Below are positions 1 to 64,000 of a stretch of 64,000 nucleotides of DNA, piece after piece. Position 1 is the stretch's first letter. Each line of letters starts with the position of its first letter. The stretch lies in IMG/VR virus record IMGVR_UViG_3300033073_001607, positions 2,419-66,418 of that record; one strand, written 5' to 3'. The notes under the pieces were generated by a model, which was given only the letters and a program-made list of their open reading frames with translations, did no database searches and had not been told where the DNA came from. Source of the DNA: a virus. Its lineage: Duplodnaviria > Caudoviricetes. The position numbers and the translations under genes are program-made.

Positions 1-813
1 CGGTGGGAGCACGTGAACCTCGACAAGCGGGCGCCACACATCCTCTGCCAGCTCGGCTCGCCACCGAAGAGGCCTCGCAAGAACGGCAAGGTGCTCCGGA
101 TCCCGCTCTTCGGGATGGCGCTGAAGACGCTGACGGCGCTCTCGTCGAAGCTCCGGAAGGAAGAGCGGACGGGGACGATCTTCCGGTCCAAGACCGGCTG
201 CTACCGGACGAAGGGGAGGGCGGTCGAGCCGGACTCGTGGAAGGCATGGCTCGCAGAGGCCGGCATCGAGCGCAGGGTGCGCTTTCACGATCTCCGCCAC
301 ACCTGCGCCACCCTGCTCCTGAACGGCGACCTGGGCCGAAAGTGGAGCTACGAGGAGGTCAAGGAACTCCTCGGCCACTCAAGCGTGAAGGTCACCGAGC
401 GCTACGCCAAGGTCCTCGGGACGCTCGCCGAGGGCGCCGCCGCAGAGATGCGGAAGTCGACGACCAGGTCGCGCAAGAAGCTCCCAAACAAGGGCGGGAA
501 TGGAGCGGCTCCCAATGCATCGGAACGCATCCAAGCGTTGAGAATCATTGAGAGGCGCGGATCGGATTCGAACCGACGTATGACGGTTTTGCAAAGCGGG
601 GACACTCCGAATGATCCCGCGTGCTTTGACGACGTCGCGCTCCTTTGCCGCTCCATCATTGAAATCGCGGCCGATGGCGGCGACTTCGCGTGGACGAAGG
701 TGATCGAACTGGTCTCCGCTGCATGGGACCAGGCCGACCGCTCACGTCCAATGAATGCGTACGACCTCGACAGCCGATGCCCAGACCATGAGCTGCGTCG
801 CGCCGGTCGGTAG
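1..813 (+). CDS. int: Tyrosine integrase, 5'-truncated by the window edge
   Basis: Frame open from base 1 (RWEHVNLD); catalytic motifs RFHDLRH, LLGH, TERY; ORF continues 72 codons past the att core. Confidence 0.95.
   Translation, partial: RWEHVNLDKRAPHILCQLGSPPKRPRKNGKVLRIPLFGMALKTLTALSSKLRKEERTGTIFRSKTGCYRTKGRAVEPDSWKAWLAEAGIERRVRFHDLRHTCATLLLNGDLGRKWSYEEVKELLGHSSVKVTERYAKVLGTLAEGAAAEMRKSTTRSRKKLPNKGGNGAAPNASERIQALRIIERRGSDSNRRMTVLQSGDTPNDPACFDDVALLCRSIIEIAADGGDFAWTKVIELVSAAWDQADRSRPMNAYDLDSRCPDHELRRAGR
552..595 (-). tRNA. 3' half of tRNA-Cys(GCA): attP homology segment, not a complete tRNA
   Basis: Minus strand reads TTTGCAAAACCGTCATACGTCGGTTCGAATCCGATCCGCGCCTC: GCA anticodon loop, T-arm GTCGG-TTCGAAT-CCGAT, acceptor strand CCGCGCC plus U73; no matching 5' half. 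Confidence 0.88.
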
Positions 814-1089
814 CGATACGTAGACCTGTTCGGCGGTCCTGAACGCGAACCCCGTCTCACCGGCGTAGTGCTTGAGCCTCTTGGTGACGCCGCTCGTGGC
901 CGGCGGGAGGATGTGAAACCCGTTGCTGCCTGTCGGGACGGCGATGGTGTTGTCGCCCGACGCGAGCGGATAGCTCACTGGACCAGCCGCCGGGCCGTTG
1001 GTGTTCGTCATGGCCTCCGGTTCGTAGGTCTGGTCGGTACCCTCGCCGGAGCTCGTGATGGTGATCTGGGTAGTCTCAGTGATGGGCAT
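742..1089 (-). CDS. Hypothetical protein, 115 aa, Thr-rich, last gene of the late/glycosylation operon
   Basis: GGAGG RBS before ATG at 1089; overlaps the end of the upstream oxidoreductase. Confidence 0.75.
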   Translation of the reverse strand: MPITETTQITITSSGEGTDQTYEPEAMTNTNGPAAGPVSYPLASGDNTIAVPTGSNGFHILPPATSGVTKRLKHYAGETGFAFRTAEQVYVSLPTGATQLMVWASAVEVVRIHWT

Positions 1090-1999
1090 CGCGGGCCTCC
1101 TGTTGTCGGTCTTGGAGTTGTTGGGCTTGGTCGAGGAAACCGACGACGTCGGCCCCAAAACGGCCGAAGCGCCAGTCGGTGCGACCGGTGCGGACGGCCT
1201 CTGCAAACGCGCGTACGGCCAACGTCAGCGGACGCTCGGGGGAGATGTCGACGGGGTGGCCATCGACTCGGAGCTTGTGCTCGGCGAGGTCGTCGTAGTG
1301 AGCGGTTCGGTCTCCGGACTGGACCCATAGGCTCCGCGTCTTGGCGGGAGCACAGTTGCTAGCTGTGATCAGCGAAGTAACCGTCGCGGACTCGCTGGAG
1401 ATGTCCACGCCAGCACCATGGCCCTCACGACGAAATTCGCGGACCCACTTCGGCACGATCCGCTCGCCGGGCGGCACCAGCCCGAGTGTCATCGCCACAT
1501 CATGCGGGCCATAGTCCCAGAGCGCGGAGTAGTCCCGATGGGGCCCAGGACCTTCGCCGACAGACAAGATGGTCTTGCCGTTCCAGCTTGAGACGACGGC
1601 GCGGAGAGCCTCGTACGCGGGCGCGAAGATGTGCTGGTGGTTGACGAGGAGGGGGACGGCCACACTCCATGCGGCTGAGACTATGTGACCCGCTTCCTCA
1701 TCGGAGAGCGCCAGCGGCTTCTCGATCATGACGGGCCGGCCATGATGCAGCAGCGAGCAGCAGAGATACTCGCGTTCGCCTGGCGGTGAAGCCATCACGA
1801 ACGCGTCGACATCGAGCGCAAGCAGCGCTCTGGTCCCGGCCTCGACGACCTGCACGCCACTCAGGTACTGCCGCGCCTCATCCGGACACGACTTCCCAAC
1901 ACCTGCAACGTGGGTGACGACGCAGTTCCCAGCCTCGAGAGCGGCGGGGATGTACCGCCACCCCCACGCGCCGCAGCCGATGAGCGCGAGGCGGATCAT
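1076..1999 (-). CDS. Gfo/Idh/MocA-family oxidoreductase (putative NDP-sugar ketoreductase)
   Basis: IRLALIGCGAWG Rossmann motif, MIEKPLA motif, WDYGPHD; ATGA overlap with upstream gene. Confidence 0.9.
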   Translation of the reverse strand: MIRLALIGCGAWGWRYIPAALEAGNCVVTHVAGVGKSCPDEARQYLSGVQVVEAGTRALLALDVDAFVMASPPGEREYLCCSLLHHGRPVMIEKPLALSDEEAGHIVSAAWSVAVPLLVNHQHIFAPAYEALRAVVSSWNGKTILSVGEGPGPHRDYSALWDYGPHDVAMTLGLVPPGERIVPKWVREFRREGHGAGVDISSESATVTSLITASNCAPAKTRSLWVQSGDRTAHYDDLAEHKLRVDGHPVDISPERPLTLAVRAFAEAVRTGRTDWRFGRFGADVVGFLDQAQQLQDRQQEARDAHH

Positions 2000-3081
2000 G
2001 CAGCGGCGACCGATGGCTCGACGTAAGCCTTTTTCGCCCACCCAAAGAACCGCCGAAGCCCGATCTCGAGCTCGACGCGCGGCGCATAGCCGACGTGAGC
2101 GCGGATCTTCGAGATGTCCGGGCACCGACGCTGCGGCTCGTCCGCGGGGTAGCTGTCGGGGTGCTCGATGGTCTCGAAGTGGACGTCGGTGCCGGTGATG
2201 CGGCCGACCGAGATCGCCAGGTCCCGCATCGAGATCTCCGGCGTAGGGTTGCCGACGTTGTACGGCTCGCCGGCCTTGCCATCGACGAGCACCTGGAGGC
2301 ATCCGCGGATCCCATCCGTGACGTAGCAGAACGTCCGCGTCTGCTCGCCGGTGCCGTAGACGTGGAGCGGCTGGCCATCGACGACGCGAGCGGCGAAGTT
2401 CGGGAGCACGCGGTAGTCGATCTTCTGCATGCCCGGACCGTAGAAGTTGAACGGCCGGATGATCGAGCTATGGACTCCGTGCTGCTCATGCTCGACGCGC
2501 ACCATCATCTCGCCGAAGCGCTTGCTCTCGTCGTAGCAGGCGCGCGGTCCGAGACAGGCCACGTGCCCCTTGTACGCCTCGTTCGTGGGGACGTGCTTCG
2601 TGTCGGGGTCGCCGTAGATCTCGCTCGAGGAGAAGAACGCGAGCCGACAGCCGGGGTTCAGTCGCGCGATGTCGAGCACGTTCCGCGTCCCGATCGTCGC
2701 GACCTGGTACGTCTCCACCGGGTACTTCCGGTAGTAGTAGGGGCTCGCGATGCCGGCGCAGTGGAGGATGAAGTCGATCTGCCGCTCCGGCGTGAACGGC
2801 TTGATGATGTCGTGCTTCACGAATGCGACGTGAGGCCGAGGCGTGCCGTCATCGCCGTACGGTCCAGCGGTGATGAGGTTGTCGAGGACGACGAGCTCGA
2901 CGGGACGCACGCCAGCGGGCTCGAGGAACCGCGCGTTGAGCCTGACGAAGACCTCGGTGAAGTACCGTCCGAGGAACCCGCGGCCACCGGTCAGCAGCAC
3001 GCGCCGTCCGCTGAAGCGCTCCCAGAACTCGCGCGGCAGTCCGTCGATGATCTCGTCGATGTCGCTCATGAGCAGATGCAT
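1996..3081 (-). CDS. uxs: UDP-glucuronate decarboxylase (UDP-xylose synthase)-like extended SDR
   Basis: TGGRGFLG, SSSEIYGDP and GPRACYDESKR (YxxxK), RPFNFYGP, QTRTFCYVTD, DEPQRRCPDI. Confidence 0.88.
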   Translation of the reverse strand: MHLLMSDIDEIIDGLPREFWERFSGRRVLLTGGRGFLGRYFTEVFVRLNARFLEPAGVRPVELVVLDNLITAGPYGDDGTPRPHVAFVKHDIIKPFTPERQIDFILHCAGIASPYYYRKYPVETYQVATIGTRNVLDIARLNPGCRLAFFSSSEIYGDPDTKHVPTNEAYKGHVACLGPRACYDESKRFGEMMVRVEHEQHGVHSSIIRPFNFYGPGMQKIDYRVLPNFAARVVDGQPLHVYGTGEQTRTFCYVTDGIRGCLQVLVDGKAGEPYNVGNPTPEISMRDLAISVGRITGTDVHFETIEHPDSYPADEPQRRCPDISKIRAHVGYAPRVELEIGLRRFFGWAKKAYVEPSVAAA

Positions 3082-3100
3082 GGTCGTCCCTTCCCTTCAG

Positions 3101-4342
3101 TCAACGCGCTGAGTCGATGATGCGAACCGTGGGCAGCGGTACGATGCACGTGCCGCCGGCCGCTCGATACCAGGTGAGTTTGTCGATGATGCTGTCGGCG
3201 AAGTTCCACGCGAGGATGACGACGTAGTCGGGCTTCGTCTCCTCGATCGCCGAGCTCGGACGCACCGGAACGTGTCCGCCGGGGAGCCATCGGCCTTGCT
3301 TGAGCGGGCTGTCGTCGACGACGTAGTCGAGGAAGCTCTCGATGCCGAACGTCCGCAGCAGCGTCGTCGCCTTGGCTGGAGCTCCGTACCCGACGATCGA
3401 CCGGCCGGCCATCTTCGCGCCGTTGAGCAGTCGGATCAGCTCGTTGCGCCGCTCCTCGATGGTGTCTGCGAAGCGGTAGAACACACCCTCAGGGTCTCGC
3501 ATGAGGCCCATCTTTCGCTCTTCGGCGATGAGGTCCGCTGCTCCGATGGAGCACGGCAGACCCGGCGTCGGCGAGACGGTCACGCGGATGGATCCGCCGT
3601 GCGTGTCCACGCGTCGTGCATCGACGAGCGACATCCCAAGGTCCCAGAAGAACCGGACGAGTGGCTCGACCGAGTGAACCGACAGATGCTCGTGGTAGAT
3701 GTTGTCCACGAGAGTCCTCTGGAGGACATCGACGAGGTAGCCGACCTCGAAGACGAACACGCCCGCCGGGTCAAGCAGGCGCTTCACGCCACGCGCGATG
3801 CCGCGGAGGTCGTCGGCATGAGCAAAGACGTTGTTGGCCACGACGAGGCGGGCCCGGCCCTTCGCTCCGAAGATGCGGGCTGCCACGTCCTCGGTGAAGA
3901 ACTCCGGCCACGACTCGATCCCGTCGGCCGATGCAGCCGCGGCGATCTTCTCGGCCGGCTCGATGCCGAGTACCCGCGCACCGCCGTCACGCATGAAGCG
4001 GAGCATCGTCCCGTCGTTGCTCCCGATCTCGACGACGAGGTCCCCGTTGCGGACATGCTTCGCCAGCATCTCGTCGGCGTACCTGCGGAAGTGCTCGACG
4101 AAGACGTGGCTCGTGCCACTGACGTAGACGTAGTCACGGAAGAGTCGGTCTGGATCGACGACCACCGGGAGCTGCACGTGGCCGCAGTCGCGACACGCCG
4201 AGAGCCACAACGGAAACTTGTCCTGCTCCTTGCCCGGCGCGGTCGGAAACTCGTTCGCGAGCGGCGTCGGCGGAAGGTCGAGCACCTTCGTCAGGAAGGT
4301 CGAGTAGCAGAGTCGGCAGTCGTTCCGGACGTAAAAGCTCAC
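3101..4342 (-). CDS. NDP-sugar C-methyltransferase (TylC3/TcaB9-type 3-C-methyltransferase family)
   Basis: N-terminal CRLC...CRDC Zn site, EIGSNDG SAM motif, NNVFAH, IYHEH, HGGSIR, YGAPAKA, ILAWNF. Confidence 0.93.
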   Translation of the reverse strand: MSFYVRNDCRLCYSTFLTKVLDLPPTPLANEFPTAPGKEQDKFPLWLSACRDCGHVQLPVVVDPDRLFRDYVYVSGTSHVFVEHFRRYADEMLAKHVRNGDLVVEIGSNDGTMLRFMRDGGARVLGIEPAEKIAAAASADGIESWPEFFTEDVAARIFGAKGRARLVVANNVFAHADDLRGIARGVKRLLDPAGVFVFEVGYLVDVLQRTLVDNIYHEHLSVHSVEPLVRFFWDLGMSLVDARRVDTHGGSIRVTVSPTPGLPCSIGAADLIAEERKMGLMRDPEGVFYRFADTIEERRNELIRLLNGAKMAGRSIVGYGAPAKATTLLRTFGIESFLDYVVDDSPLKQGRWLPGGHVPVRPSSAIEETKPDYVVILAWNFADSIIDKLTWYRAAGGTCIVPLPTVRIIDSAR

Positions 4343-4797
4343 CGGACGTACTCGCGCACGATCTCCGGCGTCAGGAACGGCACGCGGACGACGTCCTTCT
4401 CGTGCTCCTCGTGACTGCGTACGCGCTTGGCGAACGTCAGGATCAGCGAGTCGTCAGCGAAGAGCATCGCGTGCTCGATCATCGGCGGCGTGAAGAACAT
4501 CTGCCCAGGACCGAACTCCATCGGCTTGGGGATCGACATCGCGCCGACGGGTCGCTCGAAGTAGAAGACTCGACCACTTGCCACGTACGTGTAGTGGAAG
4601 TCTTCGCGGTGGTAGTGCTGCGCTCGAACGGAGCCGCGCTTGCTCGTGATGGCAGCGATGCTCTGAATCTTCTTGAGGAGAAGGTTCTGGATGATGCCAG
4701 CTTCGTTCAAGAATGGCTCAGGCAGCGGTACCAGCGGATCGCCAGGCCAGTCCTCGTTGTCGACGCTGGTGGTGTACCACTCATGCCTAGAACTCAT
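4339..4797 (-). CDS. Cupin-fold protein (putative NDP-sugar epimerase/isomerase)
   Basis: RGSVRAQHYH...HYTYVASG and PPMIEHAM cupin motifs; ATGA-coupled. Confidence 0.8.
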   Translation of the reverse strand: MSSRHEWYTTSVDNEDWPGDPLVPLPEPFLNEAGIIQNLLLKKIQSIAAITSKRGSVRAQHYHREDFHYTYVASGRVFYFERPVGAMSIPKPMEFGPGQMFFTPPMIEHAMLFADDSLILTFAKRVRSHEEHEKDVVRVPFLTPEIVREYVR

Positions 4798-5918
4798 TCC
4801 GCAGCTCCCTTCATCGCCATGGTGTGTGCACTGACGACCCGCTCGAGTCGCTCGGCCAGCGTGTTCCAGTTGCACGACTCTGCGAGCGCTCGGCACTTGT
4901 CGACGTTCTCCGCTCGCCAGTGGGCGTCGGTGAGGCCGCGGGTGACGAGGTCAACGAACGCGTCGCGCTGAAGCCCACCCTCCGTCATCGGCGCCGCCCC
5001 ACCGTAGATGTCCCCGAGCGCGTCGATGTCGGTGATGACTGGAAGGCATCCGCTCGCGCACGCCTCCAACGTCGTGACGCTGAAGCCCTCGGTGTACCGG
5101 ATGGTGTCGCACGGGTACGCGAGCACCTGCGCGTGCTCGAACTCCTGGCGCATGCGGTCGCGCGAGACCGAGCCGACGTGCTCGACGTCCCACTTGGGAC
5201 CGGCGAGCTTGCTCATGGCGTAGCGGATGTACCGCTTGCGCTGCGCGATCTCGAGCAGGTCCGGGTGGACGTTTGGGCCTGTCGCCTCGTAGTCGTCGAA
5301 GTCGGCCGCCTGGAAGTTGTAGAAGCACCGGAGCGACGCGTGCGGGACGCAGCGCTTGATCTCCGGCCACATCTCGAGCAGCCGGTGGAGCCCGCGGTCG
5401 GCGCTCGATGCCCAGATGACCCGCCCGTCGATGCGCTTGTCCTGAGCGTATTGCGTCGGGTCGCAGCCGTTCGGCTGGACCTCCCACGCGCGGACGTTCG
5501 GCGCCTGCTTCTTGAGGAACTCGAGGTGGTGCGCCGATGGGCTCGTCACCACATCGACGTGCTCCTCCCAGCCCGGCTGGCAGTAGGCAAAGTCGTTGAG
5601 CTGCTGGTTCGCCATCCGCAGCGGTCCGGCTGGCACCTGGCGCAACAGATCGGGTTCGTTCCACGCGTAGACGACGTCGCACTCGGCGACGAGCTTCGGG
5701 TTGTCGAGCTGCCGCAGTTGGATGCCGCGCCACTCATTGGCCGTCTGCGGCTGGCCGACGAGGAGCATGACCTCGTGGCCACGCCGCTGCATCGCCTGCG
5801 CGTACTCGACGCACGAGAGCTCGGAGCCGGTGAGGCCTCGTGGCGAGGTGTAGAGGTTGTCGAAGTCGAGCGGGCGCTGGCCGAGCGAGAAGCTGCCATA
5901 TAGGAATGCGATGCGCAT
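4794..5918 (-). CDS. GT-B (GT4-like) glycosyltransferase
   Basis: GLTGSELS, WASSADRGL, YTEGFSVTTLEACASG (Ex7E motif). Confidence 0.9.
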   Translation of the reverse strand: MRIAFLYGSFSLGQRPLDFDNLYTSPRGLTGSELSCVEYAQAMQRRGHEVMLLVGQPQTANEWRGIQLRQLDNPKLVAECDVVYAWNEPDLLRQVPAGPLRMANQQLNDFAYCQPGWEEHVDVVTSPSAHHLEFLKKQAPNVRAWEVQPNGCDPTQYAQDKRIDGRVIWASSADRGLHRLLEMWPEIKRCVPHASLRCFYNFQAADFDDYEATGPNVHPDLLEIAQRKRYIRYAMSKLAGPKWDVEHVGSVSRDRMRQEFEHAQVLAYPCDTIRYTEGFSVTTLEACASGCLPVITDIDALGDIYGGAAPMTEGGLQRDAFVDLVTRGLTDAHWRAENVDKCRALAESCNWNTLAERLERVVSAHTMAMKGAAE

Positions 5919-6163
5919 CAGGTGCCTTCCTTCCGCAGGACGGCCATGTTCTCGAACGTCTCGCGACACCTGCGAAGGTCTCGACCAGAGTGATCGTTGA
6001 GCGGCAGGAGGCACTGCCTGCATGTCCCGCGATCCCGCACACGCGCTGTGCCCGTAACTTCGCTGACGTGCGGCCCATCGTGCTCAGGGGCGAGTACGCA
6101 TCGCGTGCGCTCAGGCGTTTCCCAGATGCACGTGAACGCCTTTGCCTCGTTTTGGTGATTCAT
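5918..6163 (-). CDS. Small Cys/His-rich hypothetical protein, 81 aa
   Basis: TGATG overlaps at both ends; RCVLAPEHDGPH and CRQC..H motifs. Confidence 0.6.
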   Translation of the reverse strand: MNHQNEAKAFTCIWETPERTRCVLAPEHDGPHVSEVTGTARVRDRGTCRQCLLPLNDHSGRDLRRCRETFENMAVLRKEGT

Positions 6164-9100
6164 CACGCAGCCTCCCGTGTGAAGTCGGCACGAGGCTGGT
6201 ACGGGACCAGCGGAGCGACGATGACGCGCTCGAGTTCCTCGCGCATTGCCGAGACCCAGTCCTCGGCGAGGGCGTCCAGACCAAACACGTTGCGCGCGTG
6301 CGTCGCGACCCCGTACCGCGTCGTGATCCAGTCCGTGTCAGGCACCGTCAGTGCCCGGACCACTTCATCGACGAAGGTGGCCTGATACTCCGGCGAGAGC
6401 CAGTCGCCGTCGATGCGTACGCCGTACTCGCCGACAGTCTCGTTCAGCGCAGCAATGCTGCTCGTGACGATGCGGAGCCCGGCGGCCTGAGCCTCCATGG
6501 CTGTGATGCACGACGTCTCCGAGAACCACGTCGGGTATGCCCATACGCCAGCAGACAGGAACTCGGTCGCGAGGGTCTGCTGGTCGACCTTCCCACGCAT
6601 GGTGACGCCCATCGGAGCGAGGTCGGCGATCTGCTTCTCGAGGTACGCGATGCCCTTGAGCTGGTCGGTGTCGCCGCGAGCCTGGGCCATCTTCTTCCAG
6701 TTGAAGAAGCCGTAGAAGATGTCGAGCGTCGCGTCCGGCACCCGCTTCCGGATCTCCGGCCAGACCTTCAGCAGGACAGGGAGCCCGCGGTCAGGGCTCG
6801 ACGAGTAGACGACCTTCTTCGTGTTGCGCTCGACGGGGCGGTCGAACCGCGAGAGGTCGATGCCGTTGCGCGTCTGCATGATCTGCGCGCGCGGGAGGTT
6901 GTGGTGCTTCTGGAGGAAGTCGCAGTGCCACTCGGACAGGCCGAGGACTCGATCCGCCTTCAGCAGTGACGCGTGACGACCGTTGCCGGCGAAGATGTCG
7001 TGGACCCAGAGGAACCGCGTTTTCGCGGTCACCGGCACATCGAGCAGGCTCGCGTCACGCCATGCAATGAGCACATCGCAGGATCCAGCGAGCGACAGGT
7101 GAGCGCTCTGGCGGTACTCGACGCCGTCGAAGATGCCCTCGCCCCACTTCCCGGTGCTCGTGTAGACGCGGACGCGGTGCCCGAGGAGCGACAGCCGTTT
7201 CGCGAGCTCGACCACCATCGTCTCGGAGCCGCCGATGCCCTTGGTCTTGTGGACCAGCGGGTTCCAGTCCTGCCACGCGTCGCCGCACGCGAAGACGATG
7301 TCGAGCGAGCCTTCGCTGCACTTCGGCGCTTCGAGCCGCGCCTCGCAGTAGACGTTGCCCTGACCAGGAACGTCCTGGTGGCTCGCGCTCTCGACGATGT
7401 AGCTATCCTTGACCCACCAGCCATCCTCGCGGAAGTGACCGGCGACGCTCCACACCGTCGGCGCGATGAGGTGGGCGTGCGGTAGCGGCGCGTTCCAAGG
7501 CTGGTTCTCCTCGTCAGCCCATCGCCACGGGTGGGCCCACGGGATGAACTGGCCGCGCATCCACGAGCCGTGCGGGGTCACCAAGACCATCCGCCCGCCA
7601 GCCTTCAGAGCTCGACGAGCCGGCGCGATGATGTCGCGAACGTGGTCTTTGACGTGCTCGTAGGTGTCGCAGCTCGTGACGACGTCGAAGGTCTCGCCGC
7701 CGAGGTCGACCTCGCTGAACTTGCCGACGTGGAAGCGGCAGCCGGTCTTGAACTCCTCGGCCTTGCGACGCGCGAGAGCGACCGACGACTCGCAGAGGTC
7801 GACGCCCGTGACGTTGTAGCCTTGGAGGCCCCAGCGGTTGATGATGCTCCCGTCGGAACAGCCGAAGTCGAGGACCTTGTCGGTCTTCTTCAGCGTTGCG
7901 ATCGTGAGGTCGGAGCGGTCGAGGAGCTGACCGTTGAGCGGGAGCGGGAGCGGCACGCCGGTCTCCACTGTCGGATCGGCCGGCGCGTTGAACTGCTGCG
8001 TCGTCTCCGGTGCGTCCATCCACGCGGTCATCTGACGCGTTCGCGCGAGAGCTCGCTCGATGACCGGCGAATGGCGAGCGCGGTACGGTGCGTTCGCGAG
8101 GAACGTCTCAGCCGCGAGGATCTCGTCATGGAGGACGTACTCTTTCCAGAGCATGATCGTCGCCGCCTCGACCTGGGCGTCGGTCAGAACGACGGGGAGA
8201 TCCTCGATGTCGGTGGCCTCAGGAATCGCGAACGCTCGGGCGTGCGGAGACCGGCGCGCGATCGGGAAGTGCTCCGGCTTCACCCCTCGCGGATACTCCT
8301 CCGGCCGCGAGTAACGCGCCCAGCCCTCGCTCGGCCCGTCGGCGCCGCCGAACTCTGCGAGCGCGACAGCGACCGATTCCGGTGGCGCATCGGTGGCCGC
8401 GGCGAGTCTGGAGAGCGCTGCCTTCGCCTCGTCTCGCGCGATAATGCGCTCGAATACCTTCCGGTTGTAGACGAGGTTCGCGTCGTTCGGTGACTGCTTG
8501 AGCGCGGTCTCGGCATGCTCGAGCGCCCGGCGTGCGTCGCCGAGCTGCGAATAGGCCATCGTCAGATAGACATGGATGTCGAGGTCACGCTCGAGCGGGT
8601 TGACGAAGAGCATCGTCTTCGTCGGCGGCAGCGACAGGCCGACGCGCCCGAAGTGCGCGCACTTCTGCCAGTTTCGCCGCGTGTCCGTACCCGCGACCGC
8701 GAGCTGGTAGAAGCCTCGAGCGGCCGCGAAGTAGCACTCACCCCAGTCCTCGCGGACCTCGATCGCGCGGAATGACCAGACAATCCCCTCCTGGATGCGT
8801 CCGCGGCCGTAGGCGATCTCGGCGAGCTTGAGCGCCGCCATCGTCTTCTCGTGGTCCCAGCCCGAGATCCCGACGTATCGCGACAGCCACTCGACGGCCT
8901 TGTCGGGCTGGTTGTTGTTCGCGTACTCGAGACCCAGGTAGTAGAACTGTCGGGCGTCCTTCGAGCCGTCCTGCTCGACCATCTTCTGCAAGATGCGAAG
9001 GTTTCGCCCGGCCTCTTGGGGCTTCTTGCTCCGCTGGCGATGGTGCTCGACGACGACGTCATCGCACGGGACGATCGCGAGGGTGCCCGGATCGGTGGGG

Positions 9101-9633
9101 ATCATCACCTCATGGACGGGGTTGGTCCACCGCATCGCATCGACGCGCGAGAGGAGCCGTTCGCGGTAGTGCAGGCAGATGCAGCGCCCGCGCTCGTCGT
9201 AGACGTACTCGTACGGGAAGAGGTAGCACCAGTCTCGATTGCCTTGGTTCGCGTCACCGACCGCGACGAGCTTCGCGAGGTGCTCGGCACCACTGACGAC
9301 GTCGTCGGAGTCGATCCACATCACCCAGCGCTTCGTCGCGAGGGAGAAGCACTTGTTGCGGGCGTCGGAGAAGTCGTTGATCGCGCCGGTCTCAGGATCG
9401 TTGCATCCGGTGTAGACCTCGAAGACGTCAGCGTACTTCCGCGCGATGTCCGGCGTGCCGTCGGTCGAGCCCGTGTCGAGGACCACGATCTCCTCGACGT
9501 GCGGACGCACCGATTGGAGGCAGGCTTCGAGCAGCCCAGAGGCCTCCTCGTTGCGGACCAGAATGCACACCGAGATCGGCGCGCGACCCTTCGGCCATCC
9601 CTCGCCGGGGATGTCCAGAACCTTCCCGTCCAT
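6163..9633 (-). CDS. Multidomain glycosyltransferase: GT2 + TPR + SAM methyltransferase + GT-B (GT4-like), 1156 aa
   Basis: ISVCILVRNE/VLDTGSTD/FSDARN/WIDSDD (GT2); RQFYYLGLEY-type TPR helices; VLDFGCSDG/VTGVDL/DTYEHV (MTase); IGGSET/YSSSPDRGL/FSETSCITAMEAQA (GT-B); GGAGG RBS. Confidence 0.93.
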   Translation of the reverse strand: MDGKVLDIPGEGWPKGRAPISVCILVRNEEASGLLEACLQSVRPHVEEIVVLDTGSTDGTPDIARKYADVFEVYTGCNDPETGAINDFSDARNKCFSLATKRWVMWIDSDDVVSGAEHLAKLVAVGDANQGNRDWCYLFPYEYVYDERGRCICLHYRERLLSRVDAMRWTNPVHEVMIPTDPGTLAIVPCDDVVVEHHRQRSKKPQEAGRNLRILQKMVEQDGSKDARQFYYLGLEYANNNQPDKAVEWLSRYVGISGWDHEKTMAALKLAEIAYGRGRIQEGIVWSFRAIEVREDWGECYFAAARGFYQLAVAGTDTRRNWQKCAHFGRVGLSLPPTKTMLFVNPLERDLDIHVYLTMAYSQLGDARRALEHAETALKQSPNDANLVYNRKVFERIIARDEAKAALSRLAAATDAPPESVAVALAEFGGADGPSEGWARYSRPEEYPRGVKPEHFPIARRSPHARAFAIPEATDIEDLPVVLTDAQVEAATIMLWKEYVLHDEILAAETFLANAPYRARHSPVIERALARTRQMTAWMDAPETTQQFNAPADPTVETGVPLPLPLNGQLLDRSDLTIATLKKTDKVLDFGCSDGSIINRWGLQGYNVTGVDLCESSVALARRKAEEFKTGCRFHVGKFSEVDLGGETFDVVTSCDTYEHVKDHVRDIIAPARRALKAGGRMVLVTPHGSWMRGQFIPWAHPWRWADEENQPWNAPLPHAHLIAPTVWSVAGHFREDGWWVKDSYIVESASHQDVPGQGNVYCEARLEAPKCSEGSLDIVFACGDAWQDWNPLVHKTKGIGGSETMVVELAKRLSLLGHRVRVYTSTGKWGEGIFDGVEYRQSAHLSLAGSCDVLIAWRDASLLDVPVTAKTRFLWVHDIFAGNGRHASLLKADRVLGLSEWHCDFLQKHHNLPRAQIMQTRNGIDLSRFDRPVERNTKKVVYSSSPDRGLPVLLKVWPEIRKRVPDATLDIFYGFFNWKKMAQARGDTDQLKGIAYLEKQIADLAPMGVTMRGKVDQQTLATEFLSAGVWAYPTWFSETSCITAMEAQAAGLRIVTSSIAALNETVGEYGVRIDGDWLSPEYQATFVDEVVRALTVPDTDWITTRYGVATHARNVFGLDALAEDWVSAMREELERVIVAPLVPYQPRADFTREAA

Positions 9634-9828
9634 CGTCGTCCCTCCAGACGGCGCCGTCGGCTGTGCCAAGCAGTGCCAGATCCTGCGTAGCACTTGGCAC
9701 ATGACGGCACAAGTGCATGCTGCACTGATGGCGACCCCCACAAACGACGAAACGCCCGCCACCCCTCGCGAGAGGAGCAGCGGGCGCTGATGGCCGCCGG
9801 TTGGCGGCGGCTGTTCTAATGCCTGTGG

Positions 9829-10647
9829 TTACGTAGCTTTCTCGAGTGCCAGAGTGAGCGCCTTGCGCGTCAGCGGACCATAGATCCCATCAGGGACCAG
9901 GCCGCTCGCACGCTGGAACGAGACGATGGCAGCCGTGGTCTTTGGGCCAGCCCACCCGTCGATTGTGCCAGGGTCGTGGCCAAGTTGTGCCAGTGCCCGC
10001 TGTATGCCGAGCACCGTGCGGAGGTCGATCTCCTCGGTCTCGCGCTCGCCGGACTCGATCTCACCGCCGTTGAGCCGGGCCATGAGTTCCTGCCACCGGG
10101 CCCCGGTACATGCGCGGTTTACCGCGTCCTCGAGTTCCTGGACCGTGATGGCCCGGTCGCCGTTCTTGTCGAAGCCGGCGTTCGGCTCGAAAGCCCAGCC
10201 GAGGTGCTCACCTGGCTCGCCCTTCGTCTTCGGGTTCGGATCGGCGGTGAGGACGTAGCTCGGGTCGCCAGCGTACTGGACGAGCGCCGGGAGGAACGTC
10301 GCGACGTACAGACCGCCGATCGTCCAGAGGTGCCCGACGTGGGGCCGGTAGTAGGCCTCGACGTATGGGAGTTGCTGCGTCGCCGTGAGCTGCCTGAACA
10401 TCGCATGTCCGGCCCGCCAGCCGACACCCGGAAGGATGAACGGCATGAACTGGATCAGCCCGCTCGCGTTCCACCGCTTCTCTGGCGGGAGGTGCTTCGG
10501 GTTGTCGTTGTGAGCGTTCGCGCGGACGTCGCTCTCCGACTTCATGACTCGCATCATCTTCTCTGGATCGGACTGCAGCCGCTCGGCGACAGCACGCAGC
10601 GCCGGGAAGAAGTCGTCTGTGATGTCTCGCGAGTAGATCGGGATCAC
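9829..10647 (-). CDS. Endolysin: lysozyme/SLT-like catalytic domain + EF-hand-like loop + C-terminal peptidoglycan-binding domain
   Basis: KSESDVRANAHN...ASGLIQFMP; DKNGDRAITVQEL; IQRALAQLGHDPGTIDGWAGPKT...FQRASGLVPDGIYGPLT; AAGGAGG RBS with GTG start. Confidence 0.88.
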   Translation of the reverse strand: MIPIYSRDITDDFFPALRAVAERLQSDPEKMMRVMKSESDVRANAHNDNPKHLPPEKRWNASGLIQFMPFILPGVGWRAGHAMFRQLTATQQLPYVEAYYRPHVGHLWTIGGLYVATFLPALVQYAGDPSYVLTADPNPKTKGEPGEHLGWAFEPNAGFDKNGDRAITVQELEDAVNRACTGARWQELMARLNGGEIESGERETEEIDLRTVLGIQRALAQLGHDPGTIDGWAGPKTTAAIVSFQRASGLVPDGIYGPLTRKALTLALEKAT

Positions 10648-10889
10648 GGCTCCTCCTTCTTCGTCTGGAACCCTGCTGCTCGCTCCGGCGTCACCATGTG
10701 CTGGCCGCTGCAATACTCGCAGTTCTCGCACGCCGGACACGGCTGCATCGTGATTGCCTCCATGTTTGCCGCCTCTGCGGCCAGCATCCTCTGAGAAGCA
10801 CGCTCGATCTCAGCCTTTGCCGATGCGCTCAGGATCTTGTCATGATCAAGGACGAGTGTGGGTTCGCTCTGGATTCGCCGTTCGCTCAT
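10644..10889 (-). CDS. Hypothetical protein with CxxC...CxxC motif
   Basis: Coupled overlaps at both ends; CPACENCEYC. Confidence 0.7.
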   Translation of the reverse strand: MSERRIQSEPTLVLDHDKILSASAKAEIERASQRMLAAEAANMEAITMQPCPACENCEYCSGQHMVTPERAAGFQTKKEEP

Positions 10890-11257
10890 AGTGCCTCGAG
10901 CTCGGCGTCGACGTTGGGTGGCGTCGCACAAAGCATGATGTGATCGCCCTGCGTCAGTCGCGGGTGAACTGGGAAGGATTCCGGAATCAGGAGCCTCGTC
11001 ACGCGGTCGCCGCGCACTTCAACGATGCTCTCCATGAATCTCGCCGCGAGGATCCGCCAGCGCTCGCCGTCGAGCCTGACGATCGGATACGCCAGCCTGC
11101 GTGGCGACCGAGGCGAGCAGACCGGAACGCTCGCTGTCGCCGGCTCCTCGTTGGCCAGTCGAAAGACAAGCTCAATCACACGCCGCGTCGGATCGTATTC
11201 CCACATCTCGTCGAATCGCCCGGACGCGCAGCGATGACGAACGTGGACGAAGGACAT
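10886..11257 (-). CDS. Hypothetical protein
   Basis: Fills the operon gap; stop overlaps the next start; start position uncertain. Confidence 0.55.
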   Translation of the reverse strand: MSFVHVRHRCASGRFDEMWEYDPTRRVIELVFRLANEEPATASVPVCSPRSPRRLAYPIVRLDGERWRILAARFMESIVEVRGDRVTRLLIPESFPVHPRLTQGDHIMLCATPPNVDAELEAL

Positions 11258-11356
11258 CTACTGGCCGATCACATAGCCGGAGACCATCAGGACGGCCGCG
11301 AGGAGGATGAGGATGGCGACGCCAAGGAGGGCAGCGCCGATCTCGTGCCCGTTCAC
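11258..11356 (-). CDS. 32-aa single-pass membrane peptide (not in the ORF track)
   Basis: MNGHEIGAALLGVAILILLAAVLMVSGYVIGQ; GTGA overlap upstream, TAG abuts the next ATG. Confidence 0.65.
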   Translation of the reverse strand: MNGHEIGAALLGVAILILLAAVLMVSGYVIGQ

Positions 11357-11670
11357 TGGATGCACCTCACGGAACCGCACGCCCTCGCCTCCGCAGCATC
11401 ACGAGCGCGAATGACACACGCATAGTGCGGATCGGTGAACTGCTCCATCTTGCGGAACGCCATCGGACATGTGACGCCCGCGCTGGTGACGCGCGACTCC
11501 GAGCAGCCGAGCTCGGCGAGGTGGAGACATGCGCCTTCCGCAGACGCCGGGTAATCCGGATCCACTGGTGGGCATGGGTTCTTCGGATCGTCGCACTTTG
11601 GGAAGATCGTCTGGTTCGGACACCCGACGAGCGCGACGACGAAGGCAACAGCGAAGGCGAAATGGCGCAT
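11353..11670 (-). CDS. Cys-rich lipoprotein (spanin candidate)
   Basis: Signal MRHFAFAVAFVVALVG-C with lipobox; Pro-rich linker; multiple Cys. Confidence 0.8.
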   Translation of the reverse strand: MRHFAFAVAFVVALVGCPNQTIFPKCDDPKNPCPPVDPDYPASAEGACLHLAELGCSESRVTSAGVTCPMAFRKMEQFTDPHYACVIRARDAAEARACGSVRCIQ

Positions 11671-11678
11671 GTGGACTC

Positions 11679-12452
11679 CTACGCGAGCGAGACGGGAACG
11701 ACGGTCGGAACGAGGATGTCGCCTGCGAGTCGCTCGAACGCAGCGTCAGAGATGCGTGCGTGACCTCGAACACCCCACGACGAACCCCATGAGTTGGCGA
11801 CGAGCAGCCAGCCGGTGCCGAAGCCATCGACGCACTGCATGTGTGAGCCGATGCTGGCGTGGTAGAGGCCGTCGTAGATCGTGCCGTCCGCGATGTTCTG
11901 GTAGTCGACGTCGACGGGCATCGCGAACGTAGGACAGAACCCTCGCGTCAGTGCCGAGCGCACGAGCGTCGCGGCGCCTTGGCCGCTCGCGATTCGATAC
12001 CATCCAGACAGCATCTGGCCGAGGCCCGCCTGCCATACGTCGAGCGGTGGCGGGACATTCACGTTGCTCTCGTTGAGAGGCCAGCGGTCTTCGGCGACGA
12101 GGCCGAAGTCCTGCATCCCAATGATCGCCGAACGAGGCCGGGAACCGAAGTCGACCATCGCCTCGTGTGGCGCGTCAAGCAGCCGGGCACCGTCGTAGAT
12201 AGCCTTTGGGCTTGGCCGTGGGATCGGCTGCGCGGTGATCTGCGCGTGGAGGTAGATCGACGTCGCGAACGCCTGGCCCACGCAGCTCGACGAACCTCCT
12301 TGGTCTGGGATCTGCCTGAGCAGGCCGGAGTAGTCGAGCGATGTTGGCGCTCCGACTAGAGCCGCGCCGACGAGGTGGCCGATGTGCCTATTCCGGAGGT
12401 CGTCCTCGACATGCTGGTCGAGGTCGGCGACGTGACCGAGACCGCGTTTCAT
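11679..12452 (-). CDS. Papain-family (C1A) cysteine protease
   Basis: DQGGSSSCVGQA (oxyanion Gln and catalytic Cys), GSHMQ (His), ANSWGSSWG (Asn). Confidence 0.92.
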   Translation of the reverse strand: MKRGLGHVADLDQHVEDDLRNRHIGHLVGAALVGAPTSLDYSGLLRQIPDQGGSSSCVGQAFATSIYLHAQITAQPIPRPSPKAIYDGARLLDAPHEAMVDFGSRPRSAIIGMQDFGLVAEDRWPLNESNVNVPPPLDVWQAGLGQMLSGWYRIASGQGAATLVRSALTRGFCPTFAMPVDVDYQNIADGTIYDGLYHASIGSHMQCVDGFGTGWLLVANSWGSSWGVRGHARISDAAFERLAGDILVPTVVPVSLA

Positions 12453-12967
12453 TGGTCGCCGCACTTCTGCGCGCCGGCCTTGGCGCTCGCCTTCTTCGCC
12501 TCGGCGAGGACGCGGCGCATCGGCGGCAGGAGGTCATCGGTGACATCGCAGATCTTGGCGACGTCGCTTTCGGGAAGCTCCTGGTGCGCGATGATGCACG
12601 TGGTCTGCGTGATGTCGAGGATGGTCCGGAGCGTCTTCGCGTTGAACAGCGAGCACGCGGAGGTCTGGGATGCGAGCAGCACGACCAGGCCGATCGCCAT
12701 GATGCTCGGCCCTGCCGGTGGTGGCGGTGGCTCCGCCTTGCCAGTCACAACCTTCCGCACCGCCTCCACGACCTTCGGCACATCGAGACCGAGCGCACCG
12801 ATGAGTTGGAGTCCCGCCGCCACACGCGGGAAGCGAACGGCGATCTGCGCGTACTGGGTCGGCGTCCGCGGCTTGAAGAGCAGCGTGATGATCGCAGTGA
12901 CGAGTGGCCACACGAGCTCAGGGTGAGCGACGCACCAAGCGCCGCCACGCGACATGAATTCCGGCAT
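12449..12967 (-). CDS. Membrane protein (holin/spanin candidate) with an internal lipobox-like segment
   Basis: Hydrophobic segments LVWPLVTAIITLLF and MAIGLVVLLASQTSAC; GAGG RBS. Confidence 0.7.
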   Translation of the reverse strand: MPEFMSRGGAWCVAHPELVWPLVTAIITLLFKPRTPTQYAQIAVRFPRVAAGLQLIGALGLDVPKVVEAVRKVVTGKAEPPPPPAGPSIMAIGLVVLLASQTSACSLFNAKTLRTILDITQTTCIIAHQELPESDVAKICDVTDDLLPPMRRVLAEAKKASAKAGAQKCGDQ

Positions 12968-12979
12968 GTTGTCCTCGTT

Positions 12980-13552
12980 TCAGCGGTGCTCGAGAAGCTT
13001 CCAGACGATCTGCACGACGATGAGCACGGTCGACACAACGCCGGCAGCGATGCTGCTTTTGTTCTCGGTGGCGATCTTCGCGAGCGTCGTTTTCGGCCTG
13101 TTCGGCGAGACCGACGGACGGTCACTGGTCACCGACGAGTAGTCGAGTCCGAGTTCGCCGAACACGGCGCGGTTAGCTCGCTCGTTTCGCTCCGACGCCT
13201 CCGTCAGTGCGCCGACCTTCTCGTCGAGAGAGATGACCTTCTCGTCGAGCGTCCGCGTGTGCGCGATGGCTCCGCCAATCGCTGCGGCGTGCTCGATGTC
13301 GACCTCGCTCTGATGCCTGAGCACGTGACCGTCTGCATCGCGTAGCTCGCGGATGTCTCGTTCTGCGTCGGTCATGCGCGAGTTGAGGCGCTGCACTTCG
13401 ACGCGTACGGCCTCGAGCCCAGCAGCCTGTTCGTGGCCTCTACGTTCACCCTCTGCGCGGTGTGCGTCTACTTTGGCCTCGATGGCGTCGGTCTTCGCGG
13501 CTTGCCGCTCAAGTAGGCCGCGGATGATCGTCAGCTGTTCATCACCTGTCAT
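12980..13552 (-). CDS. Coiled-coil protein with C-terminal transmembrane helix (lysis-cassette membrane protein)
   Basis: Heptad-like helical body; IAAGVVSTVLIVVQIVWKLL tail. Confidence 0.75.
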   Translation of the reverse strand: MTGDEQLTIIRGLLERQAAKTDAIEAKVDAHRAEGERRGHEQAAGLEAVRVEVQRLNSRMTDAERDIRELRDADGHVLRHQSEVDIEHAAAIGGAIAHTRTLDEKVISLDEKVGALTEASERNERANRAVFGELGLDYSSVTSDRPSVSPNRPKTTLAKIATENKSSIAAGVVSTVLIVVQIVWKLLEHR

Positions 13553-13565
13553 GGCTGCCCTCTTG

Positions 13566-16139
13566 CTATGCGGCGGAGCCCCACTTGCGACCCCACTTTT
13601 CGAGCTTGGTCTTGAACGTGGCGGAAGAGACCGCGCTCAATTGCAGAACCACGACGGCGCCGACGACGCCCTCAAGCGGATCGTTCTCGTTGTACCCAGC
13701 ACCAACGGCATCGAAGCCAGTCCACGTGGCGTCATGCGCGCCGGTCCCGTCAGAGCCCTGCTGCGTGCCGTCATCGTAGAGCTCGATGCCACCCGCCACC
13801 GACTGCGACACGCCGAGCGTATGCGGCTCGTCGTCGTTGATGTCCGAGCCTCGCGAAACGGTCTGCCAGCCGCCGTCGTAGTGACGGTATCGAATCTGCG
13901 AGACGTTCGCCGTGCCGCCGGATGTGTACGCGCCGTTCCCGGTCGAGCCTTGAAGCGAGAACGTCGTCGACGACGTCACCGTGACGACCCACGTGTCGTT
14001 GGCTGCGGGGTTGCCGAGCACGCCGCGGACGGTCACCGTGTCGCCTGTCGTGAGATCGTGCGCTGCGTCGACGGTGACGACGATTGGAGACGCGTTGGTC
14101 GCGTCCGTGATGGTCAACGTCGACGACGTCACGCCAAAGTTGTTCCAGCTCGAGCCATTTGTCGCGCCAACGATCGTCGCGGGTGGATTCGTGCCCTCTG
14201 CGGACGTCTCGTCGAAGTTCAGCGTCCTGACAACGGCATATGCCTCGTAGACGCCGCCGGCGTTGCCACGGTCTGGTGATGCGAGTCCTAGCAACTGACC
14301 GCGCGTGAAGACCAGTCCGGACTTCGAACCGTAGGAGGTCGAGAACCCAGCAGGGTCGAGGATCGGCTTCTTGCCTGTCGTCGACTGCGACAGATCCAAC
14401 GCATCGCTCCCCTGGTCTGCCCATCCACTGACGAGCGCGCCGGTGTGCTCCTTGATCGTGTGCAACCGCGCGCTCTGGAAGCCCTCTGTGAGATAGATTC
14501 CGGTCGACGTCGCGATGGCAGACTGAGCATGGGTGTCTCCCCACGAGAACGAATCGCTCCACGCCGTCCACGTGATGCCGTCGCTTGAGTAGTAGGCCGA
14601 TGTTGTGTCCGCATCGATCGTGACGCCGTCACACGTCGAGCCGTTGAACATCCAGAGGCGATTGTTGTAGACGACAACGGAGTGGTATCGCCGCTTGGCG
14701 AATTGGCCGTGCCCATCGGCGAGCACCTCGGTCCAGTCGGTGCCATTCCACGTCCAGACGTCGTTGTACCAAGAGACAACGTCGGTCGAGTGGTAGCGAG
14801 CTCCAGCGACGATCCAGAGTTTGCCGTCGAGTTCCGGGAGCCGCCCCAACTGCGCACCCCGGCCGTTCCACGGAGCAGCGCCAACCGTGGTCCACGTGAC
14901 GCCATAGTCGATCGATTTGTAGACGGTGGCGGAGACGACGCCGGTGTCGTCGATCGACGTCTGGCCTCCCATGACGTAGATGACGTCGTTGAGGATACCG
15001 TAGTTGAAGAGTGCAAGCCCGCTGGTGGGGCACGACGTCGAGATGCGGGACCACGTCGAGCCACCATCGGCGCTTCGGAAAACGTCGCCGGTGGGCGTGA
15101 ATGGGTCGCCGCCGAGCCAGTAGACGTATTCCGTGCCGGAGATCGTCATCGTGAAGAAGCCAAAAGTGTGTGCCGGTGCTGGACGTGTGGCCGACCCGGC
15201 CGCATTGGCAAGCAGTACAGACCACGTCTTGCCACGATCGTCCGAGTACCAGATGGTGTTTACGACTGCGTTCGCATGCCCGGATGGTGCGCCACCAGCG
15301 AGGAGGAATCTTCCATTGGCAAGCTCGACGAAACCGATGCCATCGAGAGGAGCGATGTCGGTTGGGTCAAGGGCGCTGACACCCATGTCTTGGCACTGAA
15401 CGCCCATCCGATGGCGCGTAGCGGAGCCCGACGACGTGACCTCCTGATCGGCCTGGTAGACGCGCGCCGCTGCGTAGTCGGTGGTCGGGTGCCATGCCTC
15501 GTACGCGTTGACAAGGGTTGCAGTGCCGCTCTCGTTCGAGACGAAAACGGTGTACGTGCCCGCGGTCTTGGCGGGTGCGACCGCTCGGATTGTCGTCGTG
15601 CTGACGACCTCGAACGATGTCGCTGGCGTCGCGCCGAAGTTGACGGAGATCGAGCCAGAGAAGTTTGTTCCGGTGATGGTGATCCGTGCGCCACCGAACG
15701 TGTCACCGAGGTCTGGGGTGATGCTCGTGATGGACGGCGCGACACCGGTCGACAGCGCCGGAGAGATGAGCGCGAGCTCGCGACCGACGAGCGATGCATA
15801 GCCCGATGCAACATCGAGCGGGACGGCGGTATCGGCGTTGAACTGGATGGTGACGCTGTCGCGCCCAGACACTACCGAGCGACCAACGGTGATCGTCGAT
15901 GTGATGTAGGCGATCGTCACCGGCGCAGCGGACGCGTCGGTGAGGACGAGTGTAATGGCCCTTCCGAGATTGCCGAACGCAAGCTCGGACATCGTGTAGT
16001 CGCCGCTGAGTGTGGTCGCCCATGTTTCTGCACCAGTCCACGTCGCCCACTTCAGGTTGACGAGGCCATCCCGCGGGGTCACCACGGGCATCTTCTGCGT
16101 CGGGACGGTGTAGAGGACCTTGTTGCGGATGTCGGTCAT
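13566..16139 (-). CDS. Tail fibre/receptor-binding protein: IPT/TIG + Kelch/Asp-box propeller + LamG/ConA-like domain
   Basis: PSITSITPDLGDTFGGARITITGTNF (IPT); Asp boxes SDDRGKTW, SADGGSTW, SIDYGVTW, SSDGITW; Kelch-like IYVMGG/LWIVAG/LWMFNG. Confidence 0.8.
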   Translation of the reverse strand: MTDIRNKVLYTVPTQKMPVVTPRDGLVNLKWATWTGAETWATTLSGDYTMSELAFGNLGRAITLVLTDASAAPVTIAYITSTITVGRSVVSGRDSVTIQFNADTAVPLDVASGYASLVGRELALISPALSTGVAPSITSITPDLGDTFGGARITITGTNFSGSISVNFGATPATSFEVVSTTTIRAVAPAKTAGTYTVFVSNESGTATLVNAYEAWHPTTDYAAARVYQADQEVTSSGSATRHRMGVQCQDMGVSALDPTDIAPLDGIGFVELANGRFLLAGGAPSGHANAVVNTIWYSDDRGKTWSVLLANAAGSATRPAPAHTFGFFTMTISGTEYVYWLGGDPFTPTGDVFRSADGGSTWSRISTSCPTSGLALFNYGILNDVIYVMGGQTSIDDTGVVSATVYKSIDYGVTWTTVGAAPWNGRGAQLGRLPELDGKLWIVAGARYHSTDVVSWYNDVWTWNGTDWTEVLADGHGQFAKRRYHSVVVYNNRLWMFNGSTCDGVTIDADTTSAYYSSDGITWTAWSDSFSWGDTHAQSAIATSTGIYLTEGFQSARLHTIKEHTGALVSGWADQGSDALDLSQSTTGKKPILDPAGFSTSYGSKSGLVFTRGQLLGLASPDRGNAGGVYEAYAVVRTLNFDETSAEGTNPPATIVGATNGSSWNNFGVTSSTLTITDATNASPIVVTVDAAHDLTTGDTVTVRGVLGNPAANDTWVVTVTSSTTFSLQGSTGNGAYTSGGTANVSQIRYRHYDGGWQTVSRGSDINDDEPHTLGVSQSVAGGIELYDDGTQQGSDGTGAHDATWTGFDAVGAGYNENDPLEGVVGAVVVLQLSAVSSATFKTKLEKWGRKWGSAA

Positions 16140-16858
16140 GGCGAGATCGTGATCCCGGACTCGGCGCCAAGTTGGACCTCAAGCCACGCGCACTCAGCCT
16201 GCGTAAGCGCCCTGTTGTAGATGATGAAGTGGGTCGTATCGCCGTTTGCGCCGAGCGCAGCGGCAGGCGCACCGTAGTTGCCGATATTGAGCGAGCTCGA
16301 CGTCATATTCTCGAGTGTCCCGGCCGGGCCTGACACCGCGGTCTGACTGTTGGCGTAGATCTTCGAGGATGCGTTGTTGAAGATGCCGATCAACACAGAT
16401 GGCGTATTCGCCAGTCCTGTACTCACGAGGTATGTGCCGGCATCCGACGTGAGCTGCCATTTGTCACCTGAACCGCCACCGCCAGCGATGAGTGTGCCGC
16501 CACTGGGTGCGCCCATTGCGTAGTTGGCGTCGCCGCACTGACCAACGATGACCACTGTGTATGGTCCTGCCGTCATCCCGTGGCACGCTGCCGATGCGGT
16601 GATGACTTTCGTGGCGGCCGTGTTGCACTTCCACGTCGGGCGGCGGTTGTAGTTCGCGTTCGACGCGGTGTAGAGCGGCTCCTCGGTTGCGTTGATGGTC
16701 GGATCGGTGCCGACCTTGTTGTTCATCGCAGTGACGATGCTGCTTGCGGTGACGTCGGTCGCGTCGAGCCAGAGGGTGCAGCCGGAGATCGACGTGACGT
16801 CGACGCCGTTGCTGCCGTGGAACCCCACCCGGCGACCGCTGAGCCCGAAGCCAAACAT
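16136..16858 (-). CDS. Tail-associated ConA/LamG-like lectin-fold protein
   Basis: TLWLDATD start; end resembling LNIG...FIIYNRALTQAE LamG signature. Confidence 0.75.
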   Translation of the reverse strand: MFGFGLSGRRVGFHGSNGVDVTSISGCTLWLDATDVTASSIVTAMNNKVGTDPTINATEEPLYTASNANYNRRPTWKCNTAATKVITASAACHGMTAGPYTVVIVGQCGDANYAMGAPSGGTLIAGGGGSGDKWQLTSDAGTYLVSTGLANTPSVLIGIFNNASSKIYANSQTAVSGPAGTLENMTSSSLNIGNYGAPAAALGANGDTTHFIIYNRALTQAECAWLEVQLGAESGITISP

Positions 16859-17889
16859 CAGGCCCAGCTCGTCTCTTCTCGCGTGACAGTGACACCGAAG
16901 TCGAACGTGCCCGTCGCGCTGCCCTTCACGTTGACGAATCCGGTCATGCCGGAGTGTCCGATCACGATGCCCGAGCCGACAGAGAGGCCGGTGAACCCTA
17001 CGCCAGACGCTGTAACCTCGTCGTTCCACGAGGCCTCGAGCGACCCCATGGTCGCGACGGCGCCGTTTGCCCAGATGCGCGCTCGGCGCCCGTAGCTGCC
17101 GCCCGCAGCGCCACCGCTGGGGACGGCGTTCGCCGAGATGAAGACTGAGGTGATGGCCTCGTCGATGATCTTCCACGCGTAGATGGGCTGGCCGGCGGCG
17201 GAGTTCGTGGTCTTGAGGTTCTTGATCTCTGTGTATGTCCTGTGCCTGGCGTTGCCGAGTGCCGCTGATGCAACGCCCGTGTAGACGGTAGTGCCGCCGA
17301 ACACGGAATCCTTTGTCACGACGAGCGACGAGATGGCGACACTGAACGTCGACGGCGTGTAGTTCATGCCGCTCGCGCCAGCGAACGAGGCACCGCTATG
17401 GTATTGGAACTGATTCGTGGAGCCGCCTGGTGGTGTGCCTGTGCCGCTCGACGGATTCCGAATGAGGTCGTTGACCCACTTGATCCAGCCGAAGGTCGCG
17501 TCTCCCTCCGTCGTCTCGTCGGCAGCCATGACGCGACGACTGCCGCTGGTCAGTGTATAGACGCAGAAGGTCGTCTCGAGCGCGGGGTCGACGACGCGGT
17601 TGACGTCGAGGCCGTTGTTGACCCTCGAGCGGAATCGGTACGCCTTGCCAGCAGCCGGCGCAGTGAACGTTGCCGTACGAAGTGCGCTGTCGATGGTCAG
17701 CGAGGCGGTCACCGTCGCCGCGTCGCTCGTATCGTCTGTCGTCGCGCACTCGATGAGCCACGTCGAGACGTCGACCGTGCTCGCGAGGCGAATGACGATG
17801 TTGTTCGCCGGCGTGATGTCGACGCCGTTGGTCGTCGCAGCGTATGCCGCTGCGCCGTTCTTCACTTCGCACGTGGGAGATGCAGACAT
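16858..17889 (-). CDS. Putative tail fibre protein
   Basis: Beta-rich, Thr/Gly-rich; lies in the fibre block; TGATG-coupled. Confidence 0.7.
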   Translation of the reverse strand: MSASPTCEVKNGAAAYAATTNGVDITPANNIVIRLASTVDVSTWLIECATTDDTSDAATVTASLTIDSALRTATFTAPAAGKAYRFRSRVNNGLDVNRVVDPALETTFCVYTLTSGSRRVMAADETTEGDATFGWIKWVNDLIRNPSSGTGTPPGGSTNQFQYHSGASFAGASGMNYTPSTFSVAISSLVVTKDSVFGGTTVYTGVASAALGNARHRTYTEIKNLKTTNSAAGQPIYAWKIIDEAITSVFISANAVPSGGAAGGSYGRRARIWANGAVATMGSLEASWNDEVTASGVGFTGLSVGSGIVIGHSGMTGFVNVKGSATGTFDFGVTVTREETSWA

Positions 17890-17906
17890 GTCTCAGTCCT
17901 CGCCTT

Positions 17907-19280
17907 TCACCACGAGATCTCGATGCGCCCGCTGGCACCGTTCCCGCCACTCCCGCCGTTGGGCGGAGTCGTGTCGCCGCCACCGGCTCCGCCACCACCG
18001 CCACCCGCACCGGTGTACTCGGCCGCAGTCGTCCCGTCGGAGCCCGCCACGCCGTTGCCAGGCGCACTGGCGCCAGCACCTCCAGCACCACCGTCCCCTC
18101 CGATCCCAAACGCACCAGCCCCGCCGCCAGCCCCCGGCCCGCCGCCGTAGTGGCTATTGTCCGCGCCGAATGTGCTCGGAGATCCTCCCGTGTGTCCGTT
18201 CTGGCCGATCCCGTACTGGATCCCTGCACGGATGAGCGAAAGCGAGATGGCCGTGAACCCGTGGACGGCGAGGCCTCCCTCGCCCGGCGCGCGAGCGCCA
18301 ACGAACGGCATGGCGAAACCGCTGTAGACAGCGATGCCCGTCGGCCCGCTTGCGGTGAACGTCTTGATGGGTCCGCCACCGAGCGCGATGCCGGCTTGTC
18401 CAATCCCGGAGCTCGACACGAAGATGCCTGGCCGCCCACCATTCGCGCCTGGGAACCGAGCGAGGACGGTGCCGCTCGACGTCGCGAACGTCGAGTCTCC
18501 GCCGTCCGCGCCAGCGGTCGGAATCGTTCCACTGCCAGACCCGCCAGCACCGCCAGCGCCGATGGTGATCGTGTACGTCTGGCCTGGCGTGACCTGCACG
18601 CGATGACGAGCTCGGACAGCGCCTCCGCCGCCACCGCCACCAGTTCCGAACCCGAACGTCGATGCAGGAGCCTTGTTGCCTCCAGCGCCCCCGCCGCCGC
18701 CGCCGCAGCCCTCGAGCAAGACCTCGAAGACGCCGGGTGGGCACGTCCACGTCGTCGTCGCGTAGACCGTGAAGCTCCGCGACTGACTGCGAGCATTGCC
18801 GAACAGTGCCCACTGTCCGTCTGGGCCCATCAGGAACTCGGCGCGGTCGCCTTGGGCGCTGTAGCTAGGAAGCGTGCCTGCGACACGGCCGAGCCTGAAG
18901 AGTCCGGTGCCGCTCGTGTTCTTGATGTCGGCGTAGCCACTGGGTGACTGGCCAGTGCCGTGGATCGCGAAGATGATCCTGTCTCCACCGGTGGCGCCGG
19001 AGTGCCCCAGCGTGTACGCGCGGGCGGCCGTGAGTGTAGGGACCCGCACGATCGACACGCCATCCTGGACGTGGAACGTCGCGGCCGCGTCGGGCCCCGT
19101 CTGTACAGTACAGATGATGCGCCCGGCACCAGTGGCGACCAGCATCGACATGAAGATGTCCTGCCGGCCTGAGCGCTTGTCGATCGCTGCCTCATGGAGC
19201 GCATCGGTCGCGTTCGCTTGTGGGCTCGTGAACATCTCGCCGATGCCCCAGCCGCTGGTGTTGCTCCTTTCGATCGTCAT
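17907..19280 (-). CDS. Glycine-rich tail fibre protein
   Basis: TTTWTCPPGVFEVLLEGCGGGGGG...VTPGQTYTITIGAGG glycine-rich domain; follows the baseplate wedge gene. Confidence 0.8.
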   Translation of the reverse strand: MTIERSNTSGWGIGEMFTSPQANATDALHEAAIDKRSGRQDIFMSMLVATGAGRIICTVQTGPDAAATFHVQDGVSIVRVPTLTAARAYTLGHSGATGGDRIIFAIHGTGQSPSGYADIKNTSGTGLFRLGRVAGTLPSYSAQGDRAEFLMGPDGQWALFGNARSQSRSFTVYATTTWTCPPGVFEVLLEGCGGGGGGAGGNKAPASTFGFGTGGGGGGGAVRARHRVQVTPGQTYTITIGAGGAGGSGSGTIPTAGADGGDSTFATSSGTVLARFPGANGGRPGIFVSSSGIGQAGIALGGGPIKTFTASGPTGIAVYSGFAMPFVGARAPGEGGLAVHGFTAISLSLIRAGIQYGIGQNGHTGGSPSTFGADNSHYGGGPGAGGGAGAFGIGGDGGAGGAGASAPGNGVAGSDGTTAAEYTGAGGGGGGAGGGDTTPPNGGSGGNGASGRIEISW

Positions 19281-19299
19281 CGCCTCACCTGAGCCAGCG

Positions 19300-20034
19300 T
19301 CATTGGCTAAAAACGTTGTTGTCGAGATTCGCGATCGAATCGAGGTAGAAGCCGCCCTGCGACGGTCCACCGGAGACCGCAACGGCCGGCGCTTCCGTCG
19401 GTGCGCGGTACCAGTTGAACGTCATCCATGCAGGGAGCAGCGAATCTAGGATCGGGGAGACCTTCGCCGCCGCTGTGTAGAAGTCGCCCTCTGTCGCGCC
19501 CTCCGGCTTGACGAGCAAGACGAGCAGGTGCGCCGTCGTCGACGACCACGGATGTCCGTTCGCAACGGTCCCCCATGGGTACGAAGGATCCGGAACGTGA
19601 ATGACGGCGTTGTCGTAGCTGATGTACTCGATCGCCGAGAAGTAGGTCGGAATGGCGGCTCGGAGCGCGCTCTCGATGCGATCGTGGAATGCACTCGCGT
19701 CGAGGAACCTTCGAAAGCGAGCGCGAACAGCGATTCGACGCGAGGCGGCGGTAGCGCCTGGCGACGGGACGATCTTGAAGATGCCTTCCCAGCGCTCGAG
19801 GAAGTCCGTCATCCGGAGCGGGTCTCGCTGATTGCCGAGCCGCTCCGCTGTGCCGTGGCCGTCGAAGACGATGGCTCGAGCCCAAGCCATGTCCTCGATG
19901 TATGCGACGCTTGATGGGTCAGACGCGTCGATGGCGGTGCCACGAGCTGCGTTCAACGCCTCATGGACGACTTGCAAGAGCGGACGCCCGCCTCCGTACC
20001 GCCTCGGGTACGGGTGATAGCCGCCGTATCCCAT
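19300..20034 (-). CDS. Baseplate wedge protein (Mu gp48/YmfQ-like)
   Basis: DPLRMTDFLERWEGIFKI...RRIAVRARF motif; position after baseplate J. Confidence 0.7.
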   Translation of the reverse strand: MGYGGYHPYPRRYGGGRPLLQVVHEALNAARGTAIDASDPSSVAYIEDMAWARAIVFDGHGTAERLGNQRDPLRMTDFLERWEGIFKIVPSPGATAASRRIAVRARFRRFLDASAFHDRIESALRAAIPTYFSAIEYISYDNAVIHVPDPSYPWGTVANGHPWSSTTAHLLVLLVKPEGATEGDFYTAAAKVSPILDSLLPAWMTFNWYRAPTEAPAVAVSGGPSQGGFYLDSIANLDNNVFSQ

Positions 20035-20041
20035 GGCGCTC

Positions 20042-20560
20042 CTAGACGAAGAAGACCGTGATGAGCTCGCCGACGAGATCGTCGAGCAGCATCTGGCCAG
20101 AGGCGTTGGCTTTGTACGTGTAGATCCGGATGGTCTGCGCAGCGGTGACCTTGGCCTGCGCCACGCACAGTGTCGATCCCGTCTGCTCGATGTTGCCCCA
20201 CGCTCGCCGAATGGCGACCGAGTGACTGGTTGCGAGCTCGTCGGTGACCGTCGACGGGCTGATGATGTCGTAGATCCCCGTCTGGACGTGCGTGACGGAT
20301 GGCTTGACTGTCGACGAATCACCCCACACAGCATCGTGGATGAAGCCGCTTGACGGGTCGGCGATCGACGTTGCGCCGCCGCTGGTCCCGAGGAACGACC
20401 GCGCGCCGCGGGTGATCGTGTGCGTCATCATGGCGACGTTGGCGGCGTACTTGTTGCGCCATGCAGCGTCCTCGTCGGTGGTCGGATCGATGACGTCGAT
20501 CGGATAGTTCGCCAGCGGGCCGCCGTAGGTCTGAATGGAGTCTCGATCGGGGAGCGTCAT
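20042..20560 (-). CDS. Hypothetical baseplate/tail protein
   Basis: Fills operon space on the coding strand; beta-rich. Confidence 0.65.
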   Translation of the reverse strand: MTLPDRDSIQTYGGPLANYPIDVIDPTTDEDAAWRNKYAANVAMMTHTITRGARSFLGTSGGATSIADPSSGFIHDAVWGDSSTVKPSVTHVQTGIYDIISPSTVTDELATSHSVAIRRAWGNIEQTGSTLCVAQAKVTAAQTIRIYTYKANASGQMLLDDLVGELITVFFV

Positions 20561-20578
20561 CGTGTCATGGTCTCCGGT

Positions 20579-20791
20579 ATGGCGAATACGCTCCGCGGTT
20601 CACAGGTGAAGACATCGCTGCTCAACGAGGAGCAGGTTCTGGCGTTGTGCATGGCCCGCAGTCGCGGATGTACGTTCAGCGAACTAGCCATTGCGTTCGA
20701 CATCAGCCGAACGCAGGCATTCCGCATCGTTCACGGCGAGTCTTGGGCTCACCTCACGGGAGGCGATAGAACCCGATGTACCGCGGGATGA
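20579..20791 (+). CDS. Stand-alone HTH (resembles the C-terminal DNA-binding domain of HNH homing endonucleases), antisense to the baseplate operon
   Basis: RGSQVKTSLLNEEQV...FSELAIAFDISRTQAFRIVHGESWAH; occupies the only gap in the operon. Confidence 0.6.
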   Translation: MANTLRGSQVKTSLLNEEQVLALCMARSRGCTFSELAIAFDISRTQAFRIVHGESWAHLTGGDRTRCTAG

Positions 20792-22268
20792 ATTGGTTGG
20801 GCGGGTCGGTCACCGTCGCGGGGATCTGCGGCGTCAGCAGGCCAGACGCGCCCGTCTTGGTGACGGTGCCATCAGTGCGGTGCAGATACTGAGTGTCGAG
20901 CACCTCATCGCCGGCATCGGACAGACCTCGGAGCATCGACGGACCAACCGAATAGGGCCAGCCGGTGCTGACGACAGGGTGCCGGAACCCGCGCACGAGC
21001 GCAGAGACGTTGTCCGTCTTCTCTCCGGGCCCCATGAGCTTGAAGTGCTCGAGGACCGCGTCCACGTAGGTCTGCGCGTTCTGGCACTCGGGCCAGATGT
21101 ACGCGCCCGTAGCGATTCCAGTGAACGGGTTGTCGATTGTGATGAGGTACGTTCCCGACGTGCCCGAGTAGGCTGTCACGAGGGCGGTGTAGAGTTTCTG
21201 CTCCGAGTGGCTGTACCAGGCGATCCGCGTGACGTTGATCGTCGGCGCCGTGGTGGCGTCGACCGTGAACTGCGTCGTGCTCGTGACGGCAGTGACAGTG
21301 CAGCGGAACGTCGATGTTCCGTCCACGGACGGCCACGGGGTGCCGTTGGTCCAGCCTCCGCCAGGGCCAGGAGGGTTTGCCGTGGGCGCTTCAGGCAGCG
21401 AGAGGCCGATCGCAACGTCGGTGTTCACGTCCGTCACCGTCGTCGTCACGATGTGAGCGTGCGTCGGAAGCTTCCCTTTGATGTACGGGTCGACCACTCC
21501 GCTCACCGTCGCGGATGCGACGACGCGACTCACGCTGTCGTCTGTTGGAGCCGCAGCGATTGCCACGTGGACTGTGCCCGGGCCCTGGATGGCCGGGTAG
21601 ACAAACGCCTTCTGGACACTCGCGATCGACTCTTCTGCGATCTCCGCGACGTGCTCCCAGTTCCCTGCACCGGGCGGGGTCCTGTAGACGGCCAGGATCC
21701 GCTCGCGGAAGACCTCGTCATCCTCGGCGTCGATGCCGTTCGTGAGTCCGCCGGTCGCGACGAGCGCGGTCGGCGACGAGTATGGTGGTGCCGAGACCCA
21801 ACGGAGGACGTCACCCTCGGCGTGGTTCGTCGCTGCGCCCGTGTCGATCGCACGGATCGGAATGGTCGCGCCATCGGCGTATGTGCCACCGATGATGACA
21901 GCGAACCGAAGGCCAGCCGTGTCGGTGAGTTCGCGCCCAGTCTCGACGGGACTGTCCGCGGACGACTCGAGCACAATGCCACCGATGGAACCCGCCGCGC
22001 CCTGCTTGGCGCGATCGAGAAGTTCGCCCTCTCGCTTCAGGTCCTCGCCGGTCGCCGTGTCTGGCATCTGCGCGTCCGCCTTCACCACCGCGCTCGCGCC
22101 AACGACGGCCATCTCGTTGCCGAGAGCCGTCGCAATGATGTGGAAGTCGCTCGCCGGACCGACGTATGGGTTCGCGACGCCCTGTCTGATGATCCCGTTC
22201 TTGATGGTGCGGAGGATGTCATCGCGTACTGCGATTGCGTCCTTCACGACAAACTGCCGAAACGCCAT
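20754..22268 (-). CDS. Baseplate J-like protein (Mu gp47-like)
   Basis: PDTATGEDL, GLTNGIDAEDDEVFRERIL...PPGAGN, AFVYPAIQGPGTV motifs. Confidence 0.92.
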   Translation of the reverse strand: MAFRQFVVKDAIAVRDDILRTIKNGIIRQGVANPYVGPASDFHIIATALGNEMAVVGASAVVKADAQMPDTATGEDLKREGELLDRAKQGAAGSIGGIVLESSADSPVETGRELTDTAGLRFAVIIGGTYADGATIPIRAIDTGAATNHAEGDVLRWVSAPPYSSPTALVATGGLTNGIDAEDDEVFRERILAVYRTPPGAGNWEHVAEIAEESIASVQKAFVYPAIQGPGTVHVAIAAAPTDDSVSRVVASATVSGVVDPYIKGKLPTHAHIVTTTVTDVNTDVAIGLSLPEAPTANPPGPGGGWTNGTPWPSVDGTSTFRCTVTAVTSTTQFTVDATTAPTINVTRIAWYSHSEQKLYTALVTAYSGTSGTYLITIDNPFTGIATGAYIWPECQNAQTYVDAVLEHFKLMGPGEKTDNVSALVRGFRHPVVSTGWPYSVGPSMLRGLSDAGDEVLDTQYLHRTDGTVTKTGASGLLTPQIPATVTDPPNQFIPRYIGFYRLP

Positions 22269-22753
22269 CAGATGAACTCCTCGTGCGTCTGCTTGGTCGT
22301 CAGGTCACGCCACTTCAGTCGTCCGAACACGGCTCCAGCGAGCATCCCGTTCTTGCTGTCGCCGGCAACGAACTGCGAGAACCCGAGCACCTCGACCATC
22401 CCGGCCTGAACGAGCGGTCGCAGTGCCTCGCTGAGGATGCTGAAAACCTGGCGTTCGATGTTGGGGCCGATGCGCTGGATACTCGAGAGCCTGTTGCCGA
22501 GGCCACGAACTGCGCTCGAGTTCTGGACGGTGTGAACAGCAATCAGGACGGCATGTCTGACGGTCGACATTCCGAGGATGCGTCCGTTCTCATCGAGCAC
22601 GAACGTCCTGCTCCTCGGATCAATCAAGCGGGCGCCGAGCGTCTCTCCTGTAATCTCGTCGCGCAGGAAGCCACCACCGAACGTCGTTGCGTCCGGCGAC
22701 GTGCCGTAGCCAGCTGTCGTACGACCGGCCTTCTGGAGTCCTGCACCGCTCAT
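22268..22753 (-). CDS. Baseplate wedge/sheath initiator (gp46/gp25-like)
   Basis: Size, position before baseplate J, and ...EALRPLV... pattern. Confidence 0.7.
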   Translation of the reverse strand: MSGAGLQKAGRTTAGYGTSPDATTFGGGFLRDEITGETLGARLIDPRSRTFVLDENGRILGMSTVRHAVLIAVHTVQNSSAVRGLGNRLSSIQRIGPNIERQVFSILSEALRPLVQAGMVEVLGFSQFVAGDSKNGMLAGAVFGRLKWRDLTTKQTHEEFI

Positions 22754-22757
22754 TGGT

Positions 22758-23012
22758 TCACTCGTTGGGGCACTTGAGCGGAATGGCTTTCAGGTACTCG
22801 TTGAACGTCGTGATGTAGGCGTTGAGCGTGGTGATGACAGCGGGCGTGAGCACCGTCGATGGGATGGGGATGGGCGGGGCGACGACCGAGATCGTGAACA
22901 GCCGGCAGCAGAACGTCAGGTCGCCCGGCGACGGAATCTGCGGGAGCGGCAGCGACAGCGTCAGCGGCGACGGCAGCGTCGGCAGCGTGGGGATGGGGTT
23001 CTGGGTGCACAT
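22758..23012 (-). CDS. Small Pro-rich hypothetical protein (spike-tip position)
   Basis: Start overlaps the spike stop; 84 aa with CC and a terminal CP. Confidence 0.6.
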   Translation of the reverse strand: MCTQNPIPTLPTLPSPLTLSLPLPQIPSPGDLTFCCRLFTISVVAPPIPIPSTVLTPAVITTLNAYITTFNEYLKAIPLKCPNE

Positions 23013-23866
23013 TAGGCGGAGCTCGAGGTGCCGGCCGGAACGGAGGCGGCGGCTGCCACAACGGCGGCGGCCGAGGCGGTGACAGCGGCAGCGCTACCAC
23101 CACCACCACCAATCGCGACGATGGCAGCCTGCATGGCCGTGATTGCGGCCTGCATCGCAGTGAACGTGGCGAGTGTGCCGACCGCGAATGCAAGCGGTTG
23201 CGTCACCCCTGCTCCGAGGGACTGGCAGCTCGAGGTGGTCGTCACCGCCGCTGCTTGGATGCTGCAGTATGTGCCGATCTGGTCGAGCGGTGCGGGCATG
23301 CCATTGATGCCGCCCATGTGGAACTCTGCGCCAGACGAGTGGACGACATGGAAGCCCGACTGGTCGAACCGCATAGTTCCCCACGGAGCCGCCCACGAGA
23401 ATCCGTCCATGAGGCCGGTGTCGTCGTCCAGGCCCTTGCCAACGCGTGCGTAGATGGCCTTCCCACCAGCGACGTTGCCCTCAGTGGTGAAGTGGGTGAT
23501 GGCACCGTCATCGCGCCAGAGCGTGCGAGCCTGACCAGTGCCCTCCTCACCCGCGGCGTACACGCACGTCTCGCCAGCCTTGAGGTTTCCGTAGAGTTCG
23601 AGGCCTCGCAGGTCCTGTGAATTGGTGATGATGTCGTGGTCACCTGCGCGGACGACGACGGCCTGAGCCGCCTTGGTCTTCGCCTCTGGCTTCGACGGGC
23701 GCGACGCGAAGCCGACGTGCTGCCACCACTCGGCGTTGTCTGAATCGGTCGTCTCGGCGACGACGCTGCCGATCTGTGCGAGCACCCTCCTCGTCTTTTC
23801 GTTCACGATGGTGGTGAGAACGTCGAACCCAACGTGGATCAGGCTCTTCAGATCGGGAGCGCCCAT
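23012..23866 (-). CDS. Baseplate spike (Mu gp45-like)
   Basis: EWWQHVGFASRP and LKAGETCVY motifs. Confidence 0.85.
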   Translation of the reverse strand: MGAPDLKSLIHVGFDVLTTIVNEKTRRVLAQIGSVVAETTDSDNAEWWQHVGFASRPSKPEAKTKAAQAVVVRAGDHDIITNSQDLRGLELYGNLKAGETCVYAAGEEGTGQARTLWRDDGAITHFTTEGNVAGGKAIYARVGKGLDDDTGLMDGFSWAAPWGTMRFDQSGFHVVHSSGAEFHMGGINGMPAPLDQIGTYCSIQAAAVTTTSSCQSLGAGVTQPLAFAVGTLATFTAMQAAITAMQAAIVAIGGGGGSAAAVTASAAAVVAAAASVPAGTSSSA

Positions 23867-23874
23867 GACATCAC

Positions 23875-25143
23875 CTAGAAGACGATCGAGTTGAGGCGAA
23901 CGAGGTCGAGTCGCGTGGTCGTGCCAGGCGACATGCGTCGCTTGGAGTAGTGGACGCCGAGGACGTACATGGTCTCGTGCAGCTCGGCCGCGTCGTCACG
24001 AACGGCCACGAGCGTGTCTGGGGTCCACGCTGAGAATGCGCCATCGACGTTCATGCCATGGCCCTCGACCGTGTAGTGACACGTCAACGCCTTGCGGAGG
24101 ATGAGGCTCAGCTCGCGCTTGACGAACGCGTTCAGCTGCTCCGGCGTCTTGCTCTCGTCGTCGTGCAGGAACATCGGCCGGAACGGGATGTTCGTGGCTC
24201 GGAACGCGAAGGATGCGGCGGGAAGTGTGTTCTCGACGGCATCCGGAAAGCGCTTGAGGAGCGCCTTTACGTCGTCGGTGTGCTCTCCCTCATCGGTCAG
24301 TCCGAGGATGGGGTTGACCGCATATGCGCGGATCCGACTCTTGCCGAACTCGCCGCCACCGGAGAACCCGTCCGCGATGATGACCGCTGGCTGCTCGGTC
24401 ATGTCGTAGCGGACAGTGCCATCGAGGATGTTGCCGTTCCCAGCGCGGTCCCGACGCAGCGTGAACGCCGGCTCCTGGTCGAAGTCGGGCTTCGAGATGA
24501 TGAGCTTTTCGCCGTCCACCGAAGGCCAGATCCACAGCCCGAACCTCTGCGCGACGCGAGATGTGAAGTGGAAGACGCTCTCGTGGTTGTACGGCTTCGT
24601 CTGGTGGAGCCGGTGGTCCTTCTTCTCGGCCCCGAATGTCTTCTTGGCCTTGGACAGCTTTCCGTTACGGTCGCCGGCCGTGGCGACTCGGTTCGCGGTG
24701 TTGTCGAAGACGAAGTGCTCGTCGTTCACCCACCCAAACGGCTCGTACATGCGCCGTAGAAGGTCGATGAGCGTCGCATTCTCCTTGAGCTGGAACGTTG
24801 GATCGACGACCGCGTCGAGTGCTTGGCCCAGTCGATCTCGCCCGTTGATGGCGTACGTGAGACCGCCCCCGCGATCTGCGCCGATCTCGACTGAGTCGAT
24901 GTAGCCCTCCGCGAGGCAGACGTTGTCGATGTACGGCCGGACGCGCTCGCCGAGCTTCAGTGCGCGACGATGGCTATCAGGGAGGCGCTCGTCACCGAGA
25001 TCGAACGAGAACGAATCGCTCGGCGTAAGCATGTCACGCGCGAACTCGTAACCATTCCAGTCTCGGAGTTCGACGTGCTCGCTCATCAGCCGAAGACGGA
25101 CACTTTGGCCGTCAGGGCTGCTGGGCTTGTAGTCGACGGTCAC
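23875..25143 (-). CDS. Baseplate hub (Mu gp44/gpP-like)
   Basis: DMLTPSDSFSF, GYIDSV, INGRD...AVVD, WTPDTLVAVRD motifs. Confidence 0.88.
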   Translation of the reverse strand: MTVDYKPSSPDGQSVRLRLMSEHVELRDWNGYEFARDMLTPSDSFSFDLGDERLPDSHRRALKLGERVRPYIDNVCLAEGYIDSVEIGADRGGGLTYAINGRDRLGQALDAVVDPTFQLKENATLIDLLRRMYEPFGWVNDEHFVFDNTANRVATAGDRNGKLSKAKKTFGAEKKDHRLHQTKPYNHESVFHFTSRVAQRFGLWIWPSVDGEKLIISKPDFDQEPAFTLRRDRAGNGNILDGTVRYDMTEQPAVIIADGFSGGGEFGKSRIRAYAVNPILGLTDEGEHTDDVKALLKRFPDAVENTLPAASFAFRATNIPFRPMFLHDDESKTPEQLNAFVKRELSLILRKALTCHYTVEGHGMNVDGAFSAWTPDTLVAVRDDAAELHETMYVLGVHYSKRRMSPGTTTRLDLVRLNSIVF

Positions 25144-26078
25144 TTCTGTTCCGGCTTCTCGTAGTAGCGGACGCGCGTGTTCTCCGGCACCGTCGGACGC
25201 GTCATCAGGCTTGGGTTGAGCGACATGATGTCGCCGACCGTCGCGCCTGGGATGAGCCTCGCGAGACCGGCGATCGTCGTCTCGGCACGCACGCGGTAGT
25301 AGGCGATCTTCCGGTCTGCCTTGAGCAAGTCCTGGCGGAGCTCATGCGCTGCGGCGTTGACCTTCTCGCGATCTTGCGCGGCAGGCCACGTGTACGCCTC
25401 GCGAGCCCGTTCGGCGGACTCGGCGACCTTGTTGAAGCGGTACACGATTGCGTCGATGCGCCCCGCAATTCGGTTCTGCAACAGCGTGGGCGTGTCCACG
25501 ACCGCCTGGATCTTTCGGACGAGATCCATGCAGTCGTTCTGGAACGTTGGAAGATGGATCCCTTTGGCAGCGAGCAGCGCTTTGAGGTCTACCTTCGTGT
25601 TGTCGGAGTCGAGGTTCAACGCAGCGAGTTCGATCTCCTGCACTGGACTCGGGAACTCGAGGACGTTGGCATCGTTGGCGATGAGGGTCTCAACGAATGT
25701 GAGCTCTGCATCGACGCCACCGCGCTTGCTAGCGTCCCAGTCGATGTCGAACCGCTCGGCCTTGCAGGCGATCTCGCCGAACTCTGGGTGCTGAAGAACG
25801 CCGGTTTCTTTGTTCTGGAATGCAGCGAAGAGCGCGCGAAACTGGTTCGGGTAGAGCACCGACCACGTCTCGCCCTTGCCCGGCACAATGCCGTTTGTGA
25901 GCGGTGCAGAGAACGAGAACCGGTACGGCGCCAAGCCTGTCGCCTCAACGCGAGCGCCGTCTCGACCCCACGTCTTGTGCTCGACGAGGTCGTGCGCGAG
26001 CGTCATTCTCATCTTCGTGACAGGGAACTCCACATCCCTCCACTTCGCCGGGAGGAATTGCTCGAAGAGCTCCGACAT
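25140..26078 (-). CDS. Mu gpN-like 'DNA circularization' N-terminal domain protein with C-terminal LysM-like domain
   Basis: PAKWRDVEFPV...HDLVEH...DGARVEATG, GVLQHPEFG; ETTIAGLAR...IMSLNP. Confidence 0.85.
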   Translation of the reverse strand: MSELFEQFLPAKWRDVEFPVTKMRMTLAHDLVEHKTWGRDGARVEATGLAPYRFSFSAPLTNGIVPGKGETWSVLYPNQFRALFAAFQNKETGVLQHPEFGEIACKAERFDIDWDASKRGGVDAELTFVETLIANDANVLEFPSPVQEIELAALNLDSDNTKVDLKALLAAKGIHLPTFQNDCMDLVRKIQAVVDTPTLLQNRIAGRIDAIVYRFNKVAESAERAREAYTWPAAQDREKVNAAAHELRQDLLKADRKIAYYRVRAETTIAGLARLIPGATVGDIMSLNPSLMTRPTVPENTRVRYYEKPEQK

Positions 26079-26086
26079 GGGGTCCC

Positions 26087-28447
26087 CTACTGCGTGCGCT
26101 GCACGATGCCCGTAGATGCCGCGGCGCCGCCCGGCTTGCCGCCATCGCCACCGCCAGTCGGAGGCGGAACCCTGCCCATCATCTCGAGGTTCTTCGTGGC
26201 GACGACGATGGCGCGATTCATGGCCTCGAGCGCTTGCTCGCTCTGCTTGAGGCGGTCCTCACGCGACTTCTGGTATGCGGCGCTCTGGTCCATGTCGCTG
26301 AACACGCCGTCGTTACCAGTGGCAGCGCGCGCGATTGCTCCCACGGGGGTATACGACGCGGCCTTCCCGAGCAATCCGACGTACTCGATGGCCTCCATCG
26401 AGTTGACGCCAGCGCGCTCCTTCTCGACCTGCTTCTGCATCCGATCTCGTTCTGCGACGAGGTCATTGACCTTGCTCTTCGTCGTTCGGTCGCCTCGACG
26501 GACACCGGCGGCGTCCGAGTACGCTACGCCAGAGGCGCCGACCTCTTTGCTTACGTCGGCGGCCTGCTTCTGTGCGATCGTTTCGACTGCAATCATTGCC
26601 GAGGTCACGGCAATGGTCCCCGACGCGAGCACAAGGCCCCCCTTTGATCCAAGGCTGCTCTCGAGTGCGTTCTTGACAGCCATCCCGATGCCAGCCTCGG
26701 CCACACTCTTGCTGATCGACAGTGCCATTGTCGCACCCATTGCCGAGAGTGGATTGGAGCCCGCCCATTCCGCCATACGTACGAACGCCTCGAGCAATCG
26801 CTGGATGGTTGGCATCGCATCGCGCAACACCGGTACGAGCTTGGCCAGAGCGGGAAGGAGCTGCTCGCCGAATGCGATCTGAAGCTTCTTGATCTCGATC
26901 TCCGCTTGCTGTTCAGCGAGGATCCGTTTGTTCGCCGCCTCGACCTCATCCTCGCTGATGCCGCTGGTGTACTTGGCGAACTCGGCCTTGACCGCAGCCA
27001 TGCCCTTGTCGCCGCCACCCGCGTTCTTGTAGATGTTCGCGACACCCTCGAGCGGCTTCACGCCTCGATCTCCGAGCCCGAGGTGAGCGAGCTTGGTGAC
27101 GTCGCCGCCAGTCTTCTTCAGCATGTCGAGCAAGATCGACTGCGCGTCCTTGAGGTTGCCCTTATGGTCCGAGACGTCGATGCCGCCAGCCTTCAGCTTG
27201 TCGGCGTGCTTCGCCACGTCGGTGGAGAATCGGAGCGAACCAAGCGTGGCCTCCGCTGCCGTACCCGCTGAGCCGTACTGTCGCGCCATCTGAGACATCG
27301 CGCCGAGCGTGGCCTCGTTCTGCTCCTTATTGCCGCCGTACATCGACGCGCCCGCGGTGATTCGCGAGCCGTACTTCGCCATATCGGCGACCTCGACGCC
27401 ACCGACAACGCCTTGCTTGGCAAAGATCCTCATCTGTCGGTCGAGGTCTTTGTCTGCGATGTTCGGGTTTGCCGCGAGGATGTTGGCGGCCAGGCCGCTC
27501 ATCTCTTTGACGTCGCCGCCTGTCGCGGTGGAGAGCTTTGCGACTTTGCCGGCCACATTGGTCGCCTTCTCGACGTTGCCGGTGAGCTTCTTGATCTCGT
27601 CGATGGCGCCGAGCACGTCGGCCGGGTCGATGTTCTGCTCGACGCCGATGGCCTTCGCGCGTGCCAGGATCTCATTCGTGCCCATCGCTTTGCCAAGCGA
27701 TGCGTCGGCGCCCTTCTGACCTGCACCGGATAGGATCGTGTTCGCAGAGATGACGGCGGCCTTCTTGCGGAGGTTTGCCTCGCGCGTCACGGAGTCGGCG
27801 ATCGAGAATCCGCCGCCGAGCTGGCCGACCATGCCCGCGACGTGCATAGCGCCTCCGGCAATGGCGCTCACGCCACCGGTGAAGCCCTTGGCGATGCCGC
27901 CACCGATGCCTCGCTGGAACGCCTCGCGGTTGCGCTGCTGCTCTGCTGCCTGGGCCGAGGCGTAGCGACCAGCCATCGTCGCCGAGCGCTCGCGGATCTT
28001 CGCGCGGCTCTGAGCCGCTCGCTCCTCGCGCCGATCGTCCTCGCGGATAACGCGGTCGCGCTCCGCTTGCTGGCGCTTCTGCATCGCCATGAACTCGCGG
28101 TCCACGCGCTGCTGAATGCGGATTCGATCGTTGGCGCTCTTCTCCGCAGCCCTGACAGCGTCGCGCTCGGCCTTCTCCTCGGCTTTTGCGCGCTGGGCTG
28201 CTGCTCTGGTCACCTCGCGGACGGCGCGGTCCTGGGCCGACTTCGTGGCAGCATCGGCCTTGCGCATTGCCGCGACCTTCTCGCGAGCCTCACGCTCGGC
28301 AAGACTGACACGCTCGCGAGCTCCACGCTGAGCTACCGATGTCTGCGTCCTACCAGCTGCCGTCGCCGCCTGCTCCACCGTGCGAAAGGCACGTGTCACC
28401 TCCGGCATGCCGCGAAGGATGAAGTCGACGATGACAGGGGCCGGCAC
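26087..28447 (-). CDS. Tape measure protein
   Basis: 786 aa, Ala/Gly-rich helical; follows the tail chaperone; GAGGAG RBS. Confidence 0.9.
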   Translation of the reverse strand: MPAPVIVDFILRGMPEVTRAFRTVEQAATAAGRTQTSVAQRGARERVSLAEREAREKVAAMRKADAATKSAQDRAVREVTRAAAQRAKAEEKAERDAVRAAEKSANDRIRIQQRVDREFMAMQKRQQAERDRVIREDDRREERAAQSRAKIRERSATMAGRYASAQAAEQQRNREAFQRGIGGGIAKGFTGGVSAIAGGAMHVAGMVGQLGGGFSIADSVTREANLRKKAAVISANTILSGAGQKGADASLGKAMGTNEILARAKAIGVEQNIDPADVLGAIDEIKKLTGNVEKATNVAGKVAKLSTATGGDVKEMSGLAANILAANPNIADKDLDRQMRIFAKQGVVGGVEVADMAKYGSRITAGASMYGGNKEQNEATLGAMSQMARQYGSAGTAAEATLGSLRFSTDVAKHADKLKAGGIDVSDHKGNLKDAQSILLDMLKKTGGDVTKLAHLGLGDRGVKPLEGVANIYKNAGGGDKGMAAVKAEFAKYTSGISEDEVEAANKRILAEQQAEIEIKKLQIAFGEQLLPALAKLVPVLRDAMPTIQRLLEAFVRMAEWAGSNPLSAMGATMALSISKSVAEAGIGMAVKNALESSLGSKGGLVLASGTIAVTSAMIAVETIAQKQAADVSKEVGASGVAYSDAAGVRRGDRTTKSKVNDLVAERDRMQKQVEKERAGVNSMEAIEYVGLLGKAASYTPVGAIARAATGNDGVFSDMDQSAAYQKSREDRLKQSEQALEAMNRAIVVATKNLEMMGRVPPPTGGGDGGKPGGAAASTGIVQRTQ

Positions 28448-29151
28448 TAGACGGTCTCCTCGTTACTCGTTGCCTGCTCCTGGGGCTGGACCTCGACCGC
28501 GGCGTCCTTTTGCTCGAGGCTGGGACGCAGCTTCTCGAGTGCGTAGGAACTCACGTCGAGCGGCAAGCCAGCAGAGGACATGGCCGTCCAGCAGTTCGCA
28601 AGCCGGGAGGCCATAGAAAGCACTAGGGTCCTCTGCTGCTCCCAGGAGCATGAATCGAAAGGGAACGCGCTCCCTCCCTCGGCGATGCGTAGAATCATCG
28701 CCTCCATCTCCTCGTTCGTCATGTGGGCTCGGATGGGTCCGAGCTCTGACTGGATGGTGCAGTAGCCGTGGAACAGCACGCCAATCTCGTCAGTCGAGAA
28801 CTTCTCCCGCATGAGGCTCGGCGATGGGAAGGCCGGTCGCTTCTCGTTTTCTGCATCGCGACAGGCGCGGAAGAGCACCTGGATAGCCACCTCGTTCGAG
28901 TACGTGTGGTGGTACCCGAGGTTCGCTTCGTCCTTCTTTTGCGGATCCTTGAGCAGTTCCTTTGTGAACTTGTCAGCCGCGGCGTTCGCAGCCATCTGCT
29001 CCTCCTGCGTGAGCGGCCACACGAGGACCTCGCCGATCGGCTCGTCGGTGCCAGGCTTCAGGCGAGGCAGCGGCATCGTCCGCGACGGTCGCGGCAATGC
29101 CGTGAGCGCCAGCCACAGCGCCGACGGTTCGAGCTTCTCGGGTGCACTCAT
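28447..29151 (-). CDS. Tail assembly chaperone (G-like, 0-frame product)
   Basis: Lies between tube and tape measure genes; TGATG-coupled. Confidence 0.85.
   Translation of the reverse strand: MSAPEKLEPSALWLALTALPRPSRTMPLPRLKPGTDEPIGEVLVWPLTQEEQMAANAAADKFTKELLKDPQKKDEANLGYHHTYSNEVAIQVLFRACRDAENEKRPAFPSPSLMREKFSTDEIGVLFHGYCTIQSELGPIRAHMTNEEMEAMILRIAEGGSAFPFDSCSWEQQRTLVLSMASRLANCWTAMSSAGLPLDVSSYALEKLRPSLEQKDAAVEVQPQEQATSNEETV
28463..28663 (-). CDS. -1 frameshift extension (GT-like) of the tail chaperone
   Basis: Slippery C-CCU-UUC at 28657-28663, in frame with an open -1 frame (PFRFMLLGAAEDPSAFYGLPACELLDGH...). Confidence 0.75.
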   Translation of the reverse strand, partial: PFRFMLLGAAEDPSAFYGLPACELLDGHVLCWLAARREFLRTREAASQPRAKGRRGRGPAPGAGNE

Positions 29152-29528
29152 CACGACTCGTAGTCAGCGAATCCGCCGCGGAACGTGAAGTCGAGCATGC
29201 TCTCGTTGTTCACGCTGTGCTTGAACGAATCGGAGATGATGAAGCCTCGAGCCGTGAGCTGCTTGCCCGCGACGAGCACGCCGATCTCGACGTCCTTCAG
29301 GTTCTTCATGAACCGACCGGGGTTGAGTTCGAAGTCAGACGACGGCACCGCGCTCGAGACCTGGATCTCGACCGACGGCGCGCCTGGCGACTCACCCGCG
29401 TAGCCCTTGGCCACGGTGTTCACGGCCTGGCTGTTCGTCGCTCGGTTGACGGTGACGCTGGCCTCTTCGGTGAGGATCGCGCCGTCCACGAGGACATACG
29501 CGAGCGTGTAGAGCTGAAGACCGCTCAT
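29151..29528 (-). CDS. Tail tube protein
   Basis: 125 aa, directly after the sheath gene. Confidence 0.85.
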   Translation of the reverse strand: MSGLQLYTLAYVLVDGAILTEEASVTVNRATNSQAVNTVAKGYAGESPGAPSVEIQVSSAVPSSDFELNPGRFMKNLKDVEIGVLVAGKQLTARGFIISDSFKHSVNNESMLDFTFRGGFADYES

Positions 29529-29573
29529 GTGTTCATCGCGTCAGCCGACGCGCTCCTTTTTGGTTGTTGGGAC

Positions 29574-29643
29574 AAAGAAAAAAGGCGCCCGGAAGCGACT
29601 CCTCTCCGGGAGGGGGAGAGAGAGGAGAAGCCTCCGGGCGCCC
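29574..29643 (-). terminator. Long-stem intrinsic terminator between sheath and tube genes
   Basis: GGCGCCCGGAGGC...CTCCTCTC / GAGAGGAG...GCTTCCGGGCGCC followed by TTTTTTCTTT. Confidence 0.7.
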
Positions 29644-29676
29644 AGGGGTTGCCTTGCGCCGCGAGTGCGGTGTGGG

Positions 29677-31206
29677 TTACTCGACTTGGTCGAGGGCAAT
29701 CGCGAACTGCAGGGCGTTGTCGATGGGTCGCAGCGGGATCCTCGCGCTCATGCGCGTTCCCGGCGTGGTCTCACGCTGCACGATGGTCCCAGCCTTGATG
29801 ACCGGCACGTCTTGGAGCAGGTCGTTCAGGTCGTAGACGTCGATGAGGCCGAAGATGGCGCCTTTGAAGATGCGTGGAGTGACGACGAGCGGACCGGGTG
29901 CACGAGCACCATCCGCAGGATCGTCGGCGATGCGCTTCCCTGCGAAGTTGAGCGACGCCTTGGCAAGCAGGTCGTCACCGAAGAAGTCGCAGATCGTGAC
30001 CTTGTGAGCGTCGCGGATCCGGTAGTCGTTGTTCGATCCGTTGAGCGACCGTGTGGTGATGCGGTTGACGAGGTACGTCGAGCCGTTCGGGTTGACGCCG
30101 ATGGGAGACACACCGTTGTTGAGTGCGCTCTTGATGTTCGTCCGCGACGGGATGGCGCTGTCGAGGCGAGGTCGCGGGACGAGATGGAAGGGCGCGGTCA
30201 CGGCGTCGTTGCCGAAGCCTGCGAAGTTCGTCCGCGGGTTCGGCTTCGTCTCGAAGAGCGTTACCTTCGCCGCGTGGTCGGCTGCGAGTTCTGCGGGCGT
30301 CCACGGCGACTTCTCGCTCCACACGATCTCCGCTCGCGCCGCATTGCGACCGGTGGCGAGCGTGTTGGTGTTCGAGATGGTGTCGGTGGAGCCTGCGATG
30401 GCGCGCTGGCGAATGCCAGTCGTCGGCAGAGCCTGCGTTCCGATCTGCGTGACGAGCGCTCCGAACTGGGTGGCGTCGTTCGCCGCGCTGACGATGTAGT
30501 AGTAGCGGCTCGGGTTGATGGTCGAGAGCGCCGTGGTGCTGCTGTCAGCAGTGGTACCGCCAGCCATCGCGAGGTCAGTCGCCGTCGGGACGGACATGCC
30601 GATCGACGGGGAGATCTGCGGCATGTAGCGGATGTCGTTGCCGCGCGTGCCCTTCTGCTTTGCCGTCAGCGTGACGAAGCCCCAGATGCCGGTGGCCGTT
30701 CCCGCTGCCGTGACAGGCCAGTGGGTCTTCTTGTTGATCTCCGTCGCCATCTCGGTCGCGATGTCGCTCGAGATGTCGAGGTTGTCGATCGAGATCTCGG
30801 CGTACTCCTCGTCGAGGTAGATCCGCGCAGAGCCTGCCGCTGTGGCGGTGCCGACGAAGCGAATGGTGCCGGTCGCCTGCGCGCCAGCGGACTCAGTGAC
30901 CGCGATGGCCCTGAGGGTCGTGTCGCGGTTGATCTTCGTGAAGCGTCGGAACATCCGGTGGAGCTCGGAGCCAGCGCCGAAGAGGTTGATCGCGTCCGTC
31001 TCCGTCTGGAGCTGCACGATCGAGTCGGGGCCATACACGACGGTGTCAACCGTCGCCGAGCCTGCGGACGTCTTGTTGCCGACGAGGAGGACCTCGATGG
31101 GAGTGCCAGAGCCGGCGGCGTCGCCTTGGGCGAAGTTGACCTCGAGGTATGCACCGGGAACCGGATCGTTTGCCGCGAGACCGGTGAGCGAAATCGAGCC
31201 GGGCAT
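29677..31206 (-). CDS. Contractile tail sheath protein (Mu gpL-like)
   Basis: VPGAYLEVNFAQG, LFGAGSELHRMF, LTAKQKGTRGND, LNNGVSPI, RITTRS motifs. Confidence 0.93.
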   Translation of the reverse strand: MPGSISLTGLAANDPVPGAYLEVNFAQGDAAGSGTPIEVLLVGNKTSAGSATVDTVVYGPDSIVQLQTETDAINLFGAGSELHRMFRRFTKINRDTTLRAIAVTESAGAQATGTIRFVGTATAAGSARIYLDEEYAEISIDNLDISSDIATEMATEINKKTHWPVTAAGTATGIWGFVTLTAKQKGTRGNDIRYMPQISPSIGMSVPTATDLAMAGGTTADSSTTALSTINPSRYYYIVSAANDATQFGALVTQIGTQALPTTGIRQRAIAGSTDTISNTNTLATGRNAARAEIVWSEKSPWTPAELAADHAAKVTLFETKPNPRTNFAGFGNDAVTAPFHLVPRPRLDSAIPSRTNIKSALNNGVSPIGVNPNGSTYLVNRITTRSLNGSNNDYRIRDAHKVTICDFFGDDLLAKASLNFAGKRIADDPADGARAPGPLVVTPRIFKGAIFGLIDVYDLNDLLQDVPVIKAGTIVQRETTPGTRMSARIPLRPIDNALQFAIALDQVE

Positions 31207-31586
31207 CAGACGTCACCCTTTCCGCCGGACTTTTCCGGCTTCTTCGGCTCAGCCGGAGGCGCCTTTGCGACCTCGGCAGCGGCCTTCTTCTCGCGGAACG
31301 CCTTGATGGTCTCGGTCGTCTCGGCGTCGAAAGCCTCCGAGAACGCAACACCGCAGGCCGTGGCGGTCACCTCATCGGCGGGCCAGAGATCGCCATCGCG
31401 AACGGCCTTCACGAGGTCTGGATGGGAGGCCATCGCCTGCGGCTCGCCAGTGGGGCACCACGCCCAGCGACCGGGGAGCACTTCCTGCCAGCGGCGACCA
31501 ACGAATCGGCGGATCCCACGCTCTTGTGCGTGCGGATCTGTGACCAACGCGCTGCCTCGCGCGTAGAAACGGAGCCTGTTGTCCAT
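31206..31586 (-). CDS. Hypothetical protein (Mu gp38-like position)
   Basis: Coupled to the sheath start; LVKAVRDGDLWP motif. Confidence 0.7.
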   Translation of the reverse strand: MDNRLRFYARGSALVTDPHAQERGIRRFVGRRWQEVLPGRWAWCPTGEPQAMASHPDLVKAVRDGDLWPADEVTATACGVAFSEAFDAETTETIKAFREKKAAAEVAKAPPAEPKKPEKSGGKGDV

Positions 31587-31594
31587 GTGTCCTC

Positions 31595-32587
31595 TCAGGG
31601 CGCGGTGAAGGTGAACGCGTCTTCGACTGCTGCTGACGCCTGGCCGTCGGCGCCGATGACGCGCACATCAACGGCGAGCGATGGCTGCGCCGCTGCGTAT
31701 TCGGGCGTGAGGCACGTGATGCGCCTCGGGTGAGTGACCTGGACGCTCGACGCATAGGCCCCGCCGAACATGACGAGCGGTGTGGTCCCGAGTCGGAAGT
31801 TCCGGCCGAAGATCTCGACGGGGGTGCCGCCCTGCTTCGTCCCGGCCATGGGCTGCACGTCGTCAACGATGGGCGGTGCGCCGATGTCGATCTGAACGAT
31901 GTCCGGTTCGACTGCGCCGGCGTGGTCGACAGAGTCGACGTTGATCGCCGCGCCCTCGTAGTTCTTGAGCGCTCCATCGGCGAGCTCGTCGCGTTCGAGC
32001 ACGAGCAGCTTGCCGGTGACCGCACGCCACCACTTGTCGAGTTGCCCATCGACGGCCTCGAAGCCGCCGTAGCGGACCGACTGGGCCTGCATCTTCTGGA
32101 TGCCGGACAGGTCGCGGAGGGTGGCACCGTTCGCGTAGTTGACGTCGCAGCTCTGGTTCGCTGCTGTCGAGATGACGACGCCGACCGAGCGCAAGATCGC
32201 CGACAGTTGCTCGATCTGCCGCGGCGTCATTGGAGGGAGGACGTACGCCCACTCCCAGACCGAAGCGCTCCGATGGTAGGCGGCGTTGACCTCCACCCAC
32301 GTCTCCTCGCTGCGGTACAGACAGAAGAGGGGGAAGGAGAACTGGTCAGCGAGCAGGAAGGGCGTCGGCTCGAAGTGGATGACCTTCTCCACCGCCGATG
32401 GGAAGCTCAGATCCTCGAGCGCTGCCTGGGCGAGCAGTCGAGGTCCGACGTATGTGTTGAGCACCGACTCGAAGAGCTCGGCTGCGTAGTAGAGTGGCGG
32501 ATCCGCATCCCGCAGGAGCGAGTTGGTGGTCGTGTCCTCGAGCGGGTACGTGACCCCGCCGTGCTGCCACTTCCCGACGAACGGCAT
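31595..32587 (-). CDS. Tail terminator/neck protein with C-terminal IPT/TIG Ig-like domain
   Basis: FPLFCLYR core; VDDVQPMAGTKQGGTPVEIFGRNF...AFTFT IPT signature. Confidence 0.7.
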   Translation of the reverse strand: MPFVGKWQHGGVTYPLEDTTTNSLLRDADPPLYYAAELFESVLNTYVGPRLLAQAALEDLSFPSAVEKVIHFEPTPFLLADQFSFPLFCLYRSEETWVEVNAAYHRSASVWEWAYVLPPMTPRQIEQLSAILRSVGVVISTAANQSCDVNYANGATLRDLSGIQKMQAQSVRYGGFEAVDGQLDKWWRAVTGKLLVLERDELADGALKNYEGAAINVDSVDHAGAVEPDIVQIDIGAPPIVDDVQPMAGTKQGGTPVEIFGRNFRLGTTPLVMFGGAYASSVQVTHPRRITCLTPEYAAAQPSLAVDVRVIGADGQASAAVEDAFTFTAP

Positions 32588-32593
32588 ATGACC

Positions 32594-33034
32594 TCAGCGG
32601 AAAGCGTTGGCGGCGGCGCGCTCGACGGCGTTGACGAAGGCCTGCTCGGTCTCGTGCGTCGCACGCTCGAGGAAGTTCGTTGGCTTCGTTCCTGGGTGAT
32701 TGACCCCGCGTCGGAAGCGAACCGCGCCGGCATGGACGAAGCGGAGCGTCTTCGCCCGACGTGCCTCGATGCGGTGTGGCTTGGTCCCGTACTCGACGTA
32801 GGCGGCGTGACCGGCCGTCGCCGAGACGAACTGCACCCACGGCCCCCGCTCGCCGCGGACGATGCTGCGTCGGAGTTGGCCACTCTGGTCCTTGAACGCC
32901 TGCGTCGCTCGAGCGTTGCGTAGCGCGAGGGCCACGCTCTGGCCGAGTGCTTGGCGAGCGTTCGCTTGGAACTGGTCGTGTGCGCTGTGCAGCCAGGTGA
33001 AGAACCCACGCGTGTCGAGCTGGATGTCGATCAT
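32594..33034 (-). CDS. HK97 gp10-like tail-completion protein
   Basis: SGQLRRSI, AAYVEYGT, HPGTKPTNFL motifs. Confidence 0.82.
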   Translation of the reverse strand: MIDIQLDTRGFFTWLHSAHDQFQANARQALGQSVALALRNARATQAFKDQSGQLRRSIVRGERGPWVQFVSATAGHAAYVEYGTKPHRIEARRAKTLRFVHAGAVRFRRGVNHPGTKPTNFLERATHETEQAFVNAVERAAANAFR

Positions 33035-33525
33035 GAGAAGTCGCTCATGTCGCCCCAGCGGGGCTCGGGAAGGTCGCCGTCGTTGGGGTCCGATCCGAAG
33101 ACCTCGCCGCCGGTCGTTGCGTGGTGCGCGGTGGATGCCGGCACCTGTTGGACCGACGCGGCGTAGCGCTTCATCTGCGCGACGGCCTGCTCGTAGTAGA
33201 CGGTCCACGGCTGCTCGCCCATGGCCTTCACGACGTCGGGCCTGCGCCGCATCGAGTAGGCGATCCCGAAGTCGAGTGCGGCGAACTTCACCTCGTTCGG
33301 AACGGTCTCGAGGGGGAACGCGATGGCACCTGTCCCGATCGGCTGCTGAAGTGCGCCACGAAGGAACGAGTCGCACATGGCACCGGCGTACGCGATGCAC
33401 GCAGCGACGGCAGTAACCGCCGCACCAGTCGCGACGCTGCCGCTGTGGTTGTCGTCGTAGATCGCACGGACGATCGGCGTGCCGAGGGCACTCTCAAGGT
33501 CAGACCTCGAGAAGTAGTCAGCCAT
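33031..33525 (-). CDS. Head-tail adaptor (Mu gp36/DUF1320-like)
   Basis: YFSRSDL...DSFLRG...VPNEVK...Y..A pattern. Confidence 0.8.
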   Translation of the reverse strand: MADYFSRSDLESALGTPIVRAIYDDNHSGSVATGAAVTAVAACIAYAGAMCDSFLRGALQQPIGTGAIAFPLETVPNEVKFAALDFGIAYSMRRRPDVVKAMGEQPWTVYYEQAVAQMKRYAASVQQVPASTAHHATTGGEVFGSDPNDGDLPEPRWGDMSDFS

Positions 33526-33793
33526 CGACCCGCTCGAGACAGACGATCTTCGACGCGTCGTCGATCCGCATCATGAGCACGGTGCCCGGCTCGTAGGTCT
33601 TCCCGTTGTGCTGGAGCGTTCCGTGCGGCCAGACGCGGTACGTGGCTTTGACGGGTGGCTCCGGGGGAGGAGGAGGCGGTGCCGGAGGCTGGACGGCTGC
33701 CACCGGCTGCGTCGTTGGCTTGGGAGCAGGCTCCGAGACCGCAGCCTCGGGAGCCCGCTCCTCAGCCTGGAGTGTGCGCTTGACGGCAGCCAT
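33518..33793 (-). CDS. Hypothetical protein with Pro-rich linker
   Basis: Follows the capsid gene; LQHNGKTYEPG motif. Confidence 0.7.
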   Translation of the reverse strand: MAAVKRTLQAEERAPEAAVSEPAPKPTTQPVAAVQPPAPPPPPPEPPVKATYRVWPHGTLQHNGKTYEPGTVLMMRIDDASKIVCLERVDG

Positions 33794-33802
33794 GCGTCAC
33801 CG

Positions 33803-34909
33803 TCACGCCGACGTCGCGGACTTGATGAGGTAGCCGGCCGACGAGGCGACGATCTTCGCGTCCTCGCTGACGGCGACCTTGGCATAGTGTCCGCCCTTCT
33901 TGCCCGTCGTCGCATCGAACCACTCGGTCGTGACCGGGTCGTCCACGCTGCGGAAGATCGAGGCGAAGGACGCCATACGCTTCGAGGGACGAGTCGCGAC
34001 GCGGACGATGCCGAAGTCGAGGCCCCAGATGCGCGAGTAGCTCGCCGTCTGACCTTCGTTTGCGGTCTGCTTGCGCGCCGCGCCGATGAAGAGGTCCGAC
34101 AGGCCGAGGTAGTTCGCGATCTGCGCCCGGTTGAGCAGGCCGTTCTGCGTGTACTTCTGGATGTCGAGGAGCATCGGGTGCCGCGAGAGGACGTTGAAGA
34201 CCTCGAGCGAGCAGAAGCCGACGATCTTGGTCGCACCTGGGCCGTTCCAGAGCGCCGCGATGCCGGTCTGGATGTCCTTGATGGGGTTGCCACCGGTGGA
34301 GCTGTCCCACTGGTTCGAGCCAGACAGCGTCGTCGAGCTGTCGTAGTTCGCCGCCGTGGTGAGGAGGGTCGCCAGGCGGAGCTCGCGACGGAAGGCGATG
34401 CCCTCGTTGATCGCCTCGATGAGGTCCACGCGCTCGTCGAACGCGGGATCCTGGTTGTCGAGGGTGTCCTGGGACAGGAAGTTCTGGTAGCCGTAGTCGA
34501 GCAGCGAGTAGGTGTCGCTCGTGCGCGACTCGCTGATCTCGTTGGCGTGTGCCCGCTCGCCGAGGAGGTCCGAGGGGTACTCGAACCGCTCGCGCTTCGG
34601 GTAGATGGCGAACTTGTCGGTCTTCTTGTTGACCGGCACGGCCATCACGAGGCGCTCTCCGATGTACTCGTCGTTCGTGTACATCACCGACATGTTGTTG
34701 AAGAACGTGTCGGAGTGAACGGAGCTGGGCGACACGCCGCGCACCTGGAGGCGGTAGGTCTCGTCCAGCGCCTTGCGGACAGCCGAATCCGACGTCTTCT
34801 CGCGATACGCCGCCATGAAGCGTTCGTAGCGCTCGCGCTTTTCGGAGCGCTGGTTGAGCACGATGTCTGCCATCGTGAACTGACGGGGCGAGTTCTCGGA
34901 GGTCGTCAT
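33803..34909 (-). CDS. Major capsid protein
   Basis: 368 aa after the decoration gene; YIGERLVMAVPV, WDSSTGGNPIKDI, AGYLIKSA; AAGAAGGA RBS. Confidence 0.88.
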   Translation of the reverse strand: MTTSENSPRQFTMADIVLNQRSEKRERYERFMAAYREKTSDSAVRKALDETYRLQVRGVSPSSVHSDTFFNNMSVMYTNDEYIGERLVMAVPVNKKTDKFAIYPKRERFEYPSDLLGERAHANEISESRTSDTYSLLDYGYQNFLSQDTLDNQDPAFDERVDLIEAINEGIAFRRELRLATLLTTAANYDSSTTLSGSNQWDSSTGGNPIKDIQTGIAALWNGPGATKIVGFCSLEVFNVLSRHPMLLDIQKYTQNGLLNRAQIANYLGLSDLFIGAARKQTANEGQTASYSRIWGLDFGIVRVATRPSKRMASFASIFRSVDDPVTTEWFDATTGKKGGHYAKVAVSEDAKIVASSAGYLIKSATSA

Positions 34910-34937
34910 GGTCGTTGTCCTTCTTGGAGTTGGTGGG

Positions 34938-35348
34938 TCACGCGCAGCCGGCGGCGAACGCGCCCAACGCGAGCTCGACGAAGTCGTTGTCGACGCCGCT
35001 CTCGATGAACTGGCCGACGAGGTACTTGACGGTGGTGCCGCCGCCGATCGTCTGGTTCTCGAAGCCGTCGGTGCCGGCGATGGCGTACTCGCCACGCGTC
35101 GCGGTACCGCTCGCCTTCACGCGGAGCGTCCCGCCTCGAGCGAGGGCCACGCGGACACGCGAGGTGCCCGAGGTGTTGCCGGTGACGGTCTCGTCGGCGA
35201 CGCCGATGACCTTGCTGTTGGCCACGGCGACGTCGACCTCGTTGGCGGCGGAGATGTAGACGCCGACACCCTTCACGATCGCGGCGCTGGCCTTGACGTT
35301 GAAGGTGGCGAACGTAACGCCATTCGGCTTGGATCCTGCGGTGCTCAT
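34938..35348 (-). CDS. Capsid decoration/cement protein (DUF2190-like)
   Basis: Small Ala/Gly/Val-rich beta protein, IGVADET...GGTLRVKA. Confidence 0.75.
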   Translation of the reverse strand: MSTAGSKPNGVTFATFNVKASAAIVKGVGVYISAANEVDVAVANSKVIGVADETVTGNTSGTSRVRVALARGGTLRVKASGTATRGEYAIAGTDGFENQTIGGGTTVKYLVGQFIESGVDNDFVELALGAFAAGCA

Positions 35349-35380
35349 CGGTTCTTACCTTTCGCGTCCTGGAGTTGCGC

Positions 35381-36364
35381 TCAGCCGATGCCGGCGAGCT
35401 TCTTGACGTCAGCGAGGAGGTTCGCGGACGCGCTGCCGTTGGAGACGGTGCGGGGCTGCACTGCCTCGCGCTCGACCGGCGTGACCGTGGTGTCGAGCGT
35501 CATCGCAGAGCGCTGCTCGACCATGCGCCTGAAGAGACCCGTGTTGGTCTTGCGCAGCTCGACGAAGTCGGCCTTCTCGGCGGGGGTGATCTTCTTGCCG
35601 ACGAGCGCCTCGACCTCGAGCTCGATGAGGCCGTCTTCGGACTTGCTCGCGCGGGCAAGCGCCTCGTCGCGGGACTTCACGAGCGACTCGCACTGCTTCT
35701 CGAGCGCGTTCTTCTCGGTTTCGAGGGCCTTGACCTTCGCGCCCATCTCGGCGAGCTCCACGGCCTGCTTCTCGATCTTCGCGGTCAATTCTTTCGGGTC
35801 CATTGCAGTCTCCTCTGCGTTGCGGGGGTTGGTTCCCGGCAACGCCGGGGTCTCGGAGTCGTGGGTGGATGCGAAGGCAGCCTTGAGGCGCGCGAGTGCT
35901 TCGTGGTTGGCGGGGACGGGCACCACGGAGATCTCTTTGAGGACCGGCGAGCGCCACACGAAGACGTCTTTGCCGTCCCGGACCTCGGACTTCCCATCCG
36001 TGGGGACGAAGCCGACGGAGACTGCGCGGAGGATCCCCTCCTGAATCAGGCGCCACACCTCCTCAGCGCGAGGATTGGCCTCGGCACTGGCGAACTTGAT
36101 GGTCGCCTCGAGCTGGCCATTCCGAACGGCGATGTCGGTCGCTTTCCCGATCGGCAGCTCGCGGGAGTTGTGCCCGTAGAGGACGATCGGATTCGCCTTG
36201 AAGTGGTCGAGCTGCCACGACGCTTGATCGACGATGTCGCCATACGAGTCGACAGCCTCAGTGGACGCGACGAAGCTCGCGGTGCGCTCTTCCGGCTTCA
36301 TGGCGCGGATGCACATCGCCTCTCCGCGCGTGACCAGCGGAGCGGGTTCTCTGGTGGTGGCCAT
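35381..36364 (-). CDS. HK97-type prohead protease fused to coiled-coil scaffold
   Basis: ASTEAVDSYGDIV, VLYGHN..LPIG, LRAVSVGF, LKEISVVPVPAN. Confidence 0.93.
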   Translation of the reverse strand: MATTREPAPLVTRGEAMCIRAMKPEERTASFVASTEAVDSYGDIVDQASWQLDHFKANPIVLYGHNSRELPIGKATDIAVRNGQLEATIKFASAEANPRAEEVWRLIQEGILRAVSVGFVPTDGKSEVRDGKDVFVWRSPVLKEISVVPVPANHEALARLKAAFASTHDSETPALPGTNPRNAEETAMDPKELTAKIEKQAVELAEMGAKVKALETEKNALEKQCESLVKSRDEALARASKSEDGLIELEVEALVGKKITPAEKADFVELRKTNTGLFRRMVEQRSAMTLDTTVTPVEREAVQPRTVSNGSASANLLADVKKLAGIG

Positions 36365-36427
36365 TAGGCTCCTTTGACGACGAGGTCTCGCTCGCGGAGT
36401 GCCCTGTCTCGACGCTCGCGCTCGCGA

Positions 36428-37801
36428 TCAGTTGTCTTCGGTCGGGGGCGTCTCTTGTCCGTCGGCCTGCGGGTCTGCTGGCTTGTCGGTGCCGTCGCCG
36501 GCTGGCTTGTCTGCCTGTGCGCCAGCGATTGCCTCGGCCTGGTCTTGTGCTCGCTCGGCATCGCGGTCTCCCAGCATCGGCTCGCCGTCCTTCGGCTCGG
36601 GGATGCCAGCGTTGTCCCAGACGAAGCGCTGCGGGATGTCCGCACCAGCCTCGCGGAGTGCCTTCATCGCGGCACCGAACGACGAGAGGTCGACCGGGTC
36701 CTGCGTGACGAACTCGAAGCGCGGGACCTCGACGTTGTCGCCGAAGTTGAACCGCACCATCGGCTCGATGAGGTCGCGGGTGATGTCCGCCGCAATGGCT
36801 CGGGCGCTTGCCTCGCGGAGGTCGCGCCGGACGGCGTCGTGGACCTTCGCTTGTCCGTAGCCGCTCGACGAGGACGACTGTGTCGTCTCGGTCTGGCCGA
36901 GTACGGCCTTGCTCATCTCCTGCGCGAGAACGTTGCAGAGCTCGCCATGCGTGCTCTTCGCGCTGGTCGAGCCCGTCGGCCACTCGACCGCGATATCGGT
37001 CGAGTCCGGAATCACCGCGACGTTGTCGGTGGTGAGGCGCCTGAGGATGTTCTCGAGGTCCTCGCGATCCTCACGCTGGGCAGCGCCCTTCTGGTACTTG
37101 CCAATCCGCCACGGCTTCCACGACATCTCGCCCGTACGGAGCCAGTCGGAGATCGCCCAGTTCCGCATGATGCTCATCCACACGAGCACTCGGCAGAGAC
37201 CCTCGCGCTGAGGGACGTCGCCGGTGACGCGCGGACGCGAGCAGATGAACTTCCCGGGATTGTCGCCGAGGAGGTCCATCTCCGGCTTCCCGACGTCATG
37301 AAAGACCAGGAGCCCGTCGGTGCGCCGGAATCGGAACCGTCGAGGAGCGATGTGCGTGAAGTCGACCGGCACCAGCCGGCCATCGACCTTGCTCCACATG
37401 GTCTCGCAGATGGCGAAGGAGTAGTACGCAGCTCCTGCCAGATCCGCGATGAGTCGGTACAGCGTCGGCGTGGCGCGGAGGACGTCCTCGACCCATTGCG
37501 CGACGCGTTTGTCTTTTGCGCGAGGCTTCTTCGACGTGGTCGCGACGTTCCACTGGAGACCGGCCAGCGACTCTTCTCGAGTGCCGAGCACGGCGTGGAG
37601 GTGCGAGTCGCGCTGGCGGCACTCGTTGGCGAGATCCATCAAACGCCGGATGTCGCCGGTGTCCGCGTCGCGGATGATCGAGGCGATGGTGGAGGGTGTG
37701 AGCCCGCCGCCAATGCGAGACCCCTGGTTCCAGATCGCGAGATCCGGAACGACCTGTCCGCGCGCGCGAGATGCGACCGGCTTCTTTTTCTTGGCCGCCA
37801 T
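36428..37801 (-). CDS. Portal protein (DUF935/Mu gp29-like)
   Basis: GLTPSTIASII..AD.G, RDSHL, GLCRVL, EMSKAVLGQT, AKVHDAVR. Confidence 0.93.
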   Translation of the reverse strand: MAAKKKKPVASRARGQVVPDLAIWNQGSRIGGGLTPSTIASIIRDADTGDIRRLMDLANECRQRDSHLHAVLGTREESLAGLQWNVATTSKKPRAKDKRVAQWVEDVLRATPTLYRLIADLAGAAYYSFAICETMWSKVDGRLVPVDFTHIAPRRFRFRRTDGLLVFHDVGKPEMDLLGDNPGKFICSRPRVTGDVPQREGLCRVLVWMSIMRNWAISDWLRTGEMSWKPWRIGKYQKGAAQREDREDLENILRRLTTDNVAVIPDSTDIAVEWPTGSTSAKSTHGELCNVLAQEMSKAVLGQTETTQSSSSSGYGQAKVHDAVRRDLREASARAIAADITRDLIEPMVRFNFGDNVEVPRFEFVTQDPVDLSSFGAAMKALREAGADIPQRFVWDNAGIPEPKDGEPMLGDRDAERAQDQAEAIAGAQADKPAGDGTDKPADPQADGQETPPTEDN

Positions 37802-37809
37802 GCGCTGCC

Positions 37810-38292
37810 TCAGGTGTCAGTCGCCGGGCCGTACTCCCAGGTGACGTGCACATCGAGCGCTGCGCCAGGCGCAGAGCCGACATTGACGAGGAGCATGCCC
37901 ATGCCGGTCATGCCCGTGGGCTCCACGACGAGCGGGCCATCGTCGAACTTCCAGAGCTCGACACGCGTGCCCGTGGCGGCGCCGATGGTCTCGCGGCGAA
38001 GGTAGGGATGTACGCCGGTCGGGCCGGTGGGGTTGGTGCCCCAGCCAAGCTCGACTGTGCCGACGACGCCCTCAGTGGCACGGTGACAGATGCCCGTGGC
38101 GACGTTGCCCGCCGACGCCGTGCCCACCGAGAACGAGCGAGCGAGCCCGACCTCGGTGGCGACGCCCGTGCGGCTCACGACCGTCACGGCGCGGATGGTG
38201 ATCGGCTTCGTCGCGCCGGCCAGCATCTGGGCGTAGATCGCGCCAGAGTTCGCCGCTGCGACGCGGGCCGATGCTGATGCTTTGATGGCCAC
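37810..38292 (-). CDS. Hypothetical protein (probable virion beta-protein)
   Basis: Co-oriented between terminase and portal genes. Confidence 0.7.
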   Translation of the reverse strand: MAIKASASARVAAANSGAIYAQMLAGATKPITIRAVTVVSRTGVATEVGLARSFSVGTASAGNVATGICHRATEGVVGTVELGWGTNPTGPTGVHPYLRRETIGAATGTRVELWKFDDGPLVVEPTGMTGMGMLLVNVGSAPGAALDVHVTWEYGPATDT

Positions 38293-38304
38293 GGGTGCTG
38301 GCCC

Positions 38305-38979
38305 TTACGCGCCGGGGTTCTGGAGGATGTTGCAGCTCACGAGCCACTGACCGATGCCGGTGCCGAAGTTGGCCCCCTTGGCATCGTGGCGGAACGTGTC
38401 ACCGGCCTTCAGCCATGCGCGACGGTTCGCGATGGTGTCGAACGTGCCGGAGGCGATGGGTGCCATTTGGAAGTCGCAGCCCGTGGCCGCGGCGGTTGCC
38501 GAGAACATCTGGTTGAGCTGCGTCTGGACGCACGAGCCGGCGAAGTTGAACGCACCGGTGTGACCAGGGTGGTTCGTCGACGAGAGCCCGACGACGGCGT
38601 TCGAAGCACCGGTGAAGATGCGCGAGACGCGGTAGGCGAACTCGACAGGTTCGAGGATGGTGCCGCTCGGCACGGTGAGGAGCGCGGTACCGTCCACCGT
38701 CGTTGCGTAGAACGTCAGCGCGAGCATCGCCGCGCCAGGCGCACGCATCCAGCGGCCCGTGGATGGACTGTCGCTGGGGTTCACCGCGAGGACGTCGTCA
38801 CCAGTGGCGGTCGCGCTGGTGTTGTACTGCCAGACGGTATCGTCGGCCTGGACGAGCACGATCATTCCGTCGACGCGGCGATCTGCAGGGATCGCCTTGA
38901 GGACCGTCAGAGTCGCCACCGCCTCGGCGATGCGCTGGGAGACGAGACGTGCGGCGTGGTCGCCGTGAAGAAGGCGCAT
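38305..38979 (-). CDS. Hypothetical fibre-like protein
   Basis: VWQYNTSATATGDDVLAVNPSDSPSTGRWMR resembles the tailspike/fibre N-terminal motif. Confidence 0.65.
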   Translation of the reverse strand: MRLLHGDHAARLVSQRIAEAVATLTVLKAIPADRRVDGMIVLVQADDTVWQYNTSATATGDDVLAVNPSDSPSTGRWMRAPGAAMLALTFYATTVDGTALLTVPSGTILEPVEFAYRVSRIFTGASNAVVGLSSTNHPGHTGAFNFAGSCVQTQLNQMFSATAAATGCDFQMAPIASGTFDTIANRRAWLKAGDTFRHDAKGANFGTGIGQWLVSCNILQNPGA

Positions 38980-39083
38980 GGTTCAATCCTCGAGTGGTGG
39001 TGATGGTGCGGCGCAGTCACCCGAACGCTGTCCGGGGGCGGTTCACATGCCCGGCTTTCGCCGAGGGGTTCCAAGGGAAGGAG

Positions 39084-40514
39084 TCAGCCGAAGCCGCGGT
39101 CGTCTGCGTTCCAGCGCGAGCCGTCGCCGGTCACGATGCGGTGAGGCGATGTGCTGTAGCGGATGCTCTCGAACGCTGAGGCGAGGGCGTCGACTTGGTC
39201 GTCGCGCTTGTCCTTCAGGCCGGTGAATAGACCGAGTTCGTCGACGAGGGCCTTGAGCCAAGGTGCGTCACGTGGCACGAGCACACGACCTTCGTTCCAC
39301 GCGGTCGCCACTGGCTGAGCGCGGACGAACTTGTCTTTCGTCGCGATGACGCCTTCGACGTAGGTGCCACGGTCCGTCATGAGCTGCGCGACGCCCTTCT
39401 CGGTCGTCGAACAGAACCAGTGCCATGCACCGGTAGGCCACTTCACGTTGAGGGCCTCGAGCTCGGTGGCGAAGTCAGGGGCCTCGCACTGCGCGCGCGC
39501 CACGTCGGTGATGTAGTAGATGCCCTCGTGCTCGAGCATCACCACTGCCGTGGAGAAGTCGGCCCGGGTCTTCGCGGTGTACGCGAGGTCCACGCCCTTG
39601 CCCATGCGGTAGCGCACGGGGAGCTTGTCGTAGAACTTCACGCCGCGGAAGACGCTGCCACCTCGTCCCGTTGGCGACTGCTGGAACTGCGAGCGCCATT
39701 CGTAGGCGTCGACGCTCCGCTTCTGGATGAGCGCTTCCTTCGTCCACTGCTCGGGCCACAAGGGCTCGCCGTCGTCGTCGGCCACGCGGACACCATCCAC
39801 GTCGACACCGAGAGCGGGCAGGTTCACGACCTCCCACTTCTCGTGTGGATGCTCGCGAAGAAGACGGCCCGTGAGGTCGTCCGGATGCCACCGTGTCTGG
39901 CAGATGATGACGGAGCCACCAGGCTCGAGGCGGTGATACCCCGTGCCCGTGTACCACTCCCACACGCCTTCGCGTGCGAGTGCCGACTCTGCCTCTGCGC
40001 GGTCCTTGTGCGGGTCGTCGATGACGAGGACGTTCGCGCCCTGTCCGATGAGCGCGCCGCCGATGCTCGTGAAGAGCGCGCCGCCCATCTCGTGGGTGCG
40101 CCACTCGTGAACCGCGGCTGCGTCGCCTCGTAGCTGGAGACCGGCGCGGATGGCGTACTCTCGAGCAAGCCTCGACTTGGAGACCGCCAGCGAGTGGCCG
40201 TAGGTGACGTAGGCGATCGTCTCCCAGGGCCGGCGCGCCAAGCGGTAGGCGATCGAGTGGAGGATCGTCTCCGTCTTCGAGTGCCGAGGAGGGAGGTTGA
40301 CGATCGCGCGGACCGGCTCGCGCTCGGTGCGCTCGAGGATGTCGAGCAGCGGAGCGAGGTGTAGTGGTCTTTTGAAGCGCGGGGAGATGCGCGGGATGAA
40401 GTCTACGAGGTGCTCAACGCTTCGTGCTCTTCGCGCCAGCTCCGCCTTCGCCGCCGCCCTCAGAGCCTCCCGGTTCGTCGGAGTCATCGGAGGCAGCGAG
40501 TTGGAGTTCGTCAT
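39084..40514 (-). CDS. terL: Terminase large subunit
   Basis: NLPPRHSKT (Walker A), VIDDPHK (Walker B), QTRWHPDD, GVDLA, DDQVDA. Confidence 0.96.
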   Translation of the reverse strand: MTNSNSLPPMTPTNREALRAAAKAELARRARSVEHLVDFIPRISPRFKRPLHLAPLLDILERTEREPVRAIVNLPPRHSKTETILHSIAYRLARRPWETIAYVTYGHSLAVSKSRLAREYAIRAGLQLRGDAAAVHEWRTHEMGGALFTSIGGALIGQGANVLVIDDPHKDRAEAESALAREGVWEWYTGTGYHRLEPGGSVIICQTRWHPDDLTGRLLREHPHEKWEVVNLPALGVDVDGVRVADDDGEPLWPEQWTKEALIQKRSVDAYEWRSQFQQSPTGRGGSVFRGVKFYDKLPVRYRMGKGVDLAYTAKTRADFSTAVVMLEHEGIYYITDVARAQCEAPDFATELEALNVKWPTGAWHWFCSTTEKGVAQLMTDRGTYVEGVIATKDKFVRAQPVATAWNEGRVLVPRDAPWLKALVDELGLFTGLKDKRDDQVDALASAFESIRYSTSPHRIVTGDGSRWNADDRGFG

Positions 40515-40911
40515 GCGTGAGCGCCGTCACGTTGTAGATGATGGGCCCGCCTTCGGAGCCGGTGACCTCGCTACGCTTCGGCGCATCAAGCCCGAGGTAC
40601 GATGCGCGACGGTCCATGATGCGGAGCGCGCGGTCGATGGCGGCAGCGTTGCCGCCCTTCGCATCCGTCCAGACGCCAAGGAGCATCGCGTCGAGCCGCG
40701 CGAGCTCGAGCTGCAGCACTTCCTCTGCCGGCTCGCGGATGATGTCGTCGATGGCTGTCTTGACCAGCTTCCACGCCACGCTGCGGTTCGAGACCTTGAG
40801 CTGCGAGGCGATCTGGTCGTAGCTCGCGCCGGCCTTCCGAAGCTCGAGCGCCTTGCGCTGCTGCTCCGCGTGCTCGGCCGCGCGTGCGTCACGCTTCGCG
40901 GAGTTGCCCAT
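40414..40911 (-). CDS. terS: Terminase small subunit (N-terminal HTH)
   Basis: KALELRKAGASYDQIA HTH; LGLDAP motif; directly upstream of terL. Confidence 0.8.
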   Translation of the reverse strand: MGNSAKRDARAAEHAEQQRKALELRKAGASYDQIASQLKVSNRSVAWKLVKTAIDDIIREPAEEVLQLELARLDAMLLGVWTDAKGGNAAAIDRALRIMDRRASYLGLDAPKRSEVTGSEGGPIIYNVTALTHDELQLAASDDSDEPGGSEGGGEGGAGAKSTKR

Positions 40912-42160
40912 CGACGCGCTCGGCTTTCTTCCCGGTCAGCGCTTCCCAGCGCGCAATGATGACGTCGCAGTAGGCGGGTGATAGCTCCATGGCGAAGCAT
41001 CGTCGCCCTGACGCCTCGGCCGCGATGACCTGCGATCCACTGCCGGCAAACGGCTCGTAGATCGCCTCGCCAGTCTTCGTGTGGTTCGCGATCGGCGGCT
41101 GCCACAGGTCGACCGGCTTCGCTGTCGGGTGCGCCTTGCTCGTCTCGCGCCCGATCGTCCAGAGCGTGGTCTGGTTGCGCTCGCCGTAGAACGGCGGACG
41201 ATGCCCGCGACGCCATCCGTAGAAGCAGAGTTCGTGCTGCCAGTGGTAGTCGCCGCGCCCGAACACGAGCGATGGCTTGCACCAGATGATCTGGCGATGG
41301 ATCAGGATGTCCGCCGCCGCCGCCGCCGCCGCAAAAAACGTTCCCTGCGTCAACATCGGATGCCAGAGGTAGAAGGCGCAGGATTCGGTGAGGTGCGGGA
41401 GTGCCGCGCGAATCGTCGCCTCCAAGAATGCCTGGAGCTTCTCGCCGTCGAGTTCGTCGTTGGCGATGTCCGCGTGCCCTTGCGCCTGCCCCTTCGTCTT
41501 GGCGTTCTCGACGTATGCGATGCCGTACGGAGGATCGGTCTGTAGAAGAGCCGCGTGCTCGCCGTCCATCAGACGGCTCACGTCACTTGCGGATGTCGAG
41601 TCGCCGCAGAGCAGCCGATGCGATCCCATGCTCCAAAGGTCGCCTGGCTTCGTGACCGGCTCCGCTGGCGGCTCGGGCACCGCGTCGAGGTCGCCGTCGA
41701 GCGCTGACGCTTCGGTGACGAGCTTCGCGAGCTCGCGGTCCGCGAACCCACTGGTCTCGAGCGCAGCGCCTTCGGCCTTCAGGTCGGCGAGCACCGATCC
41801 GAGCAGCGCATCATCCCACTGCGCGATCTCGCCAAGCTTGTTGTCGGCGAGCGCGAGGAGGTGGGCCTTCGACTCGTCGAGGTCGAGGTACCGCACGGGC
41901 ACGACGTCGAGGCCCAGCGAGACAGCAGCGCGAAGCCGCGTGTGCCCTGCGATGAGCTCGCCGTTCGCTTTCCGAGCCAGCAGCGGCGCGCCAAAGCCGA
42001 AGGTTCGGATCGACTCGGCGACCTTCTCGACCGCCTTGTCGTTCTTCCGAGGGTTCTTCGCCCACGCCTTCAGCTTGGCGACCGGCACCCACACTGCCGC
42101 GGGATCTGTTTCCGTCCCTGTGTGTTTTTCGTGCCAACCCGAGGGCTTGCGATTCGACAT
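40889..42160 (-). CDS. ParB-like N-terminal domain + amino (N6A/N4C) DNA methyltransferase
   Basis: KNPRKND...IAGHTR (ParB); TDPPY (motif IV); EPFAGSGS (motif I). Confidence 0.93.
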   Translation of the reverse strand: MSNRKPSGWHEKHTGTETDPAAVWVPVAKLKAWAKNPRKNDKAVEKVAESIRTFGFGAPLLARKANGELIAGHTRLRAAVSLGLDVVPVRYLDLDESKAHLLALADNKLGEIAQWDDALLGSVLADLKAEGAALETSGFADRELAKLVTEASALDGDLDAVPEPPAEPVTKPGDLWSMGSHRLLCGDSTSASDVSRLMDGEHAALLQTDPPYGIAYVENAKTKGQAQGHADIANDELDGEKLQAFLEATIRAALPHLTESCAFYLWHPMLTQGTFFAAAAAAADILIHRQIIWCKPSLVFGRGDYHWQHELCFYGWRRGHRPPFYGERNQTTLWTIGRETSKAHPTAKPVDLWQPPIANHTKTGEAIYEPFAGSGSQVIAAEASGRRCFAMELSPAYCDVIIARWEALTGKKAERVDGQLREA

Positions 42161-42333
42161 TCGAGACGTTCTGGGCTCTTGACGCGCTCTGGCACGCTCG
42201 GTGATCTCGTCAGGCGCGGTGACAGAGAGCCGAGTCGAGCGCTTCGCCCGAGGACGTCGCTGCTCTCACCCTCACACGCTGAACGCCCGCCGAATTGGCG
42301 TAACGTTGCGCAAAACGCGCCGGGCGTGCGAAT

Positions 42334-42663
42334 TCAGCGTGTTGCCGTTTTGCGGATCGGACGCGCTGCCGACATCTCGAGCTTCAGCACACGGCCGTAG
42401 AGCTGGTCGACGGCGCTGTCGAGCTCGCGGAGCTTCCGCAGAACGGCCTCATCACGCGCTCGGGGGGTGTGGTCCCTGAGCACCTGCATCGTGGTGTAGA
42501 GCACCTTCCCCCGCTTGAGAACGCGAGGATGTCCGCCACCTTGCTGCTCTTCCCACCACTGACGGAGTAGCGCTCGACCCCACTCGCGGGACCGGCCGAA
42601 CTGCGCACCAACCTTGGTGGGTCCGACGAGGGCGTTGCCGCGGGGGTCGAGTTCGATGGTCAC
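42334..42663 (-). CDS. Small putative DNA-binding protein
   Basis: GTGA-coupled; KVGAQFGRSREW HTH-like segment plus coiled tail. Confidence 0.6.
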   Translation of the reverse strand: MTIELDPRGNALVGPTKVGAQFGRSREWGRALLRQWWEEQQGGGHPRVLKRGKVLYTTMQVLRDHTPRARDEAVLRKLRELDSAVDQLYGRVLKLEMSAARPIRKTATR

Positions 42664-43511
42664 GGCGTGGCCAACCAACTCTCGTGGTACCGCTCCTCGG
42701 CGCGCGCGAGCATCTTCACCGCCTCGACCTTGGCGCGGGTGAGGAATGCCGATCGGCGATTCCGGTGTGCCTCTTCCCGGCTCCTACGCGCCTCTCTGCG
42801 GGCCTCGTATTCGAGATGGCCCTCGCCCTCCTTGAGAGTCGGCACCGGCTCGCTGAATGGCGCCAGCGCGGCGCGCAGGGCATCCGCGGATGTGATGGCA
42901 GCATCGGCGGTTCGTGTCCGGTTACGTCGCTCGATGAAGTCGACGAGCTGCTTCCCATCACCTTCGTAGCCACGACCATCGAAGTCTCGCGAGGTTCGCG
43001 CTGCTTCCGCGCGGACCATCTCCTGCCGTTTCTCTTCGACAACATCGGTGTATCGGACGAGCACGCCGATCTTCACGGTCATCGTCAGCAGCTCCGGGAG
43101 CTGCCGCACGATGGGATCGGGATAGCCATATGCCACGTGTAGGACACTGACGCTCCGGTGATCGCCTGACTCACGGAGTCGGGATAGTGCTCGTCGACAT
43201 CGAAGGACCTTCTGCCGCCACCGCGACACACGCGGGACCGATAGTCCGATGTCGTAGGCGATGAACTCGATGGCCGAGTCGGCGAACCGCTCTGGACCAA
43301 CGGGCGCGAACTCGTCGAAGTCGCCGCCCTCACCGCTCGTCGTGTCGATGAGGTACGAGCAGCAGACGCCGGCGTCCGACTCCTCGACCCCTCTTGCAAC
43401 GTCCTGCAGATCGAGCTGGTGGTCTGTCGGCAGGCGAAACAACGAGCGTGTGCCGTCGTCCGACCTGTTCGTGTGCGTCGCGATGAAGGTGGGCGGTACC
43501 TCCAGAGCCAT
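42660..43511 (-). CDS. Hypothetical protein (late-regulator position)
   Basis: GGGAGG RBS before ATG at 43511; 283 aa. Confidence 0.75.
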   Translation of the reverse strand: MALEVPPTFIATHTNRSDDGTRSLFRLPTDHQLDLQDVARGVEESDAGVCCSYLIDTTSGEGGDFDEFAPVGPERFADSAIEFIAYDIGLSVPRVSRWRQKVLRCRRALSRLRESGDHRSVSVLHVAYGYPDPIVRQLPELLTMTVKIGVLVRYTDVVEEKRQEMVRAEAARTSRDFDGRGYEGDGKQLVDFIERRNRTRTADAAITSADALRAALAPFSEPVPTLKEGEGHLEYEARREARRSREEAHRNRRSAFLTRAKVEAVKMLARAEERYHESWLATP

Positions 43512-43624
43512 GTACTTCGAGCCTCCCACTGCGACCTATAGCATCGCTTGGCTTTGCAATCACATTCCGATTGTGTGGAGACTTCGAACTATGCTTGCGC
43601 GGGGTCGCTCGTACGCTTCACCGC

Positions 43625-43741
43625 ATGGTCGAGCGGAAGGTCGTCGTCGATGTGGTGGTGAAGGTCGTGGCCGCGGTCGTGGTCCTCGCCGTCGTGGTCT
43701 TCGGCGGGAAGTGGCTGATCGACCTGATCGCGAAGAGCTAG
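43625..43741 (+). CDS. 38-aa Val-rich membrane peptide (not in the ORF track)
   Basis: MVERKVVVDVVVKVVAAVVVLAVVVFGGKWLIDLIAKS; stop overlaps the convergent gene's stop. Confidence 0.55.
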   Translation: MVERKVVVDVVVKVVAAVVVLAVVVFGGKWLIDLIAKS

Positions 43742-44157
43742 CCCTCCGGCAGCAGCGCGCAGTCCGACGCCGTCACGTGGGACCCTGGCGTTGCCGTCTT
43801 CGCCATGACACCGCTGGGCGTGTGCGTGCTGATGCCCAGCGCATGCCCGATCTCGTGCGTGTAGCTCTCAAGCGGAGCATCCACCCACACGCCGATCGCC
43901 TCCGGACTTCCGGCATTCATGATCGTCACGCCACGGTCTGTGTCTCGTGCCGGAGCCGCCATCTCGAAGAACGGCACACCACGCCGATCCCGCCCCACGA
44001 TGACGGACGTTCCGCACATCGTATTCCACTCGTCCGCCGCTGCGGTCGCCTTCACGAACCCGGCCTCGCTGCCCTCGAACGAGAGCACGAGCGGCTCCGG
44101 CGAACTCGCACATCCGACCAGCAGCACCAGCCCCAGCAGCCCCCGCAACGTCCCCAT
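43738..44157 (-). CDS. Lipoprotein with matrixin/metzincin-like Zn metalloprotease domain
   Basis: LLGLVLLVG-C lipobox; THEIGHALGISTH followed by SGVM Met-turn. Confidence 0.82.
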   Translation of the reverse strand: MGTLRGLLGLVLLVGCASSPEPLVLSFEGSEAGFVKATAAADEWNTMCGTSVIVGRDRRGVPFFEMAAPARDTDRGVTIMNAGSPEAIGVWVDAPLESYTHEIGHALGISTHTPSGVMAKTATPGSHVTASDCALLPEG

Positions 44158-44254
44158 GGTTCATGGTTGGACGTGCGGGTTGGCTTTCGCTACCTGGCAC
44201 GCGGTCGATTGCTGAAGATCGGTCGCGCCATTCGCTACAGGCAGGACGGTCTGC

Positions 44255-44542
44255 CTACGTGTTCGTCCACATCGCATCCCGCGCAAGCAGCCACGTCACC
44301 GCGCACTGGAAGTCGAGGTGTTGGGTCTTCATCACCCAGTCGATCGCGCTCCCCGATTCCTTGCAGCCGAAGCAGTGGAAGAACTTGCGATGCGGGTTCA
44401 CGTGTAGCGCGTCCGTCCCGTTACAAAACGGACAGGTGCCGATGACCGAGCGATTCCGATCCTTCAACGGGACGGTCTCCTCGATGAGGGCGCGGATGTC
44501 GGCGTTGTCTCGGATGTTGGCGATGGTGCTGGGGCTGATCAT
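44255..44542 (-). CDS. Stand-alone CHC2 zinc-finger (DnaG primase N-terminal-like) protein
   Basis: CPFC...HCFGCKESGSAIDWVMKTQHLDFQCAVTWL; ATGA-coupled. Confidence 0.85.
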   Translation of the reverse strand: MISPSTIANIRDNADIRALIEETVPLKDRNRSVIGTCPFCNGTDALHVNPHRKFFHCFGCKESGSAIDWVMKTQHLDFQCAVTWLLARDAMWTNT

Positions 44543-45483
44543 GTTCCCACCTTGTATGGCCGCGCGAGAATCGGCGCGTCTTCGGGTCCGCGCCAGTACG
44601 GCTCCACCCAGATGACCTTGCGGCCACTGCGGCCGACGCCGATGACCTGGCGTTTGTAGTGTCCACGGACGAGCGTCTGGACCAAGGGCGCCGACGCGCC
44701 TCGCAGACAGGCTTCGCGCACCGCCTGCCTCATGTCCACGCCGATGGGTCGCCCTATGTAGATCGTGCGATGGTCCGGCGCAGCCCTCTCCGCCAGCCGC
44801 TTCGACTTGACCGACGCGCGACCATGGGGCGACCAGTTCGCGGTGTGCTGCATGGCGTAGAGCATGCCCACAACGCACCGCTTGCTCATCGCCATCGCCC
44901 TGTTGAGGGCGTCTCGATCCAACCACGCCCCGTCCGTTTCGCCGATCTCGTCGACGATGTCGTCTTCATCGAACAGAGCATCGGCAAGTGTGTCGTGCTC
45001 CGTCTCTATGGCCACCGGCAGCGCATGCCCGTTCGCGTTGAACAGAACACCGGACCTCACCCGCCCCGTGGGGTTCGAGAGCTGAAAGCAGCGTACGTGG
45101 GTAAGCCATCGCCCATCGCTGATCGGGAATAGTCCGGCAGGTAGCCTCACCGCGAACGCCGGCCAAGGGATGCTGATATCCTCCGCGTCCCTCGAGTTCA
45201 CGCGTGTGCATGCGAGCGCAGCGGCGTACTTCTCATCGGCAAGAAGCGTTCGGCACGCCCCATCGACCCACTTTGCCGACCAGACCGCGTCGGCAAACAT
45301 TGCCGCGACCATCACCCGAGGATGGATGGTCCCCCGGACGTCGTCTGGAACCGGATCCTTGATGACCGACCAGAGTGCGCTGACCACTTCCTCGTCGCCC
45401 ATTCCGCGATGGTACGTATCCTCCCAATATCCGCGCCCGACCTCCTGCCACGTCTGTTCGATCGACTTCGCCGCGCTCGCCAT
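44539..45483 (-). CDS. Hypothetical protein
   Basis: C-terminal VRGHYKRQ...KVIWVEPYWRG motif seen in phage proteins. Confidence 0.75.
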   Translation of the reverse strand: MASAAKSIEQTWQEVGRGYWEDTYHRGMGDEEVVSALWSVIKDPVPDDVRGTIHPRVMVAAMFADAVWSAKWVDGACRTLLADEKYAAALACTRVNSRDAEDISIPWPAFAVRLPAGLFPISDGRWLTHVRCFQLSNPTGRVRSGVLFNANGHALPVAIETEHDTLADALFDEDDIVDEIGETDGAWLDRDALNRAMAMSKRCVVGMLYAMQHTANWSPHGRASVKSKRLAERAAPDHRTIYIGRPIGVDMRQAVREACLRGASAPLVQTLVRGHYKRQVIGVGRSGRKVIWVEPYWRGPEDAPILARPYKVGT

Positions 45484-45902
45484 CACGCCACCCTCCTACC
45501 TTCCCCAACCCGGATCCTTGTCACGACAACTTCCACACGCGGGCGCTCGGCGTCTTGGGCCATCGCAGCGTTCACTGCGCGGATGTATCTGTCGTCAGCG
45601 AAGGCGATGCCGTTGATCGCATCGCTCACCGCCTTGATGTAGTTGTCCAAGTCCCCGCCCTTGCCCTCGTGCGTGCGGAACACGTGGACCGTGACAGCGA
45701 AGCGGTCCTTCGGCGACCAGAGCCAGCGTTGTGCCGAGACTGCGGCCTGGCATAGCAGCGCGACCTTCTGCTCGTACGCCTTCGTCTCGGCTGGCGTGTA
45801 GTGGGAAGCAAACGACTTGCCGCCCTTCGTGGTGACGACGCGCGTGCGGGCTCGGCCCTTCGGCACCGGCTCGCCGGGGATGGTGAAGCGGAGGTCGGTC
45901 AT
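45483..45902 (-). CDS. rusA: RusA-family Holliday junction resolvase
   Basis: FTIPGEPVPKGRAR, GDLDNYIKAVSDAING..FADD. Confidence 0.93.
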   Translation of the reverse strand: MTDLRFTIPGEPVPKGRARTRVVTTKGGKSFASHYTPAETKAYEQKVALLCQAAVSAQRWLWSPKDRFAVTVHVFRTHEGKGGDLDNYIKAVSDAINGIAFADDRYIRAVNAAMAQDAERPRVEVVVTRIRVGEGRRVA

Positions 45903-47344
45903 CGGTCATCCTCCAGCGAATCGTCGACGTACTGCCGCGACGGTGCTCCGCCTGGCGCATTCGGATCGGTGAACGACGAGAACTGCCCCTCGAACCGCAG
46001 CTCGAAGTCATGCTCTCGTCCACCGCGCTGCTTCGCAAGAATGAACTGGATCGACGTCGGGTCCTCGCCGATGACCACGCCGTTCACCGCGTACCGAGGA
46101 TTCCGATGCAGGAACGCCAGACCATGCGTCGAGCGCTCGATCCAGTGCGAGTCGGCGACGCAGCCCTTGGTCGGCTTCGGTCGGAGCTTCGTCTTCGGGT
46201 CGATCGGCACGGGCTTGCGCTGCGCGAGCTCGATGCCCGCGAGGCCGGTTCGCTTGAGCATGCGCGCGAACTCCACGGTCGAGTGTTTGACCTGTTCGTG
46301 CGTCGGCTTGTGCGATGCCTCCGGTGCAACGGCCAGGTTCTGGATGTAGTCGATGATGACGAGCCCGAGCGGTACTTTGAAGTCTGCGCGTAGCTTGTCG
46401 GCGTAGCCCTGCGTGGCCGACTGGATCTGGCCGATGTGGATGTCCGCGGTGTCGTCGATGATGACCGGGAGCTCCGCCATGCGAGACGCTGCCTGCGTGA
46501 ACCTCGGCCAGTCCTCGGCCTCGAGTGAGCGGGTCCGCACGCGCTCGAACGGGATGCGTCCGCGCCTGGAGATCTCGCGCTCGACGAGCTCGTCGCGCGT
46601 CATCTCCGTGGACCACATGAGCACGCCGACCCCGCGCTCCGCGACAGCCCAAGCGAGCTGCATGGCGAAGGCGGTCTTGCCGACACCGGGCAGCGCTGCG
46701 ATCGTGAGCTTCCGACCGGGTTGGATGCCGTTCATCAACCGGTCGAATGAGAACAGGCCGGTGGGGATGCCTCGCTGGCTCTTGGCTGCGCGTTGCTCCT
46801 CGCTTGGCGTCATCTCCGCGGCGATTCGTCGGAGCGCCTCTGCGGTCGATTCAGCGCGACCAACGACGGTGTCTCGAGCGATGTCGAGCATCGCTTTGGC
46901 GGCGCGGTCGCAGTAGTCCTGCACGTCGCCGTAGTCGCCGTACCCAGCGAGACGAACTCGATCGGCGGCCTGCATCACGAGCCGCGCGCGCCACTTGCCG
47001 TGGACGATGAGCGCATGGTCTCGCACGTTGCCGAACGCCGGCGATGAGGCGATGGTGTCCGCGATGTAGTCGAACCCGACTTGCTCGAGCCGCTTCCGGT
47101 CTCGGAGCCACTCCGCGATCGTCGTCGGGTCGATTGCCTGGTTCGCGCGGTGAAGCTCGGTGCACGCTTCGAAGATCTTGGCGTGTCGCTCGAAGAAAAA
47201 GTGCCGTGGCCGCAGGAAGTCTGCGACCCGGTTCATCGCCGTAGGGTCTGCGATGACCGCTGACAGCACCGCGCGTTCGGCGCGATCGGCATGCGGCGGC
47301 TCATGCGCAGCATCGGGCGGTTGGACCAACGAAAGCATTGCCAT
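45899..47344 (-). CDS. dnaB: Replicative DNA helicase
   Basis: AERAVLSA N-domain, AALPGVGKT, STEM, IIDYIQ, FILAKQRGG. Confidence 0.95.
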   Translation of the reverse strand: MAMLSLVQPPDAAHEPPHADRAERAVLSAVIADPTAMNRVADFLRPRHFFFERHAKIFEACTELHRANQAIDPTTIAEWLRDRKRLEQVGFDYIADTIASSPAFGNVRDHALIVHGKWRARLVMQAADRVRLAGYGDYGDVQDYCDRAAKAMLDIARDTVVGRAESTAEALRRIAAEMTPSEEQRAAKSQRGIPTGLFSFDRLMNGIQPGRKLTIAALPGVGKTAFAMQLAWAVAERGVGVLMWSTEMTRDELVEREISRRGRIPFERVRTRSLEAEDWPRFTQAASRMAELPVIIDDTADIHIGQIQSATQGYADKLRADFKVPLGLVIIDYIQNLAVAPEASHKPTHEQVKHSTVEFARMLKRTGLAGIELAQRKPVPIDPKTKLRPKPTKGCVADSHWIERSTHGLAFLHRNPRYAVNGVVIGEDPTSIQFILAKQRGGREHDFELRFEGQFSSFTDPNAPGGAPSRQYVDDSLEDDR

Positions 47345-47347
47345 GGG

Positions 47348-48334
47348 TCAGGTTCCTGTCGGTTCGTCGTCGTCGTCGAGCGCATCCCCGACGAATGGAT
47401 CTCGAGCTCGCAACCCGAGCTTGGCGATGGCGGCCAATGCCTCGGGCGGTGGTGCCGCGCGTACCGTCGGCGCCATGTCCAGCAAGGGCTCCTGCACGGG
47501 GTCTGGTGCTGGCAGTCGGCCCTCGTCGCGCAGCGTCCGCAGCCGATTGCGGAACGTCGCGTCCCAGTTGCACTTCAGCCCGCGAACACCGGCCACGCCG
47601 AGCCAGTAGTCCCGGAATTCCTCGAGCGTGCTCATGGGTCTCCCGATGCCTTGCTCCCGGGCCCAAGCGTCCACGTCGAAACCCGGAGTCCAGTCCGCGG
47701 TCATGCGCGTGGCCTTGGCGCTTTCGGTGCGCTTGGACGGTGTCCCCTTGCCGCGAGTCTTAGGCGTCAACGGTTCGTCCGGCTTCGCCGCGACGAGGTT
47801 GGTCTGCTCCGGTTCCTTGGGGCCTGTCGTCCGCTCGGGAGCCGCGAGAGCGGCGCCGTCACTGTGCTGTGCTGTGTTGTTCTGTTCTGTTCTGTTATGT
47901 ACTGTAGGCGTCACTTGTGACGGTCGCTGTTCGTCACTTGTGACGTCACATCGGTTTGTAACCTCCGGTGATGATTGACTTCGCGTTTCACGGAGTCGCC
48001 GCATGCGCTCCGCCGACGAAGCCACTTTTGTCCACCGATCGAACGAAACGACGACCAAAACCTTCCGTCCGCGCTCGGTTTCGAGAGAAATCATCGGCCG
48101 TCCGTCGTCGTCCGGCTCGCTCAGAGCCTCGAGCGCGAGGGCGATCTCCCGCCTGTTGCCACCGAGCATGTCGTGGATGGCGTCGACGTCGTCCTTGAAC
48201 CCACGAGGGAGCGGGATGCGACCGTGAAAGGTCCGGGCCTCCTGAGCGAGCTCCAGGTAGACGAAGCGGACAGCCCTGGGCAGGCCACGCTTGGACCCCT
48301 TTCGGAGCTCCTCGTGGAACGGGATCCAGCTCAT
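47348..48334 (-). CDS. Replication initiator (lambda O/DnaD-like organisation)
   Basis: Upstream of dnaB; internal repeats; NRTEQN motif; C-terminal EEFRDYW...NWDATFRNRL. Confidence 0.8.
   Translation of the reverse strand: MSWIPFHEELRKGSKRGLPRAVRFVYLELAQEARTFHGRIPLPRGFKDDVDAIHDMLGGNRREIALALEALSEPDDDGRPMISLETERGRKVLVVVSFDRWTKVASSAERMRRLRETRSQSSPEVTNRCDVTSDEQRPSQVTPTVHNRTEQNNTAQHSDGAALAAPERTTGPKEPEQTNLVAAKPDEPLTPKTRGKGTPSKRTESAKATRMTADWTPGFDVDAWAREQGIGRPMSTLEEFRDYWLGVAGVRGLKCNWDATFRNRLRTLRDEGRLPAPDPVQEPLLDMAPTVRAAPPPEALAAIAKLGLRARDPFVGDALDDDDEPTGT
47862..47959. repeat. Putative origin: nine NTGTN pentamers followed by two CGTCACTTGTGACG palindromic iterons
   Basis: Pentamers at 47862-47906; exact 14-mers at 47909-47922 and 47932-47945; overlapping GTGACGTCAC. 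Confidence 0.7.
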
Positions 48335-48534
48335 CCCTTCCTCGGTCCGGCGAGAGCGGAGCATGCGCCAGCCAGGTGACCAGCCGCAACGGCGACATCG
48401 TCACCCTCCAGTCGAGACAGGATCTCGGCCGCCTCTCGCATCAGCTTCGACGCGCGCGTCATCGCCTCGAACCGGAGCTTCCTCGCGTGCGAGTCGTCGA
48501 CCACGCGTTGCAGGTCCGTGATGTCGGAGTTCAT
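48331..48534 (-). CDS. Hypothetical protein
   Basis: ATGA-coupled at both ends. Confidence 0.7.
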   Translation of the reverse strand: MNSDITDLQRVVDDSHARKLRFEAMTRASKLMREAAEILSRLEGDDVAVAAGHLAGACSALAGPRKG

Positions 48535-49157
48535 GCCCACCTCCAAGTATCGAACCCATGCAACCCGAAGCCATAGATCGCGAGCTGCAAGTCCTTGGGG
48601 TAGCCGTTCTCCTCGCCCTCAAAGACGAGCCGAGGCCTCAGCCCGAGCACCATGGCCTGCCGGTTCACGTGGCAAGCAAACCAGTCGGTGCCGATGCTCG
48701 CGGGCGTCAGCAGCGCGATGAGCCCGTGCCGTCGCGCGCTCTCGGTGGAGCACTTCGCGGCCCACGGCTCGATGTTGGAGAACGGCGGGTTGAGCCAGAG
48801 CAGCCCAGTCGGGAATGCCTCAGCCCACGGCTGCTTCAGCGAGTCGGCCTCCTCGTTGAAGAACCGCTCACACTTGGCGTTCGATCCGTCAGCGGCAAGG
48901 TCGCACACGATCTTCCCGAAGCGCTTCTCGACGGCGCGGATGAACGCCGGAGGGGTGCCGTAGTTCTGCTTCGACTTCCCCCGTCGAACCGTCGGCCCGA
49001 GCTTCGGAAGCGCGATGTCGAGGTCCCCGATGGGAACTTCTCGGACGGTCTCACCGAATTCGACGGATGCGAACCCAGCGTTGAGTGCGCGCACGATGCC
49101 CCTCAGCCCAGAGACCGTGCACGGATCGCCCGCCGCAAACTTCAACGGAACGCTCAC
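48531..49157 (-). CDS. Phage N6-adenine DNA methyltransferase (phage Dam-like)
   Basis: NYGTPP, CDLAA, LWLNPPF, LTPASIGTDWF, RPRLVF. Confidence 0.88.
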   Translation of the reverse strand: MSVPLKFAAGDPCTVSGLRGIVRALNAGFASVEFGETVREVPIGDLDIALPKLGPTVRRGKSKQNYGTPPAFIRAVEKRFGKIVCDLAADGSNAKCERFFNEEADSLKQPWAEAFPTGLLWLNPPFSNIEPWAAKCSTESARRHGLIALLTPASIGTDWFACHVNRQAMVLGLRPRLVFEGEENGYPKDLQLAIYGFGLHGFDTWRWA

Positions 49158-49732
49158 GCCCCCCTCTTCTTCCGCTTCGACCCACGAGCCTCCGGTTCCT
49201 CCGCCGAGTCCGCGAGCACGCCAGCAGGGTCGTCGATGACCGTGACGTCGCCCTCGCTGGGCTCGATGTCGTCCTCGAACGAGGTCGCAGTCGGCCGCTC
49301 GGTGCCGGGTAGCGACGGCTGAAGCTCGGACGAGCGAAGCGCGCGCTCTCGGATCATCTCGCCGGTGTCGACGCGCGTGGTCCTGGCGACGCCGAGGCGG
49401 AGCTCGAAGGACTCGACGCACTCGACGGCGCGCATTTCGGTGGCGGTCCTTCGCACCTCCCGGATCTCGGTGACGTGCGCTTCGGCGATCTTGATGCGCG
49501 CGTTGATCTCCGCGGTGCGGTCCTTCTTCTCTGCCTTCAGCACGTCGACGCTCGCGAGTGCCGCCTCGAGCTCGTCAGCCTTGGCAGCGACCTCCTTTTC
49601 GGTCAGCGAACACGGCAGCACCTCGTCGAACTTCCTCGGCGGCATCGCGAGTTGTGCAGCTCGCGCCTCGGCTTCGATGTCCGCGTCGGCAGCCTGCGCT
49701 GTCACGTCCGCCCACTCTTGAGTCGTTGTCAT
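49154..49732 (-). CDS. Hypothetical coiled-coil protein
   Basis: GGAGGG RBS; coupled. Confidence 0.75.
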   Translation of the reverse strand: MTTTQEWADVTAQAADADIEAEARAAQLAMPPRKFDEVLPCSLTEKEVAAKADELEAALASVDVLKAEKKDRTAEINARIKIAEAHVTEIREVRRTATEMRAVECVESFELRLGVARTTRVDTGEMIRERALRSSELQPSLPGTERPTATSFEDDIEPSEGDVTVIDDPAGVLADSAEEPEARGSKRKKRGA

Positions 49733-49845
49733 GTTCCCTCCTGCACGTGTCGGTCGATGATGGTGACGGCGAGCAGCAAGATGCCCGCGGCGATGATGAC
49801 GGTGGATGAGTCCAGCCCGTCGATGACGTTGAAGATGCGGATCAC
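49729..49845 (-). CDS. 38-aa membrane peptide (not in the ORF track)
   Basis: MIRIFNVIDGLDSSTVIIAAGILLLAVTIIDRHVQEGT; GTGA and ATGA overlaps. Confidence 0.65.
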   Translation of the reverse strand: MIRIFNVIDGLDSSTVIIAAGILLLAVTIIDRHVQEGT

Positions 49846-50279
49846 GGCTTCACCTCGCGAACGAGCTTGGCTGCGATGGCCATCCGGTCACGGCTGATGC
49901 GCTGCGCTCGAGCGTTGTCGCAGCCGCCGGGTCCCGATGCGTAGAACGCGATGGGATGAGCCGGACAGATGCGCATCGACTCGCGGAGCATCGTCATGCC
50001 CACGCGGATGCAGGCCTCCGGATCCTTGGCGAGGTCGGGGCGACGGTTCACCTGCATCGCGCAGTGGTCGTCCGTCTTGCTCGAGATGTCGTTCTTGAGC
50101 GAGCTCTCGCGGAAGGCGATGGCGATGATGAGCGCGGCGGTTCGGAGCTTCGACTCGTCATCGCGGAAGAGCGGCCTCTCCTCGAGCACGACGCGCGAGA
50201 TGGCCCCGCCGAGCTCGGTGTGGTCGCGCCCCGGCGCAAGCGACGACATGGCCGCCATCACGAACAGCACGAGCAACAT
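49842..50279 (-). CDS. Lytic transglycosylase (SLT)-like protein with N-terminal hydrophobic signal
   Basis: IAIAFRESSL...HCAMQVN...DPEACIRVGMTML. Confidence 0.65.
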   Translation of the reverse strand: MLLVLFVMAAMSSLAPGRDHTELGGAISRVVLEERPLFRDDESKLRTAALIIAIAFRESSLKNDISSKTDDHCAMQVNRRPDLAKDPEACIRVGMTMLRESMRICPAHPIAFYASGPGGCDNARAQRISRDRMAIAAKLVREVKP

Positions 50280-50476
50280 CAGTGCATCCCTCCAATCCTC
50301 GCAACGGGCCACGGCCCAGACTCATCGTTGGCAGTCTCGAGCAGCACGTCCTCGAGCTCGCGGAGCCACTGCTCCCGACGCACCGCCGGATGCCAACTCC
50401 GCATCAGCGGATTCAGAAGGATCAGCCCGAGCATCCAGTCGGACAGTCCGCGGACATTGCGTTCGCGGTGGCTCAT
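50279..50476 (-). CDS. Hypothetical protein
   Basis: Coupled overlaps; GAGGAGG RBS. Confidence 0.65.
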   Translation of the reverse strand: MSHRERNVRGLSDWMLGLILLNPLMRSWHPAVRREQWLRELEDVLLETANDESGPWPVARIGGMH

Positions 50477-51180
50477 TGGTCCTCCTCGTCGTAGAAATTC
50501 CGGTCGTCCGAATCAAAACTTTCGCCACGCCGCGCACGAGCAGCCGCGAGCCCGCGAGATGCAGCGACGCTCTTCGCCGAACGAATGCCGTGCTTCTTCG
50601 CGAACATCGTCCACACGAACTCGCAGGCTTCGCCGTCGGCCCCGTCGAAAATCGAGACGATGCGGTGCTCGGTCGCCTCGACGACTTCCTCGAACTCCGC
50701 GAACGGATCGACGACAGGGTCGGCGAACTTGGCAGCATGCCCGCTCGTCACCGGAGGTCGGCTCGGATCCACGTTGTCCAAGAACTCGCCGAGTGTCGTC
50801 CGACCGCGAGCGGTCAGATCTCGGGCGGATAGGAACGCGTTGAACTCGATCTGCCGCGCACGCTCGCGCGTGAGATTCAGCGCGTCGCCAGCCTCGTCGA
50901 GCGTGATGCCCCCGGCATCGGCAATGTCGAGCGTGCACGAGCGCTCCGGAGCCATGTCCTCGGGCTCGACGCCAGGGAAGTTGAACGTCAGCGAGCCGGT
51001 CTTCCTGTTCACTTCGAGGAACGCGTTGTGGCGGCAGCCGACCCATGGACAAGGGCGCGTACCGTCGACGCAGTCCCCACGCGTCCTCGGCCGCACTGGC
51101 AGCGGACCGCTCTCGTCGTCAGTGACGATGGGCAGCCGCACCATGGCCTTCGTAGACAGGGTTCTACGTGCCGCAGTCAT
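50473..51180 (-). CDS. Regulator with Cys-rich N-terminus and sigma-70 region-4-like HTH
   Basis: RGDCVDGTRPCPWVGCRH; GITLDEAGDALNLTRERARQIE. Confidence 0.8.
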   Translation of the reverse strand: MTAARRTLSTKAMVRLPIVTDDESGPLPVRPRTRGDCVDGTRPCPWVGCRHNAFLEVNRKTGSLTFNFPGVEPEDMAPERSCTLDIADAGGITLDEAGDALNLTRERARQIEFNAFLSARDLTARGRTTLGEFLDNVDPSRPPVTSGHAAKFADPVVDPFAEFEEVVEATEHRIVSIFDGADGEACEFVWTMFAKKHGIRSAKSVAASRGLAAARARRGESFDSDDRNFYDEEDQ

Positions 51181-51215
51181 TTCCGCCCCATCGCAAATTG
51201 CGAATCTGTAAGGCT

Positions 51216-51236
51216 AAAAAAGCGGGCCGAGCCCGC
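51216..51236 (-). terminator. Intrinsic terminator after the LexA-like gene
   Basis: GCGGGC-TCG-GCCCGC-TTTTTT. Confidence 0.75.
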
Positions 51237-51262
51237 GCTGAACGTCGAGTTGTCCGAGCGAC

Positions 51263-51739
51263 TCATGGAAGCGACCCTCGGAGTGCGGCCAGATCACGGC
51301 TCACCTCGGACACCGCTTGGTCGATCCGCCAGTCCTCGACGTCCGGCAGTCGTGCAGCTCGCACGGTATTGAGTGCCTTCAGCACGAGCTGTCGAAGGGC
51401 GCGGTTCTCTGCGACGAGGGACGCAAGATCGTCTTCCTGCGCGGGCTCGCGACGAGGCCCAAGGAACGGAGTCGACGCAAGCCGCAGTCCTCGAGCGAGG
51501 CCGTCCGTCCGCAGCAGGTAGCCCTTGCGCTCCAACGCGTTGAGGTGGTCGTTGACGCCGTTGGTGGACCGGATGCCCATGTGCGACCCGATCTCGCGCA
51601 CCGTCGGCGGGTAGCCGCGGGCCTCGATGTGACCAGCGATGAAGTCGAGCGCCATCCGCTGGCGAGCCGTGAGAGCACGGGTGCGAGCTCGCGCGATCTC
51701 GGAGCCGGACATCGGCACGACGGAGAGGGTGGCGCTCAT
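51263..51739 (-). CDS. LexA-type winged-helix DNA-binding protein lacking the peptidase domain
   Basis: LTARQ...[34 protein letters not shown]; coiled-coil tail instead of S24 domain. Confidence 0.88.
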
Positions 51740-51979
51740 CGTTCAGCACCGGAGAAATGCTGGACGTCGGTCGCGTGCGACCGATTATTTGCCAATGAAG
51801 TTGTGAGTCGTTCAGTTGGGTATCGGTGGTCGGCTATCCAACCGGCGATTCCGTGTTCAGCGATCGTCGGCTTCATCGGGAAAACTCCAGCCACAGGGAC
51901 GCATGCGCAGTAAAACCGGGTGCACGAAAGCCGAGCAGTGGTTGCGATCTACATGCATCGCAATCACGCTCGGCAGATG

Positions 51980-52273
51980 TCAGTCGTTGCCAGTCGCGGC
52001 GAGCTTTGCGGCGGCCTCGTCGGTCAGCACCTGGAGTTCGCCAGTGTCATCAGCGTCGGGCACGACCGGATCATCAACCCATGCGCTCGCAGGAACGCCG
52101 AGTTCGGCTTGGATGCGGAACGCCATCGTCAGGGACGGCCTTCGTGCAGCACTCATCCACCGCGAGACCATCGGTGGTGATGCTCCAACGCGCTGTCCGA
52201 ACTCGCTCTGATTCAGCCCCAACTCCAACAGCCGGTCCTTCAACAACTGGAGGCCGTTCTTCCGATCACCCAT
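51980..52273 (-). CDS. Cro-like XRE HTH regulator
   Basis: LGLNQSEFGQRVGASPPMVSRW...RRPS; divergent from cI. Confidence 0.85.
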   Translation of the reverse strand: MGDRKNGLQLLKDRLLELGLNQSEFGQRVGASPPMVSRWMSAARRPSLTMAFRIQAELGVPASAWVDDPVVPDADDTGELQVLTDEAAAKLAATGND

Positions 52274-52280
52274 GGGTGGC

Positions 52281-52308
52281 AGTATTGCTAAACGGTAACC
52301 TTTGTCAA
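52281..52308 (-). promoter_or_regulatory. Sigma70-type promoter for cro
   Basis: TTGACA-16 bp-AATACT. Confidence 0.7.
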
Positions 52309-52347
52309 ACGGAAAGCGTCGCGAGTGATGCGAAGGAGCTTTGTCAT

Positions 52348-52830
52348 GTGGCAACATCTGGGCAGATGCTGCTCAAGAGCGATCCCAAGGCACGCGGCGA
52401 ACGTCTCCGCGAGGCGATGAAGATCCGCGGCCTGAACGGCAAGAAGCTGGCGGCGGTTACTGGGATCAATGAGCCGCAGATCTCGCGATTCAAGAACGGC
52501 GAGCGCACCAAGATCAGCGCGGACGACGTCGACAAGATCTGCGCTGCCCTCCGCATCCGAGCACCATGGCTCTCCTACGGCCGAATGCCGATGGATGCAG
52601 CCGAGGATGACGCGGTCGACGAGGACCGCGACGTGGCAGTCGACGAGCTCGAGGCGGCCATCAAACAGAGCCGCCGGTGGGCTCCTGCCGCGATGCCGAT
52701 GCCCGTCCGTGACGAGGTCGCTGCCGCAGCTCGGAAGGAGCGCGCCGGCACCACCGAGCGATACGAGCCCGAGGACTGGGTGCAGCGCCTCGCCCAGATC
52801 GCGAAGAGCCGCGCTCAGCGCGCGACCTAG
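52348..52830 (+). CDS. CI-like XRE repressor (no S24 autopeptidase domain)
   Basis: GERLREAMKIRGLNGKKLAAVTGINEPQISRFKNG...WLSYG; AAGGAG RBS with GTG start (alternative ATG at 52366). Confidence 0.85.
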   Translation: MATSGQMLLKSDPKARGERLREAMKIRGLNGKKLAAVTGINEPQISRFKNGERTKISADDVDKICAALRIRAPWLSYGRMPMDAAEDDAVDEDRDVAVDELEAAIKQSRRWAPAAMPMPVRDEVAAAARKERAGTTERYEPEDWVQRLAQIAKSRAQRAT

Positions 52831-53009
52831 CCCGAACAGCCCAAAAGGCCGCACTCGTGCGGATGGAGCGGGGTCCCAGCCGACCCCGTGACCAGCCTCA
52901 TGCACTCGGGAGCATCCCGGTGCATGAGCAAGCCCAGCCTCCGAAGCGCCACAAGCCACCGCGCAACGCCGCGTAATCACAAGCCCGCGTCGATTTCTGA
53001 AGTTTCTAT

Positions 53010-53037
53010 TCGACAATTCTTTCCGAATGGCAATAAT
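53010..53037 (+). promoter_or_regulatory. Early promoter
   Basis: TCGACA-16 bp-AATAAT in an AT-rich patch; same geometry as the cro promoter. Confidence 0.6.
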
Positions 53038-53079
53038 GTTCCTTGTCGGACGCTGGCGGCGACGACGGAGGGACCAGCA

Positions 53080-53355
53080 ATGAACCAGGCAACGATCGCA
53101 GCGTTCGTAACGTCGATGGCACTGACGGACGGACGCCCGACGCGGAACGGCGCGATGACGATCGCCAACGAGGCGGTCCGTGTCGCCTTCGCGCTCGCAG
53201 CGGGGCGGCTGATCGCAGCGGTGGCCATCGCCGAAGGCATCGGCCTCGACATCGGTGTACGGGAGAACGACGACCTCCACATCCTCGGCCGCACCCGCGA
53301 GGTGAGGCTCGTCGAAGGTCACGAGTGGCGTCAGCTCACGAAGGCGGTGGCGTGA
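53080..53355 (+). CDS. Hypothetical protein
   Basis: GGAGGG RBS; first gene of the early operon. Confidence 0.7.
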   Translation: MNQATIAAFVTSMALTDGRPTRNGAMTIANEAVRVAFALAAGRLIAAVAIAEGIGLDIGVRENDDLHILGRTREVRLVEGHEWRQLTKAVA

Positions 53356-53684
53356 TGCGCACCAACCACATCTTCGCAATCGTCCGCCCCGGCCACGACC
53401 TCGACGGCGAGGAGTGGAAGGTCTACGGCACGGACGACGAGGCCTTCGCGACCGCGTCCGCGTACGTCGACGACTGGGCGAAGCTCGGTGTCACCGTCGG
53501 GCTGACGAAGCTCGGGACGCGCACCGATGGCGTGCTGACGCCGTGCGTGCCAGTGGCGGACCTTCCTTGGTGGGCGGTGGAGCAGCTCGGCAAGAAGACG
53601 CCGAAGCCCTCGCGCGCGTGCCGCCACGACTTCAGCGACGGCGATGTGTGCAGCAAGTGCGATGCGGTCAGGAGGTCGGCATGA
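53355..53684 (+). CDS. Hypothetical protein, C-terminal CxH...CxxC
   Basis: TGATG-coupled. Confidence 0.7.
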   Translation: MRTNHIFAIVRPGHDLDGEEWKVYGTDDEAFATASAYVDDWAKLGVTVGLTKLGTRTDGVLTPCVPVADLPWWAVEQLGKKTPKPSRACRHDFSDGDVCSKCDAVRRSA

Positions 53685-53881
53685 GTGTCGGATGGAAGCA
53701 GATCACTACAAGCACCGCGGCGGAAATGACGGCGCTCGATCGTCGACTGAGCTTCGCTCGAAAGCTCAGTCCGGCGTTCTACATGAACGAGGAGTGGTTG
53801 CGTGAGGCCGAGTCAGCGCGGCGCCGTGGTGACACCTCCAGGTGCGACCTCTACCTGAGCCTGATGGGGGTGACGCAATGA
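53681..53881 (+). CDS. Hypothetical protein
   Basis: AGGAGG RBS, ATGA overlap. Confidence 0.65.
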   Translation: MSVGWKQITTSTAAEMTALDRRLSFARKLSPAFYMNEEWLREAESARRRGDTSRCDLYLSLMGVTQ

Positions 53882-54084
53882 GCCGGTACGAAGAGGAGCG
53901 CCACGGGTCGATCACTCACTGGACCGACGGCACATGCGTCATCGTCGACCCGTCCGAGGGCTGGGAAGACTGGGAGCTCCAGAGGCACGTCAAGCAGGAG
54001 TCCGGCTACCACGTCGACTTCTCGGCTCCGCTGGCGAAGGTCTCGTGGCTGCCTGACGGCTGGCTTCGCTACGGGGTGAAGTGA
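53878..54084 (+). CDS. Hypothetical protein
   Basis: ATGA overlap. Confidence 0.65.
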   Translation: MSRYEEERHGSITHWTDGTCVIVDPSEGWEDWELQRHVKQESGYHVDFSAPLAKVSWLPDGWLRYGVK

Positions 54085-54398
54085 TGAGCGCCTCCGACGA
54101 CGCGCGCCGATTGGCGGATCGCATCACCGAACTCGAGCGGGCCCTCGAAGCCTCCGAACGCGAGGCCGAGAAGCTGGCTCGCGATAATGATGAGGCCTGC
54201 GACAGGGTCTACTCACTGCAGTGCGCCGCAATCGTCGGCGGGCTGAGCGTGCAGGCGAAGAACGCGCTCCTCCTCGTCCAGCGCTACCTCGATGAGGGCG
54301 ACGACTTCACATCGCAACGAGTGCGCGACGCCGTGCTCGAGGCGATCGCCATCACTGCGAAGGCTGCCGAGATCCAGGCTGCATCGGAGGCTGCGTGA
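54084..54398 (+). CDS. Hypothetical coiled-coil protein
   Basis: TGATG overlap. Confidence 0.7.
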   Translation: MSASDDARRLADRITELERALEASEREAEKLARDNDEACDRVYSLQCAAIVGGLSVQAKNALLLVQRYLDEGDDFTSQRVRDAVLEAIAITAKAAEIQAASEAA

Positions 54399-54586
54399 TG
54401 GGTCCCTCCACATGGTTTCTGTCGCAGGCCGAGGTGTTGGCGTTCGCCACCGCACTCGGCAACGCGGGCGAACTCGACGGTTGGATCGGTGCGCTCTCGT
54501 TCGTGGAGCGGCCGTGGCGATGGGACTCCGCACACGAGGCCTGGTGCAAAGCCGGTCGCCCGAAGAGCTTCGAGGTGCCGCGGTGA
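54398..54586 (+). CDS. Hypothetical protein
   Basis: GGAGG RBS, overlap-coupled. Confidence 0.65.
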   Translation: MGPSTWFLSQAEVLAFATALGNAGELDGWIGALSFVERPWRWDSAHEAWCKAGRPKSFEVPR

Positions 54587-54804
54587 GTGCGAAGGTCATC
54601 CAGTTCCCACGCCGGATGGTTTCGGGCGCGGCGCCGTACCCGTCGGTGACAGATGGCCTCTCCGTCTACAGCCCCGACGACGGCAAGACTTGGCGGATCG
54701 CAAAGCAGGTTGGCGGTCGTTGGCGCGAGGTGATCGTCACCGAGGCTGACATGGAAACGATCGCGATGGGGTGGATGGTGGTGAAGGAGGGACTCAAGCG
54801 ATGA
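54583..54804 (+). CDS. Hypothetical protein
   Basis: GTGA overlap; MSAKVIQFP start. Confidence 0.65.
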   Translation: MSAKVIQFPRRMVSGAAPYPSVTDGLSVYSPDDGKTWRIAKQVGGRWREVIVTEADMETIAMGWMVVKEGLKR

Positions 54805-55079
54805 GCAACGACAATGTCTACTCGCGTGAACAGCTGCTCAGGTCGTTTCGAGCGGCCGCCGCATCTGGCGTTGGTGGAGCGATGATCTTGAACGGCGCGT
54901 CGACGGCTGGGATGCTGCTGTCGATCTACGGATCAGCGCGCGCCGCGTTCAACGCGGTCGTGAACTCGATGCCGATGGCAGGGGCTTTCCCGCAGGCAAT
55001 GCGGATCCTCGACAAGCTTGCCGAGATCGAGCGGTCGGACACGCTGCCGCCGGCCTCGGCGGTGGAGGCGGTGCGGTGA
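54801..55079 (+). CDS. Hypothetical protein
   Basis: AAGGAGG RBS. Confidence 0.7.
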   Translation: MSNDNVYSREQLLRSFRAAAASGVGGAMILNGASTAGMLLSIYGSARAAFNAVVNSMPMAGAFPQAMRILDKLAEIERSDTLPPASAVEAVR

Positions 55080-55930
55080 GCTTCACTCCAGAACAGGCGG
55101 CGTTTCGTCGGACGGGCATCGGAGCAAGCGAGAGTCCTTGTCTCATCGGAGTGAGCCCCTTCGGCAACGAGATCAGTGTCTGGTGCGAGAAGGTTGGAAT
55201 CGAGATCCGCGAGGCCACCGACGAGATGGAGCTCGGTCTCCTGCTCGAGGACGGTGCGCGCAAACTCTACGAGAAGAAGACCGGGTTCGAGACTGCGCAC
55301 TTCGGCAGCATCCGTCACGCAAAGTATCCGTGGATGGTCGCAACGCCGGATCTGGCCGTCTTCGGGCAACGACGGCTCGGTCAGATCAAGATCGTCGGTC
55401 ACTGGATGGCTCACCACTGGACTGAGGGCGTTCCCGATTACGTCGAGGTGCAGGTTCAGCACGAGATGGAGGTTGCCGACGCTGACGTGTGTGACGTCAT
55501 CGCGATCATCGGCGGAACCGACTTCCGCATCTTTGAGGTCGAACGCGATCGCGAGCTAGGCGCCGACCTTGTCGAGGTGTGTCGATCGTTCTGGGAGAAG
55601 TACGTCGTCACGAACGAAATGCCGGACCCTGATGGAAGTGCGATTGCCGATGCGGCTCTGAAAGCACGCCTCAAGTTCCAGCGCCCCGAGCTCGTCGCCG
55701 CAACACCCGAGGCTGAGCGTCTCGGCAAGGCGTGGCTCGAGGCCGATGGTCGGATCAGAAGGGCTGAGAAGGACCAGGCCATCGCAGAGCAGCGACTGAA
55801 GCTGCTCATCGGCGAGAGTGCTGGCATCGAGGGTGAGTCCTTCCGAGTCACGTGGAAGGCAAACAAGAAGGGAACCCGCGTCTTCCTCCTGAAGGCGCTC
55901 GGAATGAAGGAAGGCGAGGAAGCAGCATGA
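55076..55930 (+). CDS. YqaJ-like viral recombination exonuclease
   Basis: RRTGIGASE, GLLLED, MVATPD, YVEVQVQHEM. Confidence 0.92.
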   Translation: MSFTPEQAAFRRTGIGASESPCLIGVSPFGNEISVWCEKVGIEIREATDEMELGLLLEDGARKLYEKKTGFETAHFGSIRHAKYPWMVATPDLAVFGQRRLGQIKIVGHWMAHHWTEGVPDYVEVQVQHEMEVADADVCDVIAIIGGTDFRIFEVERDRELGADLVEVCRSFWEKYVVTNEMPDPDGSAIADAALKARLKFQRPELVAATPEAERLGKAWLEADGRIRRAEKDQAIAEQRLKLLIGESAGIEGESFRVTWKANKKGTRVFLLKALGMKEGEEAA

Positions 55931-56937
55931 GTGAGCAGAACGGAACGGGGTTGATGAAGGTCGAGGCGACGCCCGGCACGACGACGAAGGACGGCTTCGA
56001 CGGAGTGACCGCAACGGCGCTCGCGGAGACCGCCTCGTCGGCCGTCGCCGCGCAGGCCACCGCTGCTGTCCAGGCTCGCTACCTGATGGCAATGAAGAAT
56101 CCGCGCGACTGGGACGACGTTCGTGTGCGGCTCCTGAAGGAGTGCCAACGCCCGCGATTCGCGGAAGTTGCGCGCTACCTCAAGCCTGTCGGCAAGGGTG
56201 TCGAGGGCCCGTCAATCCGGTTTGCCGAGGCGGCACTTCGTTGCATGGGCAACGTTCTGCCGGAGACCGCAACCATCTACGACGACGCGAAGAAGCGGAT
56301 CCTTCGCCAGTCGGTGACAGATCTCGAAGCCAACGTCACCTATTCGATGGATGTCGTCATCGAGAAGACGATCGAACGATCGAAGCTCCGGGATGGGCAG
56401 AAGCCGATCGCCGTCCGCACGAACTCGAGCGGCTACAAGGTCTTCATCGTCGAGGCGACCGAAGACGATCTGTTGAACAAGCAGAACGCACTCATCTCGA
56501 AGGCGCTCCGACAGAACGGCCTGCGCATCCTTCCCGGCGACATCCTCGACGAGTGCATGAGCGCCGTCATCGCAACGCAACGCAACGAGGATCAGCGCGA
56601 TCCGGACGCCGCGCGGAAGAAGCTCGTCGACGCGTTCGCCGCGATCGGCGTGAAGCCCAGCGACTTGAAGACCTACCTGGGTCACGACCTCGGCTCCTCC
56701 AGTCCTCCCGAGCTCGCCGAGCTGCGCGCTGTCTACGCCGCCATTCGCGATGGCGAGGGCTCGTGGAAGGACGCAATCGCTGCCAAGCAGAAGGCTGGTC
56801 AGGAAACGACCGACAGCAAGGCGAAGACGACCAAGGACAAGGTTGCAGAGGCGAGGGCCAAGACGTCAACGCCCGAGACGACCACCGCTGTCGTCGAGGC
56901 CGAGGTCGTTGACCGACAACCGGGCGAAGAAGGATGA
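55927..56937 (+). CDS. Putative single-strand annealing protein (YqaJ partner)
   Basis: Coupled directly downstream of YqaJ; AMKNPRD, GPSIRFAE motifs; family not recognised with certainty. Confidence 0.6.
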   Translation: MSEQNGTGLMKVEATPGTTTKDGFDGVTATALAETASSAVAAQATAAVQARYLMAMKNPRDWDDVRVRLLKECQRPRFAEVARYLKPVGKGVEGPSIRFAEAALRCMGNVLPETATIYDDAKKRILRQSVTDLEANVTYSMDVVIEKTIERSKLRDGQKPIAVRTNSSGYKVFIVEATEDDLLNKQNALISKALRQNGLRILPGDILDECMSAVIATQRNEDQRDPDAARKKLVDAFAAIGVKPSDLKTYLGHDLGSSSPPELAELRAVYAAIRDGEGSWKDAIAAKQKAGQETTDSKAKTTKDKVAEARAKTSTPETTTAVVEAEVVDRQPGEEG

Positions 56938-57614
56938 AGACCATCCTCATCCTCGACACCGAAACGTCGAGCCTCGACCCATCGACCGGCCAACTCCTCG
57001 AGGTCGCGACAGCGCTCTGGTCGGTCGAGCACCGGTCACTCGTCAAAGCTCGCTCGTGGATCTTGCGAGCGACATCGAACGAAGCCGAGGCAGTCAACGG
57101 AATCCCAACCGCTCTCGTGAGCAACCACCCGCACGCGACCGACATGAAGATGACGGAGTCGTGGGTGCTCGGCTGGGCGAAGGAGGCCGACGCAATCGTG
57201 GCGCACGGCGATTTCGATCGAAAGTGGTTCGGAGAGCAGATCCAGTCGTGTGTCTGGATCGACTCCTGCGATGACATCGAGTGGCCGAGGGCATCGACGT
57301 CCCGATCGCTTGTCTCGCTGGCACTTGCCCACGGCGTCGGCGTCTCCCACGCGCACCGGGCCCTGAGCGACGTCATGACGCTGGTGCAGCTCTTCGAGCG
57401 GGCTGCCGAGATGACGGACGTGGCGGCGATGTTGGCCAAGGCTGCGCGGCCGAAGAAGAGCTACCGCGCCATCGTCAGCTACGACACCAACGCGCTCGCG
57501 AAGCAGGCTGGCTTTCGGTGGGACCCGGACCGCAAGATCTGGCACCGCCGCATCGCTGTCGAAGACGTGGCCACGAAGGAGTGGCCGTTCAAGCTCGAGG
57601 AGGTGGCGGCATGA
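56934..57614 (+). CDS. DEDDh 3'-5' exonuclease (DnaQ-like) with C-terminal DUF5710-like domain
   Basis: LILDTETS, VAHGDFD, HAHRALSDV; AKQAGFRWDPDRKIW. Confidence 0.9.
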   Translation: MKTILILDTETSSLDPSTGQLLEVATALWSVEHRSLVKARSWILRATSNEAEAVNGIPTALVSNHPHATDMKMTESWVLGWAKEADAIVAHGDFDRKWFGEQIQSCVWIDSCDDIEWPRASTSRSLVSLALAHGVGVSHAHRALSDVMTLVQLFERAAEMTDVAAMLAKAARPKKSYRAIVSYDTNALAKQAGFRWDPDRKIWHRRIAVEDVATKEWPFKLEEVAA

Positions 57615-57904
57615 GTGGCGGCGCGGCAGCGCTCGAGCGTCTGAAGGCACGGACGGCCGCGTGGAAACAGAACGGCCTCTGCGGCAAGTGCGGCGGCGTC
57701 CGCGTCGACGGGTCGGTCCACTGTCAGGCCTGTCTCGAAAAGGAGCGACGGAAGCGGAACGAGCGGATTGACATCGCGCTCGAGTGCAAGACCTGCGGCA
57801 TGAAGCAGACCGAGCCGCTCCTCGCGAGCGCGGTCATGTCGGATGCCGTCGCGCGGGTGAAGTGCCTGGTCTGCGGGACCAAGACGATGACGAGGGCGAA
57901 GTGA
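57611..57904 (+). CDS. Zn-finger hypothetical protein
   Basis: CGKC..HCQAC, CKTC..CLVC. Confidence 0.7.
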   Translation: MSGGAAALERLKARTAAWKQNGLCGKCGGVRVDGSVHCQACLEKERRKRNERIDIALECKTCGMKQTEPLLASAVMSDAVARVKCLVCGTKTMTRAK

Positions 57905-58098
57905 ACGCTCCTCGGATCGCTGAGCTGCTGCGCGAGCTCGCGGACGCCTTCGACGACGTCGAGGTGGAGCCGGCGGAGAAGCCTCGGCACCGTCACAGGC
58001 CCCGAGCGAGATCGTTCCCGGCACCGCTCGGCAAGCCGACCGATATCGACATGGCTCGTGCAGACCGAGAACTGAAGCGACGGGGGATCCAGCGATGA
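57901..58098 (+). CDS. Hypothetical protein
   Basis: GTGA overlap. Confidence 0.65.
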   Translation: MNAPRIAELLRELADAFDDVEVEPAEKPRHRHRPRARSFPAPLGKPTDIDMARADRELKRRGIQR

Positions 58099-58295
58099 GC
58101 AGCGAACGACGACGTGTGAAGGTCCGCAGCGACGTGAAGATGGTGTCGATGCACGGTGAGCGGATCCGCAACGAGGGCGAGCCGGTCGACCTCTTCGGGC
58201 ACACCGTGATCGTCGGCAGCGGCGTGCAAGCAGTGCAGATGGACGATGGGCGGGAGTTGCTCATCGCGATGCATGACCTGGAGGTGGTGACGTGA
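58095..58295 (+). CDS. Hypothetical small beta (SH3-like) protein
   Basis: ATGA overlap. Confidence 0.65.
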   Translation: MSSERRRVKVRSDVKMVSMHGERIRNEGEPVDLFGHTVIVGSGVQAVQMDDGRELLIAMHDLEVVT

Positions 58296-58969
58296 ACGAC
58301 TTCGGCAAGCGGCACATCAGGTGCAGCCAGATCCCGCATGAGGGCGGTGTCCGGATTGTGAGGCATGACCTCGACTGCAAGCACCCGAACGAGCACGAGG
58401 AGCAGCGCACCGCTGAGGCGACATGCGTCTCAGCCGGCGACGAGGTGGTGGTCGACGGCCAAAAGGCGGTCGTGGTGCCGTCCGAAACAGGACCGACGCT
58501 CGTTCCTTGCCGACCCGACGCGCGGCACGATGGTGGCGAGCACCCGAATGATCGGGCGCAGGCCGAATACTGGAGGGCGCGCGCTCTGGCCGCCGAGGGT
58601 GGCCGATCAGAGGCGCAGCCGGCGTTTCTCGCCCTGGTTCGCCAGGCGGTGGATGCGTTCGCCGAGATTCAGTCGCTCGTCGAGCAGCCGCCACGCCTCC
58701 ACGACCCCGTCGTCGGCGACGTTCGGGCGAAGGCTCACGCGTGGAAGTTCAAGCTGGGCAACGCGCTTCGCGACGAGGTGGAGCGTGGCCGTGCCGCTGC
58801 GACACCTGTCGAGGCACCGCTTCCGCCTGGCGCGATCGAGACCATGGTGCGCCGCCTCGGCGGGGCCGCCACGTTCACCCGTGACGAGCTACGCCGCGGA
58901 GAACAGCAGCACCTGGAACGCATTGACGACAGCCACACGCTCAAACTGAGCGTTCGGTGGGACACGTGA
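58292..58969 (+). CDS. Hypothetical protein
   Basis: GGAGG RBS, GTGA overlap. Confidence 0.7.
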   Translation: MNDFGKRHIRCSQIPHEGGVRIVRHDLDCKHPNEHEEQRTAEATCVSAGDEVVVDGQKAVVVPSETGPTLVPCRPDARHDGGEHPNDRAQAEYWRARALAAEGGRSEAQPAFLALVRQAVDAFAEIQSLVEQPPRLHDPVVGDVRAKAHAWKFKLGNALRDEVERGRAAATPVEAPLPPGAIETMVRRLGGAATFTRDELRRGEQQHLERIDDSHTLKLSVRWDT

Positions 58970-59244
58970 CCCGCCTCGAGATGGCCCACCAGGGCATCGG
59001 AGCCGTGGCCTTCGCGCTGAACGTGTGGGGCAACCTGGAGCTGACCAAGCAGACGAACCGGGGCCACGTGATTCGCCTCTGCTCGAACGCATGCTGGCTC
59101 GTCTACTCCCCGCTCGTCGGAGCGTGGGCGCTCATGGCGAACCACGCCGTGTTCGCCGGGATCAACGTCCTCGGGTTCTACCGATGGCGACGCATCGAAG
59201 ACGACCGTGGGAGAGCAGCGGCAAAGAGCGGAGGTGGGACGTGA
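58966..59244 (+). CDS. Small three-helix membrane protein (PnuC/PQ-loop-like)
   Basis: GIGAVAFALNVWG...SNACWLVY...AVFAGINVLGFYRW. Confidence 0.7.
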   Translation: MTRLEMAHQGIGAVAFALNVWGNLELTKQTNRGHVIRLCSNACWLVYSPLVGAWALMANHAVFAGINVLGFYRWRRIEDDRGRAAAKSGGGT

Positions 59245-59624
59245 AGCGCTACCTGGACACGTGGCTGCAAACCAACCTCGCTTTCCGTGACGACGTTCGC
59301 GTGCGCCACGTCGAAGACGTCATCATCATCCGGTTCGATGGCGAGATGCCGTCTCTTCCGCCTCCCGAAGAAGGCGTGGAACGCCTCGGGCCAGTAGCTG
59401 TCCGGGTTGACGGGCAGCTCTACATCCGCGCCAAGGAAGGCGAGAACACCGCGAAGGCGCTCGCCGATCTCTGGCACGCGATCCCCGAGGACGTCTGGGA
59501 GGACGAGATGGTTGCCGCGGAGCACGAGCGCAAGGTGGCCCGTCACATCGAGTTCTGGCTGGACGAGGACGGGCCCATCGCCGCCCGTCGCAGGACATCG
59601 GCAACGGGTGGAGGTGGGACGTGA
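59241..59624 (+). CDS. Hypothetical protein
   Basis: GGAGG RBS, GTGA overlap. Confidence 0.7.
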   Translation: MKRYLDTWLQTNLAFRDDVRVRHVEDVIIIRFDGEMPSLPPPEEGVERLGPVAVRVDGQLYIRAKEGENTAKALADLWHAIPEDVWEDEMVAAEHERKVARHIEFWLDEDGPIAARRRTSATGGGGT

Positions 59625-59944
59625 GGGTCGATATCTCCCAGGACCCCAAGGCAACGCACTACTGCGCCCACTGCGGGTTGACCATGAAGGCGCGCGAGGT
59701 GGTCGACTGTCCGATGCGGGACGGCGACCTTTGCGAGGCAAAGAAGCGAAGCACCAAGAAGCCCGCGCCACGTGTCGTCATCACGAGGGCCGAGCACGAG
59801 GCGCTGCTTCAGGTGCTCTTCGCTGCGCGCCCGTTTGCGAATCTCGTCTCCACGTGGGGCGATCACAAGCGTGCGCTCCAACGAGCCATCGACGCCGCCG
59901 ACAAGCTTGCTGCGCGCCCACGCAGAGAGAGGGCGAAGCCGTGA
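59621..59944 (+). CDS. Hypothetical protein with CxHC...C..C
   Basis: GGAGG RBS, GTGA overlap. Confidence 0.7.
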   Translation: MRVDISQDPKATHYCAHCGLTMKAREVVDCPMRDGDLCEAKKRSTKKPAPRVVITRAEHEALLQVLFAARPFANLVSTWGDHKRALQRAIDAADKLAARPRRERAKP

Positions 59945-60747
59945 TGACCATCGGTTCTCTCTTCTCCGGCATCGGTGGTCTGGAGCTCGGCCTTGAGCGC
60001 GCCGGCGTGGGCGAGGTCGTCTGGCAGGTCGAGATCGATCCGTTCTGTCGGGCCGTGCTCGCGAAGCACTGGCCGAACGTCACGAGGTTCTCCGATGTCA
60101 CGCAACCCCGGGACTATCCCCATGTGGATCTCATCTGCGGAGGGTTCCCCTGCCAAGACGTCTCCAGCGCAGGCGCTCGACGCGGTCTCCAGGGGGAGCG
60201 CTCCTCGCTCTGGTACTACTTCGCCCGCGTCGTCGCCAAGGTGCGTCCGTCGGTCGTCGTCGTCGAAAACGTCGCAAGCGGCGTGCGGTCCTGGCTGCCA
60301 ACGGTGCGCCGGCACCTCTGCGAGCTCGAATACGGAGCCCGTGCCTACCTGCTTTCTGCCGCCGACGTCGGAGCGCCGCACCTCCGGCGACGAGTCTTCG
60401 TTGTTGCCCACGCTCACGGCAAAGGCCAACCTCCTCGCGCCGTCGATGCAAAAGTGGCCCTCCCACCGGAGGCTGCTGCCGACGCTACTGGCCATCCCGA
60501 GCTCGCACCGAGCGGATGCGCATCACGGGGAGAACAGGCCACGGATCAAGTCGGGGAGAGCGCTTGGCGCCCTCGCGGGTGGACCGCTCAACCCAGCATG
60601 GTGCGAGTGGTTCATGGGGTTCCCGCCGGGCTGGACGGAGCTCGACGGCGAAGCCTCGGCAACTCTGTCATGCCGCAGTGCGCGGAAGCGATCGGGCGGC
60701 TGATTCTCGGCCGTTCCACGGATACGCCGAGCAAGGAGCAGCCGTGA
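59944..60747 (+). CDS. C5-cytosine DNA methyltransferase, alpha chain
   Basis: SLFSGIGG (I), GGFPCQD (IV), VENV (VI), APHLRRRVF (VIII), SLGNSV (X); no motif IX in this frame. Confidence 0.93.
   Translation: MTIGSLFSGIGGLELGLERAGVGEVVWQVEIDPFCRAVLAKHWPNVTRFSDVTQPRDYPHVDLICGGFPCQDVSSAGARRGLQGERSSLWYYFARVVAKVRPSVVVVENVASGVRSWLPTVRRHLCELEYGARAYLLSAADVGAPHLRRRVFVVAHAHGKGQPPRAVDAKVALPPEAAADATGHPELAPSGCASRGEQATDQVGESAWRPRGWTAQPSMVRVVHGVPAGLDGARRRSLGNSVMPQCAEAIGRLILGRSTDTPSKEQP
60095..60703 (+). CDS. Nested out-of-frame beta subunit of the C5 methyltransferase (start uncertain)
   Basis: Open +1 frame ending LLPTL...GGPLNPAWCEWFMGFPPGWT, a motif IX-like segment. Confidence 0.75.
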   Translation: MSRNPGTIPMWISSAEGSPAKTSPAQALDAVSRGSAPRSGTTSPASSPRCVRRSSSSKTSQAACGPGCQRCAGTSASSNTEPVPTCFLPPTSERRTSGDESSLLPTLTAKANLLAPSMQKWPSHRRLLPTLLAIPSSHRADAHHGENRPRIKSGRALGALAGGPLNPAWCEWFMGFPPGWTELDGEASATLSCRSARKRSGG

Positions 60748-60974
60748 GCTGGGCCCTACTCGCCTCGCTCGTTGCATGGGTGCTCGTTGCCGAGTGGCGC
60801 ATCTCGCGCCTCGTACGTGCGGCCAAGCACCACGAGCACGTGATGCGGCTGACGCTCGACACGCTGGCGTCAGAGAAGGCGACGACGCCTCACGCTGCGC
60901 ACTCGTTCGCGCGCATGGTGCTCGATGAGGAGGCGTGGGACCCAAGGGATCGGATGAGAGAGGCGAAACCCTGA
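60744..60974 (+). CDS. Hypothetical membrane-anchored protein
   Basis: AAGGAG RBS; SWALLASLVAWVLV. Confidence 0.65.
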   Translation: MSWALLASLVAWVLVAEWRISRLVRAAKHHEHVMRLTLDTLASEKATTPHAAHSFARMVLDEEAWDPRDRMREAKP

Positions 60975-61150
60975 TGAGCGTCGTTCAACAACAGCACGAG
61001 GAAATGCGGGCCATCTTCGAGGTGCTCAAGCGCGCTCGCGCGGTGGCGGCATCTTACGGTCAGGACAGCGCCGCAGTCGCCATGCTGGTCAGCGCCATTG
61101 AGGATCTCGACGAGACCCGTGGGATGGTCAAGGCGGAGAACGGGAAATGA
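60974..61150 (+). CDS. Hypothetical protein
   Basis: TGATG overlap. Confidence 0.6.
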   Translation: MSVVQQQHEEMRAIFEVLKRARAVAASYGQDSAAVAMLVSAIEDLDETRGMVKAENGK

Positions 61151-61317
61151 AGTGGCACCTTATGTCCAAGGGCGACGAAGCACTGTGTCAACGAGTGCCT
61201 CAATGCATCGCGGCCCTTACGAGTCTCCCTGAGGGTGTGACGTGCAAGCGATGCCTGAATCTGATGAAGAAACTCAGGCTCGATCCACGCCCGACCCATC
61301 CCACGGGTGGCAAGTGA
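61147..61317 (+). CDS. 56-aa hypothetical protein (H..C...CxxC; not in the ORF track)
   Basis: MKWHLMSKGDEALC...VTCKRCL; ATGA and GTGA overlaps. Confidence 0.6.
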   Translation: MKWHLMSKGDEALCQRVPQCIAALTSLPEGVTCKRCLNLMKKLRLDPRPTHPTGGK

Positions 61318-61538
61318 AAGCGCGCCAGCGAATCGAGACCTACTACACCGTCTGGGACCTCTGCGGGACCAAGCTCGGACGTCAGTTCTGGATGGAATTC
61401 AGTGATTCCTACACATCACTTGCGGAGGCGAAGCGTCGGCTTATCTCGCTGCGCGTGAGCTGCCCTGGTGGCAAGTTCGCCATCGTAAAGACCACGCTTG
61501 AGAGGTTGCGCACCTCCGAAGCGCAGGGGGACAAGTGA
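61314..61538 (+). CDS. Hypothetical protein
   Basis: GTGA overlap. Confidence 0.6.
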   Translation: MKARQRIETYYTVWDLCGTKLGRQFWMEFSDSYTSLAEAKRRLISLRVSCPGGKFAIVKTTLERLRTSEAQGDK

Positions 61539-61717
61539 CACGCATGGCAATGACTCGATGCGTTCGGTGCGGCCATGAGGGTCGGGCCATCGTGGCCAAC
61601 CTGGCACTGGATGCCGTCGAGCCGGTCACCATCAGCTGCGGGTGGGTCAACGAGAAGATGTGCGCGGCTTCGCAAGCGCGACGGGTGTCGGAGTTGTGCA
61701 GCAAGGAACCGAAGTGA
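61535..61717 (+). CDS. Small Cys-rich hypothetical protein
   Basis: CVRC...C...C. Confidence 0.6.
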   Translation: MTRMAMTRCVRCGHEGRAIVANLALDAVEPVTISCGWVNEKMCAASQARRVSELCSKEPK

Positions 61718-61974
61718 AGACGCCCCGCAGTCCAAAGCAGTTCGCTGAGATGACCGAGGTGAGGAACCGCCTCATCGCGGCGGGCGTCTGTCCGGACTGT
61801 AAGTGGCGTCTGGCGCGCCCTGGCCGGCTCATGTGTCGCGTCTGCTCGCGCCGCCACACGCTGAGGCAGCGAGCTCGAATCAACTACCAGGGCCGGAAGC
61901 GCTGCGGGGAATGCCGCCGCCGTGGCCACGACATCAGGACATGCAAGCGAAGGACGGAGGAAGCGAATGGGTAA
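61714..61974 (+). CDS. Zn-finger protein with C-terminal CCHC knuckle
   Basis: CPDC..CRVC; CGECRRRGHDIRTC. Confidence 0.7.
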   Translation: MKTPRSPKQFAEMTEVRNRLIAAGVCPDCKWRLARPGRLMCRVCSRRHTLRQRARINYQGRKRCGECRRRGHDIRTCKRRTEEANG

Positions 61975-62146
61975 TGTGGCGACGAAGGGGCCTCTGGACA
62001 CGACGCGATACGAGCGACTCGAGTTGCTCCGGCATTGGGCCTCTGGCATCCGCGAGGACAAGGCGAACGCCAAAGCAACGCGCGACCTGGCGAACGTGGT
62101 CGTCGCTCTGATTGACGAGCTTCAAGAGATTGGAGCCGAGAAATGA
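61967..62146 (+). CDS. Hypothetical protein
   Basis: GGAGG RBS. Confidence 0.6.
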   Translation: MGNVATKGPLDTTRYERLELLRHWASGIREDKANAKATRDLANVVVALIDELQEIGAEK

Positions 62147-62194
62147 CCCGCCCTGCGGATTGTGCAGGTTCAGCCCCGAGATCGGAGGGTGGTG

Positions 62195-62839
62195 ATGCCG
62201 AACCTCGTTGAGCGGATCGATGCAAAGACCGTGAAGCGTGGCCCCGACGAGTGCTGGCTTTGGACCGGTGGCGTGAGTCAAAAGGGCGCCCCGCACAGCT
62301 CCGACGGCAAGCGCGGAGCGAATCCGAGGCGGCTGGTGTGGGAGTGGAATAATGGTCGGCCCCTCACGAAGAACGAGCAGGTCTCGACCACATGCGGCGT
62401 CTTTCGATGCCTGAATCCTGCACACCTCTACGTTCGTCCGTGGATGAACGACGAAGCCCGGTTCTGGTCGCACGTGAAGAAGGCGGAAGGCGACGCATGC
62501 TGGGAGTGGCAGAGTACCTTCTTTGCGCGTGGGTACGGCGGCTTCAAGATGCAAGGCAAGGAACGCCAGGCGCACCGCGTCGCGTGGGAGCTCACCTACG
62601 GACCCATCGAGGGTCACATCCCCGGTCACCCGGAGAAAGAGCGCGTCGTCATGCACAAATGCGACAACCCAAAGTGCGTCCGCCCAGACCACCTCGAGCT
62701 CGGGACGGACACCGACAACATGCGCGACATGCTCGCCAAGGGCCGCGCAGCGTGGCAGCGGGATCCTGTTGGCTTCGGCAGGAAGATCAGCGCTGCGCAG
62801 CGTCGTTCCACGGGGTCCTCATCCCAGGAGCCGAAGTGA
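62195..62839 (+). CDS. HNH (His-Me finger) endonuclease with tandem duplicated domain
   Basis: ECWLWTG...C..NPAHL and ACWEWQ...AHRVAW...VMHKCDNPKCVRPDHL..GT..DNMRD. Confidence 0.9.
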   Translation: MPNLVERIDAKTVKRGPDECWLWTGGVSQKGAPHSSDGKRGANPRRLVWEWNNGRPLTKNEQVSTTCGVFRCLNPAHLYVRPWMNDEARFWSHVKKAEGDACWEWQSTFFARGYGGFKMQGKERQAHRVAWELTYGPIEGHIPGHPEKERVVMHKCDNPKCVRPDHLELGTDTDNMRDMLAKGRAAWQRDPVGFGRKISAAQRRSTGSSSQEPK

Positions 62840-62973
62840 ACTTCTACACCTTTGCTGGCGACCACCCGATCCTGACGGTCATCCTGGGCATGCTCTGCGT
62901 GTCCGCCATCGGCGCAGCGGCGAGTGCGTTTCGTCCGGTGTGTCGCTGCCAGAAAGACGACGCCGATGGGTGA
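62836..62973 (+). CDS. 45-aa membrane peptide
   Basis: ILTVILGMLCVSAIGAAA; GTGA overlap. Confidence 0.6.
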   Translation: MNFYTFAGDHPILTVILGMLCVSAIGAAASAFRPVCRCQKDDADG

Positions 62974-63271
62974 CGTGGTCAACTTTCGACGACCGAACCT
63001 GGAGGCCGAGAACGCGTACCTACGCGTGGAGATCGGGCGCATCGCGGGCCTGCTTCGGGGGCAGATGATGCGTGTCTGGGCCATCTGGGACCTCGAGACG
63101 AACCAGAGCACGCGCTACGTGGGGTGCCGTGGCTGCTTCCGCAAGACGGAGACGACCGAGCCGGACTCCGACGCGCTTCACAACTTTCAGCACGAGTTTG
63201 GTTGCTACCTCTATCGGTGCGCCGAATGGCCGTTGCCCATGAAGGGCCAAGCGCAGGAGCCCGAGAAGTGA
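62966..63271 (+). CDS. Hypothetical protein
   Basis: MGDVVNF start; CxxC. Confidence 0.65.
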   Translation: MGDVVNFRRPNLEAENAYLRVEIGRIAGLLRGQMMRVWAIWDLETNQSTRYVGCRGCFRKTETTEPDSDALHNFQHEFGCYLYRCAEWPLPMKGQAQEPEK

Positions 63272-63561
63272 ACACCGTCGAGTACGTAGACGACCTCGAA
63301 TGGGAGACGCAGGAGCGGCTCCGCAAGATCGATGTGCTCGTGGAGCGTCTCCGCGACGCCAAGCAGCGCATGCGTCTCGGCATCGCCGTGGCGGACCCTA
63401 AGGGGCTCGACGTTCTCCTCGAGGAGGCCGCCGACGAACTCGAGGAATGCGGCGTCGACGTCTCGATGGTCGGTGCGCAAGATGCGCGGACCAGGCACTG
63501 GAACAAGGAACCACGCGGACGGCTCTCTCGACGCCCGTCGCACACGAAAGGCGGTGCCTGA
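63268..63561 (+). CDS. Hypothetical protein
   Basis: AGGAG RBS, GTGA overlap. Confidence 0.65.
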   Translation: MNTVEYVDDLEWETQERLRKIDVLVERLRDAKQRMRLGIAVADPKGLDVLLEEAADELEECGVDVSMVGAQDARTRHWNKEPRGRLSRRPSHTKGGA

Positions 63562-63740
63562 TGCCCAGCCTCAAGGACACCGATCCGGACTTCGCCGAGG
63601 CCGACCTGTTGATGCACCGTCTTTGGACGCGGGCCGTTGGAACGCCGGAGTACAACAAGCGAGAGTGGCAGTCGCTGGAGGCGGCCATCCTGAAGCTGGC
63701 TCGTCGTTCCGCGCCTTCTGGATGCGAGGAGCCGAAGTGA
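63561..63740 (+). CDS. Hypothetical protein
   Basis: TGATG overlap. Confidence 0.65.
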   Translation: MPSLKDTDPDFAEADLLMHRLWTRAVGTPEYNKREWQSLEAAILKLARRSAPSGCEEPK

Positions 63741-63955
63741 AAGCCTTCCGCATCGACGACCCAAAGTATCTGCGCTGCGGCGGATGCGGCGCGGGTGGGT
63801 GCGCCGCTTCACCATTGGTGGGTCCGCTCGTCCAGGTTGGCGACGAGCCCGACTACGATTCCAGCACCGCGTGGCTCTGCTTCCCGTGCGTGAAGGACGC
63901 CTACGACGCAATGACACGGCCCACGCAGGCACCATCCGTGGAGCGGAAGCCATGA
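63737..63955 (+). CDS. Small CxxC...CxxC hypothetical protein
   Basis: AGGAG RBS, GTGA overlap. Confidence 0.65.
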   Translation: MKAFRIDDPKYLRCGGCGAGGCAASPLVGPLVQVGDEPDYDSSTAWLCFPCVKDAYDAMTRPTQAPSVERKP

Positions 63956-64000
63956 GCGCTCTCGGCGCCTGCGAAAGCCTCTACTACGACCTGTCCGCCA
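63952..64000 (+). CDS. Hypothetical protein, 3'-truncated by the window edge
   Basis: ATGA overlap, GGAG RBS. Confidence 0.45.
   Translation, partial: MSALGACESLYYDLSA

Follow-up and report, generated by a model that had tools for sequence, protein, structure and literature searches.

A cluster of minus-strand genes in an uncultured temperate myovirus (66.4 kb) on balance probably encodes a system that O-glycosylates proteins in the cytoplasm and supplies its own rare sugar, most likely decorating one or more phage virion proteins in late infection. This reading follows from the closeness of the initiating enzyme to the GmaR/SunS glycosyltransferases (GTs), the restriction of its family to phages, the adjacency of the family to collagen-like and capsid genes, and a recurring gene order. 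The cluster comprises seven overlapping genes, A–G, and an eighth small gene, H. It lies between the endolysin gene and a convergent integrase gene, by which the phage is classed as temperate. The window is the whole stretch of DNA analyzed (64,000 nucleotides), and its relevant features are as follows.

9829–10740, upstream of gene A: endolysin (PG_binding_1, SLT)
9751..9788, minus strand: 17-bp GC-rich hairpin with a U-rich tail, intrinsic-terminator-like (RNA fold)
9652..9710, minus strand: second hairpin, inverted repeat GTGCCAAG...CTTGGCAC, just upstream of the gene A ribosome-binding site (sequence and RNA fold)
6163..9633, minus strand: gene A, 1156 aa, GT2-TPR-helical linker-class I methyltransferase-GT4 (Pfam and homologues)
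8344..9585, minus strand: A residues ~17–430, GT-A domain and TPR-like helical repeats (PDB sequence search, AF2, Foldseek)
7501..7914, minus strand: A residues ~574–711, SAM-dependent methyltransferase domain (Pfam Methyltransf_11/25/23)
6244..7266, minus strand: A residues ~790–1130, GT-B (GT4) domain (Pfam Glyco_transf_4, Glyco_trans_1_4; invariant EX7E)
5918..6163, minus strand: gene B, orphan ORF of 81 aa with Cys, located between genes A and C, coding status uncertain
4794..5918, minus strand: gene C, 374-aa stand-alone GT4 glycosyltransferase (Pfam Glycos_transf_1; phrog_2170)
4339..4797, minus strand: gene D, 152-aa cupin (weak Pfam Cupin_2, fold match)
3101..4342, minus strand: gene E, 413-aa NDP-sugar C-methyltransferase of the TylC3/TcaB9/MtmC type (Pfam, PDB)
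1996..3081, minus strand: gene F, 361-aa UXS-like SDR of the UDP-glucuronate decarboxylase type (Pfam Epimerase, E = 2e-43; PDB)
1076..1999, minus strand: gene G, 307-aa Gfo/Idh/MocA NAD(P) oxidoreductase (Pfam GFO_IDH_MocA)
742..1089, minus strand: gene H, 115-aa Thr/Ser-rich phage protein, part of the same gene string

The preliminary description of this DNA had proposed seven co-oriented, mostly overlapping genes with these domains, and the coordinates, junctions, and Pfam matches agree with it. Read from the sequence, the junctions are TGATG (A/B and B/C), ATGA (C/D and F/G), and GTGA (D/E), while E and F are separated by a 19-nt gap instead of an overlap. The rest of the late strand is a myovirus operon encoding the terminase, portal, protease, capsid, sheath, baseplate, and fibres. 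Among its structural genes in the window, those for the fibres are nearest to the cluster (13.5–19.4 kb). A lipobox protein in the lysis cassette suggests a diderm host.

Gene A matches Pfam Glycos_transf_2 (E = 4e-16, residues 21–143), TPR, Methyltransf_11 (E = 5e-17, residues 588–683), and Glyco_transf_4/Glyco_trans_1_4. All of these domains are kept in 20 homologues (43–89% identity), among which D108/D110/D111 (DxD) and E1039/E1047 (EX7E) are invariant. More than 500 homologues are found in metagenomes. In nine homologues, an intein at residue ~1041 interrupts the catalytic EX7E motif of the GT4 domain.

The N-terminal head of A is a putative protein-O-glycosyltransferase initiating module, as judged from its sequence and predicted fold. 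TPR_1/2/14 matches (Pfam, residues 227–387) directly follow the GT-A domain, and the AF2 model (pLDDT 84) places helices at residues 210–428. Against the PDB, the head matches GmaR (E = 8e-15 with the sequence alone and 1.5e-27 with a family profile), SunS (9e-18), and the ThuS-like chain 7msk (7e-15). The next GT2 enzymes trail behind, namely GalT1 (1.6e-6), the teichoic-acid enzyme TarS (3e-5), and heparosan synthase (7e-4). Foldseek likewise ranks SunS/ThuS first (E~1e-14 over 300–410 columns) with other GT2s at ~1e-6, and the SunS/ThuS alignments span both the GT-A and the helical-repeat parts. The SunS family is also the best NCBIfam model for A, at 51 bits, which is far under the 350-bit cutoff. 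Three features of the class, a GT-A domain with DxD, a TPR-like domain in the same chain, and greater closeness to the class than to polysaccharide or lipid-linked GT2s, are present in A. Together, the sequence and model comparisons support placing the initiating module with GmaR/SunS, among the glycosyltransferases that modify proteins and peptides directly. The methyltransferase domain is probably a sugar O-methyltransferase; its substrate can only be suggested because its PDB matches are limited to generic class I methyltransferases and WbdD.

Genes C–G would provide a second GT and the sugar-tailoring enzymes. At 78 of 81 loci, a C homologue is the next gene 3' of the fusion. For D, the AF2 model (pLDDT 94) has as its natural Foldseek matches the QdtA/FdtA 3,4-ketoisomerases, the RmlC/EvaD epimerases, and CapF. 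D also matches the Cap5F cupin by profile (4.5e-4) and has invariant H61, H63, H68, and H109, and it is predicted to be of the NDP-4-keto-sugar epimerase or isomerase type. E has a three-part architecture consisting of an N-terminal Zn-binding domain (PF08421, 1e-16), a class I SAM domain (PF13489, 2e-11), and a C-terminal domain (PF08484, 4e-46), and its Pfam names include Methyltransf_13 and Methyltransf_14. It aligns end to end with PDB 4rv9 (E = 3.6e-84, residues 8–409) and with TcaB9 (2e-71). Its solved relatives are all 3-C-methyltransferases, and E itself may likewise methylate C-3 of a 4-keto NDP-sugar.

F is the predicted entry point of the sugar pathway. Its best PDB match is human UXS1 (E = 3.5e-56, residues 25–351), with RmlB/dTDP-glucose dehydratases at ~1e-21. 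The extended-SDR motifs GGRGFLG, SSSEIYGDP, and YDESK can be read in its sequence, and no NCBIfam model reaches its cutoff. G is probably an NDP-keto-sugar reductase, matching PDB 3c1a (3e-26), the KijD10 sugar 3-ketoreductase (4.5e-4), and the NCBIfam UDP-GlcNAc 3-dehydrogenase model (5e-11, far below the model cutoff). F may release a UDP-4-keto-pentose, like ArnA, or finished UDP-xylose, like UXS; D may be an epimerase or a ketoisomerase, and G may reduce a 4- or a 3-keto group. The cluster had at first been called self-contained, with a full nucleotide-sugar pathway. The former goes too far, as the entry enzyme F needs UDP-glucuronate from the host and the pathway has no activation step. 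As for the latter, neither a nucleotidyltransferase nor a UDP-glucose dehydrogenase is present, so the pathway is one of tailoring and not complete.

The sequences of the cluster proteins support a soluble and cytoplasmic machinery. No hydrophobic 19-mer above KD 1.6 occurs in A–H, and ORFs with three or more such segments are absent from the whole window. No Pfam family for a GtrA flippase, bactoprenol GT (GtrB), or polytopic GT-C (GtrC) is found in the cluster, and the preliminary description had likewise seen no GtrA or GT-C. The absence of these families and of membrane segments in A–H excludes GtrABC-type serotype conversion.

The two small ORFs differ in their support. B had been labelled a Zn-type protein, which finds no backing, as it has no Pfam, PHROG, or NCBIfam match and no homologue in any related cassette. 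Its coding signal is weaker (GC3 0.72 versus 0.82–0.90) and its Atlas scores are <0.85. H and the end of G share 14 nt, the H start lying 11 nt before the G stop, and H is translationally coupled to G. Its sole homologue found lies in the tail-fibre module of a related myovirus, L002, and its Atlas neighbours are viral hypothetical proteins. The gap between the endolysin gene and A is 195 nt and contains the 17-bp GC hairpin. The RNA fold of 9634–9835 has z = -4.9, and no shuffle folds as well; a consensus terminator scan did not call the 9751..9788 hairpin. The hairpin at 9652..9710 is a possible regulatory element.

The fusion family is essentially phage-restricted, with 230 viral contigs versus four matches in 185,579 bacterial species genomes. 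The gene order fusion-GT4-cupin-C-methyltransferase-SDR-Gfo (A-C-D-E-F-G) occurs in ~19 contigs of 29–68% GC, jumbo phages among them, and the cassette recurs in many unrelated phages. These counts do not fit the initial view of the cluster as unusual, nor do the sugar and GT clusters of large phages described by Iyer et al. (PMC7824862). Of 80 viral loci fetched, 49 have either a Thr-rich collagen-like fibre gene (31 loci, same strand, often within 1 kb) or a major capsid gene (18 loci, within 1.6 kb) shortly upstream of the fusion. Thr is the commonest Y residue of Gly-X-Y in these collagen-like proteins. In a complete 42.6-kb podovirus without an annotated integrase, the GT cluster sits between capsid and tail genes. 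In L002, the cassette is behind a papain-like protease gene, with one 128-aa ORF between them, and the 24.6 kb retrieved of this locus yielded no integrase homologue. Most sister cassettes have an RmlB-type dTDP-glucose 4,6-dehydratase at the slot where this phage has UXS. Both are 4-keto-sugar generators, which fits a C-methyltransferase needing an adjacent keto group, and the RmlB-type enzyme at this slot hints indirectly that F may release the 4-keto product. Other related myoviruses lack the cassette, which is therefore an accessory module dispensable for virion assembly.

We infer the following reaction order, sugar, acceptor, and time of expression. F would oxidatively decarboxylate host UDP-glucuronate to a UDP-4-keto-pentose, and the cupin D would epimerise or isomerise it beside the keto group. 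E, a TylC3-type enzyme, would then use SAM to methylate the carbon adjoining the keto group, and G with NAD(P)H would reduce that group to give a UDP-C-methyl-branched pentose. During late infection, the GT2-TPR head of A would bind a folded or nascent acceptor and place the first sugar onto Ser/Thr. Lengthening of the glycan would fall to C and to the GT4 domain of A, with the tailored sugar among those used, and the methyltransferase domain of A would O-methylate the glycan.

The genome of this phage also holds evidence against a virion acceptor. A terminator-like hairpin parts the cassette from the late operon, and the cassette abuts attP/int. Additionally, no collagen-like ORF occurs in the whole genome, and the capsid and tube proteins show no obvious Ser/Thr-rich tail. 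The original proposal of a cytoplasmic protein-glycosylation machine coating the virion thus holds up in its solubility, its GmaR/SunS-class module, and its synteny with structural genes elsewhere, but coating of this virion is weakened by the missing collagen-like gene, the hairpin, and the neighbouring attP/int. Because of these same three features, a role in lysogenic conversion keeps a modest share of the probability, although we consider it unlikely. The cassette would then be a moron expressed from the prophage, whose GmaR-like enzyme glycosylates flagellin, pilin, or another host surface protein in the cytoplasm before export, altering the surface and blocking superinfecting phages. It is flanked by the last late gene and attP/int, which is the usual place for morons and the classic site of conversion genes, and it lies behind the hairpin and has its own structured leader. 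The integrase and the absence of the cassette from related myoviruses also agree with conversion, and GmaR, the closest characterised homologue, modifies flagellin (PMC9638930). However, elsewhere the family lies within structural operons, including those of jumbo phages and the podovirus described above, and the L002 locus likewise speaks against conversion. Also against it, a promoter scan found no sigma-70-like promoter, although the host may use another consensus. In favour of virion glycosylation, temperate F1 mycobacteriophages glycosylate their capsids with GT genes that lie at a distance from those for structural proteins (PMC11256854, citing Freeman 2023).

Modification of a host polysaccharide is improbable. 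Here, the soluble GTs and methyltransferase would assemble or terminate a glycan carried by a host lipid (O-antigen, capsule, or EPS; ABC-transporter type, cf. WbdA/WbdD and WsaE), and host export would change receptors and keep other phages out. The methyltransferase domain of A does weakly match the O-antigen chain terminator WbdD (3e-5). Multi-domain GT-methyltransferase enzymes occur in lipid-linked pathways, a further point for this explanation. PMC7824862 reads the SDR/cupin/GT sugar-modifying clusters of large phages in this way. However, the initiating GT2 is 10–20 orders of magnitude nearer to protein and peptide GTs than to any polysaccharide GT2, and the cluster encodes no phosphoglycosyltransferase, transporter, ligase, or membrane protein. 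The family is also nearly absent from bacterial genomes, where one would expect polysaccharide loci to have it too, and adjoins capsid and fibre genes in other phages.

A glycocin-like or small-molecule product is very improbable. In such a scheme, the SunS-like enzyme would put a branched, antibiotic-type sugar on peptide B or on a small molecule, yielding a bacteriocin or metabolite. SunS and ThuS are peptide S-glycosyltransferases, SunS is prophage-derived, C-methyl sugars are typical of antibiotics, and B is a Cys-containing ORF located between the GT genes. However, B is missing from every other cassette and has no relatives and a weak coding signal, and the family is conserved without it. 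Pfam and PHROG matches in the cluster and its neighbours include no precursor peptide with a leader, SunT-type transporter/peptidase, thiol-disulfide oxidoreductase, or immunity gene. Glycosylation of phage DNA against restriction, a frequent use of phage GTs (PMC12619734), is scarcely credible, since the TPR module and GmaR/SunS homology indicate protein acceptors, the family is syntenic with structural and not replication genes, and the cluster and the ten largest early ORFs include no hydroxymethylase, TET/JBP, or own DNA polymerase, these early ORFs showing only ordinary DNA methyltransferases, a DnaB-like helicase, and RusA.

Beyond this phage, glycosylation of virion proteins can be generalised only tentatively. 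Tailed phages of many host phyla may share a mobile, phage-specific module consisting of a GmaR/SunS-related four-domain "assembly-line" enzyme and an exchangeable tailoring cassette (entry by RmlB or UXS, followed by the cupin, the C-methyltransferase, and the Gfo reductase). This module would coat virion proteins (collagen-like fibres, capsids, and another protein here) with glycans of C-methyl-branched sugars. If so, the UXS version in this phage would lead to a C-methyl pentose, of which no description was found in the searchable literature; no paper describing the cassette was found either. The GmaR/SunS-type head, the phage restriction, the collagen and capsid adjacency, the recurring gene order, and the accessory status are new here.

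Several known systems resemble parts of the cluster. C. difficile SgtA, a GT-A and TPR enzyme, adds O-GlcNAc to Thr residues in the GPT repeats of BclA3, a collagen-like exosporium glycoprotein encoded by an adjacent gene (PMC7157674). The likeness is one of architecture, as a soluble GT-A and TPR enzyme is encoded beside its acceptor and starts the glycan at Thr of Gly-Pro-Thr, and the fusion loci just downstream of Thr-rich collagen-like genes (31/80) are the phage parallel. Unlike A, SgtA is a cellular enzyme of 358 aa with a single catalytic domain and no dedicated sugar pathway, and its collagen-like partner has no counterpart in this phage. GmaR, also a GT with TPRs, O-GlcNAcylates flagellin (PMC9638930). 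L. monocytogenes GmaR (PDB 22ao) is the best sequence match of the A GT2 domain and shares the order of GT then TPR and a cytoplasmic protein acceptor. However, it continues into an anti-repressor domain instead of a methyltransferase and GT4, and it transfers from plain UDP-GlcNAc to flagellin. SunS and ThuS (PDB 7msn and 7msk) are the best structural matches over the GT-A and helical repeats of A. However, they attach sugar to sulfur in small Cys peptides, and they are accompanied by a transporter and disulfide enzymes that this cluster lacks.

Among phages, the Che8-like cluster F mycobacteriophages glycosylate capsid and tail-tube proteins with their own GTs, according to papers citing Freeman et al. 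(2023) (PMC11256854, PMC12619734). As described there, they resemble this phage in being temperate and in having GT genes away from the structural genes. They differ in their actinobacterial hosts, as opposed to the diderm suggested here, and in that these texts describe only glycosyltransferases, without nucleotide-sugar tailoring, a four-domain fusion, or TPRs. Cyanophage and jumbo-phage clusters with NAD-dependent epimerase/dehydratases, cupin sugar isomerases, and several GT families have been read as modifying the host surface against superinfection (Iyer et al., 2021; PMC7824862). In contrast to the cassette, the available part of that paper describes no four-domain fusion, C-methyltransferase, or capsid/collagen adjacency for them.

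The tailoring genes share their logic with the branched-sugar pathways of actinomycete antibiotics, in which a 4-keto NDP-sugar is C-methylated with SAM and then ketoreduced. The 3-C-methyltransferases MtmC, TcaB9, and KijD1 (PDB 4rv9, 3ndi, and 5t64) align with E end to end (E = 4e-84 to 1e-70). The antibiotic pathways start from dTDP-glucose via RmlB, usually include 2-deoxygenation or amination, and end with an SDR reductase, whereas the phage cassette has a UXS-like (pentose) entry, no 2,3-dehydratase or aminotransferase, and a Gfo/Idh/MocA reductase. A064R of chlorovirus PBCV-1 consists of two rhamnosyltransferase domains and a methyltransferase. Megavirinae and chloroviruses glycosylate autonomously, using virus-encoded nucleotide-sugar enzymes to produce the rare sugars of their capsid or fibril glycans (PMC9614988, PMC10117803). 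The resemblance may be regarded as an analogy, as these viruses have eukaryotic hosts and enzymes of other folds and families, but they also combine cytoplasmic, multi-domain GT-GT-methyltransferase proteins with nucleotide-sugar tailoring enzymes. If the generalisation to tailed phages is correct, autonomous rare-sugar virion glycosylation, so far known mainly from giant eukaryotic viruses, would be a common bacteriophage trait.

Glycosylation by the cluster of genes A to G is a well-founded hypothesis for this phage. Its myovirus late operon and tyrosine integrase identify the phage as a temperate myovirus. The window spans positions 2419-66418 of one virus record of 66,418 bp. The minus-strand operon runs from about 50 kb to 742 as a long late block, from terminase to lysis genes, and the cluster lies between the last lysis gene and int/attP.

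Late-operon, cluster and integrase genes (window positions)
39084-40514, minus: large terminase
36428-37801, minus: portal
35381-36364, minus: protease
33803-35095, minus: major capsid protein
29677-31206, minus: tail sheath
20754-26078, minus: baseplate
13566-19382, minus: tail fibres
9829-10740, minus: endolysin, last gene of the lysis block
6163-9633, minus: A, four-domain fusion
5918-6163, minus: B, small ORF
4794-5918, minus: C, glycosyltransferase
4339-4797, minus: D, cupin
3101-4342, minus: E, C-methyltransferase
1996-3081, minus: F, UXS-like SDR
1076-1999, minus: G, Gfo/Idh/MocA protein
742-1089, minus: H, eighth gene
ends at 813, plus: tyrosine integrase, converging on the late operon

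The preliminary description had proposed seven co-oriented, mostly overlapping genes, and reading of the sequence bears out their positions and overlaps. A/B and B/C join as TGATG, C/D and F/G as ATGA, and D/E as GTGA; E and F are separated by a 19-nt gap. The eighth gene, H, starts 11 nt ahead of the G stop codon, and its 3' end overlaps that of the integrase ORF on the plus strand by about 72 nt (742-813). The GC content is 65.6% in the cassette and 64.9% in the remaining genome. Megablast of the cluster region against isolated phages gave no match, and terminase and capsid searches returned distant relatives only (25-34% identity).

Lysis-block proteins are encoded on the minus strand at 11353-11670, 12449-12967, and 12980-13552. 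One small protein of this block carries a lipoprotein-type signal ending L-V-G-C and is o-spanin-like, while two others have one or two hydrophobic segments each; together they suggest a diderm host. In an 857-aa fibre (13566-16139, minus), an IPT/TIG domain occurs together with an E1_FCCH-like domain and a propeller region that is BNR/sortilin-like. ARAGORN calls an 89-nt 'tRNA-Thr' inside its gene on the opposite strand (15467-15555), probably falsely. The minus-strand gene at 40889-42160, immediately upstream of the large terminase, encodes a fusion of a ParB-like nuclease domain and a DNA methyltransferase (phrog_498, E=2e-129).

Within this lineage, the cassette resembles an accessory module about 9 kb long: the related myovirus L002 (baseplate 68% identical) carries it, and no match to the fusion was found in five other relatives, whose baseplates are 45-56% identical and whose records span 31-59 kb at 52-90% completeness. 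As only one of those records is at least 90% complete, this absence is provisional. In L002, the cassette follows a papain-like protease gene, directly behind an upstream ORF, and after it come homologues of early-region genes rather than an integrase.

The fusion A (1156 aa) comprises four parts: Glycos_transf_2 at residues 21-143 and TPR at 227-387 (both Pfam domains), then a class I methyltransferase spanning about 579-711 and finally, at about 800-1095, a GT4 domain. Its full length is conserved in an alignment of 20 homologues (43-89% identity), in which DxD (D108/D110/D111), EX7E (E1039/E1047), and the region of the SAM motif are invariant. At E<0.01, the PDB matches of its first 400 residues are exclusively protein- or peptide-glycosylating GT2s (GmaR, 8e-15; SunS, 5e-12; ThuS-like 7msk, 7e-10). 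A family profile widens the gap, with GmaR at 1.5e-27, SunS at 9e-18, and the ThuS-like chain at 7e-15, followed by GalT1 (1.6e-6), TarS (3e-5), and heparosan synthase (7e-4). The best NCBIfam model for A is the SunS family, at a score far under its cutoff. The AlphaFold model of residues 1-575 (pLDDT 84) contains a GT-A domain, helical repeats up to 428, and conserved helices at 485-549. Foldseek places SunS and ThuS first for this model (E~1e-14, 300-410 aligned columns) and all other GT2s at about 1e-6. GmaR, in which a GT is joined to TPR, glycosylates flagellin with GlcNAc (PMC9638930). Clostridioides difficile SgtA, composed of GT-A and TPR, O-GlcNAcylates Thr residues within Gly-Pro-Thr repeats; its substrate, BclA3, is the product of the adjacent gene (PMC7157674). 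Closeness to GmaR, SunS, and ThuS in sequence and modelled fold, combined with the known activities of GmaR and SgtA, makes the head of A a predicted member of the class of cytoplasmic enzymes that attach sugars directly to polypeptides.

The remaining cluster proteins include a second glycosyltransferase, C, assigned to GT4 by Pfam and PHROG. E is homologous end to end to the solved sugar 3-C-methyltransferases MtmC, KijD1, and TcaB9 (E=4e-84 to 1e-70). The nearest match of F is human UDP-glucuronate decarboxylase UXS1 (E=3.5e-56), with dTDP-glucose dehydratases at about 1e-21, and F contains the UXS-type motifs SSSEIYGDP and YDESK. G is a Gfo/Idh/MocA oxidoreductase whose sole characterised distant relatives work on sugars or nucleotide sugars. 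The Cupin_2 match of D is weak; the natural structural neighbours of its predicted fold (pLDDT 94) all work on NDP-4-keto sugars, namely the QdtA/FdtA 3,4-ketoisomerases, the RmlC/EvaD epimerases, and the CapF cupin. The earlier label of B as a 'Zn-type' protein does not hold, as B has no family, no relatives in related cassettes, and a weaker coding signal. Neither a zinc protein nor a glycocin precursor finds support in the relatives and coding signal examined, and B has no similarity to the homing endonucleases that interrupt other cassettes, of which it was considered a possible remnant.

Most cassettes encode, as their SDR, an RmlB-type dTDP-glucose 4,6-dehydratase (in the jumbo-phage locus L003, TIGR01181 E=8e-105, 350 bits, cutoff 365). 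This phage and loci L002, L013, L019, L021, and L025 carry a UXS-like SDR instead (51-75% identity to F). Both types oxidise C-4 and can give a 4-keto sugar of the same ring configuration, either a 6-deoxyhexose or a pentose, and the TylC3-type C-methyltransferase needs that 4-keto group. In the proposed order, F would convert UDP-GlcA to UDP-4-keto-pentose, D would act as an epimerase or 3,4-ketoisomerase on this product, E would C-methylate the keto sugar, and G would reduce it. The RmlB/UXS exchange supports, but does not prove, this putative branched-sugar sequence. Because neither a nucleotidyltransferase nor a UDP-glucose dehydrogenase was seen, host UDP-GlcA would have to feed the pathway. 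A literature search pairing 'UDP-4-keto-pentose' with 'C-methyltransferase' found no paper. Variant cassettes without a TylC3-type enzyme encode a B12-binding radical-SAM enzyme and FkbM-type methyltransferases in its place (L023:16621-18132 and L012:19159-20652, family f13; L009:16347-17036, family f11), so methylated sugars may also be reached by other routes.

More than 500 homologues of the four-domain fusion occur in metagenomes. Scanning viral and metagenome contigs with a single fusion sequence was unproductive, and the viral count comes from an alignment-based scan, which found 230 fusion relatives in IMG/VR; 80 loci were fetched. Against 185,579 bacterial and archaeal species, each represented by a single genome, the same alignment gave 4 matches, of which only one, from a 10-kb MAG contig, is clearly a full relative. 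The contrast is approximate because the viral and cellular scans used different peptide patterns. By tblastn of the cluster proteins against the fetched loci, the order fusion-GT4-cupin-C-methyltransferase-SDR-Gfo recurs in about 19 contigs, some of 190-436 kb. The loci range from 29 to 68% GC, and the cassette extends from 40-kb podoviruses to 430-kb jumbo phages.

Clustering of neighbouring ORFs defined three recurrent structural contexts. In 31 of the 80 loci, the fusion is preceded on its own strand by a collagen-like gene, often less than 1 kb away, that encodes up to 2,572 aa. One such protein matches Pfam Collagen (E=1e-153) and tail-fibre PHROGs; in the Gly-X-Y repeats of the collagen-like proteins, Thr is the commonest Y residue and Gln the next. 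In a further context (18/80 loci), a major capsid gene from either of two unrelated families (phrog_1328, phrog_1005) lies at most 1.6 kb upstream. MW202524, a complete circular podovirus of 42.6 kb without an annotated integrase, has its GT cluster between capsid and tail genes. The capsid C-termini of the podovirus group, and the small ORF between capsid and GT genes, show no obvious Ser/Thr-rich acceptor tail.

Several cassettes contain insertions. Nine fusion homologues (P0014, P0020, P0025, P0031, P0036, P0068, P0100, P0108, and P0114) carry an intein of about 350-380 aa (Pfam intein/LAGLIDADG/Hint). All nine share one site, residue ~1041, within the GT4 EX7E motif and just ahead of the nearly invariant Cys1042. 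Homing-endonuclease-type genes lie between cassette genes in several phages (L003:18846-19577, L007:13238-14581, L003:20842-21162) and are of GIY-YIG plus NUMOD3, DUF4379 treble-clef plus DUF559, and HNH types. In some jumbo cassettes, the C-methyltransferase and dehydratase genes are separated by a response-regulator receiver gene (L003:16129-17046, L005:19310-19729), a signalling-type gene unexpected in a sugar pathway; in L003, the receiver domain is fused to a dual-specificity phosphatase domain. Directly 3' of the sugar cassette, 12 jumbo-phage loci encode a patatin-like phospholipase (family f9; L003:19562-20434, Pfam E=2.5e-29), followed by small conserved ORFs and HNH endonucleases.

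Glycosylation of virion proteins is the favoured role of the cluster in this phage, held with slightly more confidence than doubt. Candidate acceptors are the capsid protein, the tube (29151-29528), a TIG-domain protein (31595-32587), the fibres (13566-16139, 16858-17889, and 17907-19382), and H. Caution on the target is warranted because the whole genome contains no collagen-like ORF, no Ser/Thr tail resembling an acceptor was noticed when the capsid and tube sequences were inspected, the leader of A is structured, and the cluster is attP-proximal, a location typical of conversion genes. The 195 nt from the endolysin stop to the A start (9634-9828) fold far better than shuffles (z=-4.9); in this fold, UUUCGUCGUUUGU comes after a GC hairpin of 17 bp, and another hairpin immediately precedes the ribosome-binding site of A. 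A simple terminator scan did not call the 17-bp hairpin. No sigma-70-like promoter was found there. Countering the caution, temperate F1 mycobacteriophages have capsids glycosylated by GT genes near the genome end (PMC11256854), and the L002 cassette stands directly behind its upstream ORF. Glycosylation of a host protein in the lysogen is an unlikely reading, and modification of a host polysaccharide is improbable. Conversion of the GtrABC type is rejected, as A to H lack membrane-like segments and no window ORF has three or more; the soluble machinery envisaged in the preliminary description is thereby upheld. The glycocin and DNA-glycosylation readings are each very improbable, and glycosylation of the phage genome was considered and rejected, no enzyme for hydroxymethylated or hydroxylated bases having been found among the cluster genes or the ten largest early ORFs.

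For glycosylation of virion proteins, a Gly_rich_2 protein is a lead only, as a possible shared acceptor or partner. This domain (Pfam 6e-7) occurs in a tail-fibre-region protein of this phage (17907-19382, minus). Gly_rich_2 proteins are encoded directly upstream of the fusion in jumbo loci L003/4, L007/8, L026, and L027, and elsewhere in L002 and L013. As a common acceptor it was set aside, being found in only 8 loci (two near-duplicate pairs) and this window.

If confirmed, the system would provide enzymes that could be tested for cytoplasmic glycoengineering: a soluble O-GT for initiation, GTs for extension, and a C-methylation pathway for a pentose or 6-deoxyhexose. It would likewise offer one account of the Thr-rich collagen-like phage fibres, and grounds for rereading phage sugar clusters, which are usually annotated as modifiers of host LPS.

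To our knowledge, experimental virion glycosylation is confined to a few mycobacteriophages, where it alters antibody recognition and is relevant to phage therapy. Multi-domain GT-methyltransferase enzymes are known from chloroviruses and Megavirinae. Phage-encoded virion glycosylation in mycobacteriophages is described by Freeman (2023), as cited in PMC11256854, and virus-encoded sugar pathways are known in chloroviruses and Megavirinae (PMC9614988, PMC10117803). In the passages of Iyer et al. on sugar-plus-GT clusters of jumbo phages and cyanophages, these are discussed as host-surface modifiers (PMC7824862). Three features distinguish the present cluster: a predicted GT2-TPR head fused to a methyltransferase and GT4 in a single widely conserved protein; a putative branched-sugar pathway of four enzymes, in which RmlB and UXS are interchangeable as the entry step; and the position of the cassette at the int-proximal end of a collagen-less temperate myovirus. 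The analysis suggests a second virion-glycosylation system, much more widespread and more elaborate than that of mycobacteriophages, in which a protein GT is fused to extension and methylation domains and the phage encodes the branched-sugar supply.

Follow-up and report, generated by a model that had tools for sequence, protein, structure and literature searches.

The stretch of viral DNA analysed here (64,000 nucleotides, hereafter the window) encodes a 1156-residue protein in which four folded catalytic or binding modules keep their signature residues, and which leads a conserved cassette of seven genes on the same strand. We suggest, with moderate confidence, that it is a soluble enzyme of the cytoplasm and assembles a short methylated glycan on another protein, most probably one of the structural proteins of the phage. 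The longest frame in the ORF listing starts from a GTG and has 1199 codons (6163-9762, minus strand). Homologues span 95% of this frame, beginning at M44; the IMG gene call (P0123, 1156 residues, minus strand) covers 6163-9633; and GGAGGG lies 7 nt upstream of the ATG at 9633. This ATG is thus the true start, and the limits 6163-9633 given in the initial annotation of the sequence are correct.

That annotation had also proposed a protein combining GT-A (GT2), TPR, methyltransferase and GT-B modules, and had suggested a domain assignment with AlphaFold and Foldseek. Pfam, an AlphaFold2 model (mean pLDDT 86.7) and Foldseek confirm the four modules, mapping them to GT-A, TPR, class I SAM methyltransferase and GT-B folds. 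In the model, GT-A occupies residues 18-197, with strands and helices above pLDDT 90. Helical repeats follow at 210-428, and a disordered stretch (430-480) links them to a small helical unit at 485-549; the methyltransferase, of Rossmann fold, spans 568-766 and the GT-B 778-1139. The Pfam matches, numbered on the 1199-residue frame and not on the 1156-residue protein, include TPR_14, TPR_1 and TPR_2 at 270-431 (E about 1e-5 each), Methyltransf_11/25 at 630-726 (Methyltransf_11 with E 5e-17 and 62.7 bits vs a cut-off of 21.2), and Glyco_transf_4 and Glyco_trans_1_4 at 843-1137 (E 6e-10 and 4e-8). The helical repeats are also recognised when the family profile is compared with consensus TPR proteins (E 3e-14 to 2e-10). 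Across an alignment of 26 homologues, D108, D110 and D111 of the GT2 domain are unchanged, and D589, D594, G595, D612 and D656 of the methyltransferase, which carries the motif LDFGCSDG, are invariant. The PDB matches of the methyltransferase domain (UbiG, WbdD and others) are generic; those of the GT-B domain in Foldseek are MshA, PimA, GlgM and BshA, with a TM to target of 0.65-0.71. Seven homologues carry an intein at residues 1041/1042.

Features of the window discussed in the text, in order of position; indented rows lie within the four-domain protein
Feature	Position	Strand	Basis
Integrase, C-terminal part (temperate phage)	1..813	+	Phage_integrase E 4e-16
GFO/IDH/MocA oxidoreductase (candidate sugar ketoreductase or dehydrogenase)	1076..1999	-	Pfam E 1e-9
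NAD-dependent sugar-nucleotide dehydratase/epimerase (extended SDR)	1996..3081	-	Epimerase E 2e-43
NDP-hexose C-methyltransferase (zinc-binding N-domain, SAM domain, C-methyltransferase C-domain)	3101..4342	-	Methyltransf_14 E 5e-46, Methyltransf_13 E 1e-16
Cupin protein (candidate NDP-sugar epimerase or ketoisomerase)	4342..4788	-	tblastn 60% identity to L058 cupin
Stand-alone GT4 glycosyltransferase	4794..5918	-	Pfam Glycos_transf_1; EX7E in translation
82-codon ORF, four Cys	5918..6166	-	Start/stop codons overlap both neighbours
Four-domain protein, 1156 aa (GT2 - TPR - helical linker - SAM methyltransferase - GT4)	6163..9633	-	ORF, Pfam, model, IMG call
 GT4-type GT-B domain, residues about 778-1139	6217..7302	-	Pfam, Foldseek
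 EX7E motif E1039...E1047	6493-6519	-	Both Glu invariant in homologues
 Class I SAM-dependent methyltransferase domain, residues about 568-766	7336..7932	-	Pfam
 Small conserved helical unit, residues about 485-549	7987..8181	-	AlphaFold2 model
 TPR-like helical repeat domain, residues about 210-428	8350..9006	-	Pfam, model, profile, Foldseek
 GT-A (GT2) domain, residues about 17-200	9034..9585	-	Pfam Glycos_transf_2 64-186 (1199-aa numbering), E 4e-16
 DxDD motif W-I-D108-S-D110-D111	9301-9312	-	Translation
Endolysin-like gene directly upstream of fusion, late-operon end	9829..10809	-	PG_binding_1 E 1e-15, endolysin PHROGs

Judged by sequence, the GT2 domain is specifically nearest to protein and peptide glycosyltransferases. 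When a family profile is used, the N-terminal part finds its best PDB matches in GmaR (E 3e-30), SunS (6e-20) and ThuS (6e-16), and enzymes of this type make up the top four PDB sequences both by profile and by single sequence; the relatives named in the initial annotation were the right ones. Foldseek puts SunS/ThuS first, with an alignment of about 400 columns, and superposes the TPR-like domain, which lies directly C-terminal of GT-A, on their helical domain. In NCBIfam, the SunS family S-glycosyltransferase TIGR04195 scores highest, at 51 bits vs a cut-off of 350. The fusion shares the DTGSTD, NDFSxARN and DxDD motifs with GmaR and SunS/ThuS (PDB 22ao, 7msn, 7msp, 7msk), the GT2 domain being aligned to GmaR and SunS via DTGSTD, NDFSxARN and IDxDD; it differs from them in that identity is about 20-30%, in its two extra catalytic domains, and in lacking a flagellin or glycocin context. 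GmaR modifies Ser/Thr of a protein, the host flagellin, while SunS and ThuS modify a peptide Cys, and the SunS gene adjoins the acceptor gene sunA. In OGT and SPY, too, a TPR precedes a GT-B, as seen with Foldseek, so that the GT-B and not the GT2 could be the priming enzyme of the fusion.

Downstream of the fusion, the cassette continues with the 82-codon ORF, which has no Pfam match, and then with the stand-alone GT4, the cupin, the sugar C-methyltransferase, the SDR and the GFO/IDH/MocA oxidoreductase. It is placed at the late-operon end of a temperate myovirus, with lysis genes on one side and the integrase, whose N-terminal part is found in L114, outside the window, on the other. The GT-B domain and the stand-alone GT4 (its ATG at 5918 preceded by GGAAGG) are 35% identical (E 3.7e-25), which bears out the paralogy claimed earlier, and both motif pairs quoted for it are found in the translations. 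Among the sugar-supply proteins, the cupin, whose gene is carried by 33 loci, matches Cupin_2 weakly in Pfam; the best NCBIfam match of the SDR is dTDP-glucose 4,6-dehydratase, at a score far under its cut-off, and the oxidoreductase is 43% identical to its L048 homologue.

The search of IMG/VR for the same architecture, also suggested in the initial annotation, yielded a family of 295 loci, with more than 120 full-length protein clusters, in which the modules are fused or split. The family is modular, since the methylase is a separate gene in some loci; in these split forms the helical unit and the methyltransferase stay together as one gene (L057 13443-14627, matching fusion residues 442-857, and L052 13536-14807). 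The existence of fused and split forms links the modules functionally. The closest homologues (P0003-P0036) are 64-89% identical to the window protein, and among the homologue neighbourhoods read only L033 (63% identity) has a context like that of the window. Carriers span sizes between 40-kb podoviruses and contigs of more than 400 kb. MAGs of many different phyla also contain full-length relatives, which fits phage carriage and names no host. When the cassette was compared by blastn with 50,697 phage records, no match was found. One relative (L107 3448-6006) is matched by tblastn but has no Pfam match at E 1e-4, and its clade was therefore counted for context only.

Gene context in these relatives supports the view that virion proteins are glycosylated. 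In 28 of the 80 IMG/VR loci fetched (24 without identical copies), a major capsid gene precedes the gene on its own strand by at most 700 nt, and the same order of capsid gene and fusion is found in the GenBank podovirus MW202524. Three capsid families are represented (Phage_capsid_4, phrog_1005 and SU10_MCP); as each adjacency is limited to one clade of the tree, the number of independent events is few. In one capsid family adjoining the gene a ...DCLT C-terminus is conserved, while the window capsid ends in ...SATSA; this is suggestive only and was not counted as evidence. A collagen-like ORF is located upstream in 33 of 110 loci (29 viral and 4 MAG), and ends 4-200 nt ahead of the gene in 11 of them. 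These ORFs are 500-2575 residues long and, with the exception of L040, have Thr at about 30-60% of Y positions; their head is TNF/C1q/BclA-like, an assignment that rests on many concordant matches with Z 9-12, the AlphaFold2 model of the head being weak (pLDDT 59). A chromosomal homologue from Blastocatellia adjoins a collagen gene as well, and in the tree the window protein nests within the collagen-associated clade.

The window phage itself (record of 66.4 kb, 86% complete by CheckV) shows no such partner. There is no collagen-like ORF in the six frames of the window or in the 2.4 kb by which the record exceeds it, and no homologue of the fibre head domain in the window. Gly-x-Thr, Gly-x-Ser and Gly-x-Thr-Gly are not enriched overall vs per-protein residue shuffles (89 observed, 102 expected), and no window protein lies above z = 2.1 for Gly-x-Thr. 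Nor is an acceptor gene seen adjacent to the fusion, the genes upstream being lysis genes and neither capsid nor fibre genes. The virion acceptor proposed in the initial annotation is thus favoured by the capsid and collagen-like fibre neighbours of relatives, but finds no counterpart here; with no evident acceptor, this particular window is less informative.

In the mechanism we propose, the TPR domain would hold the acceptor protein for the GT2 domain, which resembles GmaR, SgtA and SunS and would place the first sugar on Ser, Thr or Cys; the fused GT4 and its stand-alone paralogue would then extend the chain with more sugars. One added sugar is probably a C-methyl-branched deoxy sugar produced by the SDR, cupin, C-methyltransferase and oxidoreductase, and the fused methyltransferase would O-methylate a sugar, possibly stopping chain growth. 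This order of action, in which GT2 primes, the GT-B domains extend and the methylase caps, is one that we infer. The cassette may be expressed alongside the late genes, during virion-protein synthesis, and the relatives probably glycosylate their capsid protein or the Thr-rich collagen-like fibre. More tentatively, the fusion might be the core of a widespread, self-contained and horizontally mobile phage system. This system would start a rare-sugar glycan on surface proteins of the virion, lengthen it and cap it with methyl, the target being the capsid, collagen-like fibres or, in this phage, an unseen protein. One polypeptide would then take three or four steps in succession, with the TPR/helical spacer perhaps setting the site or the length of the glycan.

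The absence of a visible acceptor within the phage would also fit lysogenic conversion, where a prophage-expressed cassette glycosylates a flagellin, pilin, S-layer or collagen-like protein of the host and so alters the cell surface, for instance blocking the adsorption of other phages. The integrase flanks the cassette on one side and the remaining prophage on the other, and GmaR, the top solved-structure match, modifies a host flagellin; a position next to the integrase is that of a classical moron, and the usual site of lysogenic-conversion genes. We nevertheless regard this as unlikely, as many other phages, some represented by contigs of 150-436 kb, have the same gene within head-morphogenesis modules and beside fibre genes, and as the cassette is oriented like the lysis and tail genes and no promoter-like site separates it from the lysis genes (a weak test, the scan being crude for a 65% GC genome). 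Terminator-like matches in the same interval are no commoner than in shuffles.

It seems to us distinctly improbable that the glycosyltransferases synthesize or modify a polysaccharide, acting on a lipid-linked or free glycan (O-antigen, capsule or cytoplasmic methylated polysaccharide), with the methyltransferase terminating chains as WbdD does and the TPR as a mere scaffold. The affinity of the GT2 domain to protein and peptide glycosyltransferases argues against it, it leaves the capsid and fibre adjacency unexplained, and the cassette contains no flippase, polymerase, initiating phosphotransferase or membrane segment. A scan of four stand-alone cassette proteins, which did not treat the cupin, GFO and 82-codon ORFs as frames of their own, found no 19-residue hydrophobic stretch, with Kyte-Doolittle mean maxima of 1.0-1.55; the sole higher value, 2.06, falls within the 43 codons preceding the real start of the fusion gene, and the fusion protein is predicted to be soluble. 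What speaks for a polysaccharide is a loose match of the whole model to the TPR-containing capsule multienzyme 8qoy (E 4.5e-13, TM about 0.2), together with matches of the methyltransferase domain to WbdD (E 2e-5) and of the GT4 domain to the methylmannose polysaccharide mannosyltransferase 7qsg.

Glycosylation of hydroxymethylated bases in the phage DNA is highly improbable: glycosylation of 5hmC DNA by GT-A and GT-B enzymes is known from other phages (Pyle et al., bioRxiv 10.1101/2023.12.21.572611) and this phage carries DNA methyltransferases at 40889-42265, but these lie 30-50 kb from the cassette, a thymidylate-synthase-like hydroxymethylase (PF00303) is absent from the 66.4-kb record (control positive), a Tet/JBP search (PF12851) gave no match, though neither did its control, no DNA-metabolism family recurs among the neighbours of 110 loci, and the TPR and the GmaR/SunS affinity indicate protein acceptors.

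Returning to virion-protein glycosylation, the family represents a compact four-module predicted enzyme, accompanied by a cassette that would supply suitable sugars, and occurs in hundreds of uncultured phages, repeatedly beside the proteins it would modify. In the literature searched, experimental phage virion glycosylation comes from mycobacteriophages only; if our reading is true, virion O-glycosylation would be common among environmental phages and not a mycobacteriophage curiosity. Confirmation would provide a testable general route for coating phage capsids and fibres, with bearing on adsorption, stability, host and immune recognition and phage-surface engineering, and a source of enzymes for methylated, C-branched glycopeptides.

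Several known systems resemble parts of the fusion. WbdA-WbdD of E. coli O8/O9a (PDB 4azs and others) combines GT4 mannosyltransferases with a chain-capping methyltransferase; the pairing is alike, with a methyltransferase match that is weak (E 2e-5) and at the level of the generic class I fold, but WbdA-WbdD modifies a lipid-linked polysaccharide at the membrane. Virion glycosylation in mycobacteriophages was reportedly described by Freeman et al. in 2023. As summarised in later papers (PMC12619734, PMC12363180), phage-encoded glycosyltransferases of Che8, Corndog and Myrna modify capsid and tail-tube subunits; these are separate enzymes without a GT2-TPR fusion, and Mycobacterium phages are absent from the ten best-represented genera of tblastn matches in the 50,697 phage records. 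In C. difficile, SgtA is a soluble protein with a GT-A followed by TPR, a layout which, by its published description, is like that of the GT2-TPR part of the fusion; its gene adjoins bclA3, and it is a Mn-dependent O-GlcNAc transferase that acts in vitro on Thr of the collagen-like BclA3 repeats (PMC7157674). Pairing with a Gly-x-Thr collagen-like protein that has a C1q/TNF-like head recurs in relatives of the fusion, while the window phage, unlike SgtA, has no collagen-like partner; SgtA in turn is a cellular spore enzyme of 358 residues without methyltransferase or GT-B.

What is known of the enzymology of viral multidomain glycan builders comes from A064R of chlorovirus PBCV-1, a soluble, cytoplasmic protein that extends and methyl-caps the capsid-protein glycan (PMC9614988). 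A064R was not identified among the best 50 BFVD matches, several of which are unnamed, and the likeness is one of layout alone. It has 638 residues, lacks a TPR, has a second domain from a separate GT family, and lengthens an existing N-glycan, in contrast to the priming proposed for the fusion. Like the fusion, however, A064R is a single viral polypeptide with two glycosyltransferase domains and a SAM methyltransferase, and is, as had been noted at the outset, a fair architectural analogue (PMC9614988).

The open reading frame at the fusion locus runs on the minus strand from a GTG at 9762 to 6163, and full-length homologues align from residue 44 of this frame, covering only 95% of it. Since these homologue starts agree with the 1156-aa length of the IMG gene product of this record (P0123) and with a GGAGGG lying 7 nt upstream of an ATG at 9633, we place the gene at 6163-9633, the extent given in the initial annotation. 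The four modules proposed there (GT-A, TPR, methyltransferase and GT-B) are borne out by Pfam, which finds Glycos_transf_2, several TPR families, Methyltransf_11/25/23, and Glyco_transf_4 with Glyco_trans_1_4, and by an AlphaFold2 model built with 26 homologues as input (mean pLDDT 86.7). Across homologues of 43-89% identity, D108-x-D110-D111 of the GT-A domain, D589/D594/G595/D612 of the SAM site, and G799-x-GGSE and E1039-x7-E1047 (EX7E) of the GT4 domain are all invariant. The C-terminal domain is indeed a paralogue of the stand-alone GT4, as had been suggested from two motif pairs; the two are 35% identical (E 3.7e-25), and both pairs are present in the two proteins.

Positions of genes in the window and of domains in the 1156-aa fusion protein
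Feature	Position	Strand	Remark
GT-A	residues 18-197		AlphaFold2 model
Helical repeats	residues 210-428		AlphaFold2 model
Disordered linker	residues 430-480		AlphaFold2 model
Small helical unit	residues 485-549		AlphaFold2 model
Rossmann methyltransferase	residues 568-766		AlphaFold2 model
GT-B	residues 778-1139		AlphaFold2 model
GFO/IDH/MocA oxidoreductase	1076-1999	-
Extended SDR dehydratase/epimerase	1996-3081	-
NDP-hexose C-methyltransferase	3101-4342	-
Cupin	about 4342-4788	-
Stand-alone GT4 paralogue	4794-5918	-
82-codon ORF	5918-6166	-	between two GT genes
Endolysin	9829-10809	-	last gene of lysis block
Sheath	29677-31212	-
Major capsid protein	33803-35116	-
Protease	35381-36427	-
Portal	36428-37816	-
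Large terminase	39084-40526	-
Baseplate and fibre-like proteins		-

Seven homologues (P0016, P0022, P0027, P0033, P0038, P0071, P0113), each of about 1450-1550 aa, carry inteins, the inserts being roughly 290-360 aa as judged from subject-coordinate gaps and containing intein/Hint/LAGLIDADG/HNH Pfam domains. All seven sit at one site, between residues 1041 and 1042 inside the GT4 EX7E motif (E-T-S|C; window about 6508-6513). An intein within a glycosyltransferase active site is unusual, and its position singles out this motif as the most constrained part of the fusion protein.

The N-terminal part resembles enzymes that act on proteins or peptides. Compared with solved structures, its family profile matches Listeria GmaR best (E 3e-30), followed by SunS (6e-20) and ThuS (6e-16), and a single-sequence search of the fusion protein returned the identical top four solved-structure sequences. 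Foldseek ranks SunS and ThuS first, with both the GT-A and the helical domain aligned, and in NCBIfam the SunS family comes first, though well under its cut-off; GmaR, SunS and ThuS all glycosylate proteins or peptides. The GT-A plus TPR layout is also shared with Clostridioides difficile SgtA, which has GT-A plus four TPR and is encoded beside bclA3 (PMC7157674). The GT2-TPR unit is frequent among uncultured tailed phages, and also among giant viruses, in a library of viral structures. The GT-B domain matches the GT4 enzymes MshA, PimA, GlgM, BshA and ManT in Foldseek, and matches of the methyltransferase domain are generic (UbiG, WbdD and others). OGT and SPY, too, have TPR followed by GT-B, as Foldseek shows, and for that reason the GT4 domain could be the priming enzyme.

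The record (66,418 bases, linear, with the window at 2419-66418; GC content 65%; CheckV completeness 86%) is that of a temperate myovirus, in which the sugar cassette, beginning with the fusion gene, follows the lysis block without change of strand and an integrase lies beyond it on the plus strand. In a motif scan, a weak test, no promoter-like site was found from the lysis genes to the cassette, and terminator-like matches over this region were no commoner than in shuffles (also a weak test). The 82-codon ORF overlaps the fusion-gene stop with its start and the ATG of the GT4 gene with its stop; it encodes four cysteines, has no Pfam match and was not seen in L033, a related phage locus.

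Relatives of the fusion are numerous and widely scattered. Full-length relatives (42-89% identity, about 1110-1170 aa) fill more than 120 clusters in the protein database, and IMG/VR holds 295 loci, many on contigs of 150-436 kb, the best 80 of which were taken for context analysis. A scan of species-representative genomes found full-length relatives in MAGs of Gemmatimonadales, Anaerolineae, Blastocatellia, Ignavibacteria, Myxococcales and Gammaproteobacteria, as well as in two Chitinophaga isolates. Across the 110 loci compared, cassette genes are the only window genes shared outside the near-relatives (SDR in 41, C-methyltransferase in 33, cupin in 33, GFO in 28); it follows that the cassette travels as a unit between unrelated phages. 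L034, L043 and L051 repeat the order GT fusion, GT4, cupin, C-methyltransferase, SDR, GFO, and L040 does so as far as SDR. The four-module architecture itself recurs in IMG/VR, where Pfam confirms it in the Phage_capsid_4 and phrog_1005 clades described below. Many other loci have a split form, with a GT2-TPR-GT4 protein of about 830 aa, a separate gene that encodes the helical unit together with the methyltransferase, and between one and three additional GT4 paralogues; that the modules are fused in some genomes and split in others argues that they act in one pathway.

Other genes accompany the cassette in relatives. One combining a DUF4379 treble-clef zinc finger, DUF723 and DUF559 (Vsr-like endonuclease) lies between GT fusion and GT4 in L038/L039 (13238-14578) and between the C-methyltransferase and SDR genes in L040, and has the look of a free-standing homing endonuclease. 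In L057 (16952-18502) and five other loci, all without the TylC3-like C-methyltransferase, the GT4 paralogues adjoin a gene for a B12-binding radical SAM enzyme, which might provide another way to a methylated sugar. On several large phage contigs, a response-regulator receiver domain fused to a dual-specificity phosphatase domain is encoded within the cassette (L045 11006-11938, L034 and three other loci), and on large phage contigs a patatin-like phospholipase gene lies beside it (L036 21526-22395 and 11 other loci).

Among the best 80 of the 295 IMG/VR loci, 28 have a major capsid gene at most 700 nt upstream of the fusion on the same strand (24 after removal of identical copies), in the order terminase, portal, scaffold or protease, capsid, GT fusion. 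The capsid is of the Phage_capsid_4 family in 14 (gaps mostly 4-78 nt), of the phrog_1005 type in 9 and of the SU10_MCP family in 5, the last rising to 7 within 870 nt. The complete 42.6-kb GenBank podovirus MW202524 is arranged similarly, with capsid, one small gene, GT2-TPR-GT4, two more GTs and methyltransferases. The phrog_1005-type capsid proteins directly upstream of the fusion in L097, L102, L061, L081 and L056 end in a conserved AGY-x-I-x-DCLT tail, with Cys and Thr, and the window's capsid protein ends in IKSATSA; given the Cys specificity of SunS and ThuS, we consider both tails possible C-terminal glycosylation sites.

Upstream of the GT gene in 29 viral and 4 MAG loci, and in the same orientation, there is a collagen-like ORF of 500-2575 aa, which in 11 loci ends only 4-200 nt before the GT gene. 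With one locus excepted, Thr fills about 30-60% of the Y positions (for example GPTGPQGPTGTIGATG). A C-terminal head is common to seven of these ORFs, and its model matches the TNF/C1q superfamily (Z 9-12; matches include BclA, F-BclA, collagen VIII NC1 and phage fibre tips); collagen-like fibre and head together reproduce the architecture of BclA. The gene pairing likewise recalls sgtA-bclA3, where SgtA adds beta-O-GlcNAc in vitro to Thr of the BclA3 collagen-like repeats (PMC7157674). On a 2.3-Mb contig of Blastocatellia, a cellular homologue is found amid ordinary transport genes, at a distance of 1 kb from a Pfam Collagen gene (L008 8197-8976). Some cellular homologues have a second GT2 domain, GT2-TPR-(MTase)-GT2-GT4, in 1306-1482 aa (L008 10019-14464; L010 9950-13867). 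Besides the Blastocatellia copy they include one from Chitinophaga, which abuts a 3218-aa ORF (L010 13820-23476) with no Pfam match in residues 1-1825.

The GT2-TPR part was used for a FastTree of 81 rows, on which every capsid family has a well-supported clade to itself. The collagen-associated loci form one large group, in which the window protein and that of L033 (68% identity) are nested with support 89. The independent origins of each adjacency are thus few; even so, the adjacency was retained as the capsid proteins grew too different for BLAST to recognise.

Across the family, the evidence favours virion proteins as the acceptors, but nothing in this phage bears on the question directly: the fusion gene comes after lysis genes, not a capsid or fibre gene, an arrangement shared with L033, its nearest relative among the fetched loci; there is no collagen-like ORF in the window or the record's extra 2.4 kb, no fibre-head homologue in the window and no Gly-x-Thr excess in any protein of the phage. 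The acceptor here may be capsid, sheath or fibre proteins, a protein of the host, or one encoded in the 14% of the genome that the record lacks. The main rival is lysogenic conversion, in which the cassette would modify a host surface protein, since the cassette adjoins the integrase. Polysaccharide synthesis is less likely, as the cassette is without a membrane component (no membrane-type hydrophobic segment in its proteins, the fusion, GT4, C-methyltransferase and SDR products being those scanned as separate frames) and the affinity of the GT2 domain is with protein-directed enzymes. DNA hypermodification (bioRxiv 10.1101/2023.12.21.572611) is unlikely: no thymidylate-synthase-like enzyme was found in the record, and among relatives the gene has no recurrent neighbour from a DNA-metabolism family; a Tet/JBP search of the record found nothing, its positive control failing too. 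We favour a soluble enzyme that builds a short methylated glycan on protein, most likely a virion protein.

A literature search found no published work that treats the fusion family, and none that pairs phage GT2-TPR enzymes with genes for capsid or collagen-like fibres. Its known relatives in kind are SgtA/BclA3, chlorovirus A064R (PMC9614988) and, as summarised in two papers, mycobacteriophage virion glycosylation (PMC12619734, PMC12363180); new here are the recurrent adjacency to capsid genes, the occurrence of the four-module enzyme both fused and split, and the position of the intein.
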